Source: an uncultured Verrucomicrobiota bacterium | GTDB taxonomy: Bacteria > Auribacterota > JABMQX01 | Length of the DNA: 64,000 nt | Reading direction: 5' to 3' | NCBI GenBank assembly: GCA_964516325.1 | Contig: CAZFAP010000001.1 | Location: 2,221 to 66,220, forward strand | Program-made: the position numbers and the translations under genes | The notes under the pieces: generated by a model | Databases searched by the model: none | Seen by the model: the letters and a program-made list of their open reading frames with translations, nothing else | What the model was told of the DNA's origin: nothing | In this document: piece after piece, positions 1 through 64,000 of the stretch | How positions within the stretch are numbered: the first letter of the stretch is position 1 | Layout of the letters: the number at the start of each line of letters is the position of its first letter

Positions 1-2316
1 CGGCAACATCAAGAACGGCCCAAAGAACGGGAATCCCTTTTTCCCATCCGAAGCCCACGCTTTCCCCGCTATTGCATCGGGGTCGTCCCTTTCTTCACCG
101 ACCTGGTGCTTGAGGAGGTCGTAGGGCACATAGTATGAAACGGACGAGCTTTCGTCGCAGGGCATTCCCGACGCGTCGCGATAGGTCTCGCTTGCGACCT
201 CGAACAGGTGCGCGCCGTTCTCCTCGGCTGCCAATTTCAAATTGGGGTTTAGGAGCAGCCTTTTGAGCGAATGCGTCGCGGGCAATGCGGAGACTTTTCT
301 CGGAAACAGCTCTTCATGGAAACTGATAAATTTGACGTTCAAGTTCTTGAGCAGGTCGAATTCTTTCTGCCCAAGAATGCCGAAGTTCAAGGAATATAGT
401 GGGTCGGCGACGTTCTCCTTGTAGGCGACTGAAACCGTCGGCGAATAGCCGTTTATCATGGGTATCCCGGTCAACATCGTCCCGTATTGGTAAGGCGCCG
501 AGAACGAGCTATCCCCGGGCCATATCGGCAGCTCCAGCAATAGCGTTCCTTTCCCCGCTGCCTTGACGTGCTCGTAAAGCCGATTCCGTTTCGGCAGCAC
601 GCTCACCCCTACCTTCGAGATAGACCCCCAGTCGAGAATCAATACGAGAGCCACGACCGGCGCCAGCCAGCCCCGGACGACGCGGCCCCGCGAGGCATTC
701 GCCAAAAGCGTCACGATCAACGCCACAGCCGCTGCCCCGCCCGTCGCGGTCAGAATGAGGTACTTGGCGGTTGAGCGAATGTAGCCCAAGAAAGGAACGA
801 ACCGATAAAGCACGTTGTAGAGAGGGAAGACTGCCCCGAGCGAAGCTCCGCACGCCAGGATCACGCCCAGCCCTGTTAGAACGAGGCTTATCCGCAGACG
901 CCCACGCTCTTCGGGCAGCGGCCGCGCTCCTCTTGACGCGGCCAGCGCGACCATCCCAACCAAGATGAACCCAACGAACGCCCAGCCCAGATACGTGCCT
1001 TCCTTCGGCGATCGGATGAATAGCTTGTGACACGGAATTGAGAACAGCGTCACCTCAAAAAGGGTTCTTCCCCCGGCCACGCCGCTCCGAGGAAGGACCA
1101 GAAATTTCAAATGGAGCGGGTAAAGCAAGGCGACGGCAAGCCCCACTGCCGCCGGCCACAATTTCAGGACGCGGCCCCACGGAACATTTATCCGTCCCAG
1201 GGACAGCCGTTTCCCCAAAATCGCAGTCGCCAGAAACCCAAGATGGCAAAGCACAAAGAGGAATAGGGAAGCGAGGATAACCTTAGAGCCAAATCCCGGC
1301 TTGTTCACGTAGTCGGCGGCGAAGTAGCCAACCATGACAAGAAAAGAAGCCCAGGGCCACGAGAGCCATCCCGTTTTGAATCGCCCGTCCTTGACCCCAA
1401 GCCACCTCAGAAACACAGCCATTAAAAACGTGACGCCGAGCACCGCCAGCAGGAAGAAAATGAGCAACCCCAGGAATGCCGGGCTGACGAGAGAACCCGC
1501 TTGCATGCGCACCTGGTGAAAATGGGAAGACGCCGCAAGCAGCACACCGGACACGATGCCCTGCCACGAAATTGCGCACCCCAGTCCGAGCCGCTCCCCC
1601 TTCGTCGCCTCAGGAAGTCCAACCGCTTTCTCGTCCAACAGCTTCCAGATCGCCCAGAATGGCAGGAGCAAACAGAAGAAAAACAGATAGTGCACGTCCT
1701 GGATGCTCATCACCATCAGGCTCAGCCCGGCCAGAACACCCCATCTCTTCCGACCCGTCTGCCAGTTCTTTTCCAGCCCCCACCACGCCATCGGAAACAG
1801 AAAGAACGACGAACCAGCGGCGTGCCCGCCAAACATGGAATTCAGCCGATGCGGGAAAAGCGTCAGCACTATCCCCGCACAGATTGCTCCGCCGCGATTG
1901 GCGTTCCATGCTCTCGCAAGACCATACCCCGCCGCCATTGTTGCCACAAACGAAAGAAGGATGAGAACGTTGTAGCCAAACGCGGGACTTACGAAAGAAA
2001 ACACCGCGTACGGAAATGCGAAGGGGAAATAGACGTAGGGCACTTTCGGATGATACGGTCCCGCGAATTCGTACGGATTTGAGAACGGGCGCATCTTTCC
2101 GTCGAGCGCCCCACGCAAAAGGTGGAGATGATAGAGGTATTGCAGGTGGTCTCCCGGCACCACCCCTGCAACTCTCTCGTCCGGTTTCGCTGAAAACGTG
2201 TAGGGGATTGCCGAAGACAAGAACTTGCTTAGCGGCCAGCTAACCCAGACTGCGAGCACGATACCCAGCACTACGGGCAGAATGAAGGCTAAAAGTTTTG
2301 CCTGTCTGTCAACCAT
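1..2316 (-). CDS. Large polytopic membrane protein, partial: C-terminus lies beyond the window start. Putative GT-C-fold glycosyltransferase (YfhO/DUF6311-like).
   Basis: ATG at 2316 on the minus strand is in frame to position 1. The hand translation opens MVDRQAKLLAFILPVVLGIVLAVW... and shows more than 10 hydrophobic helices. The ORF track omits it because the stop lies outside the window. Short antisense ORFs (509..1033, 1501..2082) fall inside it. Confidence 0.55.
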   Translation of the reverse strand, partial: MVDRQAKLLAFILPVVLGIVLAVWVSWPLSKFLSSAIPYTFSAKPDERVAGVVPGDHLQYLYHLHLLRGALDGKMRPFSNPYEFAGPYHPKVPYVYFPFAFPYAVFSFVSPAFGYNVLILLSFVATMAAGYGLARAWNANRGGAICAGIVLTLFPHRLNSMFGGHAAGSSFFLFPMAWWGLEKNWQTGRKRWGVLAGLSLMVMSIQDVHYLFFFCLLLPFWAIWKLLDEKAVGLPEATKGERLGLGCAISWQGIVSGVLLAASSHFHQVRMQAGSLVSPAFLGLLIFFLLAVLGVTFLMAVFLRWLGVKDGRFKTGWLSWPWASFLVMVGYFAADYVNKPGFGSKVILASLFLFVLCHLGFLATAILGKRLSLGRINVPWGRVLKLWPAAVGLAVALLYPLHLKFLVLPRSGVAGGRTLFEVTLFSIPCHKLFIRSPKEGTYLGWAFVGFILVGMVALAASRGARPLPEERGRLRISLVLTGLGVILACGASLGAVFPLYNVLYRFVPFLGYIRSTAKYLILTATGGAAAVALIVTLLANASRGRVVRGWLAPVVALVLILDWGSISKVGVSVLPKRNRLYEHVKAAGKGTLLLELPIWPGDSSFSAPYQYGTMLTGIPMINGYSPTVSVAYKENVADPLYSLNFGILGQKEFDLLKNLNVKFISFHEELFPRKVSALPATHSLKRLLLNPNLKLAAEENGAHLFEVASETYRDASGMPCDESSSVSYYVPYDLLKHQVGEERDDPDAIAGKAWASDGKKGFPFFGPFLMLP

Positions 2317-2386
2317 CGTCCCTTTTCGCTAAAATCCTCATAGAATGTCCTGATTGCGCCACGGGGACCTCGGTCGGGAAGGGCTT

Positions 2387-3217
2387 TCATCCAGCCTGCT
2401 TCCTGCACAGCAGATACCAACCGCTCGCCAGGAACCGAGGGAGGAAATCCGCGAGCCGTCCATCAAACCGGTCCACAAGCCTGCTCTTCGTCCTGAGCAT
2501 GACGCCGAAAATGAAAATGGAGTTCACGACCTCCACGACGGACAATCCCGCGTCTCTCAGGAGTTCACTGAGCTGACCCGTGGTGAATTTCTGCACGTGG
2601 TCCTGGTCGGGGTTCGATGTGTGGACCGCGCACTTGGTCGCTGCGTCAAGCATTTTCGTGCCTGCACGTACTCGGTCAATCAATCTCCCAAGTCCCAGCT
2701 TGTCCCTCAAGACTTTTTCGCTGCGGCCGAGGACCTCCCTCGGTCCGTATCCGTTCGGTACCGTGATTAACAGCAGCCCATCGTTTTTCAAATGCCGCGT
2801 CATCGTCGCGAGCAACCGTTCCGGCCTGTGCAAATGCTCCAGAACTTCTGAACAGATTGTCAAATCAAAACGTTCGTTAAGATCGAAATCGTCATCCGAC
2901 ACGACCTCAAAGCGTGCATTGCGGTAGGGATTTGCGTCTCGCGCGTGCCCGATCGAAGCTTCATTGACGTCAATGCCTACCACGTCGCATCCAAGCGAAG
3001 CCACCGCAAAGGCCATCGCGCCGTTTCCGCACCCGACATCCAGCACCTTGACCGGGCGCTCGGGCACGTTCATTCTCATCAGAGTCGAAAACAGATACTC
3101 CAACTTTTTCCGTCCGCCCGGAATCGTGTCATAGTCTGTCGAACCAAAAAACTTCTGCCTCAGTTTCGCTTCCATCCCGGTATCCGGTTTCCCGTCTCGC
3201 TTCATCAGATGCGTCAA
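2387..3217 (-). CDS. Class I SAM-dependent methyltransferase
   Basis: VLDVGCGNG glycine-rich SAM motif plus an acidic loop; 276 aa. The ATGA overlap with the upstream acetyltransferase indicates an operon. Confidence 0.85.
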   Translation of the reverse strand: MTHLMKRDGKPDTGMEAKLRQKFFGSTDYDTIPGGRKKLEYLFSTLMRMNVPERPVKVLDVGCGNGAMAFAVASLGCDVVGIDVNEASIGHARDANPYRNARFEVVSDDDFDLNERFDLTICSEVLEHLHRPERLLATMTRHLKNDGLLLITVPNGYGPREVLGRSEKVLRDKLGLGRLIDRVRAGTKMLDAATKCAVHTSNPDQDHVQKFTTGQLSELLRDAGLSVVEVVNSIFIFGVMLRTKSRLVDRFDGRLADFLPRFLASGWYLLCRKQAG

Positions 3218-3996
3218 GCCTCACCGGGTTCCCTTCGGTCCCTGACCATCTTCGCTGGCACACCCGCGACCACCGCGAATGGCGGAACATCCTTTGTCAC
3301 GACGGCTCCCGCCCCAACAACGGCGTCATTTCCGATGGTCACTCCGTCGAGAATCGTCGAGCCTGCACCCAGCCACACGTTGTCGCCGACTCTCACTCCA
3401 CCGCGCAGGTCCAATCCCTGCTCCAGAATCGGGATGTCCGTTCGGTCCATTCGGTACAATCCGGCGCCGACAATGTAGCAGTACGGGCCAATCAGAACGT
3501 TGTTTCCCACAAGCACCTCGTTTCCCGAATAGGTATGGACCGTCGTGCGAGCGCCTATCCCCACGCGATTCCCTATCTTAACCTTCCCGCCCTTGCAGGC
3601 GATAATCGTGTCCCGGGCGATGAACGTGTTGCTCCCGATGGAAATGCTTGTCTCCTCATCGGAACGAGCGTCCAAAACGCATCCATCGTCCACGATGGTA
3701 CAATCTCCGATCTCGATCCGCCGGGGATGCCGCAGACAAATATCCTTCCCGAACATCACGCCACTGCCCACTTTGCCAAGCAGCTTCCTGTACAGCTTTT
3801 TCCGAAGCCAGAGCCCCGCCGCGCCGCTCAGCCCGTTGCACAGCAGCATCACCAGCTCGAACTTTAGAAAAAACCAAAGCCCCTTCTTCCCGAGCGTGAC
3901 CTCCTGATAGCGCTCGATCGCGGACCTCTCTTCGTCGGTGATGCGTTGCAGCGTGCCTTGCATTCTTACCAGGGGAAGTGTCTCGTCCGCGTCCAT
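3214..3996 (-). CDS. Hexapeptide-repeat (left-handed beta-helix) acetyltransferase, WcaF/CysE-like
   Basis: Tandem [LIV]-G-x-x-x-x hexapeptides (IGNRVGIGARTTV, VGDNVWLGAGSTILDGVTIGNDAVVGAGAVV) with an N-terminal hydrophobic segment. Confidence 0.85.
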   Translation of the reverse strand: MDADETLPLVRMQGTLQRITDEERSAIERYQEVTLGKKGLWFFLKFELVMLLCNGLSGAAGLWLRKKLYRKLLGKVGSGVMFGKDICLRHPRRIEIGDCTIVDDGCVLDARSDEETSISIGSNTFIARDTIIACKGGKVKIGNRVGIGARTTVHTYSGNEVLVGNNVLIGPYCYIVGAGLYRMDRTDIPILEQGLDLRGGVRVGDNVWLGAGSTILDGVTIGNDAVVGAGAVVTKDVPPFAVVAGVPAKMVRDRREPGEA

Positions 3997-4005
3997 ACGT
4001 TCCTC

Positions 4006-5943
4006 TCAAGCGGCTCTCGCCGTCATAAGTCTATCCGTCAGCTCACGCAAACTGTCGAAGGTCTGCCCTTCAAAAAAGAGGCGATACCAGAATTCCAGGT
4101 TAATCAGAACCCATATCCGAAAGTTGTGGTCCCACTTTCCGCCGATGTGCTCGTCCAGGATTGACTCGATCTCTTCTCGATTGAAAATGCCGAGTTGGAC
4201 GAACCGTGATTCTCTCATCAGCCCACGCACGAAGCCTGCAAGCTCGTTCCTCATCCACTCTGCCAATGGGAATCCAAATCCCTGTTTCCTTCGCCCGATA
4301 AGCTCTCGCGGTAGGTATCGGGAAGCAACTCGCCGGAGTATGTATTTCAATCTTCGCCCTTTCAGCTTCAGTCCCGACGGGATGGATGCGGCGAACTCGA
4401 CCATCCTGTAATCCACGTATGGGGAGCGCCCTTCCAGCCCGTGAGCCATAGCCATCCGGTCGAGAATTACTAGAAGGTGGTCCGGCAGCCGCGTCATCAC
4501 GTCGGTGTAGAGCATCCGGTCCACAAGCTCCGACACGCACTCCGCGTCGAAGAAACCCAGCACCTTTTCCGTCGAATCCGGCTCGCCGACCTCGAATATG
4601 GCTTTCTGCGTGAACAGCCGATTCTTCGCCTCGTTCGTGAATCGCAAGAAGCTCATGCTCTCGGCGTACCGCCTTCCTTTTGACATGAACGACATGTCGT
4701 TCATCCAGCGCACCTTCTGCGCCAGGCTCTTGTACTCGTAGGAGTCGGGCAGCGCTTCTGCCAGCCGCCTCATCACGGCCTTTCGGAACCATTCGGGCAA
4801 TATGGAATACCAATCCGCGAGCCGATTCCCCAGAAAGCGGTCATAACCCGCGAAAAGCTCATCCCCGCCGTCTCCGCCGAGAGCGACCTTCACGTGCCCC
4901 CGCGTCAACTTTGAGACGAGATATACGCCCACTCCAAACGGGTCGGACGGCTCGTCCATGTGCCAGACCATCTTCGGGATCAGATGCACAATGTCGGCAT
5001 TCACGACCCATTCGTGGTGTTCCGTCCCATATCTCTCGGCGACCTTTCTCGCAAAAGGAAGCTCATTGAAGCTGCTCTCCTTCACACCAATGGAAAACGT
5101 TGGTATGCGCGAGTCAGAAACTTTCGCCATGATTGCGGCAATTGTGCTGGAGTCAATTCCCCCGCTCAAGAACGCTCCCACCCGCACGTCGCTCAGCAAA
5201 TGCATCCTCACCGTCTCGACGAGAAGTTCGTTGAGTCGCTCCTCGATGCCGGCCTCATCCTCGGCGAGCTTGTTGCGGTAGTCCGGCGACCAATATCGCT
5301 CAACGCTCACCTTCCCGTTCCGGTACAGGAGGTAACTCGCGGCGGGAAGCTTTTGCACTTCTTCAAAGAGAGTCATCTGGTCGGGGATGAACCGCAGCGA
5401 CATGTAATGCCAGAGCGCTTCCATATCAATTCGGCGTTCCACCAGCCCGCTCTCCAGCACCCCTTTTACCTCCGACGCGAACGCGAACCCTTTCGCCCCG
5501 TTGTGGAAGAAGACAGGTTTCTGTCCGAGATGATCCCTCGCCAGCATGAGAGTTTTCGTCTTTCCGTCCCAGAGAGCAAAGCCGAACATCCCCCGCAGCT
5601 TCCGGACGCATTCGGCCCCCAGTTCCTCGTATAGATGAAGAATGACCTCCACATCAGTCCGCGTCTTGAAGACGTGCCCCGTGCGGACCAACTCCTCTCT
5701 CAGGCACGGCGAATTATATATTTCGCCATTGCACACCAGCACAATCGAGCCGTCCTCGTTGCTGATCGGCTGGCGCCCGGACTCCACATCAATGATACTC
5801 AGTCGCCTCTGGCCCAGGGCAATCCTTCCATCCGACCACGACCCTTCATCATCCGGACCGCGGTGCGCCTGTATGCTCAGCATCCGCTTGAGCACATTCA
5901 TGTCCGATCCATTATTTGCAATCAATCCGGCTATCCCGCACAT
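4006..5943 (-). CDS. asnB: Asparagine synthase (glutamine-hydrolysing) family amidotransferase, of the kind found in polysaccharide loci
   Basis: N-terminal MCGIAG marks a class-II glutamine amidotransferase Cys nucleophile. SGGIDSS is a PP-loop ATP pyrophosphatase motif; 645 aa. Confidence 0.9.
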   Translation of the reverse strand: MCGIAGLIANNGSDMNVLKRMLSIQAHRGPDDEGSWSDGRIALGQRRLSIIDVESGRQPISNEDGSIVLVCNGEIYNSPCLREELVRTGHVFKTRTDVEVILHLYEELGAECVRKLRGMFGFALWDGKTKTLMLARDHLGQKPVFFHNGAKGFAFASEVKGVLESGLVERRIDMEALWHYMSLRFIPDQMTLFEEVQKLPAASYLLYRNGKVSVERYWSPDYRNKLAEDEAGIEERLNELLVETVRMHLLSDVRVGAFLSGGIDSSTIAAIMAKVSDSRIPTFSIGVKESSFNELPFARKVAERYGTEHHEWVVNADIVHLIPKMVWHMDEPSDPFGVGVYLVSKLTRGHVKVALGGDGGDELFAGYDRFLGNRLADWYSILPEWFRKAVMRRLAEALPDSYEYKSLAQKVRWMNDMSFMSKGRRYAESMSFLRFTNEAKNRLFTQKAIFEVGEPDSTEKVLGFFDAECVSELVDRMLYTDVMTRLPDHLLVILDRMAMAHGLEGRSPYVDYRMVEFAASIPSGLKLKGRRLKYILRRVASRYLPRELIGRRKQGFGFPLAEWMRNELAGFVRGLMRESRFVQLGIFNREEIESILDEHIGGKWDHNFRIWVLINLEFWYRLFFEGQTFDSLRELTDRLMTARAA

Positions 5944-6150
5944 TTGCTTCTCTTATGCGAGTTGAAAGGCAGAGTTCGTTCGCAACATCCTGAGCAGCCG
6001 AGTCGCAATACCTTACAATTTCGGCGAACGATAAGTCAAAGGTTCTCGTCCCGTCCCCGCCATCACGTTCGTTCACGTTGTGCCTGTTGTGGCGTTCTGC
6101 TATCTTTAGTCAAGAAGCGCGGGTACAAAGACGACCGCTTGGTGAAAGAA

Positions 6151-6891
6151 ATGGCGATTACTTTCGACAATGAGGCGCCCGATGTTGAAACCTCCTCCGA
6201 GAGGTACGCGAGGAGATTTTCCGGGCCGGTGGGAGATTATTTCCTCCGCGTCCAGGAGCAGCTCTGTCTGGAACTGCTTCGCCCCTGGCGAGGGGGACGA
6301 GTTCTCGATGTCGGGGGAGGGCACGCGCAGATTGCCATTCCCCTTGCTGCCGCTGGGTACGATGTGACCGTGGTCGGCAGCGCCCCTTCCTGCAACGAAC
6401 GCCTTTCTCGCCTGGCTGCCAGCCGCTCTGTGAAAGTCGGCTTCTTTACGGGCGATCTCCTAAATCTCCCTTTCCCTGACCGCGACTTTGACGTTGTCGT
6501 TTCCCTCCGCCTGATCTCGCACGTCCCGAGCTGGCGTCGCCTCATCCGCGAGCTGACCCGTGTCGCCCGCCACGCCGTCCTGATTGACTATCCGTCTCTG
6601 GTCAGCGCAAATCTCGCCGTCCCTGTCCTGTTCACACTGAAAAAGATGGTCGAGCGCAACGCTCGCCCCTTCCTTTCTTTCACGAAGAACGGGACTTACG
6701 ATTCCTTTCTCAGGAACGGCTTTAGTGTCTCGGCGGCGAAGTCGGAGTTTTTCATTCCCATGGCTTTTCACCGCGCCTGCGGCTGCCTCTCGTTCACGCA
6801 AACCTCGGAACGGCTCTTCCGCATTCTCGGCGTCACTCGCCTGCTCGGGTCACCAATCATCGCTCTTGCCGTGCGCCAGCAAGGTCGCTGA
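6151..6891 (+). CDS. Class I SAM-dependent methyltransferase (Methyltransf_11-like)
   Basis: VLDVGGGHAQIAIPLAAAGYDV motif. The track ORF 5635..6891 is an artefactual N-terminal extension that overlaps asnB on the other strand; ATG 6151 (MAITFDNE) is the plausible start. Confidence 0.75.
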   Translation: MAITFDNEAPDVETSSERYARRFSGPVGDYFLRVQEQLCLELLRPWRGGRVLDVGGGHAQIAIPLAAAGYDVTVVGSAPSCNERLSRLAASRSVKVGFFTGDLLNLPFPDRDFDVVVSLRLISHVPSWRRLIRELTRVARHAVLIDYPSLVSANLAVPVLFTLKKMVERNARPFLSFTKNGTYDSFLRNGFSVSAAKSEFFIPMAFHRACGCLSFTQTSERLFRILGVTRLLGSPIIALAVRQQGR

Positions 6892-6900
6892 CGTTCTCCC

Positions 6901-8301
6901 TCAAAAGCCCTTCAGCAACGCCCTCGCGTACTTCTTCCACCGCGAGAATTTGCGAAGAAGGAGCTTTCCGACCTCGGAGTAGAGGATTGGATATCCCAGT
7001 GCCTTCAGCTTGCTCTCTCTCCAGAATACACGGGTCCCAAAAAGCTTGTAGCTGCGCTCGATTTGTTTCGCGGGGAAGTGCGGCATTTTCAGAATGGACT
7101 TGCGATAAGCCGCGTCCGAGGGGACGCTTTCTCGATGAGGCAGATAGCCCTCCTTCAAGCATGAGTCGTACAGGTCAGTCCCCGGAAGAGGCGTGAATAC
7201 GGATATGCCTATGATAGTTGGGCGGATCATCCGGTTGAGTCGCACGGTCTCCATGTGCATCTCCGGCGTCTCGCCCGGCAGCCCCACCATGTTGAGGGTC
7301 TTAATTTGAAGCCCGACATCTCGTGCCGCCCTCGCCGCCTCCAATATCCTGCGGTTAGACATCGGGCGCCTCAGAACCTGCCGCCGCAGCTCCTCGTTGC
7401 CTGTCTCCACGCCAATATCAATCCGCCTTGCCCCTGCCTTCTTCAGAAGCGCCACCGTCTCACGGTCGCAGGCCTCCACCCGCGCGCAGAAAACAAAAGA
7501 AACCCCGATTTCCTGCAGATACCGCTCTGCGAACTCCGCGAGGCGCTTTTTATCGAGCATGAAAACATCGTCGTCGAAAAAGACCTCCTTGAACTTGAAT
7601 CTCGACTTGAGAATTTTCAGCTCTCCGAGGAGATGGTCCGTCGAGCGGAAGCGGACATACCTTCCCGATTGCGCCCCGGCCAACTTGTGATTGCAGCAAT
7701 AACTGCAACGGTATGGACATCCTCTCGACGCCAGAACCCGCATCTGCGATAGCCCATAGGCGTCTATGCTGCGCTGGGTATCAAAAAGGTCACGGTCCTC
7801 GTGAGGCAGCTCGTCGAGATTGGCGATGAATGGGCGCGGTTGATTCCGAATAATTCTCCCGTTGTGTCGAACCCAGAGTCCCTGAATCTTCGTTGGGTCG
7901 CCCCCTTCTTGAAGGGCTTGCGCCAGGTCCAGCGTCGCGTACTCGCCCTCCCCCACGCAGAAGGCGTCCAGCCCGGAAATTTCCTCGATTGACTCCGGAA
8001 AGCACGTCGGGTGCGGTCCCCCGCAAATCGTGAATGCCCGGCGACAGGGAGTTTCCCGGACGAGCCTTTTGACCAGACCCACATCGCAGCTTGGCAGATA
8101 AAACCCGATCAGACCGGGGTCATATTTGGCAATCTCTCGGCGCCATTCGCCAAGGTCGAAGCCCTTCGCAAAGTAAATCAACCGGACGTCCCGAAATCCG
8201 TTGGCCTTCAGCACCGCTGAAATGGACATGAGTCCGTGCTGGGATCCCAGCGCATCAAATCGTTGCCCAACTTCAAGAAAACCAAGCGCTATCTTCATCA
8301 T
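6901..8301 (-). CDS. B12-binding domain radical SAM protein
   Basis: N-terminal cobalamin-binding-like domain followed by a CPYRCSYC (CxxxCxxC) radical SAM cluster motif; 466 aa. Confidence 0.85.
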   Translation of the reverse strand: MMKIALGFLEVGQRFDALGSQHGLMSISAVLKANGFRDVRLIYFAKGFDLGEWRREIAKYDPGLIGFYLPSCDVGLVKRLVRETPCRRAFTICGGPHPTCFPESIEEISGLDAFCVGEGEYATLDLAQALQEGGDPTKIQGLWVRHNGRIIRNQPRPFIANLDELPHEDRDLFDTQRSIDAYGLSQMRVLASRGCPYRCSYCCNHKLAGAQSGRYVRFRSTDHLLGELKILKSRFKFKEVFFDDDVFMLDKKRLAEFAERYLQEIGVSFVFCARVEACDRETVALLKKAGARRIDIGVETGNEELRRQVLRRPMSNRRILEAARAARDVGLQIKTLNMVGLPGETPEMHMETVRLNRMIRPTIIGISVFTPLPGTDLYDSCLKEGYLPHRESVPSDAAYRKSILKMPHFPAKQIERSYKLFGTRVFWRESKLKALGYPILYSEVGKLLLRKFSRWKKYARALLKGF

Positions 8302-8565
8302 TGCAGTCGTGGCTACGGATATTGTTCGCGGCTTGGTTTCCGCGGAAAACGTCCGTGGCTCCTATCCCGGGATCCGGTTCGGTTACTGCTCCCGGCGAGC
8401 CGGTGGCCGCTGCGTCGGGAGTGCCGAAAACCGGACATCCCTTCGTCCTGAGCAGCCAATTTACTTTTGACTTCGTTTCGGACAGTATGTAGATTGTGTC
8501 GGTCGTTGTCAACGCGGCGGGGGTTCGCCAGCCGCATCGGAGATTTCTCTCTCGAGGGTCGGTCC

Positions 8566-9654
8566 ATGGTGCTTGGGAAACAAGCCAGCGCGAGAAGGAT
8601 TCCTGTTTTCGTCCTCAAGTCCGCTATCGCGGTTTTGCTTCTGTACCTCCTTCTCCGCAAACTCCGCTACCAGCTGTTCGCGCAGACCTTCCGGGGGATT
8701 GTCTGGTGGTGGGTCATCGCCGCCGGAGCTCTTCATATAACGGGCTACCTCTTCAGCGCTCATCGCTGGCGCATCCTGCTCAAGGCTCAAGGGCTGAGCC
8801 CCTCGCTCTGGGAGCTGATCAAGTCGTACGCTATTGGCACATTCTTCAATTACATTCTTCTCGGGACTCTTGGCGGGGACATCTCCAGAGCCTATGACAC
8901 GGGCATCCGAAGCAAGAGGGGTGCGGAGGCGGTCTCCGCTGTGTTTCTCGAGCGTGCGACCGGCGTTGTGGCGATGGTGTTTCTCGCCGCGGTGGGAACG
9001 CTTTTTCTGCTGATCGGACCCAGTCGCCTTTCTGCCTCTGCCTTCTGGAATGTCCAGGCTGCCGTCGCAATTTGCGCTGTCATTTCTGTCGTGCTGTTCG
9101 CGGCGGTCTTCGTCCTGTTCCATCCTCGTGTGGCAAGCATCGTCGCGGCCAAGCTGGACCGTCCCAACCCCCTCTTTGGAAAACTCCGAAAGATTTTCCT
9201 ATCGCTCCATTCGGCAGTCGGCGTTTACCGCACGAACCTTGCCCCCATTTACAAGAACCTCTTTTGGGCCGCGATCCTCCAACTGAACGTCACCCTGCAT
9301 TATTTCTTCCTCGGCTTAGCCATGGGGTTGCCTTTGCTTCATTACCCGCTTCATTATTTTTGCAGCTACTTGGTCATCGTTCCGGCGATCACACTCATCT
9401 TGACAATACCCCTGACCCCGGGGGGCGCCGGCGTCCGGGAATGGACGCTCACGGAGCTTCGCGGGGGGTTGGGTTTTGCTGCTACTCCGGCGGGCATCGC
9501 CAGAGCTGTCCTGATGGGATGGCTCCAGGTGGCGACAGTCCTCTTCTACGGCATCATTGGTTTCTTGATCCTTCTGCATCGCCTTTTCTCGGCGAAGCGT
9601 TCAGGCTCGGATAAACCTCCGCCAACTCAATCCGCCAATCCTCCAGCCGCTTGA
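8566..9654 (+). CDS. Flippase-like membrane protein (UPF0104 / lysyl-phosphatidylglycerol-synthase TM domain family)
   Basis: Multi-TM protein with R/K-rich loops, typical of the LPG_synthase_TM family. The track start at 8467 is an alternative; ATG 8566 (MVLGKQ) is preferred. Confidence 0.65.
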   Translation: MVLGKQASARRIPVFVLKSAIAVLLLYLLLRKLRYQLFAQTFRGIVWWWVIAAGALHITGYLFSAHRWRILLKAQGLSPSLWELIKSYAIGTFFNYILLGTLGGDISRAYDTGIRSKRGAEAVSAVFLERATGVVAMVFLAAVGTLFLLIGPSRLSASAFWNVQAAVAICAVISVVLFAAVFVLFHPRVASIVAAKLDRPNPLFGKLRKIFLSLHSAVGVYRTNLAPIYKNLFWAAILQLNVTLHYFFLGLAMGLPLLHYPLHYFCSYLVIVPAITLILTIPLTPGGAGVREWTLTELRGGLGFAATPAGIARAVLMGWLQVATVLFYGIIGFLILLHRLFSAKRSGSDKPPPTQSANPPAA

Positions 9655-9832
9655 TAAACGACGCCGGCTTTTCGTGAACCGACCGTCGAGCTCGGTTGAC
9701 CGGAAAAATAGACGGACAATAAAGATGACCCGGGCGAGGAGGAGAAGTAACGAAGTTGCTTTGTGAATCATGCACCGGCGGGATCACGGCGGCAATGCGG
9801 TTCCGTCGGAAACGTCCTCCATCCCTCCGCCG

Positions 9833-12800
9833 TCATTCCACTTCGACCTTGTAGAACCGCAGAAGAGCCAGCTTTGCGGTTGGGTCACGGTATTCCATCC
9901 AATCCCCGGTTCCCCACATTGACTCACCGAGCGTCTGCCAACCGTTTCCCATTCCATCGCAGTACAACAACCGATACGTCTTCCCTTTGGCAGAGTGCCA
10001 TGAGATGACCGCGTCGGTATCGAGTCCCCGAGCGCACCTCACACTGAGGAATGATTGACCGTCTGTCGGATTTGTCCCGGCGAAATACTCGCTTCGGTTT
10101 GACTTTCCATCTCCGTCGAAGTCGGCCTCTCCAAAAACGTCCGCTGGTGAGCGCATCCCGTCGGTGGGGTTCGCGTCCGCAATCACTTTTTCCCACGAGT
10201 CCGGCAGCCTATCGTTGTCAGCGTCGGCCTGCCTCGCGTCAAAGGAAAGCGGCTTTCCGATTCGGGGCGACCCGCTTGACATGCCGAGGGGCGTCACCCT
10301 TAGGATCACGTTCTCGAGCAGCCGGCCCCCTTCGTCGGCAACGGAGTCCCAGACAAAGCTATGATCCTCTCCCAGAGGCGAAGATGAGAGACTGAACTTG
10401 CCTTCTCCCTCCGACGACCGCGTCGCCTTCCGCCAGGTTTTGCCTGCGTCGGTCGAGTATTGGACGACTATCGAGCAAGGTGTGCTCAACATGTGGTACA
10501 GCTTATAGTCCACATATACCCAGCCATTGCGCTCGGCAGTGACTTCTACGAATAGGACAATCGGCGTCTCCGGGTTTGCCTCATCGGCGCCGATGTCGGT
10601 CATCGGACTGAGCCGCCCGGGCATGATTCTCGGCTCCCCGTCGAGGTCCGTCGCGGGCAGACCGGGCTCCGTGCTCGATCCGCCGTCTATGCACGGCGAT
10701 GACGGCAGGAGATGAAAGTCATCCTCGGTCGCGGAAACGAAGAGCGGGTCTGAAGATATGTTGCCGCTCTTCCCCGCGAAGCTGCTGTCCTCCACGTCGG
10801 AATATCGCAGGAGATTGTCCCCCGCAAGGAACACCGGCGAGCTGTTCCCCCAGATAATTGCGTTCGCCGCCTCGACGGACGACAGTTCCTCCGCAAAAAG
10901 CGCGGCGCCTTCCGGAGCCGCGTTGTTGGCAATAGTGCAGCTCACCAGACTGATGTAGCTGTCGCCAGCCGCGTGCACGCCTCCTCCGTCGTATGCCGCC
11001 TGATTGCCGCTGAGCTGGCAGCCTCGGATGCGCAGCGAGCATGAGTCTGTCAGGAATAGCCCTCCGCCGTACCACTCCGCGACGTTCCCGCATATCTTCG
11101 TCGTCGAGACGGTACCGGACGACCCTTCGTAGCAGAAGAATCCGCCGCCGATCACCGCGGAATTGTCCGAGACCTCACAATCAACAAAGACGGGAGAGGA
11201 ACCCGCGTCAATGCAGACTCCGCCTCCCCACACCGCCGAGTTATTTACCACGCGGCACTTCGCAATCCGGGGCGACGAACGGAAGAAGTAGATTCCGCCG
11301 CCGACTTTGGCGCCCTTCCCGAACGGCTCCCCAACCCCGCCCGTTATCGTGAACCCCTCTATCTTCGCCCGGTCAACTTGCTCAAAAGCTACCGTCGTGC
11401 CCTGCCCATTGCAGTCTATTGTCGTGTTCTCCGCGCCCTGCCCCACGACCTCGATGTCATTTTTCATCCGGATTTTCTCGCGGTAGGTGCCCGCTCGTAC
11501 CGCGACGACATCCCTGGACTCCGCCGCCTCGATCGCTTTCTGGATGCTCGAGTAATCTTCGGGGACGCGGATAGGCAAAATCCGCAGAATCACGTGCACA
11601 GAAGCGGTAACACTCGGCTTCTTGGTATCTCGCACAATGATGTCGGACTCGTAGGTCCCAATGTCCAGCCCCGATTTCTCAACGGAAACGGCAACTGCGT
11701 CCTCCTCGCCGTGATTCGTGCCGGTCGAGGGGCTGAGCGATAGCCAGCTCGCGTTCTCGCTGGCAGCCCATGTTATGCCGCTGGGAGACTTCGCGCTGAT
11801 TGTCAGCGTCTGGCTCGGTGGGCTCTTGCCGCCCCTGTTCGTCGTGAATTCCAGGAGTTCCGGGGAAACGTAAAGCTCCGGTTTCAGTTCTCTGACCAGA
11901 AGCTTGATTTCAATCGTCTGGGGTGAGTTCTGGGCGTCGGGCGCCTCGACGACCACATTCGCCACATAGTTGCCTGGCTCCATTCCGTCGCCGATAATAG
12001 AAACCGATACAAATTCCGGGGTCCCCGAGTTCGCCCCCGACTCCGGCAACACGCGAACCCATTCCTCCTCGACGGAAGCCGACCACTGCATTTTTCGACC
12101 GCCCGTGTTGCGAACGCTGAAGTTTTGCGGCGGCGGGTCGGGCGCACCCTCGTCCATCGCGAAACTCATGGTGATGGGCGAGACGCTGAGCACCGGCGGC
12201 TTCTCCTGGATTGTTAGCTTCACCTGCACATTCTGAGGAGAACCGTTCGCCCCGGGGGCGGTTACTGTTATCGCTGCCGAATGACTCCCCGGCAACAGAC
12301 TCATCGCGTCCACGAGGATCTGAACAACGTCTATCTCACCCTTCCCGCTTCCCGATTCCGGCGAAGGCGACAGCCATGCCGCGTCGCTCCCGGCGTGCCA
12401 CTCCATCTCCCGTCCTCCGGCGTTGCGAATCCGAATCTCCTGCGCCGGAGGATTTCCTTCCTCCTCGACCGCGAAGAACTCAAGGTTGAGGGGCGTAACT
12501 TCGAGAACCGAAGGCGGCTGCTCCGCCACCGTCAGCGTTACAGAAACAACCTGCGGCGAATTGCTCGTCGTCGCACTGACGGTGATCATCGCCCTGTAAG
12601 TCCCCGTGGACAAACCCGCCGTGTCCACTCCGACCTCGACGTTATCCTTCTCGCCAGCATTTGTTCCGGAGCTCGGATTCAATCGCAGCCAGGGGACATC
12701 CCCCGAGACATCCCAGGAGATTTCCCCCGAGCCGACGTTTTGGATTTCGATTCCCTGCGGCGGTGGAGGCTCCTCGTTTTCGATGCAAGCGAAGGTCAAC

Positions 12801-15229
12801 TCCGTCGGAGAAACCGCTAACCGCGGCGGCGGGGGTGCAAGGTCCAAAAGGACAGGAATCACAACGGGCGAGTTGACCGCCCTCGCGGACGCGATGCTGA
12901 CATGCGCGGCATATGAACCGGACGTCAAGCCGGCAATATCAATGGAGACCGCTATCGTGTCGTCCTCGCCCGCGCTCGTCCCTTCTGCGGGAGAGACTCT
13001 TAACCACGGCATATCGCTGGACGCCTGCCAGTCCATATCGCCTCTCCCGACATTCCTGACGACCAGCTCCTGCGGGGGCGGGTTCTCTCCGCCCTCAAAT
13101 GCAGAGAAGCTGAGAATCGCCGGCGAGGCAGATAGCGTCGGCGGCTTTGGCGCAACCAGAAGCGTTATCTCAACTTCCTGCGGGGAATTCACGACCTCTG
13201 CGGCAGTTGCGGTCATGCGGCCCACGTACGTGCCAGGCAAGAGTCCCCCGATGTCGGCATGAAGGACAACGATGTCTGGCTCCCCGGTGTTCGTCCCCGT
13301 CGTCGGAGAAGCCGTAAGCCACGGCGCGTCCTCCGAAATCTCCCACGAGAATTCCCCTGTTCCGACGTTTTGGATTACGGCTTCCTGGGGTAGGGGATTG
13401 GCTCCTCCTTCCGTCTCAGCGAAAACGATAGTAGCCGGTGAGACCGACAGCAGCGGTGGCGGCTCTGTCATTTCGAGGAGAACCGGAATGGATTGCGTCG
13501 GACTGGAGGTCGCTGTAACCCGGATACGCGCTGCATACGACCCGATGGTCAGCCCCGTTACGTCAACGGAAACATCAACGGCGTCAATCTCTCCCTCGCT
13601 GCTTCCCGATTGCGGGGCAAGGCTCAGCCAGGGCAGGTCTCCCTCGACCTGCCATGCCATATCGTGTCCCCCGGTGTTTTGAATCTCCAGCTTCTGTGCA
13701 GGGGGATTTGGCCCGTTCTCCCACGACGAGAATTTCAAGATTGTCGGAGAGACCGAGAGGATCGGCGTCAGCTCAAAAATCTTCAGCGTTACCGTCACAT
13801 AAATCTTTGTGCTTGGAAGCTGTATGCACGACACCGTGATTGTTGCCTGGTAGTCTCCGGCGAACAACCCCGCGATGGATGCGCTGACGGTGACAGAATC
13901 TTTCTCGCCCGTGTTGCGTCCGGCGGTCGGGCTGAGCACCAACCAGGTTGCGTTATCCTCGACCCGCCAATCGAGGTCTCCGCCCCCGGAATTCCACACC
14001 TCCAGCGTCTGGCTCTCGGGGTCGGGCATCTTCTCCATGCCCTCGAACGCGAACGACTCCGGCGAGGAAGACAACACCGGCGGGGGGACATTGTTCACGG
14101 TGAAGTTGCTCGTCTCGCCGGGTGTCCCGACCTTCGTGTCCGACGGCGTGATGCGAACCCGAATATCGTTCTGGTTTGTTTGCCCGATGTCCGTCAACGA
14201 GTCCCACACGAAAATATGATTCTGGCCGGTGCGCGACGAGGTCAGATTGGACACCCCGTCTCCCCCCGGACCCTGCGTCGCAGGTCGCCACGTCAAGCCG
14301 CCATCCTCCGAAAGCCGCACGACAATTGTGCAGGGGTCGCCTTGGGTGTCCTTCAGCGTGTAGATAATAGTAACGAGGCCGCTTTGGATTCCTGAAGGCG
14401 TCTGGACTATCGCGACCGGCGGGGATTCGGTCATCGGCACAACCCGCACTTCAATCAGAAAATCGTCATCGTCGTCGCTCCCGCCGGTGCATCGGTCCAA
14501 ATGAAGTAGATAACCTTCGACCTCATTGGGCAGGACCGTTACCGCCGTATCGCCCAGTCCATTGTTGTTGTCCAGATCACTGAAGGACTCGTTGGGACGA
14601 TAGCCTGAGTATGCGGAGACTCCGAGCGTTATCACGTAGAAATCGAGTCCTGATCCTGCTGGCAAGAAGCCCAGGCTATGGTCTGGGGTCGCTGGGGGAT
14701 TATTGGGGACATCTTGATACAGGATGTGGCGGTAGCTAGCAGGAGTCGTCGCGGTAGCGTAGCCAAACCCGATTTCAGAGTTGGCCGCGGCAGAACCTCC
14801 CACCCTGTAGGACAGGATCACTTCCCCGGACGTCTTCGTGGTAATGAACGGCCACGACCCCGTCGGTTCCACACGGAACATCCCGTCGCTTGTGTCCGAA
14901 ACCGAGACGTTGAGGGCGTCAGAGACTCTGACGATGCAAAACGCTGAGGGGATATTCGGGACAACCCAGGTCTCGTTCTCGTCGTTCGGAGTGCTCGCCC
15001 TGAAAACACTCCATGTGCTGCCGCCATTCGAGGAGTACTCGATTTTGACCTGGGTGATGCTCGAAGAAGCCGTCCAGGTGATCGTGTGTGTGGTGCCGAC
15101 AACCAGACGCTCCGACCCGTTGGGAGAAGTCACCACGATGGATTGAGCCATGCAATCCCCGAGGGCAACAAACGCCGCGAAAACCGCGGCAAGAACAAGC
15201 GGCAATCGCCTCACCGGGAAACACTCCAT
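9833..15229 (-). CDS. Giant secreted surface protein (~1799 aa). Order: signal peptide, BNR/Asp-box motifs, 8 tandem BACON-like repeats, a right-handed parallel beta-helix (PbH1) domain, a Ca-binding D-x-D-x-D-G segment, and a conserved C-terminal domain.
   Basis: The signal peptide is MECFPVRRLPLVLAAVFAAFVALG. SxDGGxTW motifs appear three times. Eight ~105-aa repeats share the pattern P.LSVSP..L.F...EGG.NPP.Q...I.N.G.G...W.....PWL...P.SG...GE.D.V.VS.D..GL..G.Y.A.I.V.A....NSPQ.V.V.L.V. PbH1 repeats read NNSAVWGGGVCID...GNQAAYDGGGVHA. The FDGDGKSNRSEYFAGTNPTD stretch is dockerin/TSP3-like. The track start at 15433 is probably an over-extension. Confidence 0.8.
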   Translation of the reverse strand: MECFPVRRLPLVLAAVFAAFVALGDCMAQSIVVTSPNGSERLVVGTTHTITWTASSSITQVKIEYSSNGGSTWSVFRASTPNDENETWVVPNIPSAFCIVRVSDALNVSVSDTSDGMFRVEPTGSWPFITTKTSGEVILSYRVGGSAAANSEIGFGYATATTPASYRHILYQDVPNNPPATPDHSLGFLPAGSGLDFYVITLGVSAYSGYRPNESFSDLDNNNGLGDTAVTVLPNEVEGYLLHLDRCTGGSDDDDDFLIEVRVVPMTESPPVAIVQTPSGIQSGLVTIIYTLKDTQGDPCTIVVRLSEDGGLTWRPATQGPGGDGVSNLTSSRTGQNHIFVWDSLTDIGQTNQNDIRVRITPSDTKVGTPGETSNFTVNNVPPPVLSSSPESFAFEGMEKMPDPESQTLEVWNSGGGDLDWRVEDNATWLVLSPTAGRNTGEKDSVTVSASIAGLFAGDYQATITVSCIQLPSTKIYVTVTLKIFELTPILSVSPTILKFSSWENGPNPPAQKLEIQNTGGHDMAWQVEGDLPWLSLAPQSGSSEGEIDAVDVSVDVTGLTIGSYAARIRVTATSSPTQSIPVLLEMTEPPPLLSVSPATIVFAETEGGANPLPQEAVIQNVGTGEFSWEISEDAPWLTASPTTGTNTGEPDIVVLHADIGGLLPGTYVGRMTATAAEVVNSPQEVEITLLVAPKPPTLSASPAILSFSAFEGGENPPPQELVVRNVGRGDMDWQASSDMPWLRVSPAEGTSAGEDDTIAVSIDIAGLTSGSYAAHVSIASARAVNSPVVIPVLLDLAPPPPRLAVSPTELTFACIENEEPPPPQGIEIQNVGSGEISWDVSGDVPWLRLNPSSGTNAGEKDNVEVGVDTAGLSTGTYRAMITVSATTSNSPQVVSVTLTVAEQPPSVLEVTPLNLEFFAVEEEGNPPAQEIRIRNAGGREMEWHAGSDAAWLSPSPESGSGKGEIDVVQILVDAMSLLPGSHSAAITVTAPGANGSPQNVQVKLTIQEKPPVLSVSPITMSFAMDEGAPDPPPQNFSVRNTGGRKMQWSASVEEEWVRVLPESGANSGTPEFVSVSIIGDGMEPGNYVANVVVEAPDAQNSPQTIEIKLLVRELKPELYVSPELLEFTTNRGGKSPPSQTLTISAKSPSGITWAASENASWLSLSPSTGTNHGEEDAVAVSVEKSGLDIGTYESDIIVRDTKKPSVTASVHVILRILPIRVPEDYSSIQKAIEAAESRDVVAVRAGTYREKIRMKNDIEVVGQGAENTTIDCNGQGTTVAFEQVDRAKIEGFTITGGVGEPFGKGAKVGGGIYFFRSSPRIAKCRVVNNSAVWGGGVCIDAGSSPVFVDCEVSDNSAVIGGGFFCYEGSSGTVSTTKICGNVAEWYGGGLFLTDSCSLRIRGCQLSGNQAAYDGGGVHAAGDSYISLVSCTIANNAAPEGAALFAEELSSVEAANAIIWGNSSPVFLAGDNLLRYSDVEDSSFAGKSGNISSDPLFVSATEDDFHLLPSSPCIDGGSSTEPGLPATDLDGEPRIMPGRLSPMTDIGADEANPETPIVLFVEVTAERNGWVYVDYKLYHMLSTPCSIVVQYSTDAGKTWRKATRSSEGEGKFSLSSSPLGEDHSFVWDSVADEGGRLLENVILRVTPLGMSSGSPRIGKPLSFDARQADADNDRLPDSWEKVIADANPTDGMRSPADVFGEADFDGDGKSNRSEYFAGTNPTDGQSFLSVRCARGLDTDAVISWHSAKGKTYRLLYCDGMGNGWQTLGESMWGTGDWMEYRDPTAKLALLRFYKVEVE
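11520..14090 (-). repeat. Intragenic tandem array of 8 repeats, ~315 bp / ~105 aa each, encoding BACON-like Ig-fold domains within the giant protein
   Basis: Protein-level periodicity read directly from the translation (repeat boundaries at PPPVLSSSP, LTPILSVSP, PPPLLSVSP, KPPTLSASP, PPPRLAVSP, QPPSVLEVTP, KPPVLSVSP, LKPELYVSP). Coordinates are approximate. Confidence 0.55.
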
Positions 15230-15878
15230 CACCGTTTTCAAGAGCACGCCTGACTTTCTCCTCCGAGGAGGGAAGCCGCTTCCCACTCCATCCCGGCACA
15301 ACAACCGAGCAGTGGTTTTGAGACGGGTCTTAAACACAGAGCGTGAGCGGCGGATCTGTCGGAGAGACTCTGCTGCCTGCCCCCGGACTGACGCGCGCTC
15401 AGCACACGATCCAGGAGCATGTCGGTGCACCACCTTTCAGGCCGCAGACACCGAGGCAGCCTCGCCCTCCACGAATCTTCACCCGGCGGGTCTCATCTTC
15501 TCGCAAGAGGATAAGACATCTCCCCTTTGAGTATCACAAAGAAAATACCCTGAAGCCCGGCTTTTGTCAAGGCAGGAACCTCGATGGGGTGTGGCTCCAT
15601 TTGAGTGTCGCTGGCGTGGCACGTGTGCCAGATAGGGAGTGCAGTCCTGCCCAACATGAGGCTCTATGACGCCCCTTCAGGGCTGATAGAGGTGGGGCGG
15701 GGCGCTATCCTCAGGGCTTCGCCCTGGGCTAAGCTATCTCGCCCCGTTGGGGCCTACTCCCTTCTCCGTAGCCAAGCCCTGAAAGGGCGCGATAATGCGA
15801 TGCCACCATAATAGAGCCGCACCCTCGACGATGCTGATCTTCTGCTTTTTGCGTTTTTCTGCTATCATAGAGTAGTGC

Positions 15879-16133
15879 TTGGAGCCGAACGAAACAATGC
15901 CAACCGTTTTGAGAAGTGGGCCATTTCGGTTTTTCTTCTACAGTGACGAAGGAGCGAAAGCTCCTCACATCCACGTGCAGGAGGGCCGTAAACTCGCGAA
16001 ATTCTGGCTCGACCCCGTGCGGCTCGCATCCTCCAAACGGTTCAACGCGCAAGAGCTTCGGACGGCGGAGAGAATTGTAGAAGCAAACAGTCGGCAGTTT
16101 GTGGAGGCGTGGCATGAGTTCTTCAATGCCTGA
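15879..16133 (+). CDS. DUF4160 family small protein
   Basis: 84 aa; FYSDEGAKAPHIHVQ is a DUF4160-type motif. The stop overlaps the downstream gene by 20 nt. Confidence 0.6.
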   Translation: MEPNETMPTVLRSGPFRFFFYSDEGAKAPHIHVQEGRKLAKFWLDPVRLASSKRFNAQELRTAERIVEANSRQFVEAWHEFFNA

Positions 16134-16392
16134 TTTGGACCCGAGGGCCCAATCCGTTCAATTCGACAACGACGAGCTGACCGTGGTGCTCGTGGATGGT
16201 CGGCGAATCAGCGTTCCGTTGGCCTGGTTCCCCAGGTTACTTCACGCTACACCCGCGCAACGACACAACTGGCAGTTGCTTGGCGACGGGGAGGGAATTC
16301 ATTGGCCGGATGTTGATGAGGACCTCAGCGTCGCAGGGCTCCTGCGTGGTGTCCGCGCCCCAGACGCGGCAGGCAAGCTCCCGACCCATTGA
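16114..16392 (+). CDS. DUF2442 family small protein (partner of DUF4160)
   Basis: About 92 aa; DELTVVLVDGRRISVPLAWFPRL matches the DUF2442 pattern. Overlapping gene pair. Confidence 0.55.
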   Translation: MSSSMPDLDPRAQSVQFDNDELTVVLVDGRRISVPLAWFPRLLHATPAQRHNWQLLGDGEGIHWPDVDEDLSVAGLLRGVRAPDAAGKLPTH

Positions 16393-16500
16393 GCACGCCG
16401 CAGCTTCCGCAGCGCTTCGTCAAGCACGACCCACTCGCGTCCGTATTCCCCCAATCCCTCCCCACCTTGCCAGCTCCCACCCAGACGGCAGTCACTACGT

Positions 16501-17721
16501 CTACCCCACGAGATTCGCGAGTCTCTCAAAAGCCACGGCGCACAGCGCGGCGAAGCCCGCGACCGCGACCACGTTCTCCAGCCAGCCGTTTGCATGCTCG
16601 CCCATGATCTCCTTATCGTTCAGAACCAGGAGCATTACGAGCGCGCAACCCGGCACGAGAACAACGGTGATCCCTTGAAGGAAAATCAGCGCGTTCACTG
16701 GCGTGCCCCTGAACAGAAGCGAGACGGTCATCCCGATCACGATTGCCATCGCCGTGAGGAGCCTTGACGGCAGCCCGCCCATCTCCCGACCGAGTCCAAG
16801 CCCGTCCGCGAGCAGCCCGCCGCCGATCATTGCGTTCACGACCAGCGACGAGAACGCCGCCGCCCACAATCCCAAGCAGAACAGCCACTTCGCAAACCGC
16901 CCGGAAAGCGGCTCGAGCTGCCTCGCCATATCTGCTGCCGTCTGCACGCTCAGCCCTTTCGGCTTGATAACTGTTGCAGAAGTGATGATGATGACTGTCG
17001 TGATGAATGCAAGCACGATGATCGCCGCAATGGCGTCGCGGACTCCCGTCTTGTATTCCGCCAGTCCCCAACCTTTCTCCTGCACGAGGTACGACTGATA
17101 CAAAGCCGCGATGACCGAGAACGTCGTTCCGACCATTGCCGCAATCAGGGGGAAGCTCCCTTTCGGCGCCGAAGGCATAAGCCCTTTGAGCAGCTCTCCC
17201 GGTTTTGGCCCCGCTTTGACCGCCGTCCCGAGAAATCCGGCGATCATGATGACCACAAGAACGAGCATCAGTTTCTCAATCAGTCTGTACGTACGCCGCG
17301 CCAAAAACAGGATTGCCAGAGCACCCGCGTTGAAGAATATCGCCCAGACCCACAGGGGCCATCCCGTCAGCGATTCCATCGCCGTCCCCACACCCATGTT
17401 GTTCCCTGCCTGAAACCCCGCCACGACGGTGAACGAGCAAATCCCGAGAATTGCTGAGAGCCAGCCCCCGTATTTCCTCCTCACCGCCCCGAGAAACGAT
17501 TCGCCCGAGACCACCCCGAACCTCGCTCCCATCGCCGTATAACAGCACATGAAAAGGCAGATCGGCGCCATCAGCCACAGAAACGAATAGCCGTACTCCG
17601 CTCCCATCTTGGATGCCGTGCTCACGCTCCCCGGACCGAGCACCACCGCCGCCGTAACAAACGCCGGCCCAATGACCGACAACAGCCGTCGTCTTCTGTC
17701 GCCACTAACGTTTGGCATCAT
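16501..17721 (-). CDS. mntH: Nramp-family divalent metal (Mn2+/Fe2+) transporter
   Basis: GPAFVTAAVVLGPGSVSTASKMGAEYGY near the N-terminus and about 11 TM helices, as expected for Nramp/MntH. The start is taken at MMPNVS. Confidence 0.8.
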   Translation of the reverse strand: MMPNVSGDRRRRLLSVIGPAFVTAAVVLGPGSVSTASKMGAEYGYSFLWLMAPICLFMCCYTAMGARFGVVSGESFLGAVRRKYGGWLSAILGICSFTVVAGFQAGNNMGVGTAMESLTGWPLWVWAIFFNAGALAILFLARRTYRLIEKLMLVLVVIMIAGFLGTAVKAGPKPGELLKGLMPSAPKGSFPLIAAMVGTTFSVIAALYQSYLVQEKGWGLAEYKTGVRDAIAAIIVLAFITTVIIITSATVIKPKGLSVQTAADMARQLEPLSGRFAKWLFCLGLWAAAFSSLVVNAMIGGGLLADGLGLGREMGGLPSRLLTAMAIVIGMTVSLLFRGTPVNALIFLQGITVVLVPGCALVMLLVLNDKEIMGEHANGWLENVVAVAGFAALCAVAFERLANLVG

Positions 17722-18162
17722 TTGTCTCCTGGCTGACAAGTTCACTTCTCGGCAGCGCTCGTTCTCGCTGGGGGAGATTCCGCGAGCTTTCGCCTATCTC
17801 ACCAACGTCCCTGTGTGGTTCTGACTCCCCCGTGGTGTGAAATCTCTCTTCCTGCGCTTGGGCTGTTTCTGGCTGCTTCGCGCCGGCCGGGTCATGAGCC
17901 GGGGAGAAGACTTCCTGCTACCCTCTTTTGCGGTGCAGTCCTGGTCTCCCGAAACGCGCTTACCGAGGGTCACGTATCCCGCGCCACTGGTCGCAGTCCG
18001 GGCGGGAGGGGAAGCCGATGACCCATTCGGGACTCCACAGAGCTTCCGCCCCGTGCGAGCCCCCCTTGGGTTATTCTATGCTAAAATATTGGACGGATGG
18101 GACAATGATTTCTGCATGCAGAGGGTCGTGCCTTTGAAAACCCGCTTCTGGGAGGTTCTGAG

Positions 18163-19422
18163 ATGTGCTTGGGGCTAACACTCGTTCAGGCCATTCGGAT
18201 GTGCGTTCGCTTCGCAGGTTCTTGTTTGCTGGGGGCAGCTTCGGTCCCGCTGCTGCCGGCTTTCGCAGAGGATAATCCTCAGCCGGGCACTTCCTTTCGT
18301 TGCCATGTAGATGAGCACAGGCGGCTCGTTGTTGAGGGCAGGCCGTTTTTCCCGCTCGGGTTGTATGGTGCTCACGATTTCGACCATCTGCGGGAGATTG
18401 CGAACAGCCCCTTCAACTGCGTCCTCGATTATGGGATGACCGCCCAGGACGTGGAAACCACACGAAAATATCTCGACGAAGCCCATCGCCTCGGCATCAA
18501 AATCATTTTCTGCGTTAACGACGTCTATCCGAGCGCGAAGTACCACGAGAAGCTCGGCGACTGGGTTGGCAATGACGCGATCCTCGAAGGCGTCGTCAGA
18601 ACATTCCGGGACCATCCGGCTCTCATCGCCTGGTATAACAACGACGAACTCCCCTTCGAGAAGAAGGAGGAAATCGAGGGCTACTACCGCCGGATCAAAG
18701 AGCTCGACCCGAATCATCCCCAACTGATGGTTCATTATCGCCCCGGCTCCTACCGGACCTTCTTCAACGCCTGCGACATTGTCGGAGTGGATGTCTATCC
18801 GATTCCGAAGAACCCCGTTACTGAGCTGAGCGACCGAATGGACCTTGCCTGGAAAGAAGTCGAGGCGAAAAAGCCGGTTTGGGCTGTTCCTCAAACGTTC
18901 GCCTGGTATCAGCACCGCGACCCCGAGGACCCCAATGACACTCTCGGTCGCCGACGGCTTCCCATGCCAAACGAGTGGCTCAACGGGCGTGCTCCGACCT
19001 ATGACGAAACTCGAGCGATGACCTATCTGGCTCTCGTTCACCGTGCCAGAGGCATCATCTACTGGTGCTTCTACAACATGTCCTATCTCCCCGATTTCGT
19101 CGAGCGGTGGAGTTTCATGAAGCGCATCGGCGCTGAGCTGAAGGAGCTTTTCCCGATTCTCCTTTCCCCGGAAGAGATGGCCGTGTCAGCACAGCCTCCG
19201 AACGACGCGATTCACTCCCTTATCAAGGTCGCCGACGGCAAGCGATACCTCCTCGCCGTCAATGCATCCCGCAATCCCCATCGCCCGTCCTTTCGTCTTC
19301 CCGCAGGAGCGTCATCAGCGGTGAAAGCGCAATTTGAGGCTCGCTCCATCCCCGTGAAGGACGGATTGTTGACCGACTTCTTCGCGCCCTTTGCCGCCCA
19401 CGTTTACGAATTGGACGAGTAG
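18163..19422 (+). CDS. Secreted TIM-barrel glycoside hydrolase (GH5/GH113-like; family uncertain)
   Basis: Signal peptide; an IAWYNNDELP motif resembling the GH-A clan acid/base 'NEP'; aromatic-rich barrel strands. Confidence 0.6.
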   Translation: MCLGLTLVQAIRMCVRFAGSCLLGAASVPLLPAFAEDNPQPGTSFRCHVDEHRRLVVEGRPFFPLGLYGAHDFDHLREIANSPFNCVLDYGMTAQDVETTRKYLDEAHRLGIKIIFCVNDVYPSAKYHEKLGDWVGNDAILEGVVRTFRDHPALIAWYNNDELPFEKKEEIEGYYRRIKELDPNHPQLMVHYRPGSYRTFFNACDIVGVDVYPIPKNPVTELSDRMDLAWKEVEAKKPVWAVPQTFAWYQHRDPEDPNDTLGRRRLPMPNEWLNGRAPTYDETRAMTYLALVHRARGIIYWCFYNMSYLPDFVERWSFMKRIGAELKELFPILLSPEEMAVSAQPPNDAIHSLIKVADGKRYLLAVNASRNPHRPSFRLPAGASSAVKAQFEARSIPVKDGLLTDFFAPFAAHVYELDE

Positions 19423-19603
19423 TCGGACTGCTGCCGCGCTCCAACGGCTGTTCTGCGGCATGGCGGAAGGCCCCTGCAGTTCCCGAACCCGGCGCGGATC
19501 ACAAGAACCCCGGCCGAGAACAGCTTGAACATGTTTCTTGACACACGGGTGGAAAGGCGACACCATTGCCTGCACGGCAAACCATAATGTCGAGGGCAAA
19601 CGC

Positions 19604-20620
19604 ATGGCACGATCGAACAGTAATTTTCTCTTGCCGAAAACTGTGAGCACGGCGCATCGCTCATCGCTTTCTCGTCGGGCGTTCCTGGGAAATGTTGCTC
19701 TGGGTTTGGGCGGCTTTCTTTGTCCAGGACTCGGTTCGGCTGCTGAGGAGGGAGATGGCGTGAAAACCCGTGTGGTGATTGTTCGAGACCCCGCTGTCAT
19801 TAGCCAACGGAAGATCAGCGCGGAAGTTGCCGGGAAGATGGTTCACCGTGCCGTCTGCCTGCTGACGGGGAAGAACGACCAGACTCTCGCATGGAAGTCT
19901 CTCTTTTCGCCGAAAGAAAGAGTCGCCATAAAAGTGAACACCCGCCACCCCCCTGTCATGGCCAACCCAGAGGTTGTCACCGCCATAATCAACGGCCTGA
20001 AAGCCGCCGGGCTCGACGAGAATCGCATAATTATCTACGACTTCATAGACCACGAGCTGACAAGGGCGGGCTACAAGCTCAATGACTCCTCCACGGGCGT
20101 TCGCTGCTGCGCCTCGAAGGATTTTCGCGAGCTGATGGCGGGGCCGGTTCGCGTCATGCTTTCGAGGATTCTGACAGACGAGGTGGATGCTATCATCAAC
20201 GCCGCCACGTTCAGACATCACGGCATGGCGGGGGTCACCATCTCGATGAAAAATCATCTCGGCAGCGTCCGAACTCCCCGAGACCTCCATGGCGATAACT
20301 GTCTTCACGTCGCCGACCTCAACGCCCTCGACCCCATCCGGAAGAAAACCCGGTTGATCATCACCGACGCCATTCTCGGACAGTACGACGGAGGGCCGTC
20401 GCATCGCCCCCAATTCGTCTGGGCGTACGGGGGATTGATGGCCGGCATTGACCCGGTCGCCGTGGACGCCGTCGCCGCGGAGGAACTCAAAGCAGAGCGA
20501 AACAAGAGGGGACTCGAGGGCCCCATTCGGCCCGCGGTCAAGCACATCCCTCGCGCCGCTGAAATGGGCTTGGGAATCGGAGACCCGACCATGATCGGCG
20601 TCGTCCGGGAGACTCCCTGA
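19604..20620 (+). CDS. DUF362 domain protein with a twin-arginine (Tat) signal
   Basis: SRRAFLGNVALGLGG Tat motif after ATG 19604; the remainder resembles DUF362. Confidence 0.65.
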   Translation: MARSNSNFLLPKTVSTAHRSSLSRRAFLGNVALGLGGFLCPGLGSAAEEGDGVKTRVVIVRDPAVISQRKISAEVAGKMVHRAVCLLTGKNDQTLAWKSLFSPKERVAIKVNTRHPPVMANPEVVTAIINGLKAAGLDENRIIIYDFIDHELTRAGYKLNDSSTGVRCCASKDFRELMAGPVRVMLSRILTDEVDAIINAATFRHHGMAGVTISMKNHLGSVRTPRDLHGDNCLHVADLNALDPIRKKTRLIITDAILGQYDGGPSHRPQFVWAYGGLMAGIDPVAVDAVAAEELKAERNKRGLEGPIRPAVKHIPRAAEMGLGIGDPTMIGVVRETP

Positions 20621-20695
20621 GCAGGACGGCGCGCGGCCGGCATTCCATAGCCGCTGTCGCTCCCAGGTGAGTCCGAGCGAAATGACAAGCGAGCG

Positions 20696-21430
20696 TCATC
20701 GCCTCGCGCGCCGCTCGAAGGCCCAACCCGCAAGTAGCCAACCGAGAGCCACAAAAGCTGCCGCGACGATCAGGGGTATAAGCGGGGTAGGAAAATAGCA
20801 CCGCCCCGAAATGCCAACCCGCAACAATTCCACAACATGCGTCAAAGGGGATGCTATGGCAACCGGCTTGAGCCAGAAGGGAAGTTTCTCAAGCGGCATA
20901 AACACGCCGCTCAGAAAAAGACCTGGAAACCGGATGAAATTGAGCAGGGTCATTGCCTCGAATACCTCCCTCACGGAAACCGCAGCGACGATGCCAAGCA
21001 GAGAGAACGCCGCTCCTCCGAGCAGCAAACCGGCTGTGAAGAGAACCGGATTGCCAAGACGCAGCCTAAGAAACACGGAAAAACCCAGAGTGAGAGCAAC
21101 CGACGTCGCAATCCCGTACAGGGCGGCGCTGGTTGCCTTGCCGAGGACAATGGTTCGATGCGACACCGGAGCGAGGAGCAGACGCTGCAAGGTGCCGGAC
21201 CGCTTCTCGAAAGTGACGACGATGGCGGCCATAGACGTGTTGCCAAAAAGAAGCGTCATGGCAATGGCCCCCGGCGCAACAACCAGATACCTCGATGGGT
21301 CCCTGAGATACACGGCGAGCATCAGGACAGCCGGAAAAAGAAGCCCCCATGTGACCAGCGGGGGCTTGCCATAGTAACTCTCGATGTCCTTCCGGCTGAT
21401 AAAAAGGGCGCGGACCACCTGAGTCATCAC
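20696..21430 (-). CDS. ABC-2 type transporter permease
   Basis: Six TM helices; the ATGA overlap with the upstream ATPase gene indicates an operon. Confidence 0.75.
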   Translation of the reverse strand: MMTQVVRALFISRKDIESYYGKPPLVTWGLLFPAVLMLAVYLRDPSRYLVVAPGAIAMTLLFGNTSMAAIVVTFEKRSGTLQRLLLAPVSHRTIVLGKATSAALYGIATSVALTLGFSVFLRLRLGNPVLFTAGLLLGGAAFSLLGIVAAVSVREVFEAMTLLNFIRFPGLFLSGVFMPLEKLPFWLKPVAIASPLTHVVELLRVGISGRCYFPTPLIPLIVAAAFVALGWLLAGWAFERRARR

Positions 21431-22512
21431 ACCGTCTCCGCTGTCGAAGAATCTGCGCCGAGTATCGTCATAAAGGCGTCCTCGAGGCTGGGGGTAACGC
21501 TCGCGATTTGGAGGAGCCGAACGCCGTGTTTTTCGGCGAGCACGAGGAGCTGCATTACGGCTGCATGGGTGTCGGCAACCTCAAGTTTCCATTTGCCCTC
21601 CGCGAGGGTGGCCGACCGAATTGCGGGGCATAGCTCGAGCACGCTCGGCTGCGGCACTTCCCCCGAAAGAGTCACCGTCAGGTTCTTCCCTTTCTCCACT
21701 CGCTGCCGGACCTCTGCGGCTGTCCCTTCCGCAGCGATCCGCCCCTTGACGAGGATGAGAATGCGGTCGGACAGAGCCTCTGCCTCGGCGAGGTTGTGTG
21801 TCGTCAGAAAGACTGTTGTGCCGCTACGGCTGAGGTCGCGTATCAGGGATCGCAGCGCGCGTGCACTGAGAACGTCCAGCCCCGCCGTAGGCTCGTCCAG
21901 CAAAATGACCTCCGGGCAATGAACAAGAGCCGCCGCAACGGTCAAGCGGCGTTTCATCCCGCGGGATAGCGACTGGAATGGCATCCCGGCTCTGTCCGTC
22001 AAACCAAACGACTCAAGAAGAGAATCGGCTCTCCTCCCGCGCTCCGCGCGCGCCAAACCATATAGCTCCCCAAGGTATTCCAGATTCCTGCGGCACGAGA
22101 GCTCGGGATAGAGGTTAGACTCCTCTGGAACAACCCCGATGCGCTCCTTCACAGCAATAGGCTCCCGGCGGATGTCCAGCTCACACACATAGACCTCTCC
22201 CGCATCGGGTCGGAGCAGGCAAGAGAGAATGTTGATCGTCGTGGTCTTCCCCGCGCCGTTTGGCCCAAGATAACCCAACACTTCGCCCTTCCGGACCCTA
22301 AAACTGACATTTTCCAGGGCGCGCAGGTTGCCGTAGCTTTTGCAGAGTCCTGAGACGCGAACCACGCTGATACCGCCCTTCACTGCGGGTCCGATCACCT
22401 CCGCCTGGGCTTCTTGAGACACGGATGCTCTTTCACACTGCCGTGCCATTTCTTGACCTGCTCCGGTGAGCAGTCTTTTGGCGTCTTTCTCAGCTCGTTT
22501 GGGTTCCGACAC
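21427..22512 (-). CDS. ABC transporter ATP-binding protein
   Basis: Walker A GPNGAGKTT, signature LSRGMKRRLTVAAAL, Walker B ILLDEPTAGLD. Confidence 0.85.
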   Translation of the reverse strand: MSEPKRAEKDAKRLLTGAGQEMARQCERASVSQEAQAEVIGPAVKGGISVVRVSGLCKSYGNLRALENVSFRVRKGEVLGYLGPNGAGKTTTINILSCLLRPDAGEVYVCELDIRREPIAVKERIGVVPEESNLYPELSCRRNLEYLGELYGLARAERGRRADSLLESFGLTDRAGMPFQSLSRGMKRRLTVAAALVHCPEVILLDEPTAGLDVLSARALRSLIRDLSRSGTTVFLTTHNLAEAEALSDRILILVKGRIAAEGTAAEVRQRVEKGKNLTVTLSGEVPQPSVLELCPAIRSATLAEGKWKLEVADTHAAVMQLLVLAEKHGVRLLQIASVTPSLEDAFMTILGADSSTAETV

Positions 22513-22864
22513 CCTTTCTTCTCCTGGCGCATTGTCCTTCTCCTCTGGTTGTTGCGGCTGCTGTGCTTAGACAAGTGCCCCGTCCCATCCCGAATCGAAG
22601 GAAGTCGTCCACCCCTCTCCTCCATCTGGCAAGGCGGGTCTTGTTGAGACGATAATGCACGTAGTAACCCCGCCTCTCAGGTATAACGAGTCCCGCGTCC
22701 CTCAACACTCGCAGGTGCTGCGAGACCGCGCCCTGCGTCACACCGAGCCGTGCTGCAAGCGCGCCAACACATAGGGCCCGGTGGCTCAGAAGCTGAACGA
22801 TTCGCAGGCGCGCCGGGACCGAAAGAACTTTGAACAGACGCGCTGCTCTCTCAATTTTCGCCAT
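22490..22864 (-). CDS. ArsR/SmtB-family HTH transcriptional regulator
   Basis: ARLRIVQLL...CVGALAARLGVTQGAVSQHLRVLRDAGLV is a winged-helix motif. The gene overlaps the start of the ABC ATPase. Confidence 0.75.
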   Translation of the reverse strand: MAKIERAARLFKVLSVPARLRIVQLLSHRALCVGALAARLGVTQGAVSQHLRVLRDAGLVIPERRGYYVHYRLNKTRLARWRRGVDDFLRFGMGRGTCLSTAAATTRGEGQCARRRKGVGTQTS

Positions 22865-23220
22865 ACGAGAACTCCTTTAGTATCCGCTAATATACTAACA
22901 CGGTTCCCCGGGTTGTCGAGAGCAGAAATGCCAGGGCGCCTACTTTCCTTCGTCTCGCACATCATCCCGTGACCGCCTGTTAAGCCCAATGGGGACTCCG
23001 GACCTACGACACGCCATCGCTACCGGGTCGCCGTGCGACCGCTTTTCCAATACGCAAGGCAATCCCTCGCCTGTCCCCCCACCCAAAGAGGCGCCCCATT
23101 CCACGCTCCTTTCCTCAGGACAATGACGAATGACACCGCGCCGCTCCCCCCCAGGCAAAGGTTTCCCCCGCTTTCAGAAAAAACTGAAAAAAAGTCTTGA
23201 CACCCTCCCGGGCACCCGCC

Positions 23221-23243
23221 ATTATTGATAACGATTGCTAATA
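23221..23243 (+). promoter_or_regulatory. Candidate Fur/PerR box (autoregulatory operator) immediately upstream of the Fur-family gene
   Basis: ATTATTGATAACGATTGCTAATA is AT-rich and partly dyad-symmetric; it resembles GATAATGATAATCATTATC-type boxes. It is the only AT-rich patch in a GC-rich intergenic region. Confidence 0.3.
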
Positions 23244-23698
23244 TGAGAAAGCAAGTTGCGAAGAAGAATTATCGGATGACGCGCCAGCGGCAGATCATCC
23301 TCGAAGAGCTCAAGAAGGTCAAAACGCATCCGACGGCCGATGAGCTTTACGAAAGGGTTCGGAGGCGGCTGCCGCGGATTAGCCTGGGCACCGTGTACCG
23401 GAACCTCGATGTTCTCAGCCAGTTCGGCGCGATACAGAGACTCGATCTCGCGGGCGTGCAGCGGCGATTCGATGGAGAACCGGAAGCCCATTATCATGTG
23501 CGCTGCATCACGTGCGGGCGAGTGGACGATGTGTCGTTCGAGCCAATGCCGGGGCTTGAGCGCGGGCTCCGCGATTTGTGCGGTTACAAGGTCGTCGGAC
23601 ACAGACTGGAATTCATCGGCTTGTGTCCGAAGTGCCAGAAACGGAGAAGGCTCTCTCATTCGATAGGCGTCAAAACCGGATTTGCCCCCGGGGCATGA
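23243..23698 (+). CDS. Fur-family metalloregulator, probably a peroxide-responsive repressor (PerR-like)
   Basis: Fur-fold DNA-binding helix (TRQRQIILEEL), HxH metal-site residues and two CxxC pairs (CITCG, CPKC). It heads an island of rbr/sor/dfx/ferritin genes. Confidence 0.8.
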   Translation: MRKQVAKKNYRMTRQRQIILEELKKVKTHPTADELYERVRRRLPRISLGTVYRNLDVLSQFGAIQRLDLAGVQRRFDGEPEAHYHVRCITCGRVDDVSFEPMPGLERGLRDLCGYKVVGHRLEFIGLCPKCQKRRRLSHSIGVKTGFAPGA

Positions 23699-24108
23699 TG
23701 CGGCGCGGCGCCGCGCTCACTTCAATTCTTGCCTTATTGGTAGGAAAGCGAAGCGACGGTTGATCCAGATGGAGAGTGCCGAATCAAGGGATGTTTCCTG
23801 CGCCTTGGGCAGGGAACGACTATTCAGGTGCTGGCGAGTGGACCCATGGACATTCATGGTCCCCTGACGCGGGGCCCTTGGAAAATCGTTAAGTGTCCGG
23901 CAACGGCTGATCTTCCTCGGAACCAAAGATTGACTTTGGAGGTTTACAAAGTAAACATAAATTCTCCTGAGGAGTCGGGGGGTGAAACTTCATTGCTCAC
24001 CGTTCTTGACGCTAACTTGAGCAGGCCGTCGGGGTTGTCACAGTCCGAGGCGGTTTGCCAATGCAGTCCCGAACGGTGGAATGTGTCTTTCCGAAAGGAG
24101 GGAATACC

Positions 24109-24504
24109 ATGGCGGATTTGAGCGAGCGAATTCAAAAGGCGGACTGGAAAAAAGAGAAGCACGTGCCGGTCATCGAGGCGCCGGACCAGGTGAAGGCGGA
24201 TGAGCTTTTCGAGGTCAAGGTAACGCTTGGCAAGGAGATCGCTCATCCCAACACCACAGAACATCATATTCGCTGGATTTCTGTTTTCTTCCATCCCGAA
24301 GGGGGGAAGTTTAGCTTTGAGGTAGGCCACTTTGAATTTTCAGCGCACGGCGAGTCGGTTGACGGCCCGAACAAGGGACCCGTTTACACGCACCACGAAG
24401 TCAAAGCGTCATTAAAGATCAACAAGCCGGGAAGCCTGCACGCCCTTGCCTTGTGCAATATCCACGGGCTTTGGGAGTCGAGCAAGACAATCGCGGTGAG
24501 TTAG
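24109..24504 (+). CDS. Superoxide reductase, class II (neelaredoxin-type 1Fe-SOR)
   Basis: KHVPVIE, H-x5-H, CNIHGLW and the E...K motif; 131 aa from ATG 24109 with an AAAGGAGGG RBS. Confidence 0.85.
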   Translation: MADLSERIQKADWKKEKHVPVIEAPDQVKADELFEVKVTLGKEIAHPNTTEHHIRWISVFFHPEGGKFSFEVGHFEFSAHGESVDGPNKGPVYTHHEVKASLKINKPGSLHALALCNIHGLWESSKTIAVS

Positions 24505-24743
24505 CGGGGGTGTAATCGCCACGCTTTGCGCGTGCGAAGCCGCTTCCCTCGCCGTCGGCAGTCGTGGCATGGTGCAATTTCCCAATCGGCGGCTTTGCGA
24601 ACGTGACGTTCTGTCTGAGCCGACCCCGTGCTCTTGTTGAACGCGGATTGGTCTTGTCGGGAGGCGATGCTCCCTGATGTCGAGACGAATCCGGCGCCGA
24701 AAAGGATTTGCCAAAGTTTTGCTTCTGGAAAGGAGGTGCGGAG

Positions 24744-25106
24744 ATGCCTGAATTCCTGAATCCATTTAGTGGAGTGGTTCCCGGGCGCAAGCTCACTGTT
24801 CGCGAGCTGACACGGGCGATTCGCCTTGCCCTTTCTGCCGAGGAAGAGGCCGTCCATCTCTACGAGGCGCTTGCCGACGCCGCCGACAATGAACTGGCGA
24901 AGGCGGTCCTTCAGGACATAGCGGATGAGGAACGAGTCCATGCGGGAGAGTTCCAGCGCGTTCTGAAGATTCTCCTGCCTGACGAAGAGAAGTGGCTCGC
25001 GGACGGCGCCGCGGAGGTGGACGACATCGCCGAGAAGGTCAAAAAGGGCGAGCCTTCCTCGCCAGAGGGCAAGAAGGTCCCCACAGTCGGCGACATGAAA
25101 GAGTAG
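24744..25106 (+). CDS. Encapsulated ferritin-like protein (EncFtn-like cargo) with a putative C-terminal targeting peptide
   Basis: About 120 aa; paired ExxH diiron motifs (EEEAVHLYE, DEERVHAGEF); flexible Gly/Pro/Ser tail ending PTVGDMKE; lies immediately upstream of the encapsulin shell gene. Confidence 0.6.
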   Translation: MPEFLNPFSGVVPGRKLTVRELTRAIRLALSAEEEAVHLYEALADAADNELAKAVLQDIADEERVHAGEFQRVLKILLPDEEKWLADGAAEVDDIAEKVKKGEPSSPEGKKVPTVGDMKE

Positions 25107-25196
25107 GTCCATTTTATTTAGGAGGGGCTTGGGAGAATCAGCGAGGCTAAGATTGCAAAGCCTCCGAAAGAGAAAATTGAATCAGGAGGATACGCA

Positions 25197-26009
25197 ATGT
25201 CTGAGAAATTTCTGCATCGCGGAGATGCTCCGTTCGACGAAAAAGTCTGGGGAAAAATTGATGAAGCGGTTGTGGGCGCCGCGAAAAGCCAGTTGTCCGC
25301 TCGGCGAGTCTTGCACGTCGAGGGCCCCTATGGACTCGGACTGAAATCTATCCCCGGTCCGGAGTCGGAAGTAGGGGAGACCGCCGTTGAAGGCGCGACC
25401 GTGACGGCGAGTCTCGCCGTTCCGGTCGTTGGCATTCAAAGCTCGTTTCGCCTGTCCGCACGAGACATCGCGGCATTTGAGGAAACGGGCCTCCCCTTCG
25501 ATCTGCGGGGCGCGGTCGCCGCAGCGATCGCCTGCGCAAAACAAGAGGATGCCCTCCTCTTTCACGGTTCCAAGGCGCTCGGTGTCCAGGGATTGCTTAC
25601 CGCTAAGGGAACGCAGCAGCGGAAGCTCAAGCCGTGGACGGAAGTCGGCGTCGCCGTGGATGAGCTCATTCAGACGGTCAACGTTCTCGACGGCGTCGGA
25701 TTTCATGGGCCCTATTCGCTGGCTCTGGCGCCATCGCTCTACAATCTCTTGTTCCGACGGTATCCCCAGGGCGACAAGACCGAGATCGAGCACCTGCGAC
25801 TGCTGGCGACCGACGGCATAGTCAAGGCCCCCGCGATCAAGTCTGGCGGCGTGCTGTTGGCCTCCGGCCGGCAGTTCGCAGCAATTGTCCTGGGACAGGA
25901 CATCCTGACGTCCTTCGTGGGTCCCGCCGGTCGGGATTATGAGCTCTTAGTTTCGGAGAGTGTCGCGCTTCGGTTGGTCGAGCCGGCGGCGGTGTGCGTC
26001 CTGAAGTAG
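25197..26009 (+). CDS. Family-1 encapsulin shell protein (HK97 fold, linocin-M18-like)
   Basis: 270 aa. Clear homology to the T. maritima encapsulin: FLHRGDAPFDEKVWGKIDE...RRVLHVEGPYG, GPYSLAL, VLGQD...SF. Confidence 0.85.
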   Translation: MSEKFLHRGDAPFDEKVWGKIDEAVVGAAKSQLSARRVLHVEGPYGLGLKSIPGPESEVGETAVEGATVTASLAVPVVGIQSSFRLSARDIAAFEETGLPFDLRGAVAAAIACAKQEDALLFHGSKALGVQGLLTAKGTQQRKLKPWTEVGVAVDELIQTVNVLDGVGFHGPYSLALAPSLYNLLFRRYPQGDKTEIEHLRLLATDGIVKAPAIKSGGVLLASGRQFAAIVLGQDILTSFVGPAGRDYELLVSESVALRLVEPAAVCVLK

Positions 26010-26242
26010 AGCTTCGCAACCATCGGTAGAAAGTGAGCCTGTGTCGGAGGAATTGTGCCGACACTACGAATATGCGAGGCTCCCGGGCGTGCTGCTCGCC
26101 AGCGGCTATTGCTTCGCGCGGCTCGACCGCGCAATTCGTCGGGCATGTAATCGTATGGCATACCTGCCGGAAGATATTTCCAGCACGCTCCGGCGTGAGC
26201 GCAGAAAACAAAAACTGGGTGCAGGAGGGACAGTAAAACACC

Positions 26243-26815
26243 ATGGGACTCAGAGGGTCGAAAACCGAGAAGAACGTCCTGACCGCGTTTGCGGGGGAAT
26301 CCCAGGCGAGAAATCGCTATACCTTCTTCGCCAGCCAGGCGAGGAAGGAAGGGTTCGTGCAGATCGCCGACATATTTGAGGAGACCGCCAATCAGGAAAA
26401 GGAGCACGCCAAGCGGTTCTTCCAACTCCTCCAGGGCGGTGACGTGGAGATTACAGCCGCGTTCCCTGCGGGCATCATAGGGACGACCGCCGAGAACCTC
26501 CGAGCGGCTGCCGCAGGCGAGGGACACGAGTGGGGGCAATTGTACCCGTCCTTCGCAAGCGTCGCGCGGCAGGAGGGCTTCGAGGAAATTGCCAGGATGT
26601 TCGATGCCATCGCCGTCGCTGAAAAGCAGCATCAGAAACGGTACCTCGGGCTGCTCGCGAACGTGGAGGCGGGCGTCGTCTTCAAGAAAAAGAGAAGCGT
26701 CGTCTGGCGATGCAGAAACTGCGGCTATGTCCACGAAGGCGCCGAGGCGCCCGAACAATGTCCAGCGTGTGCCCATCCCCAGGCGTTTTTTGAACTGTTG
26801 TGCGAGAACTGGTGA
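26243..26815 (+). CDS. rbr: Rubrerythrin (diiron four-helix bundle plus a C-terminal rubredoxin-like domain)
   Basis: ExxH diiron motifs and a C-terminal CRNCGY...CPAC FeCys4 site. Confidence 0.9.
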   Translation: MGLRGSKTEKNVLTAFAGESQARNRYTFFASQARKEGFVQIADIFEETANQEKEHAKRFFQLLQGGDVEITAAFPAGIIGTTAENLRAAAAGEGHEWGQLYPSFASVARQEGFEEIARMFDAIAVAEKQHQKRYLGLLANVEAGVVFKKKRSVVWRCRNCGYVHEGAEAPEQCPACAHPQAFFELLCENW

Positions 26816-26890
26816 GTCCCTCTTGCTTCGAGGCTCGCGGGGTTCGGTCTTGTGGCTTTGGTCGAACAACCGTAGCACGGGGAGGAAACG

Positions 26891-27346
26891 ATGAGTAAGT
26901 TCAGCTCCGCAGACGAAATTTTGGATTTCGCCGTCGCCAGGGAGGAGGAATCCGTTCGATTCTACTCCGCCTTGGCGGCTAAGGTGCAGAAGCCCCCTAT
27001 GCGAGAAGTCTTCAACGATTTCTCGCGCGAAGAAGAGGGGCACAAAGCAAGACTTCAGGCCATCAAACGTGAGAAGGTCCTGGTGCCCGCAACAGAGAAA
27101 ATTCAGGACCTCAAGGTCGCGGACTACCTGGTTGATGTCCAGCCCGCGACGGATATGGAATATCAGGACGCACTGATCCTGGCGATGAATAAGGAGAAAT
27201 CCTCGTTCCGGCTCTATATGGACCTCGCGGCGAGGACCGACAATCAGAGACTCCGGTCAACCTTACTCGCCCTCGCACAGGAAGAGGCGAAGCATAAGTT
27301 GCGGTTCGAGGTCGAGTACGACGACCACATCCTGAAACAGGATTGA
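26891..27346 (+). CDS. Ferritin-like / rubrerythrin-family diiron protein (no rubredoxin domain)
   Basis: REEESVRFY and EEEGHKARL are ExxH-type motifs; 151 aa; RBS GGGAGGAAACG. Confidence 0.7.
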   Translation: MSKFSSADEILDFAVAREEESVRFYSALAAKVQKPPMREVFNDFSREEEGHKARLQAIKREKVLVPATEKIQDLKVADYLVDVQPATDMEYQDALILAMNKEKSSFRLYMDLAARTDNQRLRSTLLALAQEEAKHKLRFEVEYDDHILKQD

Positions 27347-27421
27347 TGGAGCGACGAAATAGAGAGCTTGGCCGTTTGGCCCGAAGCGCAATGGGCCTGC
27401 AATAGGCGAAGGGTGGGGCGA

Positions 27422-27511
27422 ATGATTTACAGGTACCTCCTCGGCGCCATCATTGGCGCCGCTATTGGCGGAATCGTTGGGCACCTCGGAAAATCCGCCG
27501 GCAGCACCTGA
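27422..27511 (+). CDS. Putative 29-aa glycine-zipper membrane peptide
   Basis: MIYRYLLGAIIGAAIGGIVGHLGKSAGST; 3 nt downstream a second glycine-zipper opens the next gene. A small peptide without a domain hit. Confidence 0.3.
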   Translation: MIYRYLLGAIIGAAIGGIVGHLGKSAGST

Positions 27512-27514
27512 CCC

Positions 27515-27955
27515 ATGTCCGGCAGCCCCACGGGTGGGGTTCTCATTGGAGCTGTCATCGGAATTCTCATAGCGTCGGGTTTGGGCAGCCCGCGAGAAGA
27601 CCAGCCCCCGTCGCGGTACTTGACGGAACTCAAAACGGAAAACGACCTCAGTCAGGTGCTGGCAAGCAACGAGGTGGTCGTAGTGGACTTCTACTCAGAC
27701 CGTTCTCTGCCGAGCAAGAAGCTCAGACCGACCATCAACGAGCTTGCGGCGCAATACGCTGGCAGGGTTGCTGTCGTTGCGGTCAACCTCGGCAGATTTC
27801 CAGGTCTGCGAAGTCAGTACAACATCGCAGACGTTCCCGAAGTGAGGATATTCAAGGCGGGTAAGCTTGAGAGGAGCATCTCCCGGTCAAAACCGAAAAG
27901 GGTTTACGAGGAGGCGCTCGATAGCTTGTTGCCCGCGCGGACCGAAGCGAAATAG
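27515..27955 (+). CDS. Thioredoxin-fold protein with an N-terminal glycine-zipper TM helix, lacking the CxxC active site
   Basis: VVVDFYSDRS...VAVNLG...VPEVRIF follows the thioredoxin beta-alpha-beta order but contains no cysteine. Confidence 0.55.
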   Translation: MSGSPTGGVLIGAVIGILIASGLGSPREDQPPSRYLTELKTENDLSQVLASNEVVVVDFYSDRSLPSKKLRPTINELAAQYAGRVAVVAVNLGRFPGLRSQYNIADVPEVRIFKAGKLERSISRSKPKRVYEEALDSLLPARTEAK

Positions 27956-28002
27956 TCGCGCCTGGCGTTTGGCGTGCAGGATATAGAGCAAGGAGCCAGA
28001 GC

Positions 28003-28821
28003 ATGAAGGGGTTCAGAAGCGCGATTTCCGGGTTCATTCTCGTCGTCACTGCGGTCGGGCACGTCCTGGCCAACGAGGGGCACGCGCACGCCGTCTCCTG
28101 GGGTAGCCTCGTCGTGCCATTCGGGATCGCAACCCTTTCGCTGGCGGTCCTAACCGCCTTGCTCGGACTGCTAATGCCGAAGAACCGCAAGCTCTTGTTC
28201 AAGTGGCACAGGCGGTTCGCCGTGGCGACCCTCGTCGCAGGTGTCTGTCATGCGACGCTCGTCCTCCTGTTCCACGAGGAAGGAGAGGTTCAAAAGGAGG
28301 AACCTATGAAAGAGCGAAAAGATGTCGTGACCATGAAAGGCAATCCGTTGACCTTGCTTGGGGATGAGATAAAAGAAGGCGACGCGGCCCCCGATTTCGT
28401 CGTGATTGACAACAGCCTATCTCCGGTGAAGTTCTCATCGTTCCGCGGCAAAGTGTGCATCATCGCGTCCGTTCCTTCTCTCGACACGTCGGTCTGCGAT
28501 CTCGAAACGCGAAAATTCAACGAAGAGGCTGGGCGGCTGGGACCGGACGTGGTGATCCTGACAATAAGCATGGACCTGCCATTCGCCCAGAAACGTTGGT
28601 GCGGAGCAGCCGGTGTGACGAGGGTCCAGACCTTTTCCGACCACCGCGACGCTTCCTTCGGCAAAGCGTACGGCGTCCTCATCAAGGAGCTGCGGTTGTT
28701 GACGAGGGCGGTCTTCGTCGTGGACCGGCAGGGCACAATCCGCTACGTCGAACCGGTCAGTGAGATGACCAAAGAGCCGGACTACGAGGCTGCTCTGCAA
28801 GCCGTGCGCCTGTTACTCTGA
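28003..28821 (+). CDS. tpx: Thiol peroxidase (Tpx, atypical 2-Cys peroxiredoxin) fused in frame to a ~100-aa N-terminal 3-TM His-rich segment. An internal SD+ATG at 28306 would give a canonical soluble Tpx.
   Basis: The Tpx core is DFVVIDNSLSPVKFSSFRGKVCIIASVPSLDTSVCDLETRKF. Both 28003 and 28306 are preceded by AAGGAG(G) RBS sequences. Confidence 0.8.
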   Translation: MKGFRSAISGFILVVTAVGHVLANEGHAHAVSWGSLVVPFGIATLSLAVLTALLGLLMPKNRKLLFKWHRRFAVATLVAGVCHATLVLLFHEEGEVQKEEPMKERKDVVTMKGNPLTLLGDEIKEGDAAPDFVVIDNSLSPVKFSSFRGKVCIIASVPSLDTSVCDLETRKFNEEAGRLGPDVVILTISMDLPFAQKRWCGAAGVTRVQTFSDHRDASFGKAYGVLIKELRLLTRAVFVVDRQGTIRYVEPVSEMTKEPDYEAALQAVRLLL

Positions 28822-28864
28822 CGACACGCCTGCCGCGGATTCGCCGCGAAAAGGAGCTTGGACC

Positions 28865-30379
28865 ATGAGAAATCTCCTTCTCACGTTGGCTTTTCTCGCA
28901 ATCGTCAGGGTATGCGCCGCCGACGAAAGCCTCCCAACCGCCGACGCTCCCGTCAGCAAAGAAACGAAAAGCTGCCTCGTCTGCCACAATTCCGTCAGCC
29001 CCGGAATTGTTGCCGATTGGAGGAAGAGCCTTCATTCCATGACCAGCCCGAGCGAAGCTCTCAAGAAGGAGCGTCTCCAGAGGAGGATTTCCGTTGAGAA
29101 GGTGCCGGAAAACCTGGCTGGCGTCGTCGTGGGGTGCGCCGAGTGTCACAATTTGCATCCCGAAAACCATAAAGATACATTCGAGCACGGCGGCTACAAA
29201 ACGCACGTGGTGGTGACTCCCGCCGACTGCGCGACCTGTCATCCAACGGAGGCAGATCAGTTTCGGGACAATTTGATGTCCCACGCGCACCTCAACCTTC
29301 GCAATAATTCCCTTTATCACGAGCTAAGCGATTCGATTAACGGCATTCATTCCTTCCGGGGGATGGTGACGGCCGTCGCGGCGCCCGATCCCGAAACCAG
29401 CCACGATTCCTGCTTCTATTGCCACGGGACCGCCGTGGAGGTCAGGGGCATCCATACGAGGGAGACCGCTCTCGGCGAAATGGAGTTTCCGACCCTGTCC
29501 GCCTGGCCGAATCAGGGTGTGGGGCGGTTAAATCCCGACGGAACCATGGGCTCTTGTGCTGCCTGTCACACCCGGCACCGCTTCTCCGTCGAGATGGCGA
29601 GAAAGCCCTATACGTGCGCCGAGTGCCACGAGGGACCGGACGTGCCCGCATACAAAGTCTACATGGTGAGCAAACACGGCAATCTCTTCTCTTCCCAGGG
29701 CGACGAATGGAACTTCGACGCGGTCCCGTGGGTTATAGGAGAGAACTTCACCGCTCCGACCTGTGCGGCGTGCCACGCCAGCCTTGTCGTGAGCGAGAGC
29801 GGCGAGGTTGTGGCACAGCGGACGCATCGCATGAATGATCGTCTCCCGTGGAGGATTTTCGGTTTGATTTACGCGCACCCTCATCCCAAATCCCCTGATA
29901 CCACCATCGTCAAGAACAAAGCAGGCTTGCCGCTGCCAACCGAACTCACCGGCGAGCCGGTCGCCGAGTTCCTCATAGATGCGAACGAGCAAGAAAAGAG
30001 GCTTGAGGCGATGCAAAACGTCTGCCTCGCGTGCCACGCCAAGGGGTGGGTGACAGGACAATTCGCACGCTTCGAGAACACCATTAAGACCACCAATCAG
30101 ATGACCCTCACCGCGACGCAAATACTGAAGACAGCCTGGGAAAAGGGCGCCGCGAAATGCGCAGCGCAGAACGATAGCATCTTCAATGAATCCATCGAGA
30201 AAAAGTGGGTTGAGCAGTGGCTCTTTTTTGCCAACTCGACGCGTTTTGCCTCCGCCATGATGGGCGCCGATTACGGCGTATTCGCCAACGGACGCTGGTA
30301 TCTGAGCAGGAATATTCAAGACATGGCGGATTGGCTTGCGCTCAAGCTTGAGACAATTCAAGGCGAGAAGAGACAGTGA
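28865..30379 (+). CDS. Secreted octaheme c-type cytochrome (HAO/ONR-like multiheme family)
   Basis: Signal peptide plus 8 CxxCH motifs: CLVCH, CAECH, CATCH, CFYCH, CAACH, CAECH, CAACH, CLACH. Confidence 0.85.
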   Translation: MRNLLLTLAFLAIVRVCAADESLPTADAPVSKETKSCLVCHNSVSPGIVADWRKSLHSMTSPSEALKKERLQRRISVEKVPENLAGVVVGCAECHNLHPENHKDTFEHGGYKTHVVVTPADCATCHPTEADQFRDNLMSHAHLNLRNNSLYHELSDSINGIHSFRGMVTAVAAPDPETSHDSCFYCHGTAVEVRGIHTRETALGEMEFPTLSAWPNQGVGRLNPDGTMGSCAACHTRHRFSVEMARKPYTCAECHEGPDVPAYKVYMVSKHGNLFSSQGDEWNFDAVPWVIGENFTAPTCAACHASLVVSESGEVVAQRTHRMNDRLPWRIFGLIYAHPHPKSPDTTIVKNKAGLPLPTELTGEPVAEFLIDANEQEKRLEAMQNVCLACHAKGWVTGQFARFENTIKTTNQMTLTATQILKTAWEKGAAKCAAQNDSIFNESIEKKWVEQWLFFANSTRFASAMMGADYGVFANGRWYLSRNIQDMADWLALKLETIQGEKRQ

Positions 30380-30468
30380 CTCCCAGTGCATGTCCGGTTC
30401 AGGAAACAATCGGGCTGCGACAGCGCAATACCTGGCATCTATATCGTGAGTAGGAAAGGAGTGAAAAA

Positions 30469-30843
30469 ATGGCGCAGAGATTCCAGATTTACAAGTGCGA
30501 GATTTGTGGCAATATTGTGGAGGTCCTCCACGAGGGCAAAGGAGAGCTGGTCTGCTGCGACCAGCCCATGAAGCTTTTCGTCGAGAATACGGTGGATGCC
30601 TCCCGCGAAAAGCATGTCCCCGTCATCGAAAAGACGGATCGCGGTGTGAAGGTCAAGGTCGGCAGTCTTCCTCACCCGATGGAGCCAAAGCACTACATCG
30701 AGTGGATTGAGGTGATTGCCGACGGAAAAGTCTATCGCCAGTTCCTTAAGCCCGGAGACGCGCCTGAAGCCGCTTTTGTAATTCAGGCAACGCAGATCAC
30801 GGCAAGAGAGTACTGTAACATTCACGGTCTATGGAGGGGGTGA
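30469..30843 (+). CDS. dfx: Desulfoferrodoxin (class I 2Fe superoxide reductase)
   Basis: N-terminal desulforedoxin CEICGN...CC, then KHVPVIE...H...H...CNIHGLW. Confidence 0.9.
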
Positions 30844-30848
30844 CTACC

Positions 30849-31346
30849 ATGATTAACGAGAGAATTGAAAAGGCGTTTAACGAGCAGATCAAGAACGAAC
30901 TGGAATCCGCCTACATCTACCTGTCCATGGCGGCCTATTTCCACTCGCAAAACCTCGACGGAATGGCGCAGTGGATGCGCGTTCAGGCGAAAGAGGAAGT
31001 GGGGCATGCCATGAAGTTCTTCGACCACATCCGAGACCGCCAGGGGCGGGTCACCTTGTTGCCGCTTACCCCGCTGAAGACTGACTGGTCTTCGCCTCTG
31101 GAAGCTTTTCAGGACGCTTATGAACACGAGCAGTTCATCACCGGGAAGATCAATGAACTTGTCAAACTTGCCGACGACGAGAGCGACCCGCCCGCCAGCG
31201 TGCTCCTCCAGTGGTTCGTGAACGAGCAGGTCGAGGAGGAAGCGAACACCTCCAAGACCGTCCAGACGCTGGAGCTCGTGGGCGATTCCGGCCCTGGGTT
31301 GATCATGCTCGATCGGGAACTCGGCAAGAGGGAGTTCTCAGGTTAA
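30849..31346 (+). CDS. Non-haem bacterial ferritin
   Basis: The ferroxidase-centre pattern E...Y...EExGH...E...QxxE is readable in the sequence (ELESAYIYLSMAAYF, KEEVGHAMKF, VNEQVEEE). Confidence 0.85.
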   Translation: MINERIEKAFNEQIKNELESAYIYLSMAAYFHSQNLDGMAQWMRVQAKEEVGHAMKFFDHIRDRQGRVTLLPLTPLKTDWSSPLEAFQDAYEHEQFITGKINELVKLADDESDPPASVLLQWFVNEQVEEEANTSKTVQTLELVGDSGPGLIMLDRELGKREFSG

Positions 31347-31357
31347 CAGGAGTGAAT

Positions 31358-31849
31358 ATGAGCATCCATTTCAATGCAGACGAAATCTTCGAAATGGCCG
31401 AGCAGATCGAGAGGAACGGCGCCAACTTCTACCGCAAAGTCGCTGGAACGGCGGACGAAGCGGAAGTCCGGCGTGTCCTCCTCGATCTCGCCGCCATGGA
31501 AGACGAGCACGAGAAGACTTTCGCCGCCATGCGGGCGCAGTTGTCCGCGGAACAGCGCATCTCCATCACATTCGACCCCGAAGGGGAGGCGGCGATGTAC
31601 CTCCAAGCGATGGCGGATGGATATGTCTTTGACGTGCGCACCGACCCTTCCGAGCTTTTGACCGGAGAGGAGGGTCTCGCGGACATTCTCCACACCGCCA
31701 TCGGGCTTGAGAAAGACTCCATCGTCTTTTACCTCGGTATCCGAGATTTGGTCCCGGAGAAGTTCGGCAAGGGGAAGATCAATGACATAATCAAGGAAGA
31801 AATGGGGCACATCACCACCTTGAGCCAGAAGCTGGCCTCGCTGAATTGA
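31358..31849 (+). CDS. Rubrerythrin-family ferritin-like diiron protein
   Basis: Paired E-x2-H helices (AAMEDEHEKTF, IKEEMGHITTL); 163 aa; the track ORF 31211.. is over-extended. Confidence 0.65.
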   Translation: MSIHFNADEIFEMAEQIERNGANFYRKVAGTADEAEVRRVLLDLAAMEDEHEKTFAAMRAQLSAEQRISITFDPEGEAAMYLQAMADGYVFDVRTDPSELLTGEEGLADILHTAIGLEKDSIVFYLGIRDLVPEKFGKGKINDIIKEEMGHITTLSQKLASLN

Positions 31850-31907
31850 GGGCGGCCCCTTCTCGCCTCAGGCGTGGTCAGCTATTCGAATCGGAGGATA
31901 CGGGAAC

Positions 31908-32630
31908 ATGGAAGCATTATCTCGTCGCGACGTGTTTAGACTGCTTGGCGCCTCCGCCGCATGGGCGTCCGCGATCAGTTTCTCGGAGAGGTCCGCGAAA
32001 GCCGAAACATCGGAAGCTCTCAGCATCGCGCCCTACAAGCTCCCCGATCTGCCCTATCCGGTTGACGCTCTCGAACCGCACCTCGACGCACACACGTTGA
32101 CCATCCATCACGACAAGCATCACGCTGCCTACGTGCAGGGCTTGAATGCAGCGCTCGTCGGATTGCAGGAGGCTCGAAAGAAAGGAGACTTTGCGGCAGT
32201 CCAGGCTCTATCCGGTGCGCTCGCGTTCCACGGGTCCGGGCACCTGCTGCACACGCTCCACTTCGCCAACCTTCACCCGAAGCCAGCCAGGCCGGCGGGC
32301 GCCTTGTCGGGCGCGATCGAGGCGCAGTTTGGCAGCCTCGATGCCTTCATCGCGCACCTTGTCGCCGCCGCGAATACCGTTGCGGGCAGCGGCTGGGGGA
32401 TTCTCGCTTACGAACCTGTCGGGCGACGCCTGCTGGTGCTTCAGGTTGAGAAGCATGAGAACCAGCTCGTGTGCGGCGCCATTCCTTTGCTCGTGATTGA
32501 TGTCTGGGAGCATGCCTATTACCTGAGCTATCAGAACCGGCGAGCGGATTATGTGAAGGCCATCATGAACGTCATTCACTGGGACGAAGTTGCCCGTCGG
32601 TTCGACGAGGCGAGGCGCATTCACGGCTGA
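31908..32630 (+). CDS. Fe/Mn superoxide dismutase with a Tat signal peptide
   Basis: SRRDVFRLLGASAAWASA Tat motif; SOD motifs HHDKHH and DVWEHAYY. Confidence 0.9.
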   Translation: MEALSRRDVFRLLGASAAWASAISFSERSAKAETSEALSIAPYKLPDLPYPVDALEPHLDAHTLTIHHDKHHAAYVQGLNAALVGLQEARKKGDFAAVQALSGALAFHGSGHLLHTLHFANLHPKPARPAGALSGAIEAQFGSLDAFIAHLVAAANTVAGSGWGILAYEPVGRRLLVLQVEKHENQLVCGAIPLLVIDVWEHAYYLSYQNRRADYVKAIMNVIHWDEVARRFDEARRIHG

Positions 32631-32721
32631 ACTTGCACGGCGGTGTTTTAGAATCGGGGCGGCTCGCAGCGGTCCATGCGAAAAGTCTGCCGCGGGTTCT
32701 CAACGGTTCCCGGAGGACAAC

Positions 32722-34398
32722 ATGGCAAGTAAAACGTTCAACATCCTTGTGGGCGGAGAAGCCGGTCAGGGGCTGGTCACCGTCGGGGAATTGCTGACCC
32801 GGTGCCTCGTCCGCTCCGGTTATTTCGTCGTTGTCACTCAGACCTATCAATCGCGCATTCGCGGCGGGCACAATACGTTCGCCGTCCGTGTCAGCACAGA
32901 CCCAATCGTCGCTCCTCAAGAGCCCGTTGATCTCCTCGTCGCGCTGAATGCAGAGACCGTGAAGCTCCATCGAGAGGAACTGGTCCCCGACGGGCTGACC
33001 ATTGTTGACGAAGCCTTCGGCCTCACGGATGACTCCTGCCTGAAGGTTCCGTTCAAAGAGCTCTCCACCCGGAGGTCCACGAACATTGTGGCGCTTGCCG
33101 TCGTTGCGTCTTCGGTGGGACTCGACGAAAACCTCCTCTCCCGCACGATGGAGGAGTACTTCGGGAAGAAGGACCCCAAAGCCGCAGAAGAGAACCAGCA
33201 GGCGTTGAGGAGTTCGTTTCAGTGGTGCGCGGGTCGCCCAGCGAGGGTCAGCAAGCTGCCGTCCGTTCAAAATCCTCCAAAGCGCCTGATGATGAATGGA
33301 AATGAGGCGATTGCCTTGGGCGCCCTTTCCGCCGGGCTGAGGTTCTATTCCTTCTATCCCATGACTCCCTCCACCTCCATCGGGCAGTATCTTGCCGGAC
33401 AAGCAAAGCGGCTGGGCTTGATTGTCGAGCAGGGGGAGGATGAGATTGCCGTCATCAACATGGCGTTGGGCGCCTCCTTCGCCGGCGCCCCGAGCATGGT
33501 TTCGACCTCTGGCGGCGGATTTGCGTTGATGGTCGAGGGGGTCAGTCTTGCGGGAATGACCGAGACGCCCGTCGTAATTGTCGTTGGGCAGCGCCCCGCC
33601 CCAGCAACCGGACTCCCGACCCGCACGGAGCAGGCGGACCTCGAGTTCGTCCTCCACGCCGGACACGGCGAATTTCCGCGGGCGATCTTCTCTCCGGGTA
33701 CCGTCGAGGAGTGTTTCTATCTGACGCGTAAGGCGTTTGACCTCGCCGAGCGGTATCAGAGTCCAGTCTTCATCTTGACAGACCAATTCCTCGCCGATTC
33801 CTATCGTGCGGTCGCGCCCTTCGACTTGAAGGACCTCTCGCCCGTTCGTCCCGGAGTAGGGGAGGACGCGATTTCGCGCCCGTACAGAAGGCACGCGTTC
33901 ACGGAAAGCGGCGTCTCACCTCGCCTCCTTCCCGGTTTGACAGCACACCTTGTCGTCACCGACAGCGACGAGCACACCGAAGACGGGCACATAACGGAAG
34001 ACCTTTCCGTCCGGCGGCGGATGGTCCAAAAAAGGTTGAGAAAGCTGGAAGGAATTCGTCAGGACGTTACTCCGCCCGAGTTCCGTGGCGACGAGAATCC
34101 TGAACTCTTGCTCGTTTCATGGGGGAGCACAAAAGGCGCGGTCTGCGAAGCAGCTTCTCTCCTGAGGTTGCAGGGGCGTCGGGTTGTGGTGCTCCATTTT
34201 TCGCAGGTCTGGCCCATGGTCACCGACCAGGTCGTCCCGATTTTGGAAAAGGCTGGGGAGGTCGCCTGCGTGGAAGGAAATGCCACCGGTCAACTCGTAC
34301 GCTTGATCCGCCGTGAGACCGGTTTTGCCATCGAGAGGCGAATCCTCCGGTGCGACGGTTTGCCCTTCACGCCGGAATCAATCGTTCGTGAGCTGTAA
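32722..34398 (+). CDS. korA: 2-oxoacid:ferredoxin oxidoreductase, fused gamma/alpha subunit (two-subunit OFOR type)
   Basis: N-terminal gamma-like domain (ILVGGEAGQG) followed by an alpha domain (GNEAIALGALSAG...YPMTPST); 558 aa from ATG 32722. Confidence 0.85.
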   Translation: MASKTFNILVGGEAGQGLVTVGELLTRCLVRSGYFVVVTQTYQSRIRGGHNTFAVRVSTDPIVAPQEPVDLLVALNAETVKLHREELVPDGLTIVDEAFGLTDDSCLKVPFKELSTRRSTNIVALAVVASSVGLDENLLSRTMEEYFGKKDPKAAEENQQALRSSFQWCAGRPARVSKLPSVQNPPKRLMMNGNEAIALGALSAGLRFYSFYPMTPSTSIGQYLAGQAKRLGLIVEQGEDEIAVINMALGASFAGAPSMVSTSGGGFALMVEGVSLAGMTETPVVIVVGQRPAPATGLPTRTEQADLEFVLHAGHGEFPRAIFSPGTVEECFYLTRKAFDLAERYQSPVFILTDQFLADSYRAVAPFDLKDLSPVRPGVGEDAISRPYRRHAFTESGVSPRLLPGLTAHLVVTDSDEHTEDGHITEDLSVRRRMVQKRLRKLEGIRQDVTPPEFRGDENPELLLVSWGSTKGAVCEAASLLRLQGRRVVVLHFSQVWPMVTDQVVPILEKAGEVACVEGNATGQLVRLIRRETGFAIERRILRCDGLPFTPESIVREL

Positions 34399-34415
34399 CT
34401 CAAGACGAGGGCAAA

Positions 34416-35267
34416 ATGGTAACCATTGATGACTACGGAAAATATGAAACGGCGTGGTGTCCCGGCTGTGGAAACTTCGGTATTCTGAGAGCCGTCAAGC
34501 AGGCGCTCCTTGCCAGCGGGATCGAGCCACACCAGGTTCTTTTCGTCTCCGGCATCGGGCAGGCGGCAAAGGCCCCGCATTACCTGAATGCCAATCTTTT
34601 CAACGGTCTTCACGGGCGCTCCCTCCCGGTGGCGACGGGCGCCAAGCTCGCCAATCCCCGGCTCGTCGTCATCGTCGAAAGCGGCGATGGCTGCACCTAT
34701 GGCGAAGGCGGAAACCACTTCTTAGCCGCGATTCGCCGAAACATTGACCTTACGCTCCTCGTTCACAACAACCAGGTCTATGGCTTGACGAAAGGGCAGG
34801 CGAGCCCCACTTCGGAGGTCGGCTTCGTTACCAAGGCTCAGCCGGAGGGCGTCTTCGCCCAGCCCTTCAACCCGGTCGCAGTGGCCGTCGCTATGCACGC
34901 CGGATTTGTCGCGCGGAGCTTCGCCGGAATGCTCGACCATTTGGCGAAGATGATCCAGCAGGCAATTGCCCACCGGGGCCTCTCTCTTGTTGACATACTT
35001 CAACCATGTCCTTCGTTCAACAAGGTGAACACGTGGGAATGGTATCAGCGGCGGTGTTACGTTTTGCCGGAGGATCACGACCCCACGAGTTGGGAAGCCG
35101 CCATGAAGGTCGCCTATGAGTGGGGCGACCGCATCCCCGTCGGGATTATTTATCGAAACAATAGACCGCCGTTCGAGGAGAACTCTTCCGTTTTGCGTCA
35201 GGGACCGCTCGTTGGGCGAGACCTCGATAAGGAAGCGATGTCTGCGACTCTGGAGCGATTTGCCTGA
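34416..35267 (+). CDS. korB: 2-oxoacid:ferredoxin oxidoreductase beta subunit (TPP-binding)
   Basis: WCPGCGNFGIL, GDGCTYGEGGNH TPP motif. Confidence 0.9.
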   Translation: MVTIDDYGKYETAWCPGCGNFGILRAVKQALLASGIEPHQVLFVSGIGQAAKAPHYLNANLFNGLHGRSLPVATGAKLANPRLVVIVESGDGCTYGEGGNHFLAAIRRNIDLTLLVHNNQVYGLTKGQASPTSEVGFVTKAQPEGVFAQPFNPVAVAVAMHAGFVARSFAGMLDHLAKMIQQAIAHRGLSLVDILQPCPSFNKVNTWEWYQRRCYVLPEDHDPTSWEAAMKVAYEWGDRIPVGIIYRNNRPPFEENSSVLRQGPLVGRDLDKEAMSATLERFA

Positions 35268-35401
35268 AAGGCCTTCGCTGCAACAGGACGGCGTGTTCGC
35301 TGGCGGATAGAAACGGCAAAGCTCGGGCATGGGTTTTCATCTGCTCGTCGCCGACGCCCAGCAGCCGAGCTTGAGCAAGAGCGCAAATCAGAATTGAGAG
35401 A

Positions 35402-36211
35402 ATGGCTTTTCTGCGGGACCTTCATCCTGTCGTTCAGGCTCTTCTGGCTACATGCTTCACCTGGGGCGTAACCGCGCTGGGGGCGGCCTGGGTGTTCCTT
35501 TTCAAGAGAGTGAGCCAGAAGGTCCTTGGTGCCATGCTTGGTTTCGCGGGCGGGGTCATGGTCGCGGCCAGTTATTGGTCGCTCCTCGCTCCGGCGATCG
35601 AAATGTCCAAAGGCAGAAGTCTTCCGGCTTGGTTTGCTCCTGCCGTCGGATTTCTCGCGGGAGCTGTTTTCCTGCGAGGCATTGACCTGATTTTGCCGCA
35701 TCTCCATCCGGGCTTTTCGATGGAGGAGGCCGAGGGCATCCCGACATCCTGGCGGCGGAGCATCTTGCTGGTTCTGGCGATAACATTGCACAACATCCCC
35801 GAGGGGCTTGCGGTAGGGGTTGCCTTTGGCGCCGTTGCCGCAGGGTTCTCTGGCGCCACTCTCGGCGCGGCAGTGGCGCTTGCTATCGGAATCGGCCTTC
35901 AGAATTTCCCTGAGGGCCTGGCGGTTTCATTGCCGCTTCGTCGTGAAGGGATGTCTCGCTTGAAGAGTTTTTGGTATGGGCAGTTGTCGGCAGTGGTTGA
36001 GCCGATTGCGGGCGTGCTCGGCGCCGCCGCGGTCATGGCAGCGAAGCCGGTTCTTCCCTATGCCCTATCGTTTGCCGCGGGCGCCATGATCTTTGTCGTC
36101 GTTGAGGAGGTGGTGCCCGAATCCCACCACGGCGGGAACGCTCACCTGGCGACTCTTGGCTTCATGGTGGGATTCATTGTAATGATGGTTCTTGACGTCG
36201 CCCTGGGCTGA
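35402..36211 (+). CDS. ZIP-family metal cation transporter (ZupT-like)
   Basis: [10 protein letters not shown] and QNFPEGLAV signature helices; 8 TM helices. Confidence 0.85.
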
Positions 36212-36371
36212 AGCGTTTTCGATCGTTCGCTCGGGCGCGGACGTGCGATGCGCTACAGGTCAATTGCTAATGCAGGCTGACGAATGCAGTTCGGCCGGGG
36301 ATAGAGAAACGGAGTCAAATCACAGACAGCGGAACGTCGCAAGTTTTTGGCAAAACACGGGAGGAATGACC

Positions 36372-37004
36372 ATGGCAACTCTTCTGCACATTCAGGCAAC
36401 CGCAACGCCCGAATTATCGTACTCTCTTCGAGCGGCGCAGGCTTTCCTGGAAAGCTATCGAGAATCCCACCCGGGCGACAGGATTGACACCCTCGACCTC
36501 GGGAAAGACCGTATCCCGGATTTCCTCGGCCTTGTGGCGCGGGGAAAGTACCGCATTCTCCATGGCGAGCCTCACACCAAGGAGGAAGCGAATGCCTGGG
36601 AAGCCGTCGCTTCTGAAATCGAGCGATTCAAAAAAGCCGACAAGTACGTCATTTCGTCGCCCATGTGGAACTTCACCATACCCTATCGTCTGAAGCAATA
36701 TTTCGACGTCATCGTCCAACCCGGCTACACATTCGCCTATTCTTCGGAGAAAGGGTACACCGGATTGGTGACCGGGCGACCGGTTATGTTGTTTCTGGCG
36801 CGCGGCGGGGAATACAAGCCCGGCACCGGCGCCGCTGCGTTCGATTTCCAGCGCCCATACCTGGAGACTATCCTGCGGTTCATTGGGTTCACGGAGATCG
36901 GTGTGATCGTGGTCGAGCCGACGCTCCTGGGTGGTCCCCAGGTCGCCGAGAAAAAGGTGAACGAAGCAATTGCAGAGGCTCGTGAGAAAGCCAAAACGTT
37001 TTAA
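36372..37004 (+). CDS. azoR: FMN-dependent NADH-azoreductase / flavodoxin-like quinone reductase
   Basis: Flavodoxin-like fold with SSPMWNF; overall AzoR architecture. An ATG at 36366 is an alternative start. Confidence 0.75.
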   Translation: MATLLHIQATATPELSYSLRAAQAFLESYRESHPGDRIDTLDLGKDRIPDFLGLVARGKYRILHGEPHTKEEANAWEAVASEIERFKKADKYVISSPMWNFTIPYRLKQYFDVIVQPGYTFAYSSEKGYTGLVTGRPVMLFLARGGEYKPGTGAAAFDFQRPYLETILRFIGFTEIGVIVVEPTLLGGPQVAEKKVNEAIAEAREKAKTF

Positions 37005-37109
37005 GCTTGACCGGTCCGGCGCCCCGGCGGGCACTGCGACGGGGCCGGTAGTCTGCGTGAATCCGCGTTCGTCTGTGGTTTCACCCATTTTTGCGGAAGG
37101 AGAAACGGA

Positions 37110-38147
37110 ATGAAAGCAGCGGTCATTCGTGAGCATGGCGGACACGACGTTATTCACATCGAGGAGATTCCTAATCCAGAAGCGGCGGAAGGCGAAATCG
37201 TCCTTGAACTTCGCGCCGCGGCGCTGAATCATCTCGATATATGGGTGCGCAAAGGGCGCCCCGGGCTGGTCCTCCTCTTCCCTCACGTGTTAGGTTCAGA
37301 TGGCGCGGGCGCCGTCGTAGAGACCGGTCCGGCCGTCCGTGGCTTCTCGGTCGGGGATGAAGTCATTCTAAATCCGGGTCTCAGTTGCGGGGTCTGCGAG
37401 TACTGCCAGCGTGGGGAACAGAGCGAGTGTCCGGCGTTTGGCATACTGGGCATGTCGCGCCCGGGGACCTTCGCCGAGCGGGTCGCCGTGCCTGCCGCCA
37501 ACGTCCATCCGAAGCCGCCCACGCTCAGTTTTGAGGAAGCTGCCGCTTTGCCTCTGGCGCATCTCACCGCCTGGAGAATGCTGATGACTCGGGCGGGGCT
37601 TCAACCCGGCGAGACTGTTCTAATTCATGGAATTGGCGGCGGAGTCGCTCTTGCGGCCCTTCAATTCGCCAAGCTCCTGAGCGCTGGGGTCATCGTGACA
37701 TCGTCATCCGACGAGAAGCTCTCCCGCGCAAAGGAGCTGGGCGCCGATCACACGGTTAACCACAGGACTGCGCCCGACCCGACCGCCGCCATCCACGAAA
37801 TCACCGAGGGGCGCGGCGTTGACGTTGCCGTGGATACAACGGGAGCAGCTACCTTCCCCGTTGACATTGCCGTGGTTCGTCGGGGCGGGAGAATCGTTCT
37901 CTGTGGCGTTACGACGGGCGCAATAGCGGAGACCGATTTGCGGAGAGTGTATTGGAACCAGTTGACCATTCTCGGTTCCACCATGGGGTCCCACGAGGAC
38001 TTCCGGCAGATGCTTCGCGCGGTCACCAATGCGAAGCTGAAGCCCGTGATTGATTCGGTTGTTCCTCTCGACGGTTGCAGCGACGCCATCGCTCGGATGG
38101 AGAACGGCGAGCAGTTCGGCAAGATTGTTCTGGCCATTTCAGGTTGA
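37110..38147 (+). CDS. Zn-dependent alcohol dehydrogenase / quinone oxidoreductase (MDR superfamily)
   Basis: GHDVIHIEEIPNP N-terminal catalytic domain and a GIGGGVALAALQFAK Rossmann motif. Confidence 0.85.
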   Translation: MKAAVIREHGGHDVIHIEEIPNPEAAEGEIVLELRAAALNHLDIWVRKGRPGLVLLFPHVLGSDGAGAVVETGPAVRGFSVGDEVILNPGLSCGVCEYCQRGEQSECPAFGILGMSRPGTFAERVAVPAANVHPKPPTLSFEEAAALPLAHLTAWRMLMTRAGLQPGETVLIHGIGGGVALAALQFAKLLSAGVIVTSSSDEKLSRAKELGADHTVNHRTAPDPTAAIHEITEGRGVDVAVDTTGAATFPVDIAVVRRGGRIVLCGVTTGAIAETDLRRVYWNQLTILGSTMGSHEDFRQMLRAVTNAKLKPVIDSVVPLDGCSDAIARMENGEQFGKIVLAISG

Positions 38148-38229
38148 CCTGACTGTAGATGAGACAGATTCGGCACGATCCGTGTTGACCGGCGTCCATG
38201 TGCGGTTTCAAAGTTAGGAGGATGATTTC

Positions 38230-39438
38230 ATGAGCGGACCATTTAAAGCAACCCAGGTGACAGAGAACATTTTTTGGGTGGGCGCCATTGACTGGGCCCT
38301 GCGAAATTTCCACGGCTACGCCACCAGCCGCGGCACGACCTACAACGCCTACCTCATCCTCGCCGACAAAATCACCTTGGTTGATACGGTCAAGGCGCCC
38401 TTCAAGGATGAAATGCTTTCCCGAATCGCCTCGGTCATTGATCCTGCGAAGGTTGACTACATCATCTCGAATCACTCGGAGATGGACCATTCGGGATGCC
38501 TCCCAGAGGTCATCGAGCGAATTAAGCCTCAAAAAGTCCTCGCTTCCGAGAACGGCGTCAAGGCTCTTCGAGAGCATTTCCACACTTCCCATGACATCGT
38601 CGCGGTCAGGGACGGCGAGAGCCTCAGCCTCGGGAACATGACCCTCTCCTTCATGGAGACCCGGATGCTCCACTGGCCCGATAGCATGTTCACCTATGTT
38701 GCGGAGCAGCAGTTCCTCTTCTCGCAGGATGCCTTTGGCATGCACCTCGCCAGCACCGAAAGATTTGACGATGAGCTTGACAGCCAGGCCCTCGAATACG
38801 AAGCCGCCAAATACTACGCCAACATCCTCCTGCCGTTTTCCTCCTTCGTCACGAGGCTTTTGGAGAAGCTTGGGAAGCTCGGTATCCCAATCAGGACGAT
38901 GGCGCCGGACCATGGCCCCATCTGGCGCAAAGACGTTAACAAAATAGTCGAGCTTTATTCCCGCTGGGCTGCTCAGAAGCCCACCATGAAGGCCGTCATC
39001 ACCTACGACACCATGTGGCAGAGCACCGCCCTCATGGCGCGGGCGATATGCGACGGACTGGTATCCGGCGGGGTCAGCGTCAAAGTCATGCCCCTCGATG
39101 CCTGCCACCGCAGCGATGTCGCCACGGAAGTCTTCGACGCCGGCGCTCTCCTGGTCGGCTCACCCACCATGAACAACACGATCTTCCCGACGGTCGCGGA
39201 CGTTATGACGTATCTCAGGGGTCTGAAGCCCCGGAACAAAATCGGTGCGGTCTTCGGCTCCTACGGCTGGAGCGGCGAAGCGGTGAAGCAACTGGGAAAT
39301 ATGCTCGCCGAGATGAAGATCGAGCTGGTCGGCGAACCGATCAACGCGAAATACGTGCCCGATGGCGAAACCCTCGCCAGGTGCTTTGCTCTCGGCGCCC
39401 TCGTCGCCGAAAAGCTCAGGGGGAAATGCGGCCCCTGA
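38230..39438 (+). CDS. Flavodiiron protein (FprA / rubredoxin:oxygen oxidoreductase type O2/NO reductase)
   Basis: Metallo-beta-lactamase-like diiron domain (HSEMDHSG) followed by a flavodoxin domain (VFGSYGWSGEA). Confidence 0.9.
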   Translation: MSGPFKATQVTENIFWVGAIDWALRNFHGYATSRGTTYNAYLILADKITLVDTVKAPFKDEMLSRIASVIDPAKVDYIISNHSEMDHSGCLPEVIERIKPQKVLASENGVKALREHFHTSHDIVAVRDGESLSLGNMTLSFMETRMLHWPDSMFTYVAEQQFLFSQDAFGMHLASTERFDDELDSQALEYEAAKYYANILLPFSSFVTRLLEKLGKLGIPIRTMAPDHGPIWRKDVNKIVELYSRWAAQKPTMKAVITYDTMWQSTALMARAICDGLVSGGVSVKVMPLDACHRSDVATEVFDAGALLVGSPTMNNTIFPTVADVMTYLRGLKPRNKIGAVFGSYGWSGEAVKQLGNMLAEMKIELVGEPINAKYVPDGETLARCFALGALVAEKLRGKCGP

Positions 39439-39439
39439 C

Positions 39440-40319
39440 GGGCGGCTTGCAGACATAGGCGACCATAAGGACTCCGCCTTGGCTTCGCCCCATTCCTGGG
39501 CTTGCGTCTGAAGTAACCGGTCACCTCTCAATGTAGCCCCTTAGTGATAGGTGGAGGTCATCGGGAATGACGGGGTCCCCCCCAAGGGGATGGAAGCGCA
39601 GTCGCCCATGAACTTCGTTCAGCCCGAGACCATGAAAATGGTGGCGGCATCGTTATGCTTCAGTTGCGCATGAGCGAGCCATCGCCTGGTGCAAGATCGG
39701 CATGATGGGGCTGCGACACCAGGCCCCCAGGCGATGGTTGCCGGCTTCAGTGGCGCCGTCGGCGCCACTTGTAGCCGGGCTTCCCGGACCCATGGGGTTC
39801 ACCCCGTTCCCACCTCTCAGCGGTAGCCACAGCCCCCGGCCCCACGGCGCCGACTTTCAGGGCGGAGAACGCCGAGATCGCAGAGAGAGCACCGCCCGTC
39901 GGAGAAACGTGGCATGGGCATCTTGCCCATAGCTGGCGGAGCACCCACGGTCCCGCCAAAGGCGGGATGCCGCGGACGTCCGTCCTCTGCGCTCTCTGCG
40001 GGGAGTCCCCTCCTGAGACTGAGGCGTTACGTTTCACTTCACCTTTTTATTGACACACCGCAGAGCTTTTCCTTATAAGCGTGCCGCAATTGCGCCCGAC
40101 TTTTCCGGGCGGTTGCATTGCTTCCGTCGTGGGAGGAGCTGCTTCGCTTGTGAAGCAGGAGGGCGTTTGCAGCCCTCGACTTTGCTGGTCGCGTTGCGTC
40201 CTGTGCGACGCAGGCCCTGCGACCCTGCGGGCGCCCTTGAGTCACTTGATGCGGATGAGACCCTACTGCGCCTTTGAGCGCAAGGCATCCACCCGTGCAA
40301 ATGACCCTATGACCAGAAC
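39440..40319. other. About 880 bp of non-coding, hairpin-rich sequence; candidate structured RNA or regulatory region of unknown identity
   Basis: No convincing ORF. It contains the perfect palindrome AGTGGCGCC-GTC-GGCGCCACT (39749-39769), an 11-nt inverted repeat CCATCGCCTGG...CCAGGCGATGG (39679/39727), and short hairpins ATGGGCA-TCTT-TGCCCAT and CCCGCC-AAA-GGCGGG. Confidence 0.3.
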
Positions 40320-40346
40320 TTGTGCTTACGGAGGTTGATCTATCTG

Positions 40347-40511
40347 ATGTGCTGCGACCTATGTCCCGAATTTGAGGAGTGTGAACATCCTCTCGACGAA
40401 TCGGAGTACGGTTGCCTCAAATGTCCAGAGTACCATGATTGCGATGTCCGCTCGGACACGGAATACGTAGGCTTCGACGAGGAAGAAGGGACGGAGAACC
40501 TTGAGTTTTGA
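40347..40511 (+). CDS. Small (54 aa) highly acidic cysteine-rich protein, a possible metal-binding / zinc-ribbon peptide
   Basis: MCCDLCPEFEECEHPLDESEYGCLKCPEYHDCDV... has 7 Cys in C-C-x2-C / C-x2-C spacing; GGAGG RBS 10-12 nt upstream. Confidence 0.35.
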   Translation: MCCDLCPEFEECEHPLDESEYGCLKCPEYHDCDVRSDTEYVGFDEEEGTENLEF

Positions 40512-40705
40512 GTCGCCGCTGCGTCTCGGTTTCTCTTGCTTTGTCCCCGCTTGGCTTAGAAATCGCGCCGCAGGTCGGTTGTGCCTGCACGCAGTTCGCT
40601 TGAAGGTGAATCGTGTTGTGGCGGCGCCTGAGCACAAGGGACTTTGAAAAGCCCTTTTCCTCCACCTCTTCACGCGACCCTCGCATATTGATAGGGAGTC
40701 CAGAA

Positions 40706-41809
40706 ATGAGGCCATTTTTTCGAAGGTTCTTGATTCTCCTTGCGGGACCTCTCGGTTTGGATTGTGTCTCCTCGCTCGCCATCGCAACTTCGCTTTCCCC
40801 GGAACCGCCGCTTCCTGTCTGGGCTCCTCGCCAGTCCAGCGCCCGCAGCCGGGCCGTCTATCGGATGGAAGACACCGTCATGGGTCCCATCACCGCCCGG
40901 ATTACCGCTGTCTCGACTCGCATGTCCGAGAAGGAGATGGAGTCCATCGTCAAGGCTGCCTTCGCCGAAGTCCACAAGATAGACGCCTTGATGAGCCACT
41001 ACAAAAAGGATAGCGACGTCTCTCGTCTGAACGAAAGTCCCGCGGGCGTTTGGACCCGAGTTGACCCGCTGACCTTCGCTGTGCTTGAGGAATCGCAGAG
41101 AGTCGCCGAGTTGAGCGGAGGAGCCTTCGATGTGACCGTTCAACCCCTATGCACCCTGTGGGGTTTCTGGCCCGTCAGAGACCCGAAGGTGCCATCCAGC
41201 GAAGAGATTCGTGCGGCCCTGTCGCATGTCGGCTATATGAAGCTCTCTCTCGACCAGAAGAACTCCACTGTTATGAAAAGCGACACCGAGGTGAAGCTTG
41301 ACCTCAGCGCCGTTGCGAAGGGCTACGCTGTTGACAAAGCGATAGAGCTTCTGAAGGAAAAGGGGCTGCGCGACGCGCTTGTCGAAATCGGCGGCGAGAT
41401 CCGCACCATCGGAAAAAACAAAGAGGGCAAACCCTGGCGAATCGGCGTTCTCCACCCGATAAAACCCGGCTACCTGACCGTGCTCAACATATCTGACAAG
41501 GCTGTCGCCACCTCCGGCGATTACATGAACTTCTTCGTCCTTGACGGCAAGCGATATTGCCACCTGATGGACCCGCGCACGGGACAACCCATTTCGAACG
41601 ACCTCTGCAGCGTCACTGTGATCGCCGAGAATTGCGCGCGGGCCGACGCGTTAGCCACCGCCGTCTCCGTCATGGGGCTCGAACAAGGCATGAAGCTGAT
41701 CGAGTCCTTGCCCGGAACCGAAGCCATCATCGTCCGACGCAAGAATGGCGGAAACGAACTGGAAGTTACCGTCTCGAAGGGCCTAAAAGGCCTCGACTTC
41801 TCGCGGTAG
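40706..41809 (+). CDS. apbE: ApbE-family FAD:protein FMN transferase (probable lipoprotein)
   Basis: Signal/lipobox-like N-terminus (MRPFFRRFLILLAGPLGLDC); core ApbE motifs (VDLSAVAKGYAVD, GGEIRTIG, ATSGDY). Confidence 0.85.
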   Translation: MRPFFRRFLILLAGPLGLDCVSSLAIATSLSPEPPLPVWAPRQSSARSRAVYRMEDTVMGPITARITAVSTRMSEKEMESIVKAAFAEVHKIDALMSHYKKDSDVSRLNESPAGVWTRVDPLTFAVLEESQRVAELSGGAFDVTVQPLCTLWGFWPVRDPKVPSSEEIRAALSHVGYMKLSLDQKNSTVMKSDTEVKLDLSAVAKGYAVDKAIELLKEKGLRDALVEIGGEIRTIGKNKEGKPWRIGVLHPIKPGYLTVLNISDKAVATSGDYMNFFVLDGKRYCHLMDPRTGQPISNDLCSVTVIAENCARADALATAVSVMGLEQGMKLIESLPGTEAIIVRRKNGGNELEVTVSKGLKGLDFSR

Positions 41810-42309
41810 TGCGGAGCTTCGCCGCCGCCCTCACCGATTCACCGATTTCACCATTGACTCCGCCCCCCTTAACCGACCCCATTGGGGAGGCGTCCTTTCC
41901 CGAATCGTACGCGATCCTTCTCCGACGGGAACATCTGCGACAGGGCGCTCCCGAAGCCCAATCCGTTGTATGCCGTGAATACCCCAACGAGCGTCACCAG
42001 GGAGTTCGCCCCTGAACCCCGCTGACCCCGATGTGCTCGGGTGTGGCTGTATTTCGGTTGTTCGGCACGTCGGCTCGTCCCAAGAGTCGTAGGTTTGCGC
42101 CGTTGACGGAGGATCGTCGTGGCCGGTGGGGCCGGAGGAAGGGGCCTCGCCGGCTTCCAGCCGGCATCCCCCGTTAGCTACCTGCTTCAGCTGGTGGTCA
42201 ACCAAAGGGCGTCCCCTCCCCCAGCCGCCTTTCAGGCGGGCTTCTCGACCAATGGATTCATCCATCCGCTCCACCAAGACACAGCCACCCCCGCTGTGCT
42301 CCTCGGCAT

Positions 42310-42338
42310 TGACCCTCCGGCGCCAACCTGATAACATT
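42310..42338 (+). promoter_or_regulatory. Putative sigma70 promoter for tRNA-Leu
   Basis: TTGACC, a 17-nt spacer, then TAACAT, ending 17 nt before the tRNA 5' end. Confidence 0.4.
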
Positions 42339-42355
42339 TCAGTTAGGAGCCCGCA

Positions 42356-42441
42356 GCCGGGGTGGCGAAACTGGCAGACGCAAGGGACTTAAAATCCCTT
42401 GGGGCGCAAGCCCCGTATGGGTTCAAATCCCATCCCCGGCA
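42356..42441 (+). tRNA. tRNA-Leu (anticodon UAA), class II tRNA with a long variable arm; CCA not encoded
   Basis: Acceptor stem GCCGGGG/CCCCGGC; anticodon stem-loop AAGGGA-CUUAAAA-UCCCUU; variable arm GGGCGCAAGCCCCG; T-arm ATGGG-TTCAAAT-CCCAT; discriminator A. Confidence 0.9.
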
Positions 42442-42715
42442 CGTACCTTAGGACTTTTCCGCGACCTCTCCTGTGTGCCGCACTGGCCTCGAAAAGTGTA
42501 CGTGTTTTCGGAAAAAGCCTCGCGCACGGGCGAGGCGTTGTCTGTGATGAACCGCTCAAGGTCCGGCTCCGCGATAAGCACCCTGCAAGCTCTTTCCCCC
42601 AGCCCCGGAAGCCGCACGAGGCGAGCCGCCCGCAGGCGATAAGGCGCTTCAGGGTGTTCTTGCTTATCCTCAACACCCCCGCCGCTTCATCGGTTGTCAG
42701 CAATCGGGGCAGCAT
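42423..42715 (-). pseudogene. Frameshifted excisionase/AlpA-like HTH DNA-binding gene; its 3' end runs antisense through tRNA-Leu
   Basis: Frame A reads MLPRLLTTDEAAGVLRISKNTLKRLIACGRL, a classic Xis HTH. The expected continuation RVLIAEPDLERFI lies in a second frame (ORF 42423..42617), which implies a -1/+1 frameshift. Confidence 0.4.
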
Positions 42716-44100
42716 GCTTTCCCTGTAGAAACTGACGTTTTGCCGTAAGGGGAGATGGGGGAGAGTCCGAGGGAAAGGGAGCGTTTTTGAGCCGTTGGGG
42801 GGAAGAACTGGGGAAAAAGTTGATTTTTCCTCTTCTTTTCTCTTGGCTCTTATATGCATTATGATATCATAACACATAAGAACAATGAGCCCTTTATCCC
42901 AGATCAGTCGGGCGCGGCAGCGCATTGCGCAACTGGCTCGGCAACGGCAGGCGGTGGAACGGGTGCTCTTGGAGCGGTCGGCTCTGCTGAAAGGCACGCT
43001 GATCGAACTGCAACGCACCTGCGGGAAGCGGGGGTGCAAGTGCGCCCGGGGTCAGAAGCATACCTGCTGGCAGCTTTCGGCCAGCGTGGAAGGGAAGACC
43101 CGCGCCTGGAACGTGCCGCGTCGGTATCTTGCCGAGGTGAAACGGCTGACGGAGAACTACGGTCGTTTCCGCCGGGCCCGGGCGGCGTGGGTTTGGCTCA
43201 ATGCCGAGATGCGGGAGCGTATCCATGAGGTGGAAGCGGCTCGCACCGTGGGGGATTTTCGAGATGAATACAGGCGTCAAAAAGGTTAAGAAAAGGGCAG
43301 CGGCGTTGCGGCGTGCCGCCAATCAGGGCAATCGCAAGCGGCTGGGGGGCAGGGTCGGTACATGTCTTGGAAGCATCTGACGTGCAACCAGAAAGAAGTG
43401 GCCCGGCGTCTGGCTCACGGAGAGGAGAAGGTGTTCCTGACGTCACTCGGTGTTCATACCCCCCGGGACGTCGTGGACCGCTACGACCTGCGCAGTCTGA
43501 TTGAGAGCTGCAGCAACCGCGATCTGAAGTCCCGCCAAAGGCGGGATTCAACATGACGCTGGCCTACCACAGTGAAGAGGGCGAGGAGATTGCCCAGGAA
43601 TGCATCCGCCGGTACCGCCTCAAGACCATGGCGCAGACCCGACACAAATGCATGATCGTCTCCGGCGACCACTACGGGATCTTTGATCTCGAAGAGCTGA
43701 TGATGCTCGTCGGTCAGCGGGTGCGCTGCCCCATGCGCACCGATGAAGAACAGTTCCGGAAGCTTCACGCGCTGCAGCCGCCCGGGCGCCACGCCCGTAC
43801 TGTCCCCACAGCTCACCCCCTGGAGCCCCTTCCCCTGCAGCAGACCGGTCCGCCTTGTCGCCGAATGCCCAACTCAATCCACCCGTACTCTTGCTCGCAC
43901 ACAACCGTCAACCCCTGGTAGCCCAGGCAGGCTGCCCCGCTTCGGGATCAGCCGAAAAATCACCCTTTTCTCCTCCCGCCACGCCCGATTTCGCAACGAA
44001 CCAGCGCCCTTATGGCACAATCTCAATTTGTCGGAGTCGGAGGTTGCCTGCGGGGCGTGCGCGCGTTATGGTCTTTCCTATCAGTGATCCCGTTTTTGCC
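42442..44100. mobile_element. Degraded integrative-element remnant 3' of tRNA-Leu: a frameshifted Xis-like HTH gene, a DUF6788-like Cys-rich protein and short gene fragments; no intact integrase
   Basis: tRNA-adjacent position; an AT-rich palindromic patch (ATGATATCAT, ~42860) that is unusual in this GC-rich DNA; only fragmentary ORFs over 1.6 kb. Confidence 0.35.
42885..43289 (+). CDS. DUF6788-like protein with a CGKxxCxCARGxxH zinc-binding motif, associated with mobile elements
   Basis: LLKGTLIELQRTCGKRGCKCARGQKH...GKTRAWNVPRRYLAEVKRLTENYGRFR matches the DUF6788 pattern recalled from memory. Confidence 0.45.
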   Translation: MSPLSQISRARQRIAQLARQRQAVERVLLERSALLKGTLIELQRTCGKRGCKCARGQKHTCWQLSASVEGKTRAWNVPRRYLAEVKRLTENYGRFRRARAAWVWLNAEMRERIHEVEAARTVGDFRDEYRRQKG

Positions 44101-44178
44101 TGTCCCTCGGTTCGTGACACTGGACTCCCAAAGGACAACGCAAACGATGAAGTAGAAATTCAGCAGAGGAGCGTGACT

Positions 44179-45495
44179 ATGAGAAGTCGGTTGACTCTAT
44201 GGGTCGCAGTGTTGGTGGTGGCTGCCATCAGATTGCACGCGGCCGAGCCAATTTTCGTCCCGGTCCAGATTGACGGGCCGGTTCACGATCCGGCAAATCA
44301 CAGCTACTGGTTTGGCCCGTTCAGCGAATGTTGCAGCGTGTTGGATGCGGATGGCGACGGCGACCTCGACATCGCGGCGGGTCGCAACTGGTACGAAGCC
44401 CCCGATTGGGCCAAACACGAGAGCTTCCGCGACGGCGCCGAGGTCAACGGTCCCGAGACCGACAACAACAGCGAGTTTGCTATGGATGTCAATCGCGACG
44501 GGCGGACCGACATCGTCAGCTCGGGTTGGATGCGGATGAAGGGCGCCTTCTGGTACGAAAATCCGGGCAAGAAAGATGGGAAATGGAAGGCCACGAGGAT
44601 TCATTCTGCAAGGAGCATGGAGGGAGTCATTCACGGAGATATGGATGGAGACGGTGACGACGACATCCTCTGTAACCATTGGGGTCTGGTGCCCGGGCAG
44701 GGGATGACATGGCTGGAAGCGATTGGCCGAGAGCCGTGGTTTATCGAGCACGTCATCGGCGCCGAAGGAGAGACTCACGGGAACGGCCTCGGGGATATTA
44801 ACGGCGACGGTCGGACAGACATTGTGACGCCGGTTGGCTGGTACGAGGCGCCTGCGAAACCGGCGGAGCAGAAGTGGACCTTCCACGCGGATTACAGGTT
44901 CACGGTGGCGGTTGGTGGGGCGGCGGCTTCTCACCCGATCCTGATCCACGATGTCAACGAGGACGGCCTCAACGACATCATCATCGGCGCCGCGCACACG
45001 TACGGTCTGGCGTGGTTGGAGCAGTCGGTTGATGCCAAAGGAAAGCGGAGCTTCACGCAGCACTGGATCGAGACCGATTTCGGTCAGTTCCACACCATGG
45101 CGCTGGGCGATTTGAATGGCGATGGGAGGCCGGACCTGGTGAGTGGGAAGCGGCTGTTTGCCCACCATGGGCGGGACGTGAGTTGGCAGGAGCCGATTTT
45201 CGCGTTCTGGTACGACATTCGGGGTGGGAAGTTCGAGCGGCATCTTCTGGCCTTCAACCATCTTCCGTATTACCCCAGCGAGAAGAATATCAACCCGCCG
45301 CCGAACTTTGTCCCCGCGGTGGGGATGAAGCTGAATATCGCCGACATGGATAAGAATGGCAGAAACGATGTCGTTTTTTCCGGAAAGGGTGGTCTGTACG
45401 TCTTCTACAACACAGGAGCGACGCCGTCTCCCGTAGGAAAACACAGGCTGCCGCCGGAGGAAACTTATCCCTCGTGGCGAGCATGGTACGACTGA
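44179..45495 (+). CDS. Secreted FG-GAP / VCBS-type beta-propeller repeat protein
   Basis: Signal peptide MRSRLTLWVAVLVVAAIRLHA; repeated DxDGDGxxDI(V/I) Ca-binding FG-GAP motifs (DADGDGDLDIAAG, DVNRDGRTDIVSS, DMDGDGDDDILC, DINGDGRTDIVT, DVNEDGLNDIII, DLNGDGRPDLVSG, DMDKNGRNDVVFS). Confidence 0.8.
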   Translation: MRSRLTLWVAVLVVAAIRLHAAEPIFVPVQIDGPVHDPANHSYWFGPFSECCSVLDADGDGDLDIAAGRNWYEAPDWAKHESFRDGAEVNGPETDNNSEFAMDVNRDGRTDIVSSGWMRMKGAFWYENPGKKDGKWKATRIHSARSMEGVIHGDMDGDGDDDILCNHWGLVPGQGMTWLEAIGREPWFIEHVIGAEGETHGNGLGDINGDGRTDIVTPVGWYEAPAKPAEQKWTFHADYRFTVAVGGAAASHPILIHDVNEDGLNDIIIGAAHTYGLAWLEQSVDAKGKRSFTQHWIETDFGQFHTMALGDLNGDGRPDLVSGKRLFAHHGRDVSWQEPIFAFWYDIRGGKFERHLLAFNHLPYYPSEKNINPPPNFVPAVGMKLNIADMDKNGRNDVVFSGKGGLYVFYNTGATPSPVGKHRLPPEETYPSWRAWYD

Positions 45496-45546
45496 TGACG
45501 AGTTGGGAACTAAAGACAAGAGTCCGGTGCGGAAGGATGGTGCGCG

Positions 45547-46521
45547 ATGAAGATAGCAAGAGTCAGGAGCGCGGTTGCACTCGCGCTGTTTCTGTTCGTC
45601 GGTTTCGGATGGCACGGGGATGCCGCTGCAGGAGAGGAAGCAGGGAAAACCTTTACTCTCAGTCCCGATGAATACGGAATGGTGTTGAAGATGCCGGACG
45701 GGCGAACTGTCTTCCGGTACATGACCAAAAAGCCCGCCGACAGTGAGTTGACAGCGAACAGCGTCTGGTGCTTTTATCCGGTGAACACACCGTCCGGAGA
45801 ACGGGTGGTGGACTTCGCTCCAAGCGACCATCGTCATCACCGGGGAGTCTTTCTTGCCTGGCATTCGATCACAGGCAAGAAGAAGGCGGACTTCTGGGGG
45901 TGGGGCGAGTGGGCGCCGACAAAGGACCGCGCCATTCAGAACCGGAGCGTCAAGCTTGTCAAGGCCGACGCAGGCCACGCTATGCTCGAAATTCGCAACG
46001 ACTGGCTCGTCGAGGACGAGCCGATGATTCATGAGCTGCTCAAGGTGGATGCCTGCGAAAGAGAGAAATGCTACGTGATTGACCTCGATTATCAGTTGAC
46101 GCCCACTCAGGACGTCACCCTCGATCAGACTGCCTTTGGCGGCTTCTGTGTAAAAGCACGAAAGGAGGGGAAAGGCGCGTACACCAGTCCCGACGGAAAG
46201 GTGAGACTACCAGACCCTCACTACCTCAAACCCGAAACCGACTGGCCGGCAGCCGACTGGTACGATTACACCATGGAGCTGACCAACGGCAAGACCATCG
46301 GGATCGCCGTCCTCGACCACCCGGACAATCCGCCGACAACCTGGCACAACCTCGCTCCTATCGCCATGCTCAACCCCTGCATCGTGGCCCCGAGACGGGT
46401 CAATCTGAAGGAGGGGAAGCCCCTGCATCTTCGGTATCGCGTTGTCCTCCACGACGGCCTACCGCCTGTGGAATTGCTCAGGAGCCTCACCAGCGAGTGG
46501 CGGCAGAAGCGTTCTCAGTAG
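45547..46521 (+). CDS. Secreted hypothetical protein (possibly PmoA-like / DUF6807 family)
   Basis: Signal peptide; 324 aa; family assignment tentative. Confidence 0.55.
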   Translation: MKIARVRSAVALALFLFVGFGWHGDAAAGEEAGKTFTLSPDEYGMVLKMPDGRTVFRYMTKKPADSELTANSVWCFYPVNTPSGERVVDFAPSDHRHHRGVFLAWHSITGKKKADFWGWGEWAPTKDRAIQNRSVKLVKADAGHAMLEIRNDWLVEDEPMIHELLKVDACEREKCYVIDLDYQLTPTQDVTLDQTAFGGFCVKARKEGKGAYTSPDGKVRLPDPHYLKPETDWPAADWYDYTMELTNGKTIGIAVLDHPDNPPTTWHNLAPIAMLNPCIVAPRRVNLKEGKPLHLRYRVVLHDGLPPVELLRSLTSEWRQKRSQ

Positions 46522-46708
46522 TAGCTCCCTGAGCGAAAGCGGCGTCTTTTACCATCTCAGGGGATGGTTGTCGGCGCGGGTGAGAGGATCGAGTCGAATG
46601 GGGTGAGCCTTCAGTCAAGCGAAGACGGGGCACGCGGCGCCCGGGACGTGCGGGGATGAGGATCTGCGACAGGAACTGGATGCGCCCAATCCACGCGGGA
46701 CCGACCCA

Positions 46709-47905
46709 TTACGGCTTTCGGACTTCCGCTATCTTGCTGGTGTTCGGGTCTATCACCCAAACCTCCGAAAATCCTTCGGGCGCCAGCCGCCGCTCAAAGG
46801 GGGCCTTCATCCTGAAGTAAACAGCCAATTCCACTTTCAGAAGAATGTTTCCACCCTCATATCCCAGACGATCGAATGCCTCTTTTTCTATTTTGTCAGC
46901 CACGACTCCGGGTTGAGCCTTGTACCACGGGAGATCCTGTTCTGGTCTGGCGTAGTGCCCGGCGAACTTGCTCGCGTCCTGAAAGTCCGCCGAATAGCCC
47001 TTCCAGAGTGCCTCGAAATCAAATTCTCGATCGTTTATGGTCAGGGTCGCCGCCTGCGACTCTCTGGCTCCCACGGAGTTGCCGACGACGCATACGTAGT
47101 TGCCTTCATCGCTCTTCTGGACCGACGAGATCGTGTATTCGGCCTGAACTGCGCCTTCGATCTTCTTACCGTCTTTCATCCACTCGTACGATGCGCCTCC
47201 CGCAGCCACAACATGGAACGTAACCGGATTCCCCACTTCCGCCGTCGTAGATTTGGGTTGAGATGAGATGATGGGGAGTCGCCCCGTCTTGAAACTGTAC
47301 GCCTGCTTTTCCATGCGGTTGCGGGCAAGGTCTGTTGCCTCGACCATCACCGTCACGGTCTGTCCTTCCTGGAAGTCTTCGGCTGGGTCGCAAGAAACCA
47401 GATACCCATTCTGGCTTTCGGTGATTTCAGGGTTCCCAGGCTGATCGTTCACCGTCATCGTGACTGTCTTCGCGTCCACTCCAATGCCGTCATCCTTGAC
47501 ATGCAGGGTGATCGCCGCGCCGATGGGAACGTTCTCTGCGTCGTTAGGTGGTGAAGGATTCGCTGTATAAGGGGGCCGAGTGTCCACGACCCTGACGGTT
47601 CTGGTCGTCCTCCTTTCATTTCCTGCGGAATCCTTGACTCTGTAAACCAACTTGTATTCGCCCAGCTTTGCATGGTCCACAGCCCCCTCGACGACCACCG
47701 CACTCGTAAGGTCTCCGCCGTCGCCGTCTTCGGCTGTGTACCCTGGCTCGCTGTAGGGACCATTCCCCATTTCCAGGGTCATGAAACCATCGTCCTTCAA
47801 TGTGAGCACTGGGGGAATGCTCTCGACGGCCTTATAGACGATGCCCATGCCGCCTTCGCCCAACTTCTCAAGGACGCGGTAATGGGAGATTTCTTGCCCG
47901 ATCAT
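46709..47905 (-). CDS. Chimeric ORF. The first 26 residues are the N-terminus of a Hanks-type Ser/Thr kinase (glycine-rich loop). They are followed directly by a DUF5011 domain, an Ig-like I-set domain and a C-terminal domain of unknown function.
   Basis: MIGQEISHYRVLEKLGEGGMGIVYKA, then IPPVLTLKDDGFMTLEMG...PGYTAEDGDGGDLTS...YKLVYRVKDSAGNERRTTRTVRVVD (DUF5011), then an Ig-like stretch (EGNYVCVVGNSVG). It has no signal peptide. Confidence 0.6.
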   Translation of the reverse strand: MIGQEISHYRVLEKLGEGGMGIVYKAVESIPPVLTLKDDGFMTLEMGNGPYSEPGYTAEDGDGGDLTSAVVVEGAVDHAKLGEYKLVYRVKDSAGNERRTTRTVRVVDTRPPYTANPSPPNDAENVPIGAAITLHVKDDGIGVDAKTVTMTVNDQPGNPEITESQNGYLVSCDPAEDFQEGQTVTVMVEATDLARNRMEKQAYSFKTGRLPIISSQPKSTTAEVGNPVTFHVVAAGGASYEWMKDGKKIEGAVQAEYTISSVQKSDEGNYVCVVGNSVGARESQAATLTINDREFDFEALWKGYSADFQDASKFAGHYARPEQDLPWYKAQPGVVADKIEKEAFDRLGYEGGNILLKVELAVYFRMKAPFERRLAPEGFSEVWVIDPNTSKIAEVRKP

Positions 47906-48370
47906 GGACGGATCCTTGTGCTCATCCGGACTGGATCAACCTCCGAAAGGAGTAGGCCTCTTTTCTGCATGTAGTATACTACCTCGCTGGCGACCAGCAA
48001 TTCCTTTCTCGTGTTGCGAGAGCTGTGGCTATCGGCACACCCTATGTTCTGCTTCAAAAGCATGCTCCGCCCAACAACTCGGTCAACCAAGCCGTTATCC
48101 ACATGGCTTTCGATGTGGCATTCCCGCTCATCGTGCCTTCGTGCCCTGGCGGCGAGGACGCCGTGACAACCACAGAAACACCAAGACGCAAAAAGGATCG
48201 TACGGTGAAGGAATCGCGCACCTCGGGCGGTAACGCTGCCGCGTCGTTTTGTGGGACGCTGGCGCCACTTGGCGAGAGAACAGGGAATTCGAGTTCTGCT
48301 CTGAAACTCGGCGCCGCGGAGTCCGGATTCTCGTGGTCCCCGCGTGAGCGACGTTCGTGAGCGACTGCGG

Positions 48371-49729
48371 CTATTGAGACGTGACCCGGTAGTAGCGTTC
48401 GCCGATGCCGGTGATGTCTTCGCCTTCCCAACCGCTATTCGTGGTGGGCCAGGCGCCGGGAGCATTCTGCCAGATTGCGCCAGCCAGCTTCTCGGTCCAC
48501 TGCACGGAGTATCGCCCGTTGCCGAACCTTTGCCACGTGAGCGAGACTTTGTTTTCGGTCCTCGTGATGCTCGGCGGGTAAAGCGGCGCCAGACCGTTCT
48601 TCCAGCGGTTGACCATGGCGTTGATCCACGGGTAGTACGAACGCTGGGGCATGCCGGTGTGGCTCTGACTCCAACTGTCAGTGCCGCCGCAGAAGACCAC
48701 GGCGGTGCGGTGGTTGAGCCATGGCTCGGGGTGGTCGTCGTTCCCCGCGTTCCTGCCAAGCTCCTCGGAGTCGGTGGTGTCAAGCGTCTCGTCGGGAAAA
48801 CCTCCCACCGGAAACCAGGCGTATTCGGCGTCCAGGACGGGATCATCGCTCGTCCAGGCGATGGCGTTGTGCCAGTCAAAGGCGCAGACGTTCGTGAGTG
48901 GATAGTCCTCAAAAGTGTCGGTGCCCGTCGGGTCGTATTCGTGCAGCCAGTCCTCTCGAAGCCAGCGTGCGAATTCGCGGCACTTGTGCGCCTCGTCGTC
49001 TGACAGATAGCACATCGGCGGCGCCTGCATGGCGATGAAAAGAAGGTCAGGATGCTCCACAAAGAGGTTCAACATTCCCCTGTACGCGACCTTGAGTTGG
49101 GCCAGGGAGGAATCCGCCCCACTCCAGTCGCCATGACTCCAGTGGGTGTCTGTGTAGCCGTCCTCTACGGAATCCGTGGAGTTGAGATAGACGAAATTAT
49201 TGACGCCGTTGTCCGAGTAGGGGGTGCCGCCGATTACGCTTCCCTCAGCATTGTAAACCGTATCGTAGCTGGACACAGACGACCCGGGATAGCATGGTTT
49301 GAACATGATGATGTCCATCTGTTCCGCGCGATATTCATACCACGCCAACATGAAGTCGTCGGGCGGAATCTCCCGGACCGGACTCACCCCGGGACCTTCA
49401 TAGCGATAGTACTTGTCGCTGAGCTTGACGCCGAGCTCCCGCTGGAACCGCTTGTACCAGTGCCGGTAGTCCGTATAATTGTTCCCATAAACGTACTGTT
49501 CGCCGATGCGGGAGTGCAATGTGTAGCCGAGGTTTTCCAGTGCGACGCTCAGTCCGTCGTCCAAAAGGTTGCCTCCGGAAGAGTGATGAAAGAAGTTGAA
49601 CACCATGTCGCCGATATTCTCCGGTGTGTCGAAATTGTATTCGTCGAATTCCGCCCAGAGAGGCGGAGCGAAAAGGAATACGAAAAGGGAGACGGCGACC
49701 GCAAGGTCAAAACGGAAACCATTTCTCAT
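48371..49729 (-). CDS. Secreted hypothetical protein (452 aa) carrying the conserved C-terminal ~65-aa domain shared with two other secreted proteins
   Basis: Signal peptide MRNGFRFDLAVAVSLFVFLFAPPLWA; C-terminus VSLTWQRFGNGRYSVQW...YYRVTSQ. The overlapping track ORF 47902..49062 is an antisense artefact rich in R/S/T/P. Confidence 0.7.
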   Translation of the reverse strand: MRNGFRFDLAVAVSLFVFLFAPPLWAEFDEYNFDTPENIGDMVFNFFHHSSGGNLLDDGLSVALENLGYTLHSRIGEQYVYGNNYTDYRHWYKRFQRELGVKLSDKYYRYEGPGVSPVREIPPDDFMLAWYEYRAEQMDIIMFKPCYPGSSVSSYDTVYNAEGSVIGGTPYSDNGVNNFVYLNSTDSVEDGYTDTHWSHGDWSGADSSLAQLKVAYRGMLNLFVEHPDLLFIAMQAPPMCYLSDDEAHKCREFARWLREDWLHEYDPTGTDTFEDYPLTNVCAFDWHNAIAWTSDDPVLDAEYAWFPVGGFPDETLDTTDSEELGRNAGNDDHPEPWLNHRTAVVFCGGTDSWSQSHTGMPQRSYYPWINAMVNRWKNGLAPLYPPSITRTENKVSLTWQRFGNGRYSVQWTEKLAGAIWQNAPGAWPTTNSGWEGEDITGIGERYYRVTSQ

Positions 49730-50203
49730 GATCCGGTCCTCCTGTTATCTGCTGCCAGGCCGCAGTGCGAACAATTCGCTAAAGTCTGCTGGACGCCATG
49801 GAATCTGGGGGAGAGAGCCTGTCCCTGGGTTAGCCACTATGAATGATAATCGTGACGTGGCTGGGCGGCAGCGCGCCGCCCGCCTGCCCACCTCAGCACC
49901 AGACACTGCACCCACCCTACCCCGCTGGAAATGCCGTGAGCAAAATGTGGGTCGTTCGGATACTCCACTCAGCCACCGGTTGGCGTACACGGAACGCATT
50001 CTATCAAAATGGAACTCGCCAGCGAAAGAAGGCTTCCATCGCCACCCCTCCCGAATTCGGGCGTTGCGTATGGGTCAGAAGTGGGTTATCCTCTGACTCA
50101 GTGGGAAGTGTCGTCTCGTTTCCTGTTGACCAGGCCAGAGTCATCGCTGGTCATCCGTGAAAAGGTACCGAAGGCGATCACCGCGATAGGAGGGGGCGCA
50201 ACG

Positions 50204-52438
50204 ATGCTCAGAGCCACTCTTTTCGCCATATTTCTCTTCGCCCTTGTCTTCATTCCCCTGGGCTTGACTGGGGCAGATTGGTGCGTGGCGACTGCGCCGG
50301 CAGGGTCCGATTCAAATGCCGGGCGGGAGGATGGGCCTTGGGGGACGATTCTGAACGGCCTCCTCGGGGGTAATTCCGCTCGTGGGGACACGCCGCTTCC
50401 TTCCTCGAGCACGCCGACTTGCTCCTCCGTCGAGGACTGGATGGAAGGCGCCGCTGGCCCGGACAGTGCTGCCTCGAAACCGTGCGTTAGCGCATCCATG
50501 AGCATGGACGTGGGAGCGGACGAGACCCAGGACACGACCCCTCCGATGATCACTCTGTCGGGCGCGAATCCGATGACTCTTGAGGCGGGGACGGCTTACT
50601 ATGAGCCGGGGTACTATGCAGAGGACAATGTGGACGGCAACATCACCTATTGGGTAGTGGTCTCCGGTTGGGTGAACTACACCACGCCCGGCACCTACAC
50701 CTTGCGCTACAATGTCCGCGATTCCTCGGGCAATGCCGCCGAGGAGAAAACCCGGACAGTCAAAGTCGTGGATACCATCCCCCCGGTTATCACTTTGTAT
50801 GGCGATACTTCGATGGTGCTCCAGGCGGGAACTTCGTATTCCGAGCCCGGTTACACGGCGACGGACAACTGCGACGGAAACATTACGTGGTGGGTGACCG
50901 TCAGCGGCTATGTCTATTCCAGCGTGCTGGGGAGCTACACCCTCCGCTACAACGTCAAGGACTCGTCCGGGAATCCCGCTGAAGAGAAAATCCGCACGGT
51001 GAACGTGGTGGACACCACTGCTCCGGTGATTGCGCTCTCAGGGGATAATCCCATGACGCTGGAGGTAGGGAACTGGTACGTGGAGCCCGGCTACAGCGCC
51101 ACGGACAACTATGACGGCGACATCACCTCGAGGGTGTTTGTAACCGGCTCCGTGGACCACAGAACCGTCGGCAGCTATAAGATTCATTACAGCGTGACCG
51201 ACTCCTCTGGGAACCCCGCCCAAGAGAAGACGAGGACCGTCAATGTTGTGGACAGGACGCCGCCGGTGATCACCCTTTTGGGCGACAATACCATGAGATT
51301 GGAATGCGCGACTTCTTACTCGGAGCCGGGATACACCGCCACGGACAATTACGATGGGGATATGACGCTGGACGTTGTGGTCACGGGCACAGTAGATCAC
51401 ACGGCTCCGGGCAGTTACACCCTGAGATACAACGTGAAGGATTCTAACGGGAATGCGGCGGAAGAGAAGATCAGAGTTGTTACCGTCGTGGACATCACTC
51501 CTCCAGTGATTGTTCTGGCGGGCGATAACCAGATCACCCTGGAAGTCGGGACTCCCTATATTGAGCCGCGCTACACCGCGACCGACAACTGCGAGGGCGA
51601 CGTTACATCAGACGTGGTGGTCAGCGGCTCCGTGGATCCTACCGCCGTCGGAAGCTACACCTTGCGCTACAACGTAACCGACTGGAGCGGGAATTACGCC
51701 GAGCAGAAGACCCGGACAATCAACATTGTGGACACGACCCGGCCGGTAATCACGCTCTCAGGGGATAATCCCATGACGCTGGAGGTGGGGACCTGGTACA
51801 CGGAGCCAGGCTACGGCGCCATAGACAACGGCGACGGCGACATCACCTCGAAGGTGTTCGTGACCGGCTCGGTGGATCACAGAAGCCCGGGCAGGTACAC
51901 CCTTTACTACAACGTCACAGACTCTTCCGGCAACGTCGCCGAACAGAGAACCCGAACGGTGAACGTCGTGGACACGACCCCTCCCGTGATCACGTTGGAG
52001 GGAAAACGCTTCATGGTCCTCGACCTGGGGACACCCTATGTGGAACCGGGCTACGTCGCGACCGACAATTACGATTATGACCTGACGTGGGACGTCGTCG
52101 TTACTGGCTCGGTTGACCATACGGTCGCCGGAACCTATCTCCTCTACTACAACGTTGTGGATTCCTCCGCCAACCCCGCGAACCAGAAGACCCGCACCGT
52201 CAAGGTCGTCGAGGCGACCGTGTTCGACATCGTGGAGATCATTCAGGTGACGGAAGGAGGGGTGCAGGTGACCTGGGTCAGCCAGCCCGGCGCCAGCTAT
52301 TCCATCTGGTCGTGCAGCAGCCTCGCTCGTGAACTCTGGCACGAGGAAACGACCGTGGAATCCCAGGGCAGAATGACAATCTGGTCCGACCCCGACACAG
52401 CCTCCTCCAATAAGTTCTACAAGGTTCAGTTGAAGTGA
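50204..52438 (+). CDS. Secreted protein with 7 tandem DUF5011 (Ig-like) repeats and the conserved C-terminal domain
   Basis: AGGAGGGGG RBS and signal peptide MLRATLFAIFLFALVFIPLGLTGA. Seven 80-aa repeats of P.I.L.GDN.M.LE.G..Y.EPGY.A.DN.DG.IT..V.V.GSVD....G.Y.L.YNV.DSSGN.A.E.TRTV.VVD. The C-terminus reads VQVTWVSQPGASYSIWS...FYKVQLK. Confidence 0.8.
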   Translation: MLRATLFAIFLFALVFIPLGLTGADWCVATAPAGSDSNAGREDGPWGTILNGLLGGNSARGDTPLPSSSTPTCSSVEDWMEGAAGPDSAASKPCVSASMSMDVGADETQDTTPPMITLSGANPMTLEAGTAYYEPGYYAEDNVDGNITYWVVVSGWVNYTTPGTYTLRYNVRDSSGNAAEEKTRTVKVVDTIPPVITLYGDTSMVLQAGTSYSEPGYTATDNCDGNITWWVTVSGYVYSSVLGSYTLRYNVKDSSGNPAEEKIRTVNVVDTTAPVIALSGDNPMTLEVGNWYVEPGYSATDNYDGDITSRVFVTGSVDHRTVGSYKIHYSVTDSSGNPAQEKTRTVNVVDRTPPVITLLGDNTMRLECATSYSEPGYTATDNYDGDMTLDVVVTGTVDHTAPGSYTLRYNVKDSNGNAAEEKIRVVTVVDITPPVIVLAGDNQITLEVGTPYIEPRYTATDNCEGDVTSDVVVSGSVDPTAVGSYTLRYNVTDWSGNYAEQKTRTINIVDTTRPVITLSGDNPMTLEVGTWYTEPGYGAIDNGDGDITSKVFVTGSVDHRSPGRYTLYYNVTDSSGNVAEQRTRTVNVVDTTPPVITLEGKRFMVLDLGTPYVEPGYVATDNYDYDLTWDVVVTGSVDHTVAGTYLLYYNVVDSSANPANQKTRTVKVVEATVFDIVEIIQVTEGGVQVTWVSQPGASYSIWSCSSLARELWHEETTVESQGRMTIWSDPDTASSNKFYKVQLK
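50534..52213 (+). repeat. Intragenic tandem array of 7 DUF5011 repeats, 240 bp each. Repeats 3 (51014-51253) and 6 (51734-51973) are ~85% identical at the DNA level.
   Basis: Direct comparison of 51040-51250 with 51760-51970 shows long identical runs, for example CTCTCAGGGGATAATCCCATGACGCTGGAGGT and GACATCACCTCGA. Confidence 0.6.
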
Positions 52439-52693
52439 TGAGCCCACCCGCGGACCCAGCAGTCTGCGGCGCGCTGCCGCGGCACGGGCCTCGTCCCACT
52501 CACCTTGGTTCCGGTCGGTCTCTCATGCTCAGGAGACGGCCCACCGTTCTCGTCCCTCACTTCGAGCCTCTGATGGTCAGCGTGCTTCTTGACAGTTGAA
52601 GCTGGCGTCAAGTGAAGGCGGCGGGGTTTCTCGACGGCTGCATTCATAAGCACAAAAATACGGCGAGAGCGAAGGGCGGCAACGGTTTGGACG

Positions 52694-54961
52694 TTAGGGG
52701 CTTGACCGCGGTTCCACGCCGAGGAGGCGCCGGACAAAGAAATCCTGGCGGCGCCGGCTGGCATAGGGTGTCTCAGCGGCTCCGTGTCCCATCCCCGGCG
52801 CCACCAGCAGGTCAAAATCCTTATTTGCCTTTATCAGGGCGTTGACAACTTGCATGGTGGAAGCGGGGTCCACGTTCTTGTCCATCTCGCCGACGATGAG
52901 CAGCAATTTGCCTTCGAGCCTGTGCGCCTGGGTCACGTTCGACTGCTCCTCATAATGCGAGCCAACGGGCCAGCCCATCCAGAGTTCGTTCCACCAGATT
53001 TTGTCCATTCGGTTATCGTGGCAGCCGCAATCGCAAACGGCAACCTTGTAGAAGTCGCCGTGGGCGAGTAGCGCGCGCAGGGCGCTTTGCCCGCCTGCTG
53101 ACCCGCCATAGATGCCCACGCGCGTGACGTCCATATAATGGTATTTCGCCGCGGCGGCTTTGATCCAGAGGATGCGGTCGGGGAAGCCGGAGTCGGCCAG
53201 GTTCTTCCAGCAAACGTCCTGGAATTTCTTGGAACGGTCGGATGTCCCCATACCGTCAATTTGGACAGCGATGAAACCGAGTTCCGCCATCCCCTGCGGG
53301 CCATGGTAAGACCTGAAACGCTTGGGCACAAATGAGCCTTGCGGTCCCGCATATATTTCTTCTATGACCGGGTAGGTTCTGTTTGGATCAAAGGTCGTCG
53401 GCCGGTAAATGACGCCATAGATGTCGGTCTGACCGTCGCGTCCTTTGGCAACGAAGCGCTCTGGCGCCTGCCAGCCGGTCTTGAGAAGCTCTGACCAATC
53501 GGCTCTCTCAAGCTCGCAGACGGGCTTTCCATCTTCGGAGCGTCGCAGTTCAATCACTGGCGGCATGTCCACTCGCGACCACGTGTCGAGGAAGAAGAGC
53601 CGGTCGGGGGAGTATTCAATCGAGTGCGTGCCCTCGCCCTCCGTGAGAACAAGCAGCCCACTGCCATCGAAATTGACCCGGCAGTAATGGATATGGTAAG
53701 GCTCCTGACCGGGATGTATGCCGCCCGCGTGAAACCAGATCTGCCGCTTCTCTTCGTCCACGTGGTCCACGCCGCGGACGACCCAGTCCCCCTTTGTGAT
53801 CTGGTTTTTTACGCTGCTCGTCTCGGCGTCGTAGAGGTACAGGTGGTTCCAGCCGTCCCGCTCCGACATCCAGATGATCTCTCGCGTCTCGTCAATGCGG
53901 TGCATGAACTGTTTGTGAGCGTAGTCAATGAATGTATCGCTTTGCTCGTCAATGATAGCGCGGGCCGCCCCTGTCTCAACATCAACCGCGATGACTCGCA
54001 GCACTTGGTGCCCGCGCTGGTTATAAACGAACGTAAACCGCCGGGAGTCGCTGTCCCATCGGAAGTCGCTCACACTCCACGGATTCGGAAAGAGCTCATT
54101 GCTCATGGGAATGTGCTTCCTCGCAGAGACATCGAAGAGTTGGGGCATGGAAATCGGGATGCGGTCGCCAGGTTTGGGATAGGTGAATGAGTGCAACCTC
54201 GGCTGAAGTTGGTCTTTCGGAGACGACTCGACGAAATAGACCTTACGGTTGTCCCCTTTCTTCGTGCGGAGAGCCACGAGCTTTTTTGAATCCGGCGACC
54301 AGAAAACCCTCCCGGAGTATTCGTCTTCCGGATTGCCGTCCGTGCTGAGGGAAAATTCCTCCCCCTCGTCGAGGTCGCGGACGTAAAGGTTGTGATCCTT
54401 GAAGAACGCGAGCCACTTGCCGTCGGGTGATTCATTCCGACGAGGCGGCGGCGACTTCTTGCTCTCTCTTTTCGTCGGCGCTTCCGAGGACTCGACCTCT
54501 GTCAACGAGTAGTCATCCAACCCACATTTCCACGCTTTGCCTTCCGCCTTGAATCGGACCGCGTTTTCACATTCGAGGAATTCGATCTCGTCTATCGGCA
54601 GTTGAGTTGCGGTGTATTCCTTGCCGGTCGTGCGGGACAGGGATTCTGCCAATTTGGCATGGTCGAAAGCAGGCTGGCGAGTCCCGTTGGCGGCGTCCAC
54701 GACGATGAACTCCTTTGCCTCTTGGGGCAAGTCATTGCGATACCAGAAGCGACTGTTGTTGGCGAACCAGCGCGGTTTAACACTCGCCTTGAATACCTTG
54801 TTCTCCGTCAGTTTGCGGAGGTTGTTAGCGCGTTCGTAGTCCGAGCGCGTGCCTTGTGCTTGCAAGGAACTCGGGGCCCCCGACAGCACAATCGAAGAAA
54901 GACAGACCACTGTGAAATAGGGGACTCTCACCGTTTCTCTCCCTCTTGGTTGAACAACCAT
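52694..54961 (-). CDS. S9-family serine peptidase, dipeptidyl-peptidase IV-like (beta-propeller plus alpha/beta-hydrolase)
   Basis: DPP-IV N-terminal propeller; GGSAGG nucleophile elbow; catalytic D and H positions in the C-terminal hydrolase domain; signal peptide-like N-terminus. Confidence 0.85.
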   Translation of the reverse strand: MVVQPRGRETVRVPYFTVVCLSSIVLSGAPSSLQAQGTRSDYERANNLRKLTENKVFKASVKPRWFANNSRFWYRNDLPQEAKEFIVVDAANGTRQPAFDHAKLAESLSRTTGKEYTATQLPIDEIEFLECENAVRFKAEGKAWKCGLDDYSLTEVESSEAPTKRESKKSPPPRRNESPDGKWLAFFKDHNLYVRDLDEGEEFSLSTDGNPEDEYSGRVFWSPDSKKLVALRTKKGDNRKVYFVESSPKDQLQPRLHSFTYPKPGDRIPISMPQLFDVSARKHIPMSNELFPNPWSVSDFRWDSDSRRFTFVYNQRGHQVLRVIAVDVETGAARAIIDEQSDTFIDYAHKQFMHRIDETREIIWMSERDGWNHLYLYDAETSSVKNQITKGDWVVRGVDHVDEEKRQIWFHAGGIHPGQEPYHIHYCRVNFDGSGLLVLTEGEGTHSIEYSPDRLFFLDTWSRVDMPPVIELRRSEDGKPVCELERADWSELLKTGWQAPERFVAKGRDGQTDIYGVIYRPTTFDPNRTYPVIEEIYAGPQGSFVPKRFRSYHGPQGMAELGFIAVQIDGMGTSDRSKKFQDVCWKNLADSGFPDRILWIKAAAAKYHYMDVTRVGIYGGSAGGQSALRALLAHGDFYKVAVCDCGCHDNRMDKIWWNELWMGWPVGSHYEEQSNVTQAHRLEGKLLLIVGEMDKNVDPASTMQVVNALIKANKDFDLLVAPGMGHGAAETPYASRRRQDFFVRRLLGVEPRSSP

Positions 54962-55410
54962 ATCCTTTTTGCATCGCGGTTTGCGCCAGAAAGCTTCCCA
55001 TCCAGGTCCCGTTTCCCTCGACGCAGAGACCTCGCCCTCTTCTCATAGCGAGGATAACTCAACCCGCCCAATTCAGGCAATTGTCTCAATCTTCCGCACA
55101 AAGAACAATGGAGCCTCACAGGGAAGCCGATTTTCTGCAATCAAACTGGTTGACAGCCGTCAAGAAGGGGGTTAGCTATTAGCCTGGGCGCGGCACGACA
55201 GAAAGGCGACTGATTCAGGACTCGTCGGGCGACGCGAAATTTCCATGCCAAAGAGAGCGAAGGAGCCGCCGCCAAGGCTCTCACGCCAACAGGACGCGTC
55301 ATGCCGCCACCAGCGGCGCGATTGCGAGGCGTACAAAGCGGACACCCTCAAAGAGATAGACCGGAACGCCGATTGCGCCCTGAAGTGTAAGAACAAGGAG
55401 CATTAACCTG

Positions 55411-56736
55411 ATGCGGTTTCCAAACTTACTTGCCACGAAGCCCCGGCGATTCGCCGCCTTCTTCTGCTTATACCTCACCGAGGGACTTCCCCTTGGGTTC
55501 ACGGCGACCGCCATAGCGACGCAGATGCGCCGCCAGGGTGTCGGACCGGCTGCCATCGGGGTCTTTGTCGGAACCCTGTATCTGCCCTGGAGTTGGAAGT
55601 GGGTCATCGGGCCTTTCGTTGACGTTTTCTACTCCGACCGGCTTGGGCGGCGTCGGGCGTGGATCGTGGCGACGCAGCTCCTGATGGTCCTCATGTTGAT
55701 GGTCGCCATGCCAACCAACTACACGACGGAGATAAAACTCTTCACGTTGTTGATCATGGTCCTCAACGTTTTCAGCGCGACCCAGGATGTCGCCATTGAC
55801 GCATTGGCCTGCAGTGTTCTCAAGGAAGAGGAACGCGGGCTGGCAAACGGGTTGATGTTCGCCGGAGCCTATGTCGGACAGGCGATTGGTGGATCGGGCG
55901 TCCTGCTCCTGGCGAGATATGTCGGGTTCAATACCACGTTCTTCTTCGTCGCCGCATGCATCTTGGCTGTTACTTCTCTTGTGTCGCTGAACCTGCGAGA
56001 GCCGAAGACGGGCAAAGTGTCCGCGTCGCCCGGGTCCTGGTTTGCGGTCGCCGCTGCCGAGATCCGAAGTTACTCTGTGAAAGCGGTCAAGGCGTTCTTC
56101 GGAACGCGGGCAGCACGTGTCGGGCTTCTCTTCGCTCTCCTCCCCGCAGGGGCGTATTCTCTCTCCCTCGCGCTTCAGTCGAATTTAGCAGTGGAACTTG
56201 GCCTGAGCGATTCGGAAATCGCTGTTCTCGCCCTTGTGTCCACAATCATCTCGGCCGCTGGGTGCATCGTCGGCGGTTTTCTGTCTGACCGATTTGGGCG
56301 AAGGAAGATGCTCGCGCTGTACTTGGTGGGCACGGCCATTGCCACCGTTTACCTGGCGATAGTGATGTACGGCAAGAAATGGATCATGCCAATAGACCCC
56401 CGCATGCCGAGCCGGCCCCTCCCGCCACAAGCTCTTATCACTTCTTTTTGGGCGGCGAACATCGCCTATTCGGTCTTTCAAGGCTTGATGTACGGAACAC
56501 GCACGGCGCTGTTCATGGATATTTGTACGCCAGCAGTTGCGGCCACCCAATTCACCGCCTACATGGCGCTGCTCAACGTTGTCATCTGGTATTCCGCTAT
56601 ATGGCAAGGGAGGGCTATCGAGGCCTGGGGATACCCCGCCACCTTGATGCTCGACGCCGGCGCTGGACTTGTCTGCATCTGGCTTTTGCCCTTAATGACG
56701 AAGCCAACGCAGTCGGCTGCGTCCCCCGAAACCTGA
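55411..56736 (+). CDS. MFS transporter, AmpG-family (muropeptide / oligosaccharide permease-like)
   Basis: TEGLPLGF...LPWSWKWVIGPFVD...GRRRAW matches the AmpG family signature; 12 TM helices. Confidence 0.75.
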   Translation: MRFPNLLATKPRRFAAFFCLYLTEGLPLGFTATAIATQMRRQGVGPAAIGVFVGTLYLPWSWKWVIGPFVDVFYSDRLGRRRAWIVATQLLMVLMLMVAMPTNYTTEIKLFTLLIMVLNVFSATQDVAIDALACSVLKEEERGLANGLMFAGAYVGQAIGGSGVLLLARYVGFNTTFFFVAACILAVTSLVSLNLREPKTGKVSASPGSWFAVAAAEIRSYSVKAVKAFFGTRAARVGLLFALLPAGAYSLSLALQSNLAVELGLSDSEIAVLALVSTIISAAGCIVGGFLSDRFGRRKMLALYLVGTAIATVYLAIVMYGKKWIMPIDPRMPSRPLPPQALITSFWAANIAYSVFQGLMYGTRTALFMDICTPAVAATQFTAYMALLNVVIWYSAIWQGRAIEAWGYPATLMLDAGAGLVCIWLLPLMTKPTQSAASPET

Positions 56737-56898
56737 TTTCGTCTTCGCCTCGGGAAACCATCCCATGACCTCCGTGCGGAATCCAAACCCGCCACCGTGC
56801 CAAGCGAAGAGGTTATCGGACGCGCCATACACCAGAGCATTGGTCCCGTTCGCGGGGACATCGCTGTTTCATTGCGTTCCGACACCGCCGTCGCCTCG

Positions 56899-59262
56899 TC
56901 AAAACAATCGGTGCTCGGTTCTTTTTATAATCTCGTTCTGGAGGTCCGCGCCAAGCCCCACAAAATAGTCGCTGTAGCCGGCAACCCGTACAATCAGGTT
57001 TCGGTATTTCTCCGGATGCTTTTGCGCCTCACGCAGCGTTTCCGCCGTTACCACATTGAATTGGACGTGATGGCCGTCCATCCTGAAATACGTCCTGATA
57101 AGGTGGGCGAGCTTTGTGATCCCATCTTCGTCAGACAAAAGCTGAGGAGAGAACTTCTGGTTGAGGAGTGTCCCTCCCGTCTTGATGTGGTCCATTTTCG
57201 CCGCCGATTTGAGAACGGATGTCGGTCCATTGTGGTCCGCTCCCTGAACGGGTGAAATTCCTTCCGAGAGTGGCTCCATCGCATTCCTCCCGTCCGGAAG
57301 CGCCCCGACCGTCCGCCCAAAGTAAATATGAACGGTCGTTGGGAGGAGATTGATTCTGTGGCAGCCGCCTCGGGGGTTTGGCCGCCCATCAACGGCATCG
57401 TAGTACGCGTCGAATATTTGCTTCATTATCTCGTCGGCATAATCATCGTCGTTGCCGTATTTTGGCGTTTCGTATAAGAAGCGGTCTCTGAGGCTCTCGT
57501 CCTCGGCATAGTTGGTTTCCAGCGCCCGGAGCAGTTCTTTCATTGTGACATGTTTCTCGTCAAAGACATTATAGTTCACCGATGTCATCGCATCCGTCGC
57601 CGTCCCCAGCCCGACGCCTTGAATGTAGCTCGTGTTGTACCGCGCACCGCCGTCGTGGTAATCCTTCCCCTTCTCTATACAATCGTCAATGAGCAGCGAT
57701 AGGAAAGGTACGGGCACATACGTCGCGTACAGGCGCTCAATGATGTTGTTTCCCTTAATCTTGATGTCAATGAAGTGCCGCAACTGGATTCTGAACGCCG
57801 CAAACAGCTCATCAAATGTGCGAAATGAGGTGGGCTCCCCAGTCTCGACGCCGATTCTTTTGCCCGTTCCCGGATCCGCTCCGTTGTGCAGCGTGATCTC
57901 CAACACCTTAGGCAGATTGAAGTACCCGGTTAGAATGTAGGCTTCCTTTCCGAACGCGCCGCTTTCCACGCACCCGCTTGCCCCACCGCACCGCGCGTCT
58001 TCTATGGATTTTCGTTGCCGCATCAACTCCTGCACGATGGCATCCGTATTGAAAACCGAGGGCTGTCCAAAACCTGTCTTTACTATCTGAATAGCCCGCT
58101 TCAAGAAGCGATCGGGGTTCCTTTTGCTGAGTTGAATCATCGAACTGGGCTGGACGAGCCGCATCTCTTCGACGACGTCCAGAAGAACGTAAGAAAGCTC
58201 GTTCACGGCATCCGAGCCGTCCTGCTTTACCCCGCCCAGGTTGATCAGAGAGAAGTCCGTATAGGTGCTGCTTTCCTCCGCGGTAACGCCGACTTTCGGT
58301 GGCGCCGGGTGATTGTTGAACTTGATCCAGAAGGCCTGTAACAGTTCCCTTGCTTCCTCTTCGGTCAGAATCCCCGCTTCTATGTCTCGTTTGTAGAAGG
58401 GATATAGATGTTGGTCGAGTCTTCCCGGGTTGAACGAGTCCCAGGGATTTACTTCTGTGATCACGCCCACGTGCACGAACCAGTAATATTGAAGCGCCTC
58501 CCAAAACGTCTGCGGGGCATGGGCAGGGACTCTTCCGCAAATCTCCGCCATCTTCTCCAGCTCGTGTTTTCTTCTCGACTCCTTTTCTTTTTCCGCGAGT
58601 TCCTGAAGTCTCTCCGAATGGCGCCTGGCAAAAAGCATCAGCGCGTCGGCCGCGATGCTCATCGCCTTGAGTTCCTCGCTCTTATCATAAGCTTCTGGAT
58701 CAGTGTAATAATCCAATCGCTGCATGCTTCGACGGATGTCCTCCTTCAGGTCGAGAAAGCCCTTCCTGTAGATTTTGTCTCCCAGCGCGGTGTGTCCCGG
58801 CGCCCGCTGCTCCATGAACTCCGTGAAGACCCCGGCCTCATACGCCGCCTTCCAGTCCTCGGACATCTCCTGAAAGATGCGGTCTCTCATGGATTTCCCT
58901 GTCCAGTAGGGGATGATGCGGGTCTCATATATCCTTCTTGTCTCATCATCCACCGCGTATGGAATTCGCTCCCGAGAATGCAGAATTTCAAGGTCTTTCA
59001 GTGAGTGAATACATATTTCGGGATACGTGGGAGTCGCTTTAGGCTCCGGTCCTCTCTCCCCGACAATCAACTCGCCCTCGCCAATGTATAGCCTTTTGTT
59101 CTCGAGAATATGCTTGAATGCCAGCGCCCGCTTGACAGGGATGGACCCTTCTTCTGCTAAATCGCCTTGATAGAAATCTGTAATTAGGATTGCGCGTTCG
59201 AGGCAGATGCACGGCTTTCGACTGACACTTTGTTCTCGGAGCCTTTGTATCCTCTCGTTCAT
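56899..59262 (-). CDS. Glycyl radical enzyme of the eliminase/dehydratase class (Cys-x-Glu active site). Candidate trans-4-hydroxy-L-proline dehydratase (HypD-like); the substrate is not determinable from sequence alone.
   Basis: 787 aa; catalytic loop GASGCVESG (C-V-E, not the CC of PFL); C-terminal glycyl radical motif RVAGYSDYF. Confidence 0.85.
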   Translation of the reverse strand: MNERIQRLREQSVSRKPCICLERAILITDFYQGDLAEEGSIPVKRALAFKHILENKRLYIGEGELIVGERGPEPKATPTYPEICIHSLKDLEILHSRERIPYAVDDETRRIYETRIIPYWTGKSMRDRIFQEMSEDWKAAYEAGVFTEFMEQRAPGHTALGDKIYRKGFLDLKEDIRRSMQRLDYYTDPEAYDKSEELKAMSIAADALMLFARRHSERLQELAEKEKESRRKHELEKMAEICGRVPAHAPQTFWEALQYYWFVHVGVITEVNPWDSFNPGRLDQHLYPFYKRDIEAGILTEEEARELLQAFWIKFNNHPAPPKVGVTAEESSTYTDFSLINLGGVKQDGSDAVNELSYVLLDVVEEMRLVQPSSMIQLSKRNPDRFLKRAIQIVKTGFGQPSVFNTDAIVQELMRQRKSIEDARCGGASGCVESGAFGKEAYILTGYFNLPKVLEITLHNGADPGTGKRIGVETGEPTSFRTFDELFAAFRIQLRHFIDIKIKGNNIIERLYATYVPVPFLSLLIDDCIEKGKDYHDGGARYNTSYIQGVGLGTATDAMTSVNYNVFDEKHVTMKELLRALETNYAEDESLRDRFLYETPKYGNDDDYADEIMKQIFDAYYDAVDGRPNPRGGCHRINLLPTTVHIYFGRTVGALPDGRNAMEPLSEGISPVQGADHNGPTSVLKSAAKMDHIKTGGTLLNQKFSPQLLSDEDGITKLAHLIRTYFRMDGHHVQFNVVTAETLREAQKHPEKYRNLIVRVAGYSDYFVGLGADLQNEIIKRTEHRLF

Positions 59263-59264
59263 TC

Positions 59265-60065
59265 CTATCCTCCTACGGTGACCCGGATGCCGCAGCTTTC
59301 AAAACGTGTTCGGAGGTTTGTCATTGCATCGTCCGACGGCGGACGAACGCCCTCCATTGCATTTTTCCGGCGCAGCCCTCGATATTTCTCCGCCGCTATC
59401 GTGTGATAGGGAAGGAGCGAAACGTGCCTTATTGTTTTCGTCGAGACGATGAACTCGACAATCCCGAAGACGTTTTCTTCTGTGTCGGTTATCCCAGAGA
59501 TGACAGGAAAACGGACAACGACTGTTTTTGCCTGCTCATCAAGCGTTTTGAGGTTCTTGAGAATCATACGATTTGACACTCCCGTGTAGATTTGATGCTG
59601 GGCGTCGTCCATAAGCTTAACGTCATACAGGAAAAGGTCAACCTCCTCAACCACGGAGGCGAGCACGTCGGGGGCTGCGTAACCGGACGTGTCAAGACAT
59701 GTGTGAATACCCCTCTTCTTGCATGCATCGAGAAGTCCCCGGAGAAATTCCGGCTGCATCAGCGGCTCGCCCCCCGACAAGGTAACCCCGCCGCCCGATT
59801 CATCAAAAAACAGGATATCCCTTTCTACAATTTCCATAACCTCACGGACGTCAACCGCCCTGCCAACTACGTCGGTTCCGTCGGCGTGACCGGGCCCTTT
59901 GCGGCGGATTACCGAGATCATAGTCTCCCGATTCGGGTTTTGACCTTCCGGATTGTGGCACCACGGACATCTCAGAGGGCATCCTTTCAGAAAAACAGTT
60001 GTCCGGATGCCGGGTCCATCATGGATTGCATAACGTTTGATGTCAAACACCGTTCCCGTGGTCAT
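59265..60065 (-). CDS. Glycyl-radical enzyme activating protein (radical SAM)
   Basis: The N-terminus DGPGIRTTVFLKGCPLRCPWCHNPE has CxxxCxxC together with the GRE-AE-specific motif. Confidence 0.9.
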   Translation of the reverse strand: MTTGTVFDIKRYAIHDGPGIRTTVFLKGCPLRCPWCHNPEGQNPNRETMISVIRRKGPGHADGTDVVGRAVDVREVMEIVERDILFFDESGGGVTLSGGEPLMQPEFLRGLLDACKKRGIHTCLDTSGYAAPDVLASVVEEVDLFLYDVKLMDDAQHQIYTGVSNRMILKNLKTLDEQAKTVVVRFPVISGITDTEENVFGIVEFIVSTKTIRHVSLLPYHTIAAEKYRGLRRKNAMEGVRPPSDDAMTNLRTRFESCGIRVTVGG

Positions 60066-60169
60066 GCATTCCTTCTCGCGTTACTTCAGGCAAGCCTCGA
60101 GCGCCCGGTGTCCCGGCCAACTTGCAGATTATGGGGTGAAAGGAACACTGGGGTCCCGGAGGGTTCCTC

Positions 60170-61558
60170 TCAGCAGGCTGACATGTCCTCAACTTCCTCA
60201 ATCGTCTTTGGGATTCTCTTGCCGAGCACTCTGTGCCCATCTTCCAATACCAAAACGTCATCTTCTATTCTTACGCCGCCGAAATCCCTATAGTTAAGAA
60301 CCAAATCGTAGTTGATGAATTGCAACCATTTTCGTTCCGCTTTCCATCGGTCTATTAGCTCAGGGATGAAATAGACACCTGGCTCCACCGTTACTACAAA
60401 CCCCGGCTTGAGCGCCTTAGCCAGCCTCAGCGACCGCCAGCCAAACTCGGGACGCCTCCGAATGGAATCGGTATAACCGACGTAGTCCTCGCCGATGCCC
60501 TCCATATCATGGACATCGAGGCCCATCATGTGCCCCAAGCCGCAAGGGAAAAATAGGGTGTGCGCGCCCGCTTGCACAGCCTCTTCGGGGTTCCCTTTCA
60601 TCAAGCCAAGGTCTATCAGGTCGCAGGCCAGAATCACGCAAGCAGTGCGATGGACATCTCTGAACTCAATGCCCGGTCTGATTGCGTCAATGGCTTGCTC
60701 CTGCGCCCGCAGGACAATCTGATAGAGTTCCCTCTGTCTCTCGGTAAACCTCCCGCCAATGGCAATGGTTCTCGTAATGTCGCTCGCATAATGCAGGGGA
60801 GACTCTGCCCCGGAATCGTGAACAACAAGGTCGCCCTCTTTCAGAACATTTCCATGAAGGTGATTATGGAGTATTTGTCCCTGTCTTGAGAAGATGGTAG
60901 GGAAGGCAAGTCGCGCTTCCCTCGAGAGGGCAAGACCCTCGATGGCGCCCGCAATTTCCCTTTCATACATCTCGGGCCTCGAGGTTTTCATTGCGAGAGT
61001 ATGCATCTCATAAGTAATATCGAGCGCCATCTCAATTTGCCGAATTTCCTCCACTGATTTTACTGACCTCTGCGCCACGACAGCCTTGATTAAGGGCTCG
61101 GAGACGCAAGGGGGAATTGCCGCAGCGTCTATCCCCAGAAGCTGCTTGAGTCTCAGCACATTGTCCGGCCGGTACTGGGGAAGAAAATGAATCCTTCTCG
61201 CCTGATCAAGGGCTTTCTTCAGTCTTTCCTCGAGTTGACCACGCGGCGCGCTTTCATGGATTCCGACTTGCTCGCATCTTTCCTTCAAGCTCGCCTGCGG
61301 TCCCTTCCAGATAAGGTCGTCAATCGTCGGCTCGTCGCCAAATAGGGTCTCCGTCCCCTCCTGGACATCAAGGACGGCAGCAAGCCCCGGCGAGTCGAGT
61401 CCACAATAGTAGAGAAACGAGCTGTCCTGTCGAAAAGGGTATGGGTTGTCTCCGTAGTTCATGGGACTGTCGTCATGACCGAGTAGAAGGATCAGTCCTG
61501 CTTGTACAGCTCGCCTCAATCGCTCACGTCTTTCCATGTAAACGTTCGCAGGAAGCAC
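60170..61558 (-). CDS. pepP: Xaa-Pro aminopeptidase (M24B metallopeptidase, PepP-like)
   Basis: PepP N-terminal domain (YPFRQDSSFLYYCG); pita-bread fold metal ligands (HDSG...D, H, E...E). Confidence 0.85.
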   Translation of the reverse strand: MLPANVYMERRERLRRAVQAGLILLLGHDDSPMNYGDNPYPFRQDSSFLYYCGLDSPGLAAVLDVQEGTETLFGDEPTIDDLIWKGPQASLKERCEQVGIHESAPRGQLEERLKKALDQARRIHFLPQYRPDNVLRLKQLLGIDAAAIPPCVSEPLIKAVVAQRSVKSVEEIRQIEMALDITYEMHTLAMKTSRPEMYEREIAGAIEGLALSREARLAFPTIFSRQGQILHNHLHGNVLKEGDLVVHDSGAESPLHYASDITRTIAIGGRFTERQRELYQIVLRAQEQAIDAIRPGIEFRDVHRTACVILACDLIDLGLMKGNPEEAVQAGAHTLFFPCGLGHMMGLDVHDMEGIGEDYVGYTDSIRRRPEFGWRSLRLAKALKPGFVVTVEPGVYFIPELIDRWKAERKWLQFINYDLVLNYRDFGGVRIEDDVLVLEDGHRVLGKRIPKTIEEVEDMSAC

Positions 61559-61561
61559 TTC

Positions 61562-63358
61562 CTATTCCTCTTTCACGGTTTGTCGGCGCCGGCTGACCAG
61601 GCTGACGACGATCAGAGCTGCCACGGACAAGGCAATTGCGGGCAATACAGCGTCCAATTCCATAATCGAAGCTGGAAGCCAACGCCTCAGGAATCGCATT
61701 TCCTTCCAAGCTAATGTGACCACCGTTCCGGAGGCGATGGAAGCTATGGCGCCTTGTTTTGTGGCGCCTTTCCAGAACATTGCAGCGACGAGACATGGCG
61801 TGATTCCAGAGCCATAAACTGTATAGGCATAGAGCGCTTTCTGAAATACCGTTGTAGATTCTGCAAATGCAAGCGAAACCCAATAGCCTATCAAGCCGAG
61901 CATGAGCACGAGCATCCTGCTCAGAAAAACGATTCTCTTTTCCGCAGCCTTCGGATTCACGTGAGTCAGGTAAACATCTTTGATAAAGGTTGTCGCCGGG
62001 ACCAGGAGAAATGCATCCGCCGTCGAAATGATGATTCCAACGACCGTTACCAGGAAAAGTGCCCCCAAGATTAATGGCATGAAATGCTTCGCCGCGTAAA
62101 TAAGCACGTACTTCCCATTCTCCGGGTCCGGTATCATGCTCGCCGCAACCCAAGCAGCCGCGATAATCAAAAGTTCAATCGCCATCGCCGCAAAAATCAT
62201 TACAGTGACAGCCGTTTTCGCTCCTCTTGCGTCTTTGCTGGCGAAAATCCGCTGGTATAGGTTGGCGTCGCCCAACACGAGAAGGAAGACGGGAAGACAA
62301 TAGTTGATGAGTTTCGTTCCGGAATATACACCCCAGAACTCCATGTGATGCGGTCTGTCGCCCATGGCAGCGAATGCCGCCTGCATCCCGCTGAATCCTC
62401 CGGCTTTGTGCAACAGCACAGGAAAAGCGACAATCATTGAGATAGTTATGATGGTCCCTGTTACGATGTCCGTGAAAGCGAGGCTGAGCAATCCTGCCGA
62501 CATCGTATAGATGATGATAAAAATGGCGGCGATGACGGTGGCTTTTCCGGCTGTCAGCCTCGGTTCCGATAGGACAAGCTTGCCGTGCTCGGGTAGCGAG
62601 CCAATTCGATACAATTTTGTTCTGTTGCCCACGTGCTCGCCGTAGCCACAGAACACCACTTTTGCCATGCTGCCTTCCTTGATGGCGACACGATTCTTGA
62701 CCTTTTTAGACTCGATTTTCATCGAGGTAGCGGCAATCTCTTTCGGAGCCACGACAGCGATTTCAAAAGTTCGGACGCGATTTGACCAACTGTCGCCTTC
62801 CCGAACATGGAAGGTGATGGCTGTTGATCCCCTCCAGCCTCTATCGGGTTGAAATTGCAGGTACCCCTTTTCGACTTGGGATTTCGTGAGTTCGTCGTGG
62901 ACTTTTACTGCAATAGGCTCCTTTTTGCCTGCGATTACTTCCAGAACCATGCCCCCGGCATTAAATTGATAGCTCACGATCACCATATAGGCAATGATGA
63001 GCGCAACTACAGACAACAACCTCGCCGCGGGACCATACCGTTTTCCAACGATCTCAGGAACGCTAACAGCCTCCGATCTCCGAGCCTTGCCGGCTACGAG
63101 TGACAGGAGTATCATTCCGATGAAGGTGCCCACAGGGAGGATGAACGCGGCCAGTCCATCTCGATAAGCCTGCCCCGCATTCCCGACAATTGACCCTGTG
63201 CCAATCCAGGCAGCGAGCATCGTGCAAACAACAATCCAGGGCGACAGGGACCTTCCTGCTACCGAGAAATCGGCGCCGGTTCTAATCTGCCGCGATTTGT
63301 ATATCGCAATCCCGGTGAGAACCAATAAATATGCGAATATGGCAATGAGGTAGGTCAT
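61562..63358 (-). CDS. Sodium:solute symporter (SSS) family transporter with a ~145-aa hydrophilic insertion
   Basis: SSS N-terminal helices (GADFSVAGRSLSPW...AAWIGTGSIVG). The insertion between TM helices, KKEPIAVKVH...LSEPRLTAGK, carries no TM segment. Confidence 0.8.
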   Translation of the reverse strand: MTYLIAIFAYLLVLTGIAIYKSRQIRTGADFSVAGRSLSPWIVVCTMLAAWIGTGSIVGNAGQAYRDGLAAFILPVGTFIGMILLSLVAGKARRSEAVSVPEIVGKRYGPAARLLSVVALIIAYMVIVSYQFNAGGMVLEVIAGKKEPIAVKVHDELTKSQVEKGYLQFQPDRGWRGSTAITFHVREGDSWSNRVRTFEIAVVAPKEIAATSMKIESKKVKNRVAIKEGSMAKVVFCGYGEHVGNRTKLYRIGSLPEHGKLVLSEPRLTAGKATVIAAIFIIIYTMSAGLLSLAFTDIVTGTIITISMIVAFPVLLHKAGGFSGMQAAFAAMGDRPHHMEFWGVYSGTKLINYCLPVFLLVLGDANLYQRIFASKDARGAKTAVTVMIFAAMAIELLIIAAAWVAASMIPDPENGKYVLIYAAKHFMPLILGALFLVTVVGIIISTADAFLLVPATTFIKDVYLTHVNPKAAEKRIVFLSRMLVLMLGLIGYWVSLAFAESTTVFQKALYAYTVYGSGITPCLVAAMFWKGATKQGAIASIASGTVVTLAWKEMRFLRRWLPASIMELDAVLPAIALSVAALIVVSLVSRRRQTVKEE

Positions 63359-63434
63359 TTTGATGTCCCTGCCCGTGGAGAGTTCAATCTCCGGATGGGA
63401 CGCCCCAAGACCATGAACATTGGAACCGATGCTG

Positions 63435-64000
63435 TCATTTCACAAATTGCTCGGCAAAGTACCTCGGGGTTAATCCTTCGCCCGTCGCGCGCTGAATCAT
63501 GTGATTCCAATGGTAAATGGCTCCCGGCCCGAATACGTTCTCTCGGAGAAATTCGCCAGCCTTCTTTTGCCCCACATAACTAACCCCTCGATCCGACGTA
63601 AGCGCCAGAACCTTGTGAACAATGTAGTGATGGAGTTGAGATGCGAACAGTTCACCCAACATATAGTTATGATAATAACAAGGCGCCGTCGTGAAATGGA
63701 GCTTGGAAGCCCAGCCACAATCCGCATAGTCGGGCGGCGTGCTCAAGAACTGATATTTCCCTATGGTTTTCCACCAGAGAGAATCCAGGTCCTGGTCAGG
63801 GTTCGCGTAAAGCTGCTTTTCAAACTCGTACATCACCCCGGCCCAACGTGCGAACACGAGCTGTTGAAGTTGCATGTATTTGCGGCTCACCTTTTCGATC
63901 TGTTCCGTTTGGTCGTCTGGCAATTGCAGCACCTCCCGCATCCAAGCCGCATTCCGGCTCAAGCGGCCGAAGAACATGGCCATTCCTTCCGTGCTGAACG
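63435..64000 (-). CDS. C-terminal part of an M3-family oligoendopeptidase (PepF-like); the N-terminus lies beyond the window end
   Basis: The C-terminal helical domain pattern (HYIVH...AIYHWNHMIQRATGE) resembles M3B peptidases. The track shows only the last 182 aa. Confidence 0.45.
   Translation of the reverse strand, partial: FSTEGMAMFFGRLSRNAAWMREVLQLPDDQTEQIEKVSRKYMQLQQLVFARWAGVMYEFEKQLYANPDQDLDSLWWKTIGKYQFLSTPPDYADCGWASKLHFTTAPCYYHNYMLGELFASQLHHYIVHKVLALTSDRGVSYVGQKKAGEFLRENVFGPGAIYHWNHMIQRATGEGLTPRYFAEQFVK

What the first reader, a model, noticed from the sequence alone, without database searches (positions are those of the whole stretch)
50534..52213. Near-identical 240-bp DUF5011 repeat copies inside one gene: a recombination / assembly-collapse hotspot
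Repeats 3 and 6 of the seven-repeat array share long identical DNA runs at ~85% identity over ~210 bp, lying 720 bp apart. The remaining repeats are more diverged. This indicates a recent internal duplication. The repeat number is likely variable between strains, and short-read assemblies may have collapsed or mis-joined this region.
Basis: seen in the sequence. Interest (0 to 1): 0.5.

Follow-up and report, generated by a model that had tools for sequence, protein, structure and literature searches.

The report
Diverged seven-domain Ig-like repeat gene
This is an ordinary secreted bacterial protein built from seven old, well-diverged copies of a known Ig-like domain; two copies share one ~150-bp patch of extra similarity from an old internal sequence exchange, too weak to make the gene a recombination hotspot or an assembly problem.

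Summary
The seven-unit, exactly 240-bp-periodic array at 50534-52213 is real. It encodes seven PF16403 (formerly DUF5011) Ig-like domains of one 744-aa Sec-secreted protein (50204-52438, +).

Units 3 and 6, 720 bp apart, are the most similar pair, but they are not "near-identical":
- Identity is 77.5% over 240 bp and 79.5% over the best 210 bp.
- The longest exact runs are 34 and 19 nt.
- The other 20 pairs are 59-69% identical.

The excess similarity is confined to unit nt 10-162 (51023-51175 vs 51743-51895). There identity is 84%, against 62% in the other pairs, and third codon positions match 76% vs 40%. A run test gives p=0.0002. The last 78 nt are at background. This is the footprint of an old (dS≈0.36) intragenic gene conversion or partial duplication, not a recent whole-unit duplication.

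No k-mer of 35 nt or more is repeated in the gene, so short-read collapse is not expected. Only one identity block exceeds the bacterial minimal recombination segment.

No close ortholog exists in any collection searched, so strain-level repeat counts are untestable. More distant family members do differ by whole units.

Among 86 homologous multi-unit proteins, more than half have a more similar unit pair. Verdict: ordinary, low interest.

The parts
50188..50193 (+). Shine-Dalgarno-like AGGAGG, 10 nt upstream of the ATG
   Evidence: Read directly from the sequence. Supports 50204 as the start rather than 50009.
50204..52438 (+). CDS of the 744-aa secreted protein with seven Ig-like domains (stop codon included)
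   Evidence: ORF list. The exact 744-aa product exists as an NCBI gene call, P0001, a singleton cluster on a 112-kb contig.
50204..50275 (+). Probable Sec signal peptide (MLRATLFAIFLFALVFIPLGLTGA)
   Evidence: Inferred from the sequence: a basic n-region, a hydrophobic core and a small-residue TGA site. Aligns to the N-terminus of P0085. No lipobox. No signal-peptide predictor was available.
50276..50533 (+). N-terminal ~86-aa region: remnant of a beta-helix cap motif, then a Ser/Thr/Pro-rich linker. No recognisable passenger domain.
   Evidence: BLASTP against P0085 residues 5-69, E=1e-7. No Pfam hit even at E<=10.
50534..50773 (+). PF16403 unit 1
50774..51013 (+). PF16403 unit 2
51014..51253 (+). 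PF16403 unit 3
   Evidence: Sister of unit 6 in the unit tree.
51254..51493 (+). PF16403 unit 4
51494..51733 (+). PF16403 unit 5
51734..51973 (+). PF16403 unit 6
51974..52213 (+). PF16403 unit 7
   Evidence: The AF2 model is an Ig-like beta-sandwich that matches BT2262 and 2kpn.
51023..51175 (+). Conversion / partial-duplication tract, copy in unit 3 (unit nt 10-162)
   Evidence: 84.3% identical to 51743-51895, against a mean of 62.1% (max 68.6%) in the other 20 pairs. Third codon positions match 76.5% vs 39.8%. dS is 0.355 vs at least 1.05.
51743..51895 (+). Conversion / partial-duplication tract, copy in unit 6
51033..51066 (+). Longest exact repeat in the gene (34 nt), identical to 51753-51786
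   Evidence: It is the only source of repeated k-mers at k>=21, and nothing is repeated at k>=35.
51753..51786 (+). Second copy of the 34-nt exact repeat
52214..52435 (+). C-terminal ~74-aa beta-sandwich module ending KFYKVQLK. No Pfam or NCBIfam model.
   Evidence: Conserved in P0079, P0120, P0057, P0085, P0015 and P0089 (E 8e-31 to 1e-38), more weakly in P0090, P0101 and P0109 (E 3e-25 to 4e-22). AF2 gives six strands, block-mean pLDDT ~81-92. A profile finds 5129 representative proteins, mostly with the module at the extreme C-terminus. No family hit.

Best explanation
The flagged region is the coding sequence for seven tandem Ig-like domains (Pfam PF16403, Bact_surface_Ig-like, formerly DUF5011).

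Domain order of the protein:
- a Sec signal peptide;
- a short, degenerate N-terminal region;
- the seven beads-on-a-string domains;
- a small C-terminal beta-sandwich module ending in KFYKVQLK.

Shown:
- The array is old. Units differ by 31-41% at the DNA level, with saturated synonymous sites.
- The one exception is a ~153-bp tract in the 5' two-thirds of units 3 and 6. It is 84% identical, with dS about 0.36.
- The downstream third of the two units is no more alike than any other pair.
- Units 3 and 6 belong to a unit subtype ('GTWYTEPGY...DGDITSRV.V.GSVDH') that is expanded in tandem and varies in copy number in distant relatives.

Inferred:
- The tract is the footprint of one old non-reciprocal exchange between the two units, either a gene conversion or a partial duplication.
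- The array works as an extended spacer. It holds the protein's ends apart outside the cell, as PF16403 or related Ig-like domains do in characterised enzymes and adhesins.

The array is not currently a recombination hotspot and is not prone to short-read assembly collapse.
For: - Array and domain identity.
- Start codon and SD.
- Pairwise DNA and protein matrices.
- Mosaic similarity, codon-level and run tests.
- dS 0.355 in the tract, against at least 1.05 or saturated elsewhere.
- Units 3 and 6 are each other's nearest neighbours among 73 units from 14 proteins, next to the TWYTEPGY subtype.
- That subtype is tandem, 78-88% identical in DNA, and present in 4/3/3/2/2 copies in relatives. P0033 and P0041 differ by one unit.
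- No repeated k-mer of 35 nt or more.
- Ig-like fold of unit 7 and beta-sandwich CTD.
- PDB sequence relatives are the BT2262 Ig-like domain, the MmChi60 Ig-like linker domains and the 2kpn Ig-like domain.
- Ordinariness: 55% of 86 homologous multi-unit proteins have a more similar unit pair, and 36% have a pair at 90% or more.
Against: - No reads are available, so a collapsed extra copy of some unit cannot be excluded from sequence alone. Such a copy would be invisible in the assembly.
- No ortholog is available to polarise or date the exchange.
- The tract boundary is statistical. Tract vs remainder gives Fisher p=0.006, and the 5' edge at nt 10 rests on few sites.
- The 3' third is the most conserved part of the domain in all units, which lowers the power to see excess similarity there. 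However, third-position identity there (42%) is below background (47%).
- The spacer function is inferred from homology and architecture only. No adhesive or catalytic domain and no known anchor was found.
Confidence: 0.8

Rival explanations
1. A whole 240-bp unit was duplicated (unit 3 to 6 or the reverse, or within a larger block). The 3' third was later overwritten by conversions from other units or diverged faster.
For: - Units 3 and 6 are sisters over the whole unit in the protein tree.
- The 3' 78 nt of unit 6 are closest to unit 2, at 79%. This could be a second conversion.
- Whole-unit gain and loss is documented in relatives.
Against: - The 3' third shows no residual excess at synonymous sites (third positions 42% vs 47% background).
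- Offset-720 identity outside the tract is at background, so no block duplication of units 1-3 to 4-6 occurred.
- The unit 6 / unit 2 similarity is within about 2 SD of background over only 78 nt.
Confidence: 0.15
2. The gene is an actively length-variable 'Periscope'-type surface stalk. Units 3 and 6 mediate frequent in-frame gain or loss of three units between strains.
For: - The 34-nt identical block slightly exceeds the bacterial MEPS.
- Unit number varies from 1 to 14 across proteins with the same C-terminal module, and by one unit between 90%-identical relatives.
Against: - The Periscope criterion is tandem repeats with at least 80% protein identity (PMC8201768). Here adjacent units are 60-67.5% identical and the best pair is 76% and non-adjacent.
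- The flanks of the 34-mer are mismatched, which by established knowledge triggers mismatch-repair anti-recombination (PMC8918686).
- dS of 0.36 shows the two copies have coexisted for a long time without homogenisation.
Confidence: 0.07
3. The extra similarity, or the array itself, is an assembly artefact: a chimeric join, or a collapse of strain variants or of truly identical units.
For: - The source is evidently a metagenome-type contig (singleton NCBI protein on a 112-kb contig).
- A collapse would leave an in-frame array.
- In relative L014 the contig ends inside the neighbouring CTD-bearing gene.
Against: - Both copies are present, each with distinct flanks and 24 differences within the tract.
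- No repeated k-mer of 35 nt or more exists.
- The frame and the 240-nt register are intact throughout.
- Composition is uniform across the gene.
- More similar units (up to 88%) were resolved in comparable assemblies.
Confidence: 0.03
4. The similarity of units 3 and 6 reflects only shared protein-level constraint (the same functional subtype) plus codon bias, with no DNA-level exchange.
For: Both units carry the conserved subtype motif that is also seen in unrelated organisms.
Against: - Synonymous sites are also shared. In the tract, 79% of conserved residues use the identical codon, against 41% in the other pairs (p=1e-6).
- The tract is only 67-71% identical in DNA to same-subtype units of other organisms.
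Confidence: 0.02

Closest known systems
Tandem PF16403 (Bact_surface_Ig-like / DUF5011) arrays, including LapB-type 80-residue repeats (NCBIfam NF033932) and OmpL47-type domains (NF047446)
   Same: - An 80-aa Ig-like unit repeated head-to-tail in a secreted protein.
- Pfam score 488.5 bits over 7 units.
- LapB_rpt_80 scores 110.8 bits and the OmpL47 barrel domain 69.1 bits, both above their cut-offs.
   Different: - No LPXTG anchor, unlike Listeria LapB. The C-terminus is KFYKVQLK, read directly from the sequence.
- The full-length OmpL47 equivalog is far below its cut-off (50 vs 250 bits).
- No adhesive head domain was detected.
Ig-like spacer domains of Moritella marina chitinase MmChi60 (PDB 4hmc) and the N-terminal Ig-like domain of Bacteroides BT2262 (5fq3/5fq7); Big_3 domain 2kpn
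   Same: - Same fold and detectable sequence homology: phmmer E 3e-9 to 1e-7, and Foldseek TM 0.75 / rmsd 2.5 A to 5fq7_H.
- In MmChi60 the domains link a catalytic domain to a binding domain. That role is taken from my own knowledge of the deposited structure papers.
   Different: - Those proteins have one or two such domains next to a defined catalytic or binding partner.
- Here there are seven domains and no recognisable partner domain.
Periscope Proteins (SasG, Rib, Sgo_0707; Whelan et al. 2021, PMC8201768)
   Same: - A secreted protein dominated by a tandem array of one small beta-rich domain.
- Whole-unit copy-number differences occur among relatives of the family.
   Different: - The defining high inter-repeat identity is absent. 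The criterion is at least 80% protein identity with near-identical DNA; here units are 60-67.5% identical when adjacent, and 76% for the best pair.
- No known wall anchor.
- No strain series is available to test length variation.
T9SS cargo proteins with PF16403 arrays and a Por_Secre_tail CTD (e.g. P0048, P0013 in this search)
   Same: - Same overall architecture: a PF16403 array followed by a ~75-aa C-terminal beta-sandwich.
   Different: - The window's C-terminal module does not match PF18962/TIGR04183 or any other Pfam or NCBIfam model.
- It belongs to a different, FYR[VIL]-terminated family.

Membership tests
Pfam PF16403 Bact_surface_Ig-like (ex-DUF5011) | HMM score above the gathering threshold (27 bits) | tested here: met
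   488.5 bits, E 4e-150, 7 stretches.
Pfam PF16403 Bact_surface_Ig-like (ex-DUF5011) | Ig-like beta-sandwich fold | tested here: met
   AF2 model of unit 7 (model mean pLDDT 85). Foldseek hits 5fq7_H (TM 0.75) and 2kpn (TM 0.66).
Periscope Proteins (PMC8201768) | [quoted passage not shown] | tested here: not met
   Adjacent units are 60.0-67.5% identical. The best pair (units 3 and 6, non-adjacent) is 76.2% in protein and 77.5% in DNA. The criterion is quoted.
Periscope Proteins (PMC8201768) | Repeat number varies between closely related strains | not testable with these tools
   No ortholog was found in 5.8e9 proteins, GTDB species genomes or JGI metagenomes. The syntenic positions in the nearest relatives hold other genes.
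Fibrillar adhesin-like proteins (PMC8286594) | Tandem stalk domains | tested here: met
   Seven contiguous PF16403 units.
Fibrillar adhesin-like proteins (PMC8286594) | At least one known adhesive domain | tested here: not met
   Pfam finds no domain in residues 1-110 even at E<=10, and none in the CTD.
Fibrillar adhesin-like proteins (PMC8286594) | Recognised cell-surface anchor (LPXTG, T9SS CTD, autotransporter barrel, etc.) | tested here: not met
   No such Pfam or NCBIfam hit. No LPXTG in the sequence (translation).
T9SS cargo | C-terminal Por_Secre_tail domain (PF18962 / TIGR04183) | tested here: not met
   No hit for the whole protein or for the isolated CTD. Homologues P0048 and P0013 do have it.
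Recombination-prone direct repeat (RecA-dependent) | Blocks of perfect identity at or above MEPS (at most ~30 bp in bacteria), ideally many or long | tested here: inconclusive
   There is a single 34-nt block. The next longest run is 19 nt. MEPS value from PMC8918686. The criterion is formally met once, which is far from a hotspot.
Assembly-collapse-prone repeat | Exact repeats longer than the assembler's k-mer or the read length | tested here: not met
   No repeated k-mer at k>=35 in the gene, and no gene 25-mer occurs elsewhere in the window.

The most novel reading that the evidence does not exclude
The seven-domain array may be the length-adjustable stalk of a large, undescribed class of secreted proteins. 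On this reading, their conserved C-terminal beta-sandwich, which ends in FYR[VIL] plus 2-5 residues and has no Pfam or NCBIfam model, is a lineage-specific export or surface-attachment signal.

What fits:
- The module sits where Bacteroidota homologues carry the T9SS sorting domain.
- It is found at the extreme C-terminus of proteins from 58 to 3330 aa.
- Those proteins carry unrelated passengers: beta-helix, M23 peptidase, and 1-14 PF16403 units.

If this is right, unit gain, loss and conversion, as seen between units 3 and 6 and between P0033 and P0041, would tune how far the passenger projects.
Probability: 0.15. Interest if true: 0.45.

Novelty: new member of a known kind. Interest (0 to 1): 0.1.

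Why it matters
- For annotation and assembly quality control, the result is reassuring. The array can be taken at face value as a 7-domain gene. The sequence gives no reason to suspect collapse, and it should not be flagged as a contingency or hypervariable locus.
- Biologically, it is one more example of how tandem Ig-like stalk arrays evolve. Whole-unit gain and loss occurs in some lineages. Here there was an occasional short conversion tract, followed by long divergence that keeps neighbouring domains dissimilar.
- The only element that might repay further work is the unmodelled FYRV-terminated C-terminal module, which is widespread and almost always terminal.

Tried and rejected
1. Finding orthologs to compare repeat counts.
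- A protein search of 5.8e9 sequences found no hit above 65% local identity other than the protein itself.
- An exact-sequence contig lookup found nothing on record.
- A GTDB species-genome scan returned 2 loci, the best at 65%.
- A metagenome scan returned 6 loci, all at 61% or less.
- The source genome itself is in neither contig collection.

2. Synteny through the neighbouring DPP-IV peptidase.
- Relatives at 79-80% identity keep the MFS-DPPIV gene pair.
- The downstream slot differs: an amidohydrolase in L013, and a different passenger with the same type of CTD in L014. L011 and L012 have an unrelated context.
- So there is no positional ortholog.

3. Three-unit block duplication (units 1-3 to 4-6). 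Rejected: units 1 vs 4 are 62.5% identical and 2 vs 5 are 65.4%, and the offset-720 profile is flat outside the tract.

4. Import of the tract from another organism's gene. Rejected: the best foreign unit is only 71% identical in the tract.

5. Protein-constraint-only explanation. Rejected by the synonymous-site tests.

6. Assigning the CTD to a known family. Pfam at E<=1 and NCBIfam at E<=1 gave nothing meaningful. A literature search for the terminal motif returned only unrelated engineering papers.

7. Promoter and terminator consensus scans around the gene were uninformative: 0 promoter-like sites, and terminator-like sites at the shuffle expectation.

8. Organism identity was not resolved. 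The window has only a tRNA-Leu. Named DPP-IV homologues at ~72-74% identity come from Planctomycetota and Verrucomicrobiota MAGs, which is only a hint.
Full report
**What is at the coordinates**

The window holds an ORF at 50009-52438 (+). The biologically sensible start is the ATG at 50204. It is preceded by AGGAGG at 50188-50193 and followed by a typical signal peptide. The resulting 744-aa product is identical to an existing NCBI gene call (P0001), a singleton cluster from a 112-kb contig.

The repeat finder shows direct-repeat families spaced at exactly 240 nt. Slicing the gene in frame from 50534 gives seven 80-aa units ending at 52213, with no indels. Pfam assigns all seven to PF16403, Bact_surface_Ig-like, the former DUF5011 (488.5 bits, 7 stretches). 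NCBIfam's LapB_rpt_80 and OmpL47-type domain models also pass their cut-offs.

**Checking the observation**

The full pairwise matrix gives:

| Pairs | DNA identity | Protein identity |
|---|---|---|
| 20 of the 21 unit pairs | 59.2-69.2% | 57.5-67.5% |
| Unit 3 (51014-51253) vs unit 6 (51734-51973), 720 nt apart | 77.5% | 76.2% |

- The best 210-nt window is 79.5% identical. About 85% is reached only over ~150 nt, and 92% over 60 nt.
- The 'long identical runs' are one of 34 nt (51033-51066 = 51753-51786) and one of 19 nt. Nothing else exceeds 8 nt.
- Tandem Repeats Finder does not see the array at all at the DNA level.

**The similarity is a mosaic**

Splitting the unit gives a sharp picture:

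| Measure | Unit nt 10-162 (51023-51175 vs 51743-51895), units 3 vs 6 | Same segment, other 20 pairs | Unit nt 163-240, units 3 vs 6 | Same segment, other 20 pairs |
|---|---|---|---|---|
| DNA identity | 84.3% | mean 62.1%, max 68.6% | 67.9% | mean 68.3% |
| Third-codon-position identity | 76.5% | 39.8% | 42% | 47% |
| Identical codons at conserved residues | 31/39 (79%) | 41% (binomial p=1e-6) | 6/18 | 47% |
| dS (Nei-Gojobori) | 0.355 | at least 1.05 or saturated | saturated | median 1.48 (min 0.63), some pairs saturated |

A Sawyer-type test finds 27 consecutive concordant polymorphic sites. The next best pair has 11. The global p is 0.0002 from 10,000 permutations.

- The offset-720 identity profile is flat outside the tract, so there was no three-unit block duplication.
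- The tract is closer between units 3 and 6 (84%) than to any unit of five related genes (at most 71%). It therefore arose inside this gene.

The best reading is a single old, non-reciprocal exchange of about 150 bp between the two units: a gene conversion or a partial duplication. The alternative is a whole-unit duplication whose 3' third was later overwritten. This cannot be excluded, but nothing at synonymous sites supports it.

**Hotspot or assembly hazard?**

- The only repeated k-mers of 21 nt or more in the gene come from the single 34-nt run. None exist at k>=35, and no 25-mer of the gene recurs elsewhere in the window.
- Reads of 100-150 nt, and the larger k values of metagenome assemblers, span this easily.
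- In related metagenome contigs, same-subtype units that are 78-88% identical, with exact runs up to 43 nt, were assembled as distinct copies.
- For recombination, bacterial RecA-dependent exchange needs a block of perfect identity (MEPS) of at most about 30 bp, and mismatched flanks provoke abortion by mismatch repair (PMC8918686). One 34-nt block flanked by 16%-diverged sequence is a minimal substrate, not a hotspot.
- A dS of 0.36 shows the two copies have coexisted for a long time without homogenising or being lost.
- Read depth cannot be examined here, so a collapsed extra copy of some unit cannot be formally excluded. The sequence gives no positive sign of one.

**Related sequences**

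No close ortholog exists.
- The best non-self hits among 5.8 billion proteins are 55-65% identical over the repeat region only.
- Scans of GTDB species genomes and of JGI metagenomes found nothing above 65% and 61%.
- I also approached through synteny. The convergent neighbour, a DPP-IV/S9 peptidase (52694-54961, -), has 79-80% identical relatives. L013 and L014 keep the MFS-DPPIV pair. Downstream, L013 has an amidohydrolase. L014 has a different passenger that ends in the same kind of C-terminal module.
- The gene therefore sits in a variable slot, and strain-level repeat counts cannot be compared.

- A neighbour-joining tree of 73 units from 14 proteins places units 3 and 6 as sisters. They lie next to a 'GTWYTEPGY...DGDITSRVWV.GSVDH' subtype.
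- That subtype is tandemly expanded to 4, 3, 3, 2 and 2 copies in P0033, P0041, P0027, P0082 and P0095.
- P0033 and P0041 are 90% identical and differ by exactly one 80-aa unit.

**How ordinary is it?**

I analysed 86 multi-unit homologues from the first search.
- The median best-pair unit identity is 78%.
- 55% of the proteins have a more similar pair than this gene.
- 36% have a pair at 90% or more, and a dozen have 100% identical units (for example P0054 and P0094). Those are the genuinely collapse-prone genes.

The 'Periscope Protein' class requires tandem repeats of at least 80% protein identity (PMC8201768). This gene has 60-67.5% between neighbours and does not qualify.

**What the protein is and how it probably works**

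Anatomy:
- a signal peptide;
- about 86 residues whose start aligns to the signal peptide plus beta-helix cap of P0085 (E 1e-7), although the helix itself is missing and Pfam finds nothing;
- seven Ig-like units;
- a 74-aa C-terminal module.

An AlphaFold model of unit 7 plus the C-terminal module (pLDDT 85) gives two consecutive beta-sandwiches. Foldseek's top hits are the BT2262 Ig-like domain (TM 0.75), the Big_3 domain 2kpn and the MmChi60 Ig-like linkers. After those come generic tandem Ig/Fn3 stalks such as Rib and intimin.

No adhesive or catalytic domain was found, and no LPXTG, lipobox, T9SS CTD or other anchor. I infer a secreted, extended beads-on-a-string spacer. Secretion, extension and any binding function are inferences, not shown.

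**The C-terminal module (noticed in passing)**

- It is conserved in proteins with other N-terminal passengers and 1-14 PF16403 units.
- A profile finds 5129 representative proteins at E<=1e-3.
- Of the best 145 hits, 129 have a copy within 6 residues of the C-terminus, and 116 of those tails carry an FYR[VIL]-type motif.
- Bacteroidota-type homologues carry a T9SS sorting domain in the same position.
- A diverged copy ends the divergently transcribed neighbour at 48371-49729.
- This hints at a sorting or attachment role. However, the module also occurs in internal tandem copies, so it may be just a common Fn3-like cap.

**Verdict**

The array and the outlier pair are real, but they are not near-identical. 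The gene is a new, orphan member of a well-known kind of protein. Interest is low.

Noticed in passing
window 52214-52435 (+); also 48374-48607 (-) and L014 9122-9350 (-): A ~75-aa C-terminal beta-sandwich module ending in FYR[VIL]xxx has no Pfam or NCBIfam model. A profile finds 5129 representative proteins. In 129 of the best 145 hits it lies within 6 residues of the C-terminus. The host proteins are 58-3330 aa long and carry unrelated passengers (beta-helix, M23 peptidase, 1-14 PF16403 units). It sits where Bacteroidota homologues carry the T9SS CTD, so it may be an undescribed sorting or anchoring domain.
   Followed up: partly
window 50276-50533 (+): The N-terminal region aligns to the signal peptide plus beta-helix cap of P0085 (E 1e-7). 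It also aligns weakly (E 0.009) to the end of that protein's beta-helix. This looks as if the helix passenger had been deleted, leaving a 'passenger-less' stalk.
   Followed up: partly
window 46709-47905 (-) and 48371-49729 (-): Two adjacent genes upstream appear to encode related secreted proteins. One has a single PF16403 domain plus Big_5 and Ig_3. The other has no Pfam domain, but its C-terminus is a diverged copy of the FYRV module (YYRVTSQ). Together with the flagged gene they form a small cluster of surface or secreted protein genes.
   Followed up: partly
window 9833-15433 (-): A 1866-aa protein with 8 BACON_2 repeats, a right-handed beta-helix and a BNR/Asp-box. Its DNA repeats are also diverged: the best family is 74% identical over 81 nt.
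   Followed up: partly
window 51896-51973 vs 50936-51013: The 3' 78 nt of unit 6 are most similar to the same part of unit 2 (79%, the highest of all pairs in that segment). This is a weak hint of a second, independent conversion. It is not significant on its own.
   Followed up: partly
window 25197-26009 (+), 28865-30379 (+), 32590-35267 (+), 38230-39438 (+), 56899-59262 (-): The gene content points to an anaerobe: an encapsulin shell protein (Linocin_M18), a multihaem cytochrome c, two pyruvate:ferredoxin oxidoreductase subunits, a flavodiiron-type protein and a PFL-like glycyl radical enzyme.
   Followed up: no
L005 2152-8358: The 4-unit relative P0120 lies next to phage-like genes: likely portal and large terminase by my reading of the ORFs, plus a DNA methylase-like ORF. 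There is no synteny with the window.
   Followed up: no
L009 / L001 (P0033 vs P0041): These two gene products are 90% identical, come from different metagenomes and differ by exactly one 80-aa PF16403 unit. The units of the expanded subtype are 78-88% identical in DNA. This is a genuine case of repeat-number change in this domain family.
   Followed up: yes

What the first reader, a model, noticed from the sequence alone, without database searches (positions are those of the whole stretch)
56899..64000. Peptidase-transporter-glycyl-radical-enzyme operon: candidate anaerobic hydroxyproline / collagen-peptide catabolism
One minus-strand operon encodes a PepF-like oligopeptidase, an SSS transporter (the family of the proline permease PutP), a Xaa-Pro aminopeptidase PepP, a GRE activase and an eliminase-class GRE (C-x-E active site). 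A DPP-IV-like prolyl dipeptidyl peptidase is adjacent. All three peptidases are proline-specific. The best-known GRE working on a proline derivative is trans-4-hydroxy-L-proline dehydratase (HypD). This locus would link extracellular Pro/Hyp-rich peptide breakdown to HypD-type chemistry. The GRE could alternatively be a glycerol/propanediol dehydratase or a choline/isethionate lyase.
Basis: inference. Interest (0 to 1): 0.65.

Follow-up and report, generated by a model that had tools for sequence, protein, structure and literature searches.

The report
Hydroxyproline-peptide uptake and HypD operon
This is a real five-gene operon in which a known oxygen-sensitive enzyme that breaks down hydroxyproline (HypD) is coupled to a conserved peptidase-transporter-dipeptidase set that probably supplies it with hydroxyproline from protein fragments, a supply route that had not been identified.

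Summary
Five co-oriented, tightly spaced minus-strand genes fill 56899-64000. The glycyl radical enzyme is trans-4-hydroxy-L-proline dehydratase (HypD). It scores 1305.9 bits on the NCBIfam equivalog (cut-off 1100), is 58% identical to C. difficile HypD, and keeps all 15 active-site residues. CutC, glycerol dehydratase and isethionate lyase are excluded. Two labels need correcting. The cut 5' gene is an ACE-like (M2) gluzincin lipoprotein, not PepF. The M24 enzyme is closest to human prolidase, not PepP.

The new result is comparative. The unit M2-like peptidase, SSS transporter and prolidase-like M24 keeps one order in about 80 metagenome loci, mostly Phycisphaerae. HypD plus activase adjoins it in 29 of 44 informative loci, in two arrangements that use two different HypD/activase lineages. 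Several cassettes without HypD sit beside the non-radical hydroxyproline pathway. The cassette is therefore most likely a hydroxyproline-peptide acquisition module.

Not settled:
- what the transporter carries (dipeptide or free imino acid);
- the hydroxyproline source (collagen or plant/algal glycoproteins; GH127 genes in relatives hint at the latter);
- the fate of P5C (no proC nearby).

The enzyme is known; the context is new.

The parts
63435..64000 (-). C-terminal 187 codons of an ACE-like (M2-type) gluzincin peptidase. The gene continues beyond the window end. It is probably a periplasmic lipoprotein that acts as a peptidyl-dipeptidase.
   Evidence: The fragment passes only the Pfam M32 threshold (29.7 bits). 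Its homologues are named peptidyl-dipeptidase A or M2 family metallopeptidase. The full-length homologue L156:8171-9922 scores 72.8 bits on Pfam M2 over positions 3-550 of 581 (M3 44.7, M32 45.2). A profile of 24 homologues has ACE2 orthologues as its best PDB match. Most full-length homologues have a lipobox. The zinc-ligand Glu (TEGMAM) and K-L-H...Y...Y are present in the window fragment. HEXXH lies outside the window and is seen in the homologues.
61562..63358 (-). Sodium:solute symporter family transporter of 598 aa. It is the proposed importer of Xaa-Hyp/Xaa-Pro dipeptides or of free Hyp/Pro.
   Evidence: Pfam SSF scores 131 bits. The PutP equivalog scores 137.8 bits, below its 515.5 cut-off. 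The AF2 model has pLDDT 82.6 and pTM 0.82. It has the SLC5 fold, with CHT1 and SiaT at TM about 0.77. The gene always sits between the M2-like and M24 genes in the 80 fetched loci plus L082.
62552..62929 (-). Insert of about 125 aa (residues 144-269) within the SSS transporter, between two transmembrane helices. It is predicted to be a folded periplasmic beta-rich domain.
60170..61558 (-). Cytoplasmic M24B Xaa-Pro peptidase of the eukaryotic prolidase (PEPD) type. It is proposed to release free Hyp or Pro from imported dipeptides.
   Evidence: AMP_N and Peptidase_M24 domains are present. The PepP and PepQ equivalogs are both below their cut-offs. The best PDB match is human prolidase at 196.8 bits, against 162 bits for E. 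coli PepP. Equivalents of the PEPD metal ligands D276, D287, H370, E412 and E452, and of the substrate residues H255, H377, R398 and W107, are all present. There is no signal peptide; the AMP_N match starts at residue 7.
59265..60065 (-). Radical SAM activase for HypD, in a short form without the ferredoxin-like auxiliary-cluster domain.
   Evidence: The GRE-activase subfamily model TIGR02494 scores 291.6 bits (cut-off 174). The HypD-activase equivalog scores 306.7 bits, below its 425 cut-off, in two stretches that skip model positions of about 41-95. CPLRCPWC is present, and there is no Cys in the 54-residue spacer. Its stop codon lies 2 nt from the HypD start.
56899..59262 (-). trans-4-hydroxy-L-proline dehydratase (HypD), a glycyl radical enzyme of 787 aa.
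   Evidence: NF043068 scores 1305.9 bits (cut-off 1100). The next specific family scores 579.7 bits. The match to 6VXC is 1087 bits, against 549 for GDH, 473 for CutC, 486 for HpyG and 416 for HplG. All 15 functional residues are conserved.
52694..54961 (-). Secreted DPP-IV-like S9B dipeptidyl peptidase. It is probably an accessory supplier of Xaa-Pro/Hyp dipeptides and is a separate transcription unit.
   Evidence: DPPIV_N scores 173.6 bits and Peptidase_S9 147.6 bits. It has a signal peptide and GGSAGG, GEMD and GMGHG motifs. Homologues sit right after M24 in L141 (67% identity), after HypD in L058 (40%), and near the cassette in L095 and L133.
55411..56736 (+). MFS transporter distantly related to AmpG, convergent with HypD. 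It is probably not part of the system.
   Evidence: MFS_1 domain. The AmpG subfamily model scores 157 bits, below its 350 cut-off. No homologue was found near HypD or the cassette in any of the 162 loci.

Best explanation
The operon is a hydroxyproline-peptide acquisition and catabolism unit of an anaerobic bacterium of the PVC group (Planctomycetota/Verrucomicrobiota), probably related to Phycisphaerae.

Shown by sequence: the last two genes encode HypD and its radical SAM activase. HypD dehydrates free trans-4-hydroxy-L-proline to delta-1-pyrroline-5-carboxylate (P5C) in the cytoplasm.

Inferred from conserved gene order and family chemistry:
1. A membrane-anchored periplasmic ACE-like (M2) peptidase trims short Pro/Hyp-rich oligopeptides from the C-terminus, most likely releasing dipeptides. 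The secreted DPP-IV-like enzyme nearby does the same from the N-terminus.
2. The SSS transporter, which carries a periplasmic beta-rich insert, imports the product.
3. The cytoplasmic prolidase-type M24 enzyme splits Xaa-Hyp/Xaa-Pro into free amino acids.
4. HypD then removes the hydroxyl group.

Not settled here: the fate of P5C (reduction to proline or oxidation to glutamate) and the Hyp source (collagen or plant/algal Hyp-rich glycoproteins).
For: HypD identity:
- The equivalog score is above its cut-off.
- It is 58% identical to the crystallised enzyme, and F152, R156, H160, W277, D278, K326, S334, D339, F340, C434, V435, E436, Y450, T645 and G765 are all conserved.

Functional unit:
- The five genes are tightly spaced.
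- Similarity to L156 ends at the HypD stop codon.

Cassette conservation:
- The M2-like, SSS and M24 genes keep one order in essentially every fetched SSS locus where the contig allows. Counts over 81 loci: SSS 81, M24 73, M2 65.

Linkage to Hyp catabolism:
- Activase plus HypD adjoins the cassette in 29 loci. Another 15 loci with readable sequence upstream of M2 lack it.
- The junction has two forms. In 28 loci the order is AE-HypD-M2-SSS-M24 with a long ferredoxin-type activase. In the window and L156 it is M2-SSS-M24-AE-HypD with a short activase.
- The two forms use HypDs that are only 59-68% identical and fall in different parts of an NJ tree.
- Cassettes without HypD sit beside other hydroxyproline genes. 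L133 has Pro_racemase, DAO and Pyr_redox_2/BFD right after M24, plus AcnX and a DHDPS-family gene. L095 has Aldedh, AcnX and DHDPS. L113 has AcnX. L132 has DHDPS. L099 has Pro_racemase. These match the Lhp cluster families (PMC5144071).
- Independently, a 47-59% identical M24 gene lies next to HypD in 14 of 80 genomes from other phyla, and within 250 bp downstream in 9 of them.

Dipeptide logic:
- The M24 enzyme is closest to human prolidase and keeps the equivalent of its carboxylate-binding Arg398.
- In the profile alignment to ACE2, the M2-like family has an invariant Lys where ACE2 has Leu503 and an invariant Tyr where ACE2 has Phe512. From memory of the ACE/ACE2 literature, these are ACE Lys511 and Tyr520, which bind the C-terminal carboxylate of the dipeptide leaving group.
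- Lipoboxes place the M2-like enzyme outside the cytoplasm. The M24 enzyme has no signal peptide.
Against: - There are no experimental data for any of these proteins.
- No SSS-family member known to me transports peptides, and the nearest named family is the proline symporter PutP. The transporter may carry free Hyp or Pro.
- About a third of informative cassettes have no Hyp gene in view.
- None of the 80 genomes with the most similar HypDs carries the M2-SSS part of the cassette.
- The specificity of the M2-like enzyme is inferred from a weak alignment (about 50 bits) plus residue roles recalled from the literature.
- No P5C reductase or P5C dehydrogenase is nearby, so the pathway end is missing.
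- The activase scores below the HypD-activase equivalog cut-off.
Confidence: 0.7

Rival explanations
1. The cassette is a general proline-peptide scavenging set. The SSS protein is a PutP-like importer of free proline or hydroxyproline. The M24 enzyme works on peptides brought in by other transporters. The M2-like enzyme is an unspecific oligopeptidase or carboxypeptidase. HypD is then only one of several downstream users.
For: PutP is the best named family for the transporter (137.8 bits). Fifteen informative cassettes lack an adjacent HypD. The M2-like proteins also pass the Pfam M3 and M32 thresholds. Prolidase-type enzymes cleave Xaa-Pro as well as Xaa-Hyp (PMC8438212).
Against: When the neighbours of the cassette are informative, they are hydroxyproline-specific: HypD, Pro_racemase/DAO/DHDPS/Aldedh of the Lhp type, and AcnX. 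They are not proline dehydrogenase or reductase genes. The strict three-gene order, with a cytoplasmic dipeptidase-type enzyme next to the only transporter, suits a dipeptide route. The PutP equivalog score is far below its 515.5 cut-off, and the transporter carries an extra periplasmic domain.
Confidence: 0.22
2. The GRE acts on a different substrate. Candidates are another eliminase substrate (choline, glycerol/propanediol, isethionate, sulfopropanediol) or a hydroxyproline derivative handled by HplG, HpyG or HpzG.
For: All of these enzymes share the fold, and the eliminases and HpyG/HpzG also share the C-x-E loop. Activity was not measured.
Against: The equivalog scores are 1305.9 bits for HypD against 519.7 for CutC and 579.7 for HpsG, both far below their cut-offs. 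The PDB scores are 1087 bits for HypD against 549 for GDH, 493 for PD, 486 for HpyG/HpzG, 416 for HplG and 399-447 for IslA. The residues that are strictly conserved only in HypD are present: Asp278, Asp339 and Ser334 in place of the Phe of other eliminases.
Confidence: 0.03
3. The gene neighbourhood is a product of genome rearrangement with no shared function or transcript.
For: The promoter and terminator scans were uninformative (7 promoter-like sites against 5.0 expected). The 104-nt gap before the activase could hold an internal promoter. Gene content beyond the five genes is not conserved.
Against: The same five genes occur together in 29 loci. They do so in two different arrangements built from two HypD lineages, which is what selection for linkage would produce.
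Confidence: 0.05

Closest known systems
HypD/HypD-AE of Clostridioides difficile (trans-4-hydroxy-L-proline dehydratase; PDB 6VXC/6VXE; PMC7077986, PMC6219649)
   Same: Same enzyme family and predicted chemistry. It is 58% identical, with every catalytic and substrate-binding residue kept and an activase gene directly upstream.
   Different: In Clostridia hypD is paired with proC for Stickland-type reduction to proline. Here there is no proC. The partners are a peptidase-transporter-dipeptidase cassette. The activase lacks the ferredoxin-like domain.
Human prolidase PEPD (Xaa-Pro/Xaa-Hyp dipeptidase, last step of collagen breakdown; PDB 5M4G, 2IW2; PMC8438212)
   Same: It is the best solved relative of the M24 gene product (196.8 bits). 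The two-domain architecture is the same, as are the five metal ligands, His255, His377, Arg398 and Trp107, and the long loops around Arg398.
   Different: This one is bacterial and encoded in an operon with a transporter and HypD. Dipeptide-only specificity was not tested. NCBIfam places it nearest to PepP, but far below the cut-off.
Angiotensin-converting enzyme family (MEROPS M2, peptidyl-dipeptidase A)
   Same: Full-length homologues give a full-length Pfam M2 match. They have HEXXH plus a Glu zinc site. In the alignment, Lys, His, Tyr and Tyr sit at the ACE carboxylate and transition-state positions.
   Different: The similarity is very distant (about 50-70 bits). The protein is about 560 aa and a lipoprotein. 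It also matches the M3 and M32 models. Only the last 187 residues lie in the window.
Aerobic L-hydroxyproline (Lhp) gene clusters of Pseudomonas and Sinorhizobium (PMC5144071)
   Same: Catabolic genes are clustered with a dedicated uptake system for hydroxyproline. Relatives of the cassette sit next to LhpA-, LhpB/E-, LhpC-, LhpG- and AcnX-type genes.
   Different: Those clusters use ABC transporters for free Hyp and have no peptidases. The window uses the radical enzyme route instead.
PutP Na+/proline symporter (SSS family)
   Same: Same superfamily and fold. An S-T pair sits on the helix where PutP has its Na+ site; this placement is my inference from memory of PutP.
   Different: It scores 137.8 bits against a 515.5 cut-off. 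It has a periplasmic insert of about 125 aa with no close structural relative. It always lies between two peptidase genes.

Membership tests
HypD (trans-4-hydroxy-L-proline dehydratase, NF043068) | Whole-protein score at or above the curated equivalog cut-off | tested here: met
   1305.9 bits against a cut-off of 1100, covering residues 2-785 of 787.
HypD (trans-4-hydroxy-L-proline dehydratase, NF043068) | Glycyl radical site and the Cys-x-Glu loop | tested here: met
   Gly762 in RVAGYSD; Cys431-Val432-Glu433.
HypD (trans-4-hydroxy-L-proline dehydratase, NF043068) | HypD-specific residues: His160, Asp278, Ser334, Asp339, Phe340, Tyr450, Thr645 (PMC7077986) | tested here: met
   All are identical at query positions 157, 275, 331, 336, 337, 447 and 642.
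HypD (trans-4-hydroxy-L-proline dehydratase, NF043068) | Dehydration of trans-4-Hyp to P5C | not testable with these tools
   Needs an anaerobic enzyme assay.
HypD activase (NF043069) / GRE activases with a ferredoxin-like domain | CX3CX2C radical SAM cluster motif and a GRE-activase subfamily score | tested here: met
   CPLRCPWC at residues 29-36. TIGR02494 scores 291.6 bits against a cut-off of 174.35.
HypD activase (NF043069) / GRE activases with a ferredoxin-like domain | Equivalog cut-off, and an auxiliary domain of about 8 Cys after the SAM motif | tested here: not met
   306.7 bits against a cut-off of 425. The spacer is 54 residues with 0 Cys, against 89-101 residues with 7-9 Cys in the long forms. 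It works like a HypD activase but belongs to a short subgroup.
Prolidase (PEPD-type M24B Xaa-Pro dipeptidase) | AMP_N and pita-bread domains with five metal ligands | tested here: met
   Pfam gives 97.2 and 159 bits. The ligands are D in HDSG247, D in SDIT259, H in GLGH340, E in TVEPG390 and E in RIEDD430.
Prolidase (PEPD-type M24B Xaa-Pro dipeptidase) | Substrate residues His255, His377, Arg398 and Trp107 of human PEPD | tested here: met
   ILH, DVH, WRSLR and LIW align with the human residues.
Prolidase (PEPD-type M24B Xaa-Pro dipeptidase) | Activity restricted to dipeptides with C-terminal Pro or Hyp | not testable with these tools
   Needs assays with Gly-Hyp, Pro-Hyp, Hyp-Hyp and tripeptides.
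   188.8 bits against a cut-off of 465. E. coli PepP scores below human prolidase in the PDB search (162 against 196.8 bits).
Peptidase M2 (ACE-like peptidyl-dipeptidase A) | Pfam M2 domain above threshold over the full length, with a HEXXH...E zinc site | tested here: met
   Tested on the full-length homologues L156 and L120: 72.8 and 79.5 bits against a threshold of 23. HELGH and TEAIAM are present in the homologues. The window holds only TEGMAM and the C-terminal part, and that fragment alone passes only the M32 threshold.
Peptidase M2 (ACE-like peptidyl-dipeptidase A) | ACE-type S2' carboxylate binders (Lys511, Tyr520) rather than the ACE2-type residues (Leu503, Phe512) | tested here: inconclusive
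   An invariant K and Y align with ACE2 L503 and F512 in the profile alignment. The alignment is weak, and the ACE-to-ACE2 residue correspondence is from memory.
   22.3 bits against a cut-off of 561.7 for the fragment. In the full-length homologues Pfam M3 is above threshold but below M2.
PutP Na+/proline symporter | Equivalog cut-off | tested here: not met
   TIGR02121 scores 137.8 bits against 515.5, and the sss superfamily model 150 against 184. The Pfam SSF threshold and the SLC5 fold are met.
DPP-IV (S9B) | DPPIV_N propeller, S9 catalytic domain and Ser/Asp/His motifs | tested here: met
   173.6 and 147.6 bits. GGSAGG at 619, with GEMD and GMGHG downstream. Specificity was not tested.
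BMC-associated or sulfite-producing GRE loci (CutC, PD, IslA type) | BMC shell or sulfite reductase genes nearby | tested here: not met
No such Pfam family appears among the larger window ORFs scanned; ORFs under 100 aa, the size of many shell proteins, were not scanned.

The most novel reading that the evidence does not exclude
The conserved trio forms a dedicated 'dipeptide shuttle' for hydroxyproline. An ACE-like lipoprotein clips Xaa-Hyp dipeptides off collagen- or extensin-derived oligopeptides in the periplasm. An SSS-family transporter with a periplasmic beta-rich insert imports them; the insert may dock the peptidase or capture the dipeptide. A bacterial PEPD-type prolidase then frees the Hyp. 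This would be the first peptide-transporting member of the sodium:solute symporter family known to me. It would also be the first defined route by which anaerobes obtain the free Hyp that HypD needs.
Probability: 0.35. Interest if true: 0.75.

Novelty: new variant of a known kind. Interest (0 to 1): 0.55.

Why it matters
HypD is one of the most abundant glycyl radical enzymes in anaerobic communities, but it acts only on free hydroxyproline. In nature hydroxyproline is locked in collagen and in plant or algal glycoproteins. [quoted passage not shown]

This locus and its roughly 80 relatives supply concrete, testable candidates: an ACE-like lipoprotein, an unusual SSS transporter and a human-type prolidase. 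The same trio is plugged into either the radical (HypD) route or the epimerase/dehydrogenase route.

The locus also shows that HypD activases without the ferredoxin-like domain are common (62 of 72 classifiable in the genomes sampled). A 2026 review names only PFL-AE and class III RNR-AE as activases that consist of the radical SAM domain alone (PMC13450708).

I found no paper in the searchable library that links HypD with prolidase, GH127 or Phycisphaerae. That library is incomplete.

Tried and rejected
- Extending the window past 64000 failed. The SSS protein is not on record for the contig look-up. The activase look-up returned only a 3.9-kb Logan contig. The parent NCBI contig of 112 kb could not be fetched. 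The 5' end of the M2-like gene and its upstream region therefore had to be read from relatives (L082, L156).
- The sigma-70 promoter and terminator scans were no better than shuffles.
- Rfam found nothing in 54000-64000.
It gave no hit in the window or in any of the 162 loci fetched by then.
- tblastn with PduA gave no BMC shell hit (query from memory, no positive control).
- Relatives of proline racemase, OCD, C69 and GntR that recur near other HypDs are absent from the window.
- The MFS gene next to HypD was rejected as part of the system because it is not conserved anywhere.
- The fold of the SSS insert gave no convincing PDB relative. The AFDB library was unavailable.
- Substrate assignment of the SSS protein by homology failed. 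The best solved relative is a choline transporter at 63 bits.
- The organism could not be named. The best HypD relative is labelled Verrucomicrobiota (83%), while the cassette relatives are labelled Phycisphaerae, Sedimentisphaerales or Planctomycetota.

Full report
**Observation**

The minus strand of 56899-64000 carries five co-oriented ORFs:
- 63435->64000, which runs off the window;
- 61562-63358 (598 aa);
- 60170-61558 (462 aa);
- 59265-60065 (266 aa);
- 56899-59262 (787 aa).

The gaps between them are 76, 3, 104 and 2 nt. Pfam and NCBIfam assign them to a gluzincin peptidase C-terminus, SSF, AMP_N+Peptidase_M24, Radical_SAM and PFL-like+Gly_radical.

A DPPIV_N+S9 protein lies at 52694-54961 on the same strand. 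A convergent MFS gene (55411-56736, plus strand) lies between it and HypD, so it is not in the same transcript. The description is therefore correct at the level of gene presence, order and superfamily.

**The glycyl radical enzyme is HypD**

- It scores 1305.9 bits on the NCBIfam equivalog for trans-4-hydroxy-L-proline dehydratase (cut-off 1100). The next specific models reach only 579.7 bits (sulfopropanediol dehydratase) and 519.7 bits (CutC), about half their cut-offs.
- Against solved structures it gives 1087 bits with C. difficile HypD. The others are lower: glycerol dehydratase 549, propanediol dehydratase 493, HpyG/HpzG 486, CutC up to 473, IslA 399-447 and HplG 416.
- I took the functional residues from the structure paper (PMC7077986) and mapped them by global alignment. 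All 15 are identical: F152, R156, H160, W277, D278, K326, S334, D339, F340, C434, V435, E436, Y450, T645 and G765. This includes Asp278 and Asp339, which the paper describes as strictly conserved in HypD and not in other eliminases, and Ser334, where other eliminases have Phe.

**The activase**

- The upstream gene has the CX3CX2C motif and passes the GRE-activase subfamily model.
- It falls below the HypD-activase equivalog (306.7 against 425 bits). The match skips the roughly 55 model positions of the ferredoxin-like insert.
- The spacer between the SAM-cluster motif and the GGE motif is 54 residues with no cysteine. Long forms have 89-101 residues with 7-9 Cys.
- This short form is not an accident of this genome. 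Of the classifiable activases next to HypD in the genomes sampled, 62 of 72 are short.
- A 2026 review states that the vast majority of GRE activases carry the ferredoxin-like domain, and names only PFL-AE and RNR-AE as exceptions (PMC13450708).

**Re-annotation of the three upstream genes**

(a) The truncated 5' gene.
- The fragment itself passes only the Pfam M32 threshold.
- Its homologues are named peptidyl-dipeptidase A or M2 family metallopeptidase.
- Full-length relatives are about 560-580 aa. They match Pfam M2 across the whole model (72.8-79.5 bits), and M3 and M32 more weakly.
- A profile of 24 relatives finds ACE2 orthologues first in the PDB.
- The relatives have HELGH and the downstream Glu ligand. 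Most start with a lipobox such as LFGC or LAGC, so the enzyme is extracytoplasmic and membrane-anchored.
- In the profile alignment, an invariant Lys and an invariant Tyr fall where ACE2 has Leu503 and Phe512. From my memory of the ACE/ACE2 literature, these are ACE Lys511 and Tyr520, which hold the C-terminal carboxylate of the dipeptide being released. This favours a peptidyl-dipeptidase, but the alignment is weak.

(b) The M24 protein.
- It is below the PepP and PepQ equivalog cut-offs.
- Its best solved relative is human prolidase (196.8 bits, against 162 for E. coli PepP).
- The five PEPD metal ligands and His255, His377, Arg398 and Trp107 (roles from PMC8438212) are all matched.
- It has no signal peptide.

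(c) The transporter.
- It is an SSS protein far below the PutP cut-off, with an SLC5 fold.
- It carries an insert of about 125 residues between two helices. The insert folds with high confidence into a beta-rich domain (pLDDT 89.7) and has no close PDB relative.
- Sequence relatives of the insert are tandem repeats in giant proteins annotated with cadherin-like/Big_9 domains.
- The positive-inside rule puts the insert in the periplasm (inference).

**Comparative genomics**

A metagenome scan with the transporter returned 80 loci at 57-81% identity over the full length.
- In these loci and in L082, the order M2-like, SSS, M24 is kept wherever the contig allows.
- Activase plus HypD lies directly upstream of the M2-like gene in 28 loci. 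The gap is 22-290 bp in 24 of them.
- HypD lies downstream of M24 only in L156, the closest relative of the window.
- L156 matches the window at 80.5% nucleotide identity from 64000 down to 56898, and no further.

The two arrangements use different partners.
- The 28-locus form has long, ferredoxin-type activases: 15 of the 17 classifiable cassette-linked activases are long, and the two short ones are the window's and L156's. Its HypDs are 59-68% identical to the window's.
- These HypDs group together beside other long-activase HypDs in an NJ tree. The window, L156, L001 and L002 sit among the short-activase HypDs.
- Two independent joinings of HypD to the same cassette argue for selection on the linkage. 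The tree is NJ without support values, so this is provisional.

**Cassettes without HypD are also informative**

Fifteen loci with readable sequence upstream of M2 lack HypD. Several of them, and some shorter contigs, carry the other hydroxyproline route.
- L133 has Pro_racemase (314 bits), DAO and Pyr_redox_2 with a BFD-type 2Fe-2S domain immediately after M24. It also has a DPP-IV-like gene, the AcnX large and swivel subunits, and a DHDPS-family gene.
- L095 has an aldehyde dehydrogenase after M24, then DPP-IV-like, AcnX and DHDPS genes.
- L113 has AcnX after M24. L132 has DHDPS before the transporter. L099 has Pro_racemase next to M2. L131 and L162 have enolase-superfamily genes.
- These are the families of the Lhp hydroxyproline cluster: epimerase, D-Hyp dehydrogenase, Pyr4H2C deaminase, KGSA dehydrogenase, and AcnX or enolase-type 3-Hyp dehydratases (PMC5144071).
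- One caution: the AcnX here is the two-polypeptide type. Only the single-chain type I has been shown to be a cis-3-Hyp dehydratase.

In the reverse direction, the 80 genomes with the most similar HypDs come from many phyla and archaea.
- None has the M2-SSS pair.
- Fourteen have a 47-59% identical M24 gene near HypD, and nine of those have it within 250 bp downstream.
- DPP-IV-like genes also recur: L058, L031 and L079, and L141 at 67% identity right after M24.

**Mechanism**

Shown: HypD and an activase are encoded and intact, and both are cytoplasmic enzymes that need free Hyp.

Inferred:
1. Oligopeptides rich in Pro/Hyp are trimmed outside the cytoplasm. The ACE-like lipoprotein works from the C-terminus, and in this genome the secreted DPP-IV-like enzyme works from the N-terminus. 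ACE releases Ser-Pro from bradykinin and DPP-IV releases Xaa-Pro (textbook knowledge), so both can yield Xaa-Pro/Hyp dipeptides.
2. The SSS transporter imports the product.
3. The prolidase-type enzyme frees Hyp.
4. HypD makes P5C.

The weakest step is the transporter's substrate. I put about 0.35-0.45 on dipeptides and most of the rest on free Hyp or Pro.

**Open ends**

- No proC, proline racemase, OCD or P5C-dehydrogenase-like gene is in the window. [quoted passage not shown]
- OCD/mu-crystallin genes recur near HypD elsewhere, in 10 of 80 genome loci and in L165. They may take that role.
- The Hyp source is not fixed. L156 has two GH127 beta-L-arabinofuranosidases right after HypD, L083 has one after M24, and L065 (Bacteroidales) has GH127 genes on both sides of HypD. 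GH127 is the HypBA1 family, which acts on Hyp-linked beta-arabinosides of extensins (PMC10850190 and PMC7263609, abstracts). The window has no GH127.
- The rest of the window fits an anaerobe: pyruvate:ferredoxin oxidoreductase, a flavodiiron-type protein, rubrerythrin and a multihaem cytochrome.

**Comparison and novelty**

The enzyme is a new member of a well-characterised family. What I did not find described is:
- the conserved M2-SSS-prolidase cassette and its alternating coupling to the two hydroxyproline pathways;
- the insert-bearing SSS transporter;
- the prevalence of short HypD activases.

Searches of the held library for HypD with prolidase, GH127 or Phycisphaerae found nothing relevant. 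The library misses most subscription-journal papers, so prior description cannot be excluded. I rate the finding a new variant of a known kind, of moderate interest.

Noticed in passing
window 59265-60065 (-); activases next to HypD in L001-L080: The HypD activase lacks the 8-Cys ferredoxin-like domain. The same short form accompanies HypD in 62 of 72 classifiable genome loci. A 2026 review names only PFL-AE and class III RNR-AE as activases made of the radical SAM domain alone.
   Followed up: partly
window 62552-62929 (-), inside the SSS gene: An insert of about 125 aa sits in the SSS transporter. It is predicted with high confidence to be a beta-rich domain and is probably periplasmic. It has no close PDB fold. 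Its sequence relatives are tandem repeats in giant proteins annotated as cadherin-like.
   Followed up: yes
L156 16388-21603; L083 13197-14414; L065 3022-5376 and 12381-14300: GH127 beta-L-arabinofuranosidase genes (the HypBA1 family, which acts on Hyp-linked arabinosides) lie directly beside HypD or the cassette in three unrelated loci. This suggests plant or algal Hyp-rich glycoproteins as a Hyp source. None is present in the window.
   Followed up: partly
L133 13464-21377; L095 7519-15977; L113 3454-4740; L132 93-1007; L099 3670-4593: Cassettes without HypD are flanked by genes of the non-radical hydroxyproline pathway families: Pro_racemase, DAO, Pyr_redox_2/BFD, DHDPS, Aldedh and two-subunit AcnX.
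   Followed up: partly
L001-L080 (clusters 4 and 6); L165 15040-16005: Genes like proline racemase (12 loci) and OCD/mu-crystallin (10 loci, plus L165) recur within a few kb of HypD in diverse phyla, while proC was never found. They may handle Hyp isomers or P5C in place of ProC.
   Followed up: no
L085 7169-9943; L162 7172-9934: An extra S9 peptidase of about 920 aa (Peptidase_S9 with PD40 repeats) is inserted between the M2-like gene and the SSS gene in two cassette loci.
   Followed up: no
L052 894-4255 (-): A Desulfobacteraceae contig carries a second GRE (41% identical to the window's HypD) with its own long activase, about 6 kb from its HypD. It may be a paralogue acting on another hydroxyproline derivative.
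   Followed up: no
L095 9316-10842; L163 13266-14747: A protein of about 500 aa with a faint Peptidase_M90 match follows the M24 gene, directly in L163 and after an aldehyde dehydrogenase gene in L095, in cassettes that lack HypD.
   Followed up: no
window 9833-15433 (-), 46709-47905 (-), 50009-52438 (+): Large surface-type proteins are present: an 1866-aa protein with four BACON_2 domains and a beta-helix region, and two proteins with bacterial Ig-like surface domains (seven repeats in the 809-aa one) just beyond the DPP-IV-like gene.
   Followed up: no
window 28003-39438: A run of oxidative-stress and redox genes occurs in an apparent anaerobe: a redoxin/AhpC-type protein, a multihaem cytochrome, rubrerythrin, Fe/Mn superoxide dismutase, pyruvate:ferredoxin oxidoreductase subunits, a flavodoxin-like protein and a flavodiiron-type protein.
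   Followed up: no
window 1-2316 (-), 44197-46032 (-), 48371-49729 (-), 18163-19422 (+), 25937-27043 (-): Long ORFs (368-771 aa) have no Pfam family at E<=1e-5. I did not check whether they are real genes.
   Followed up: no
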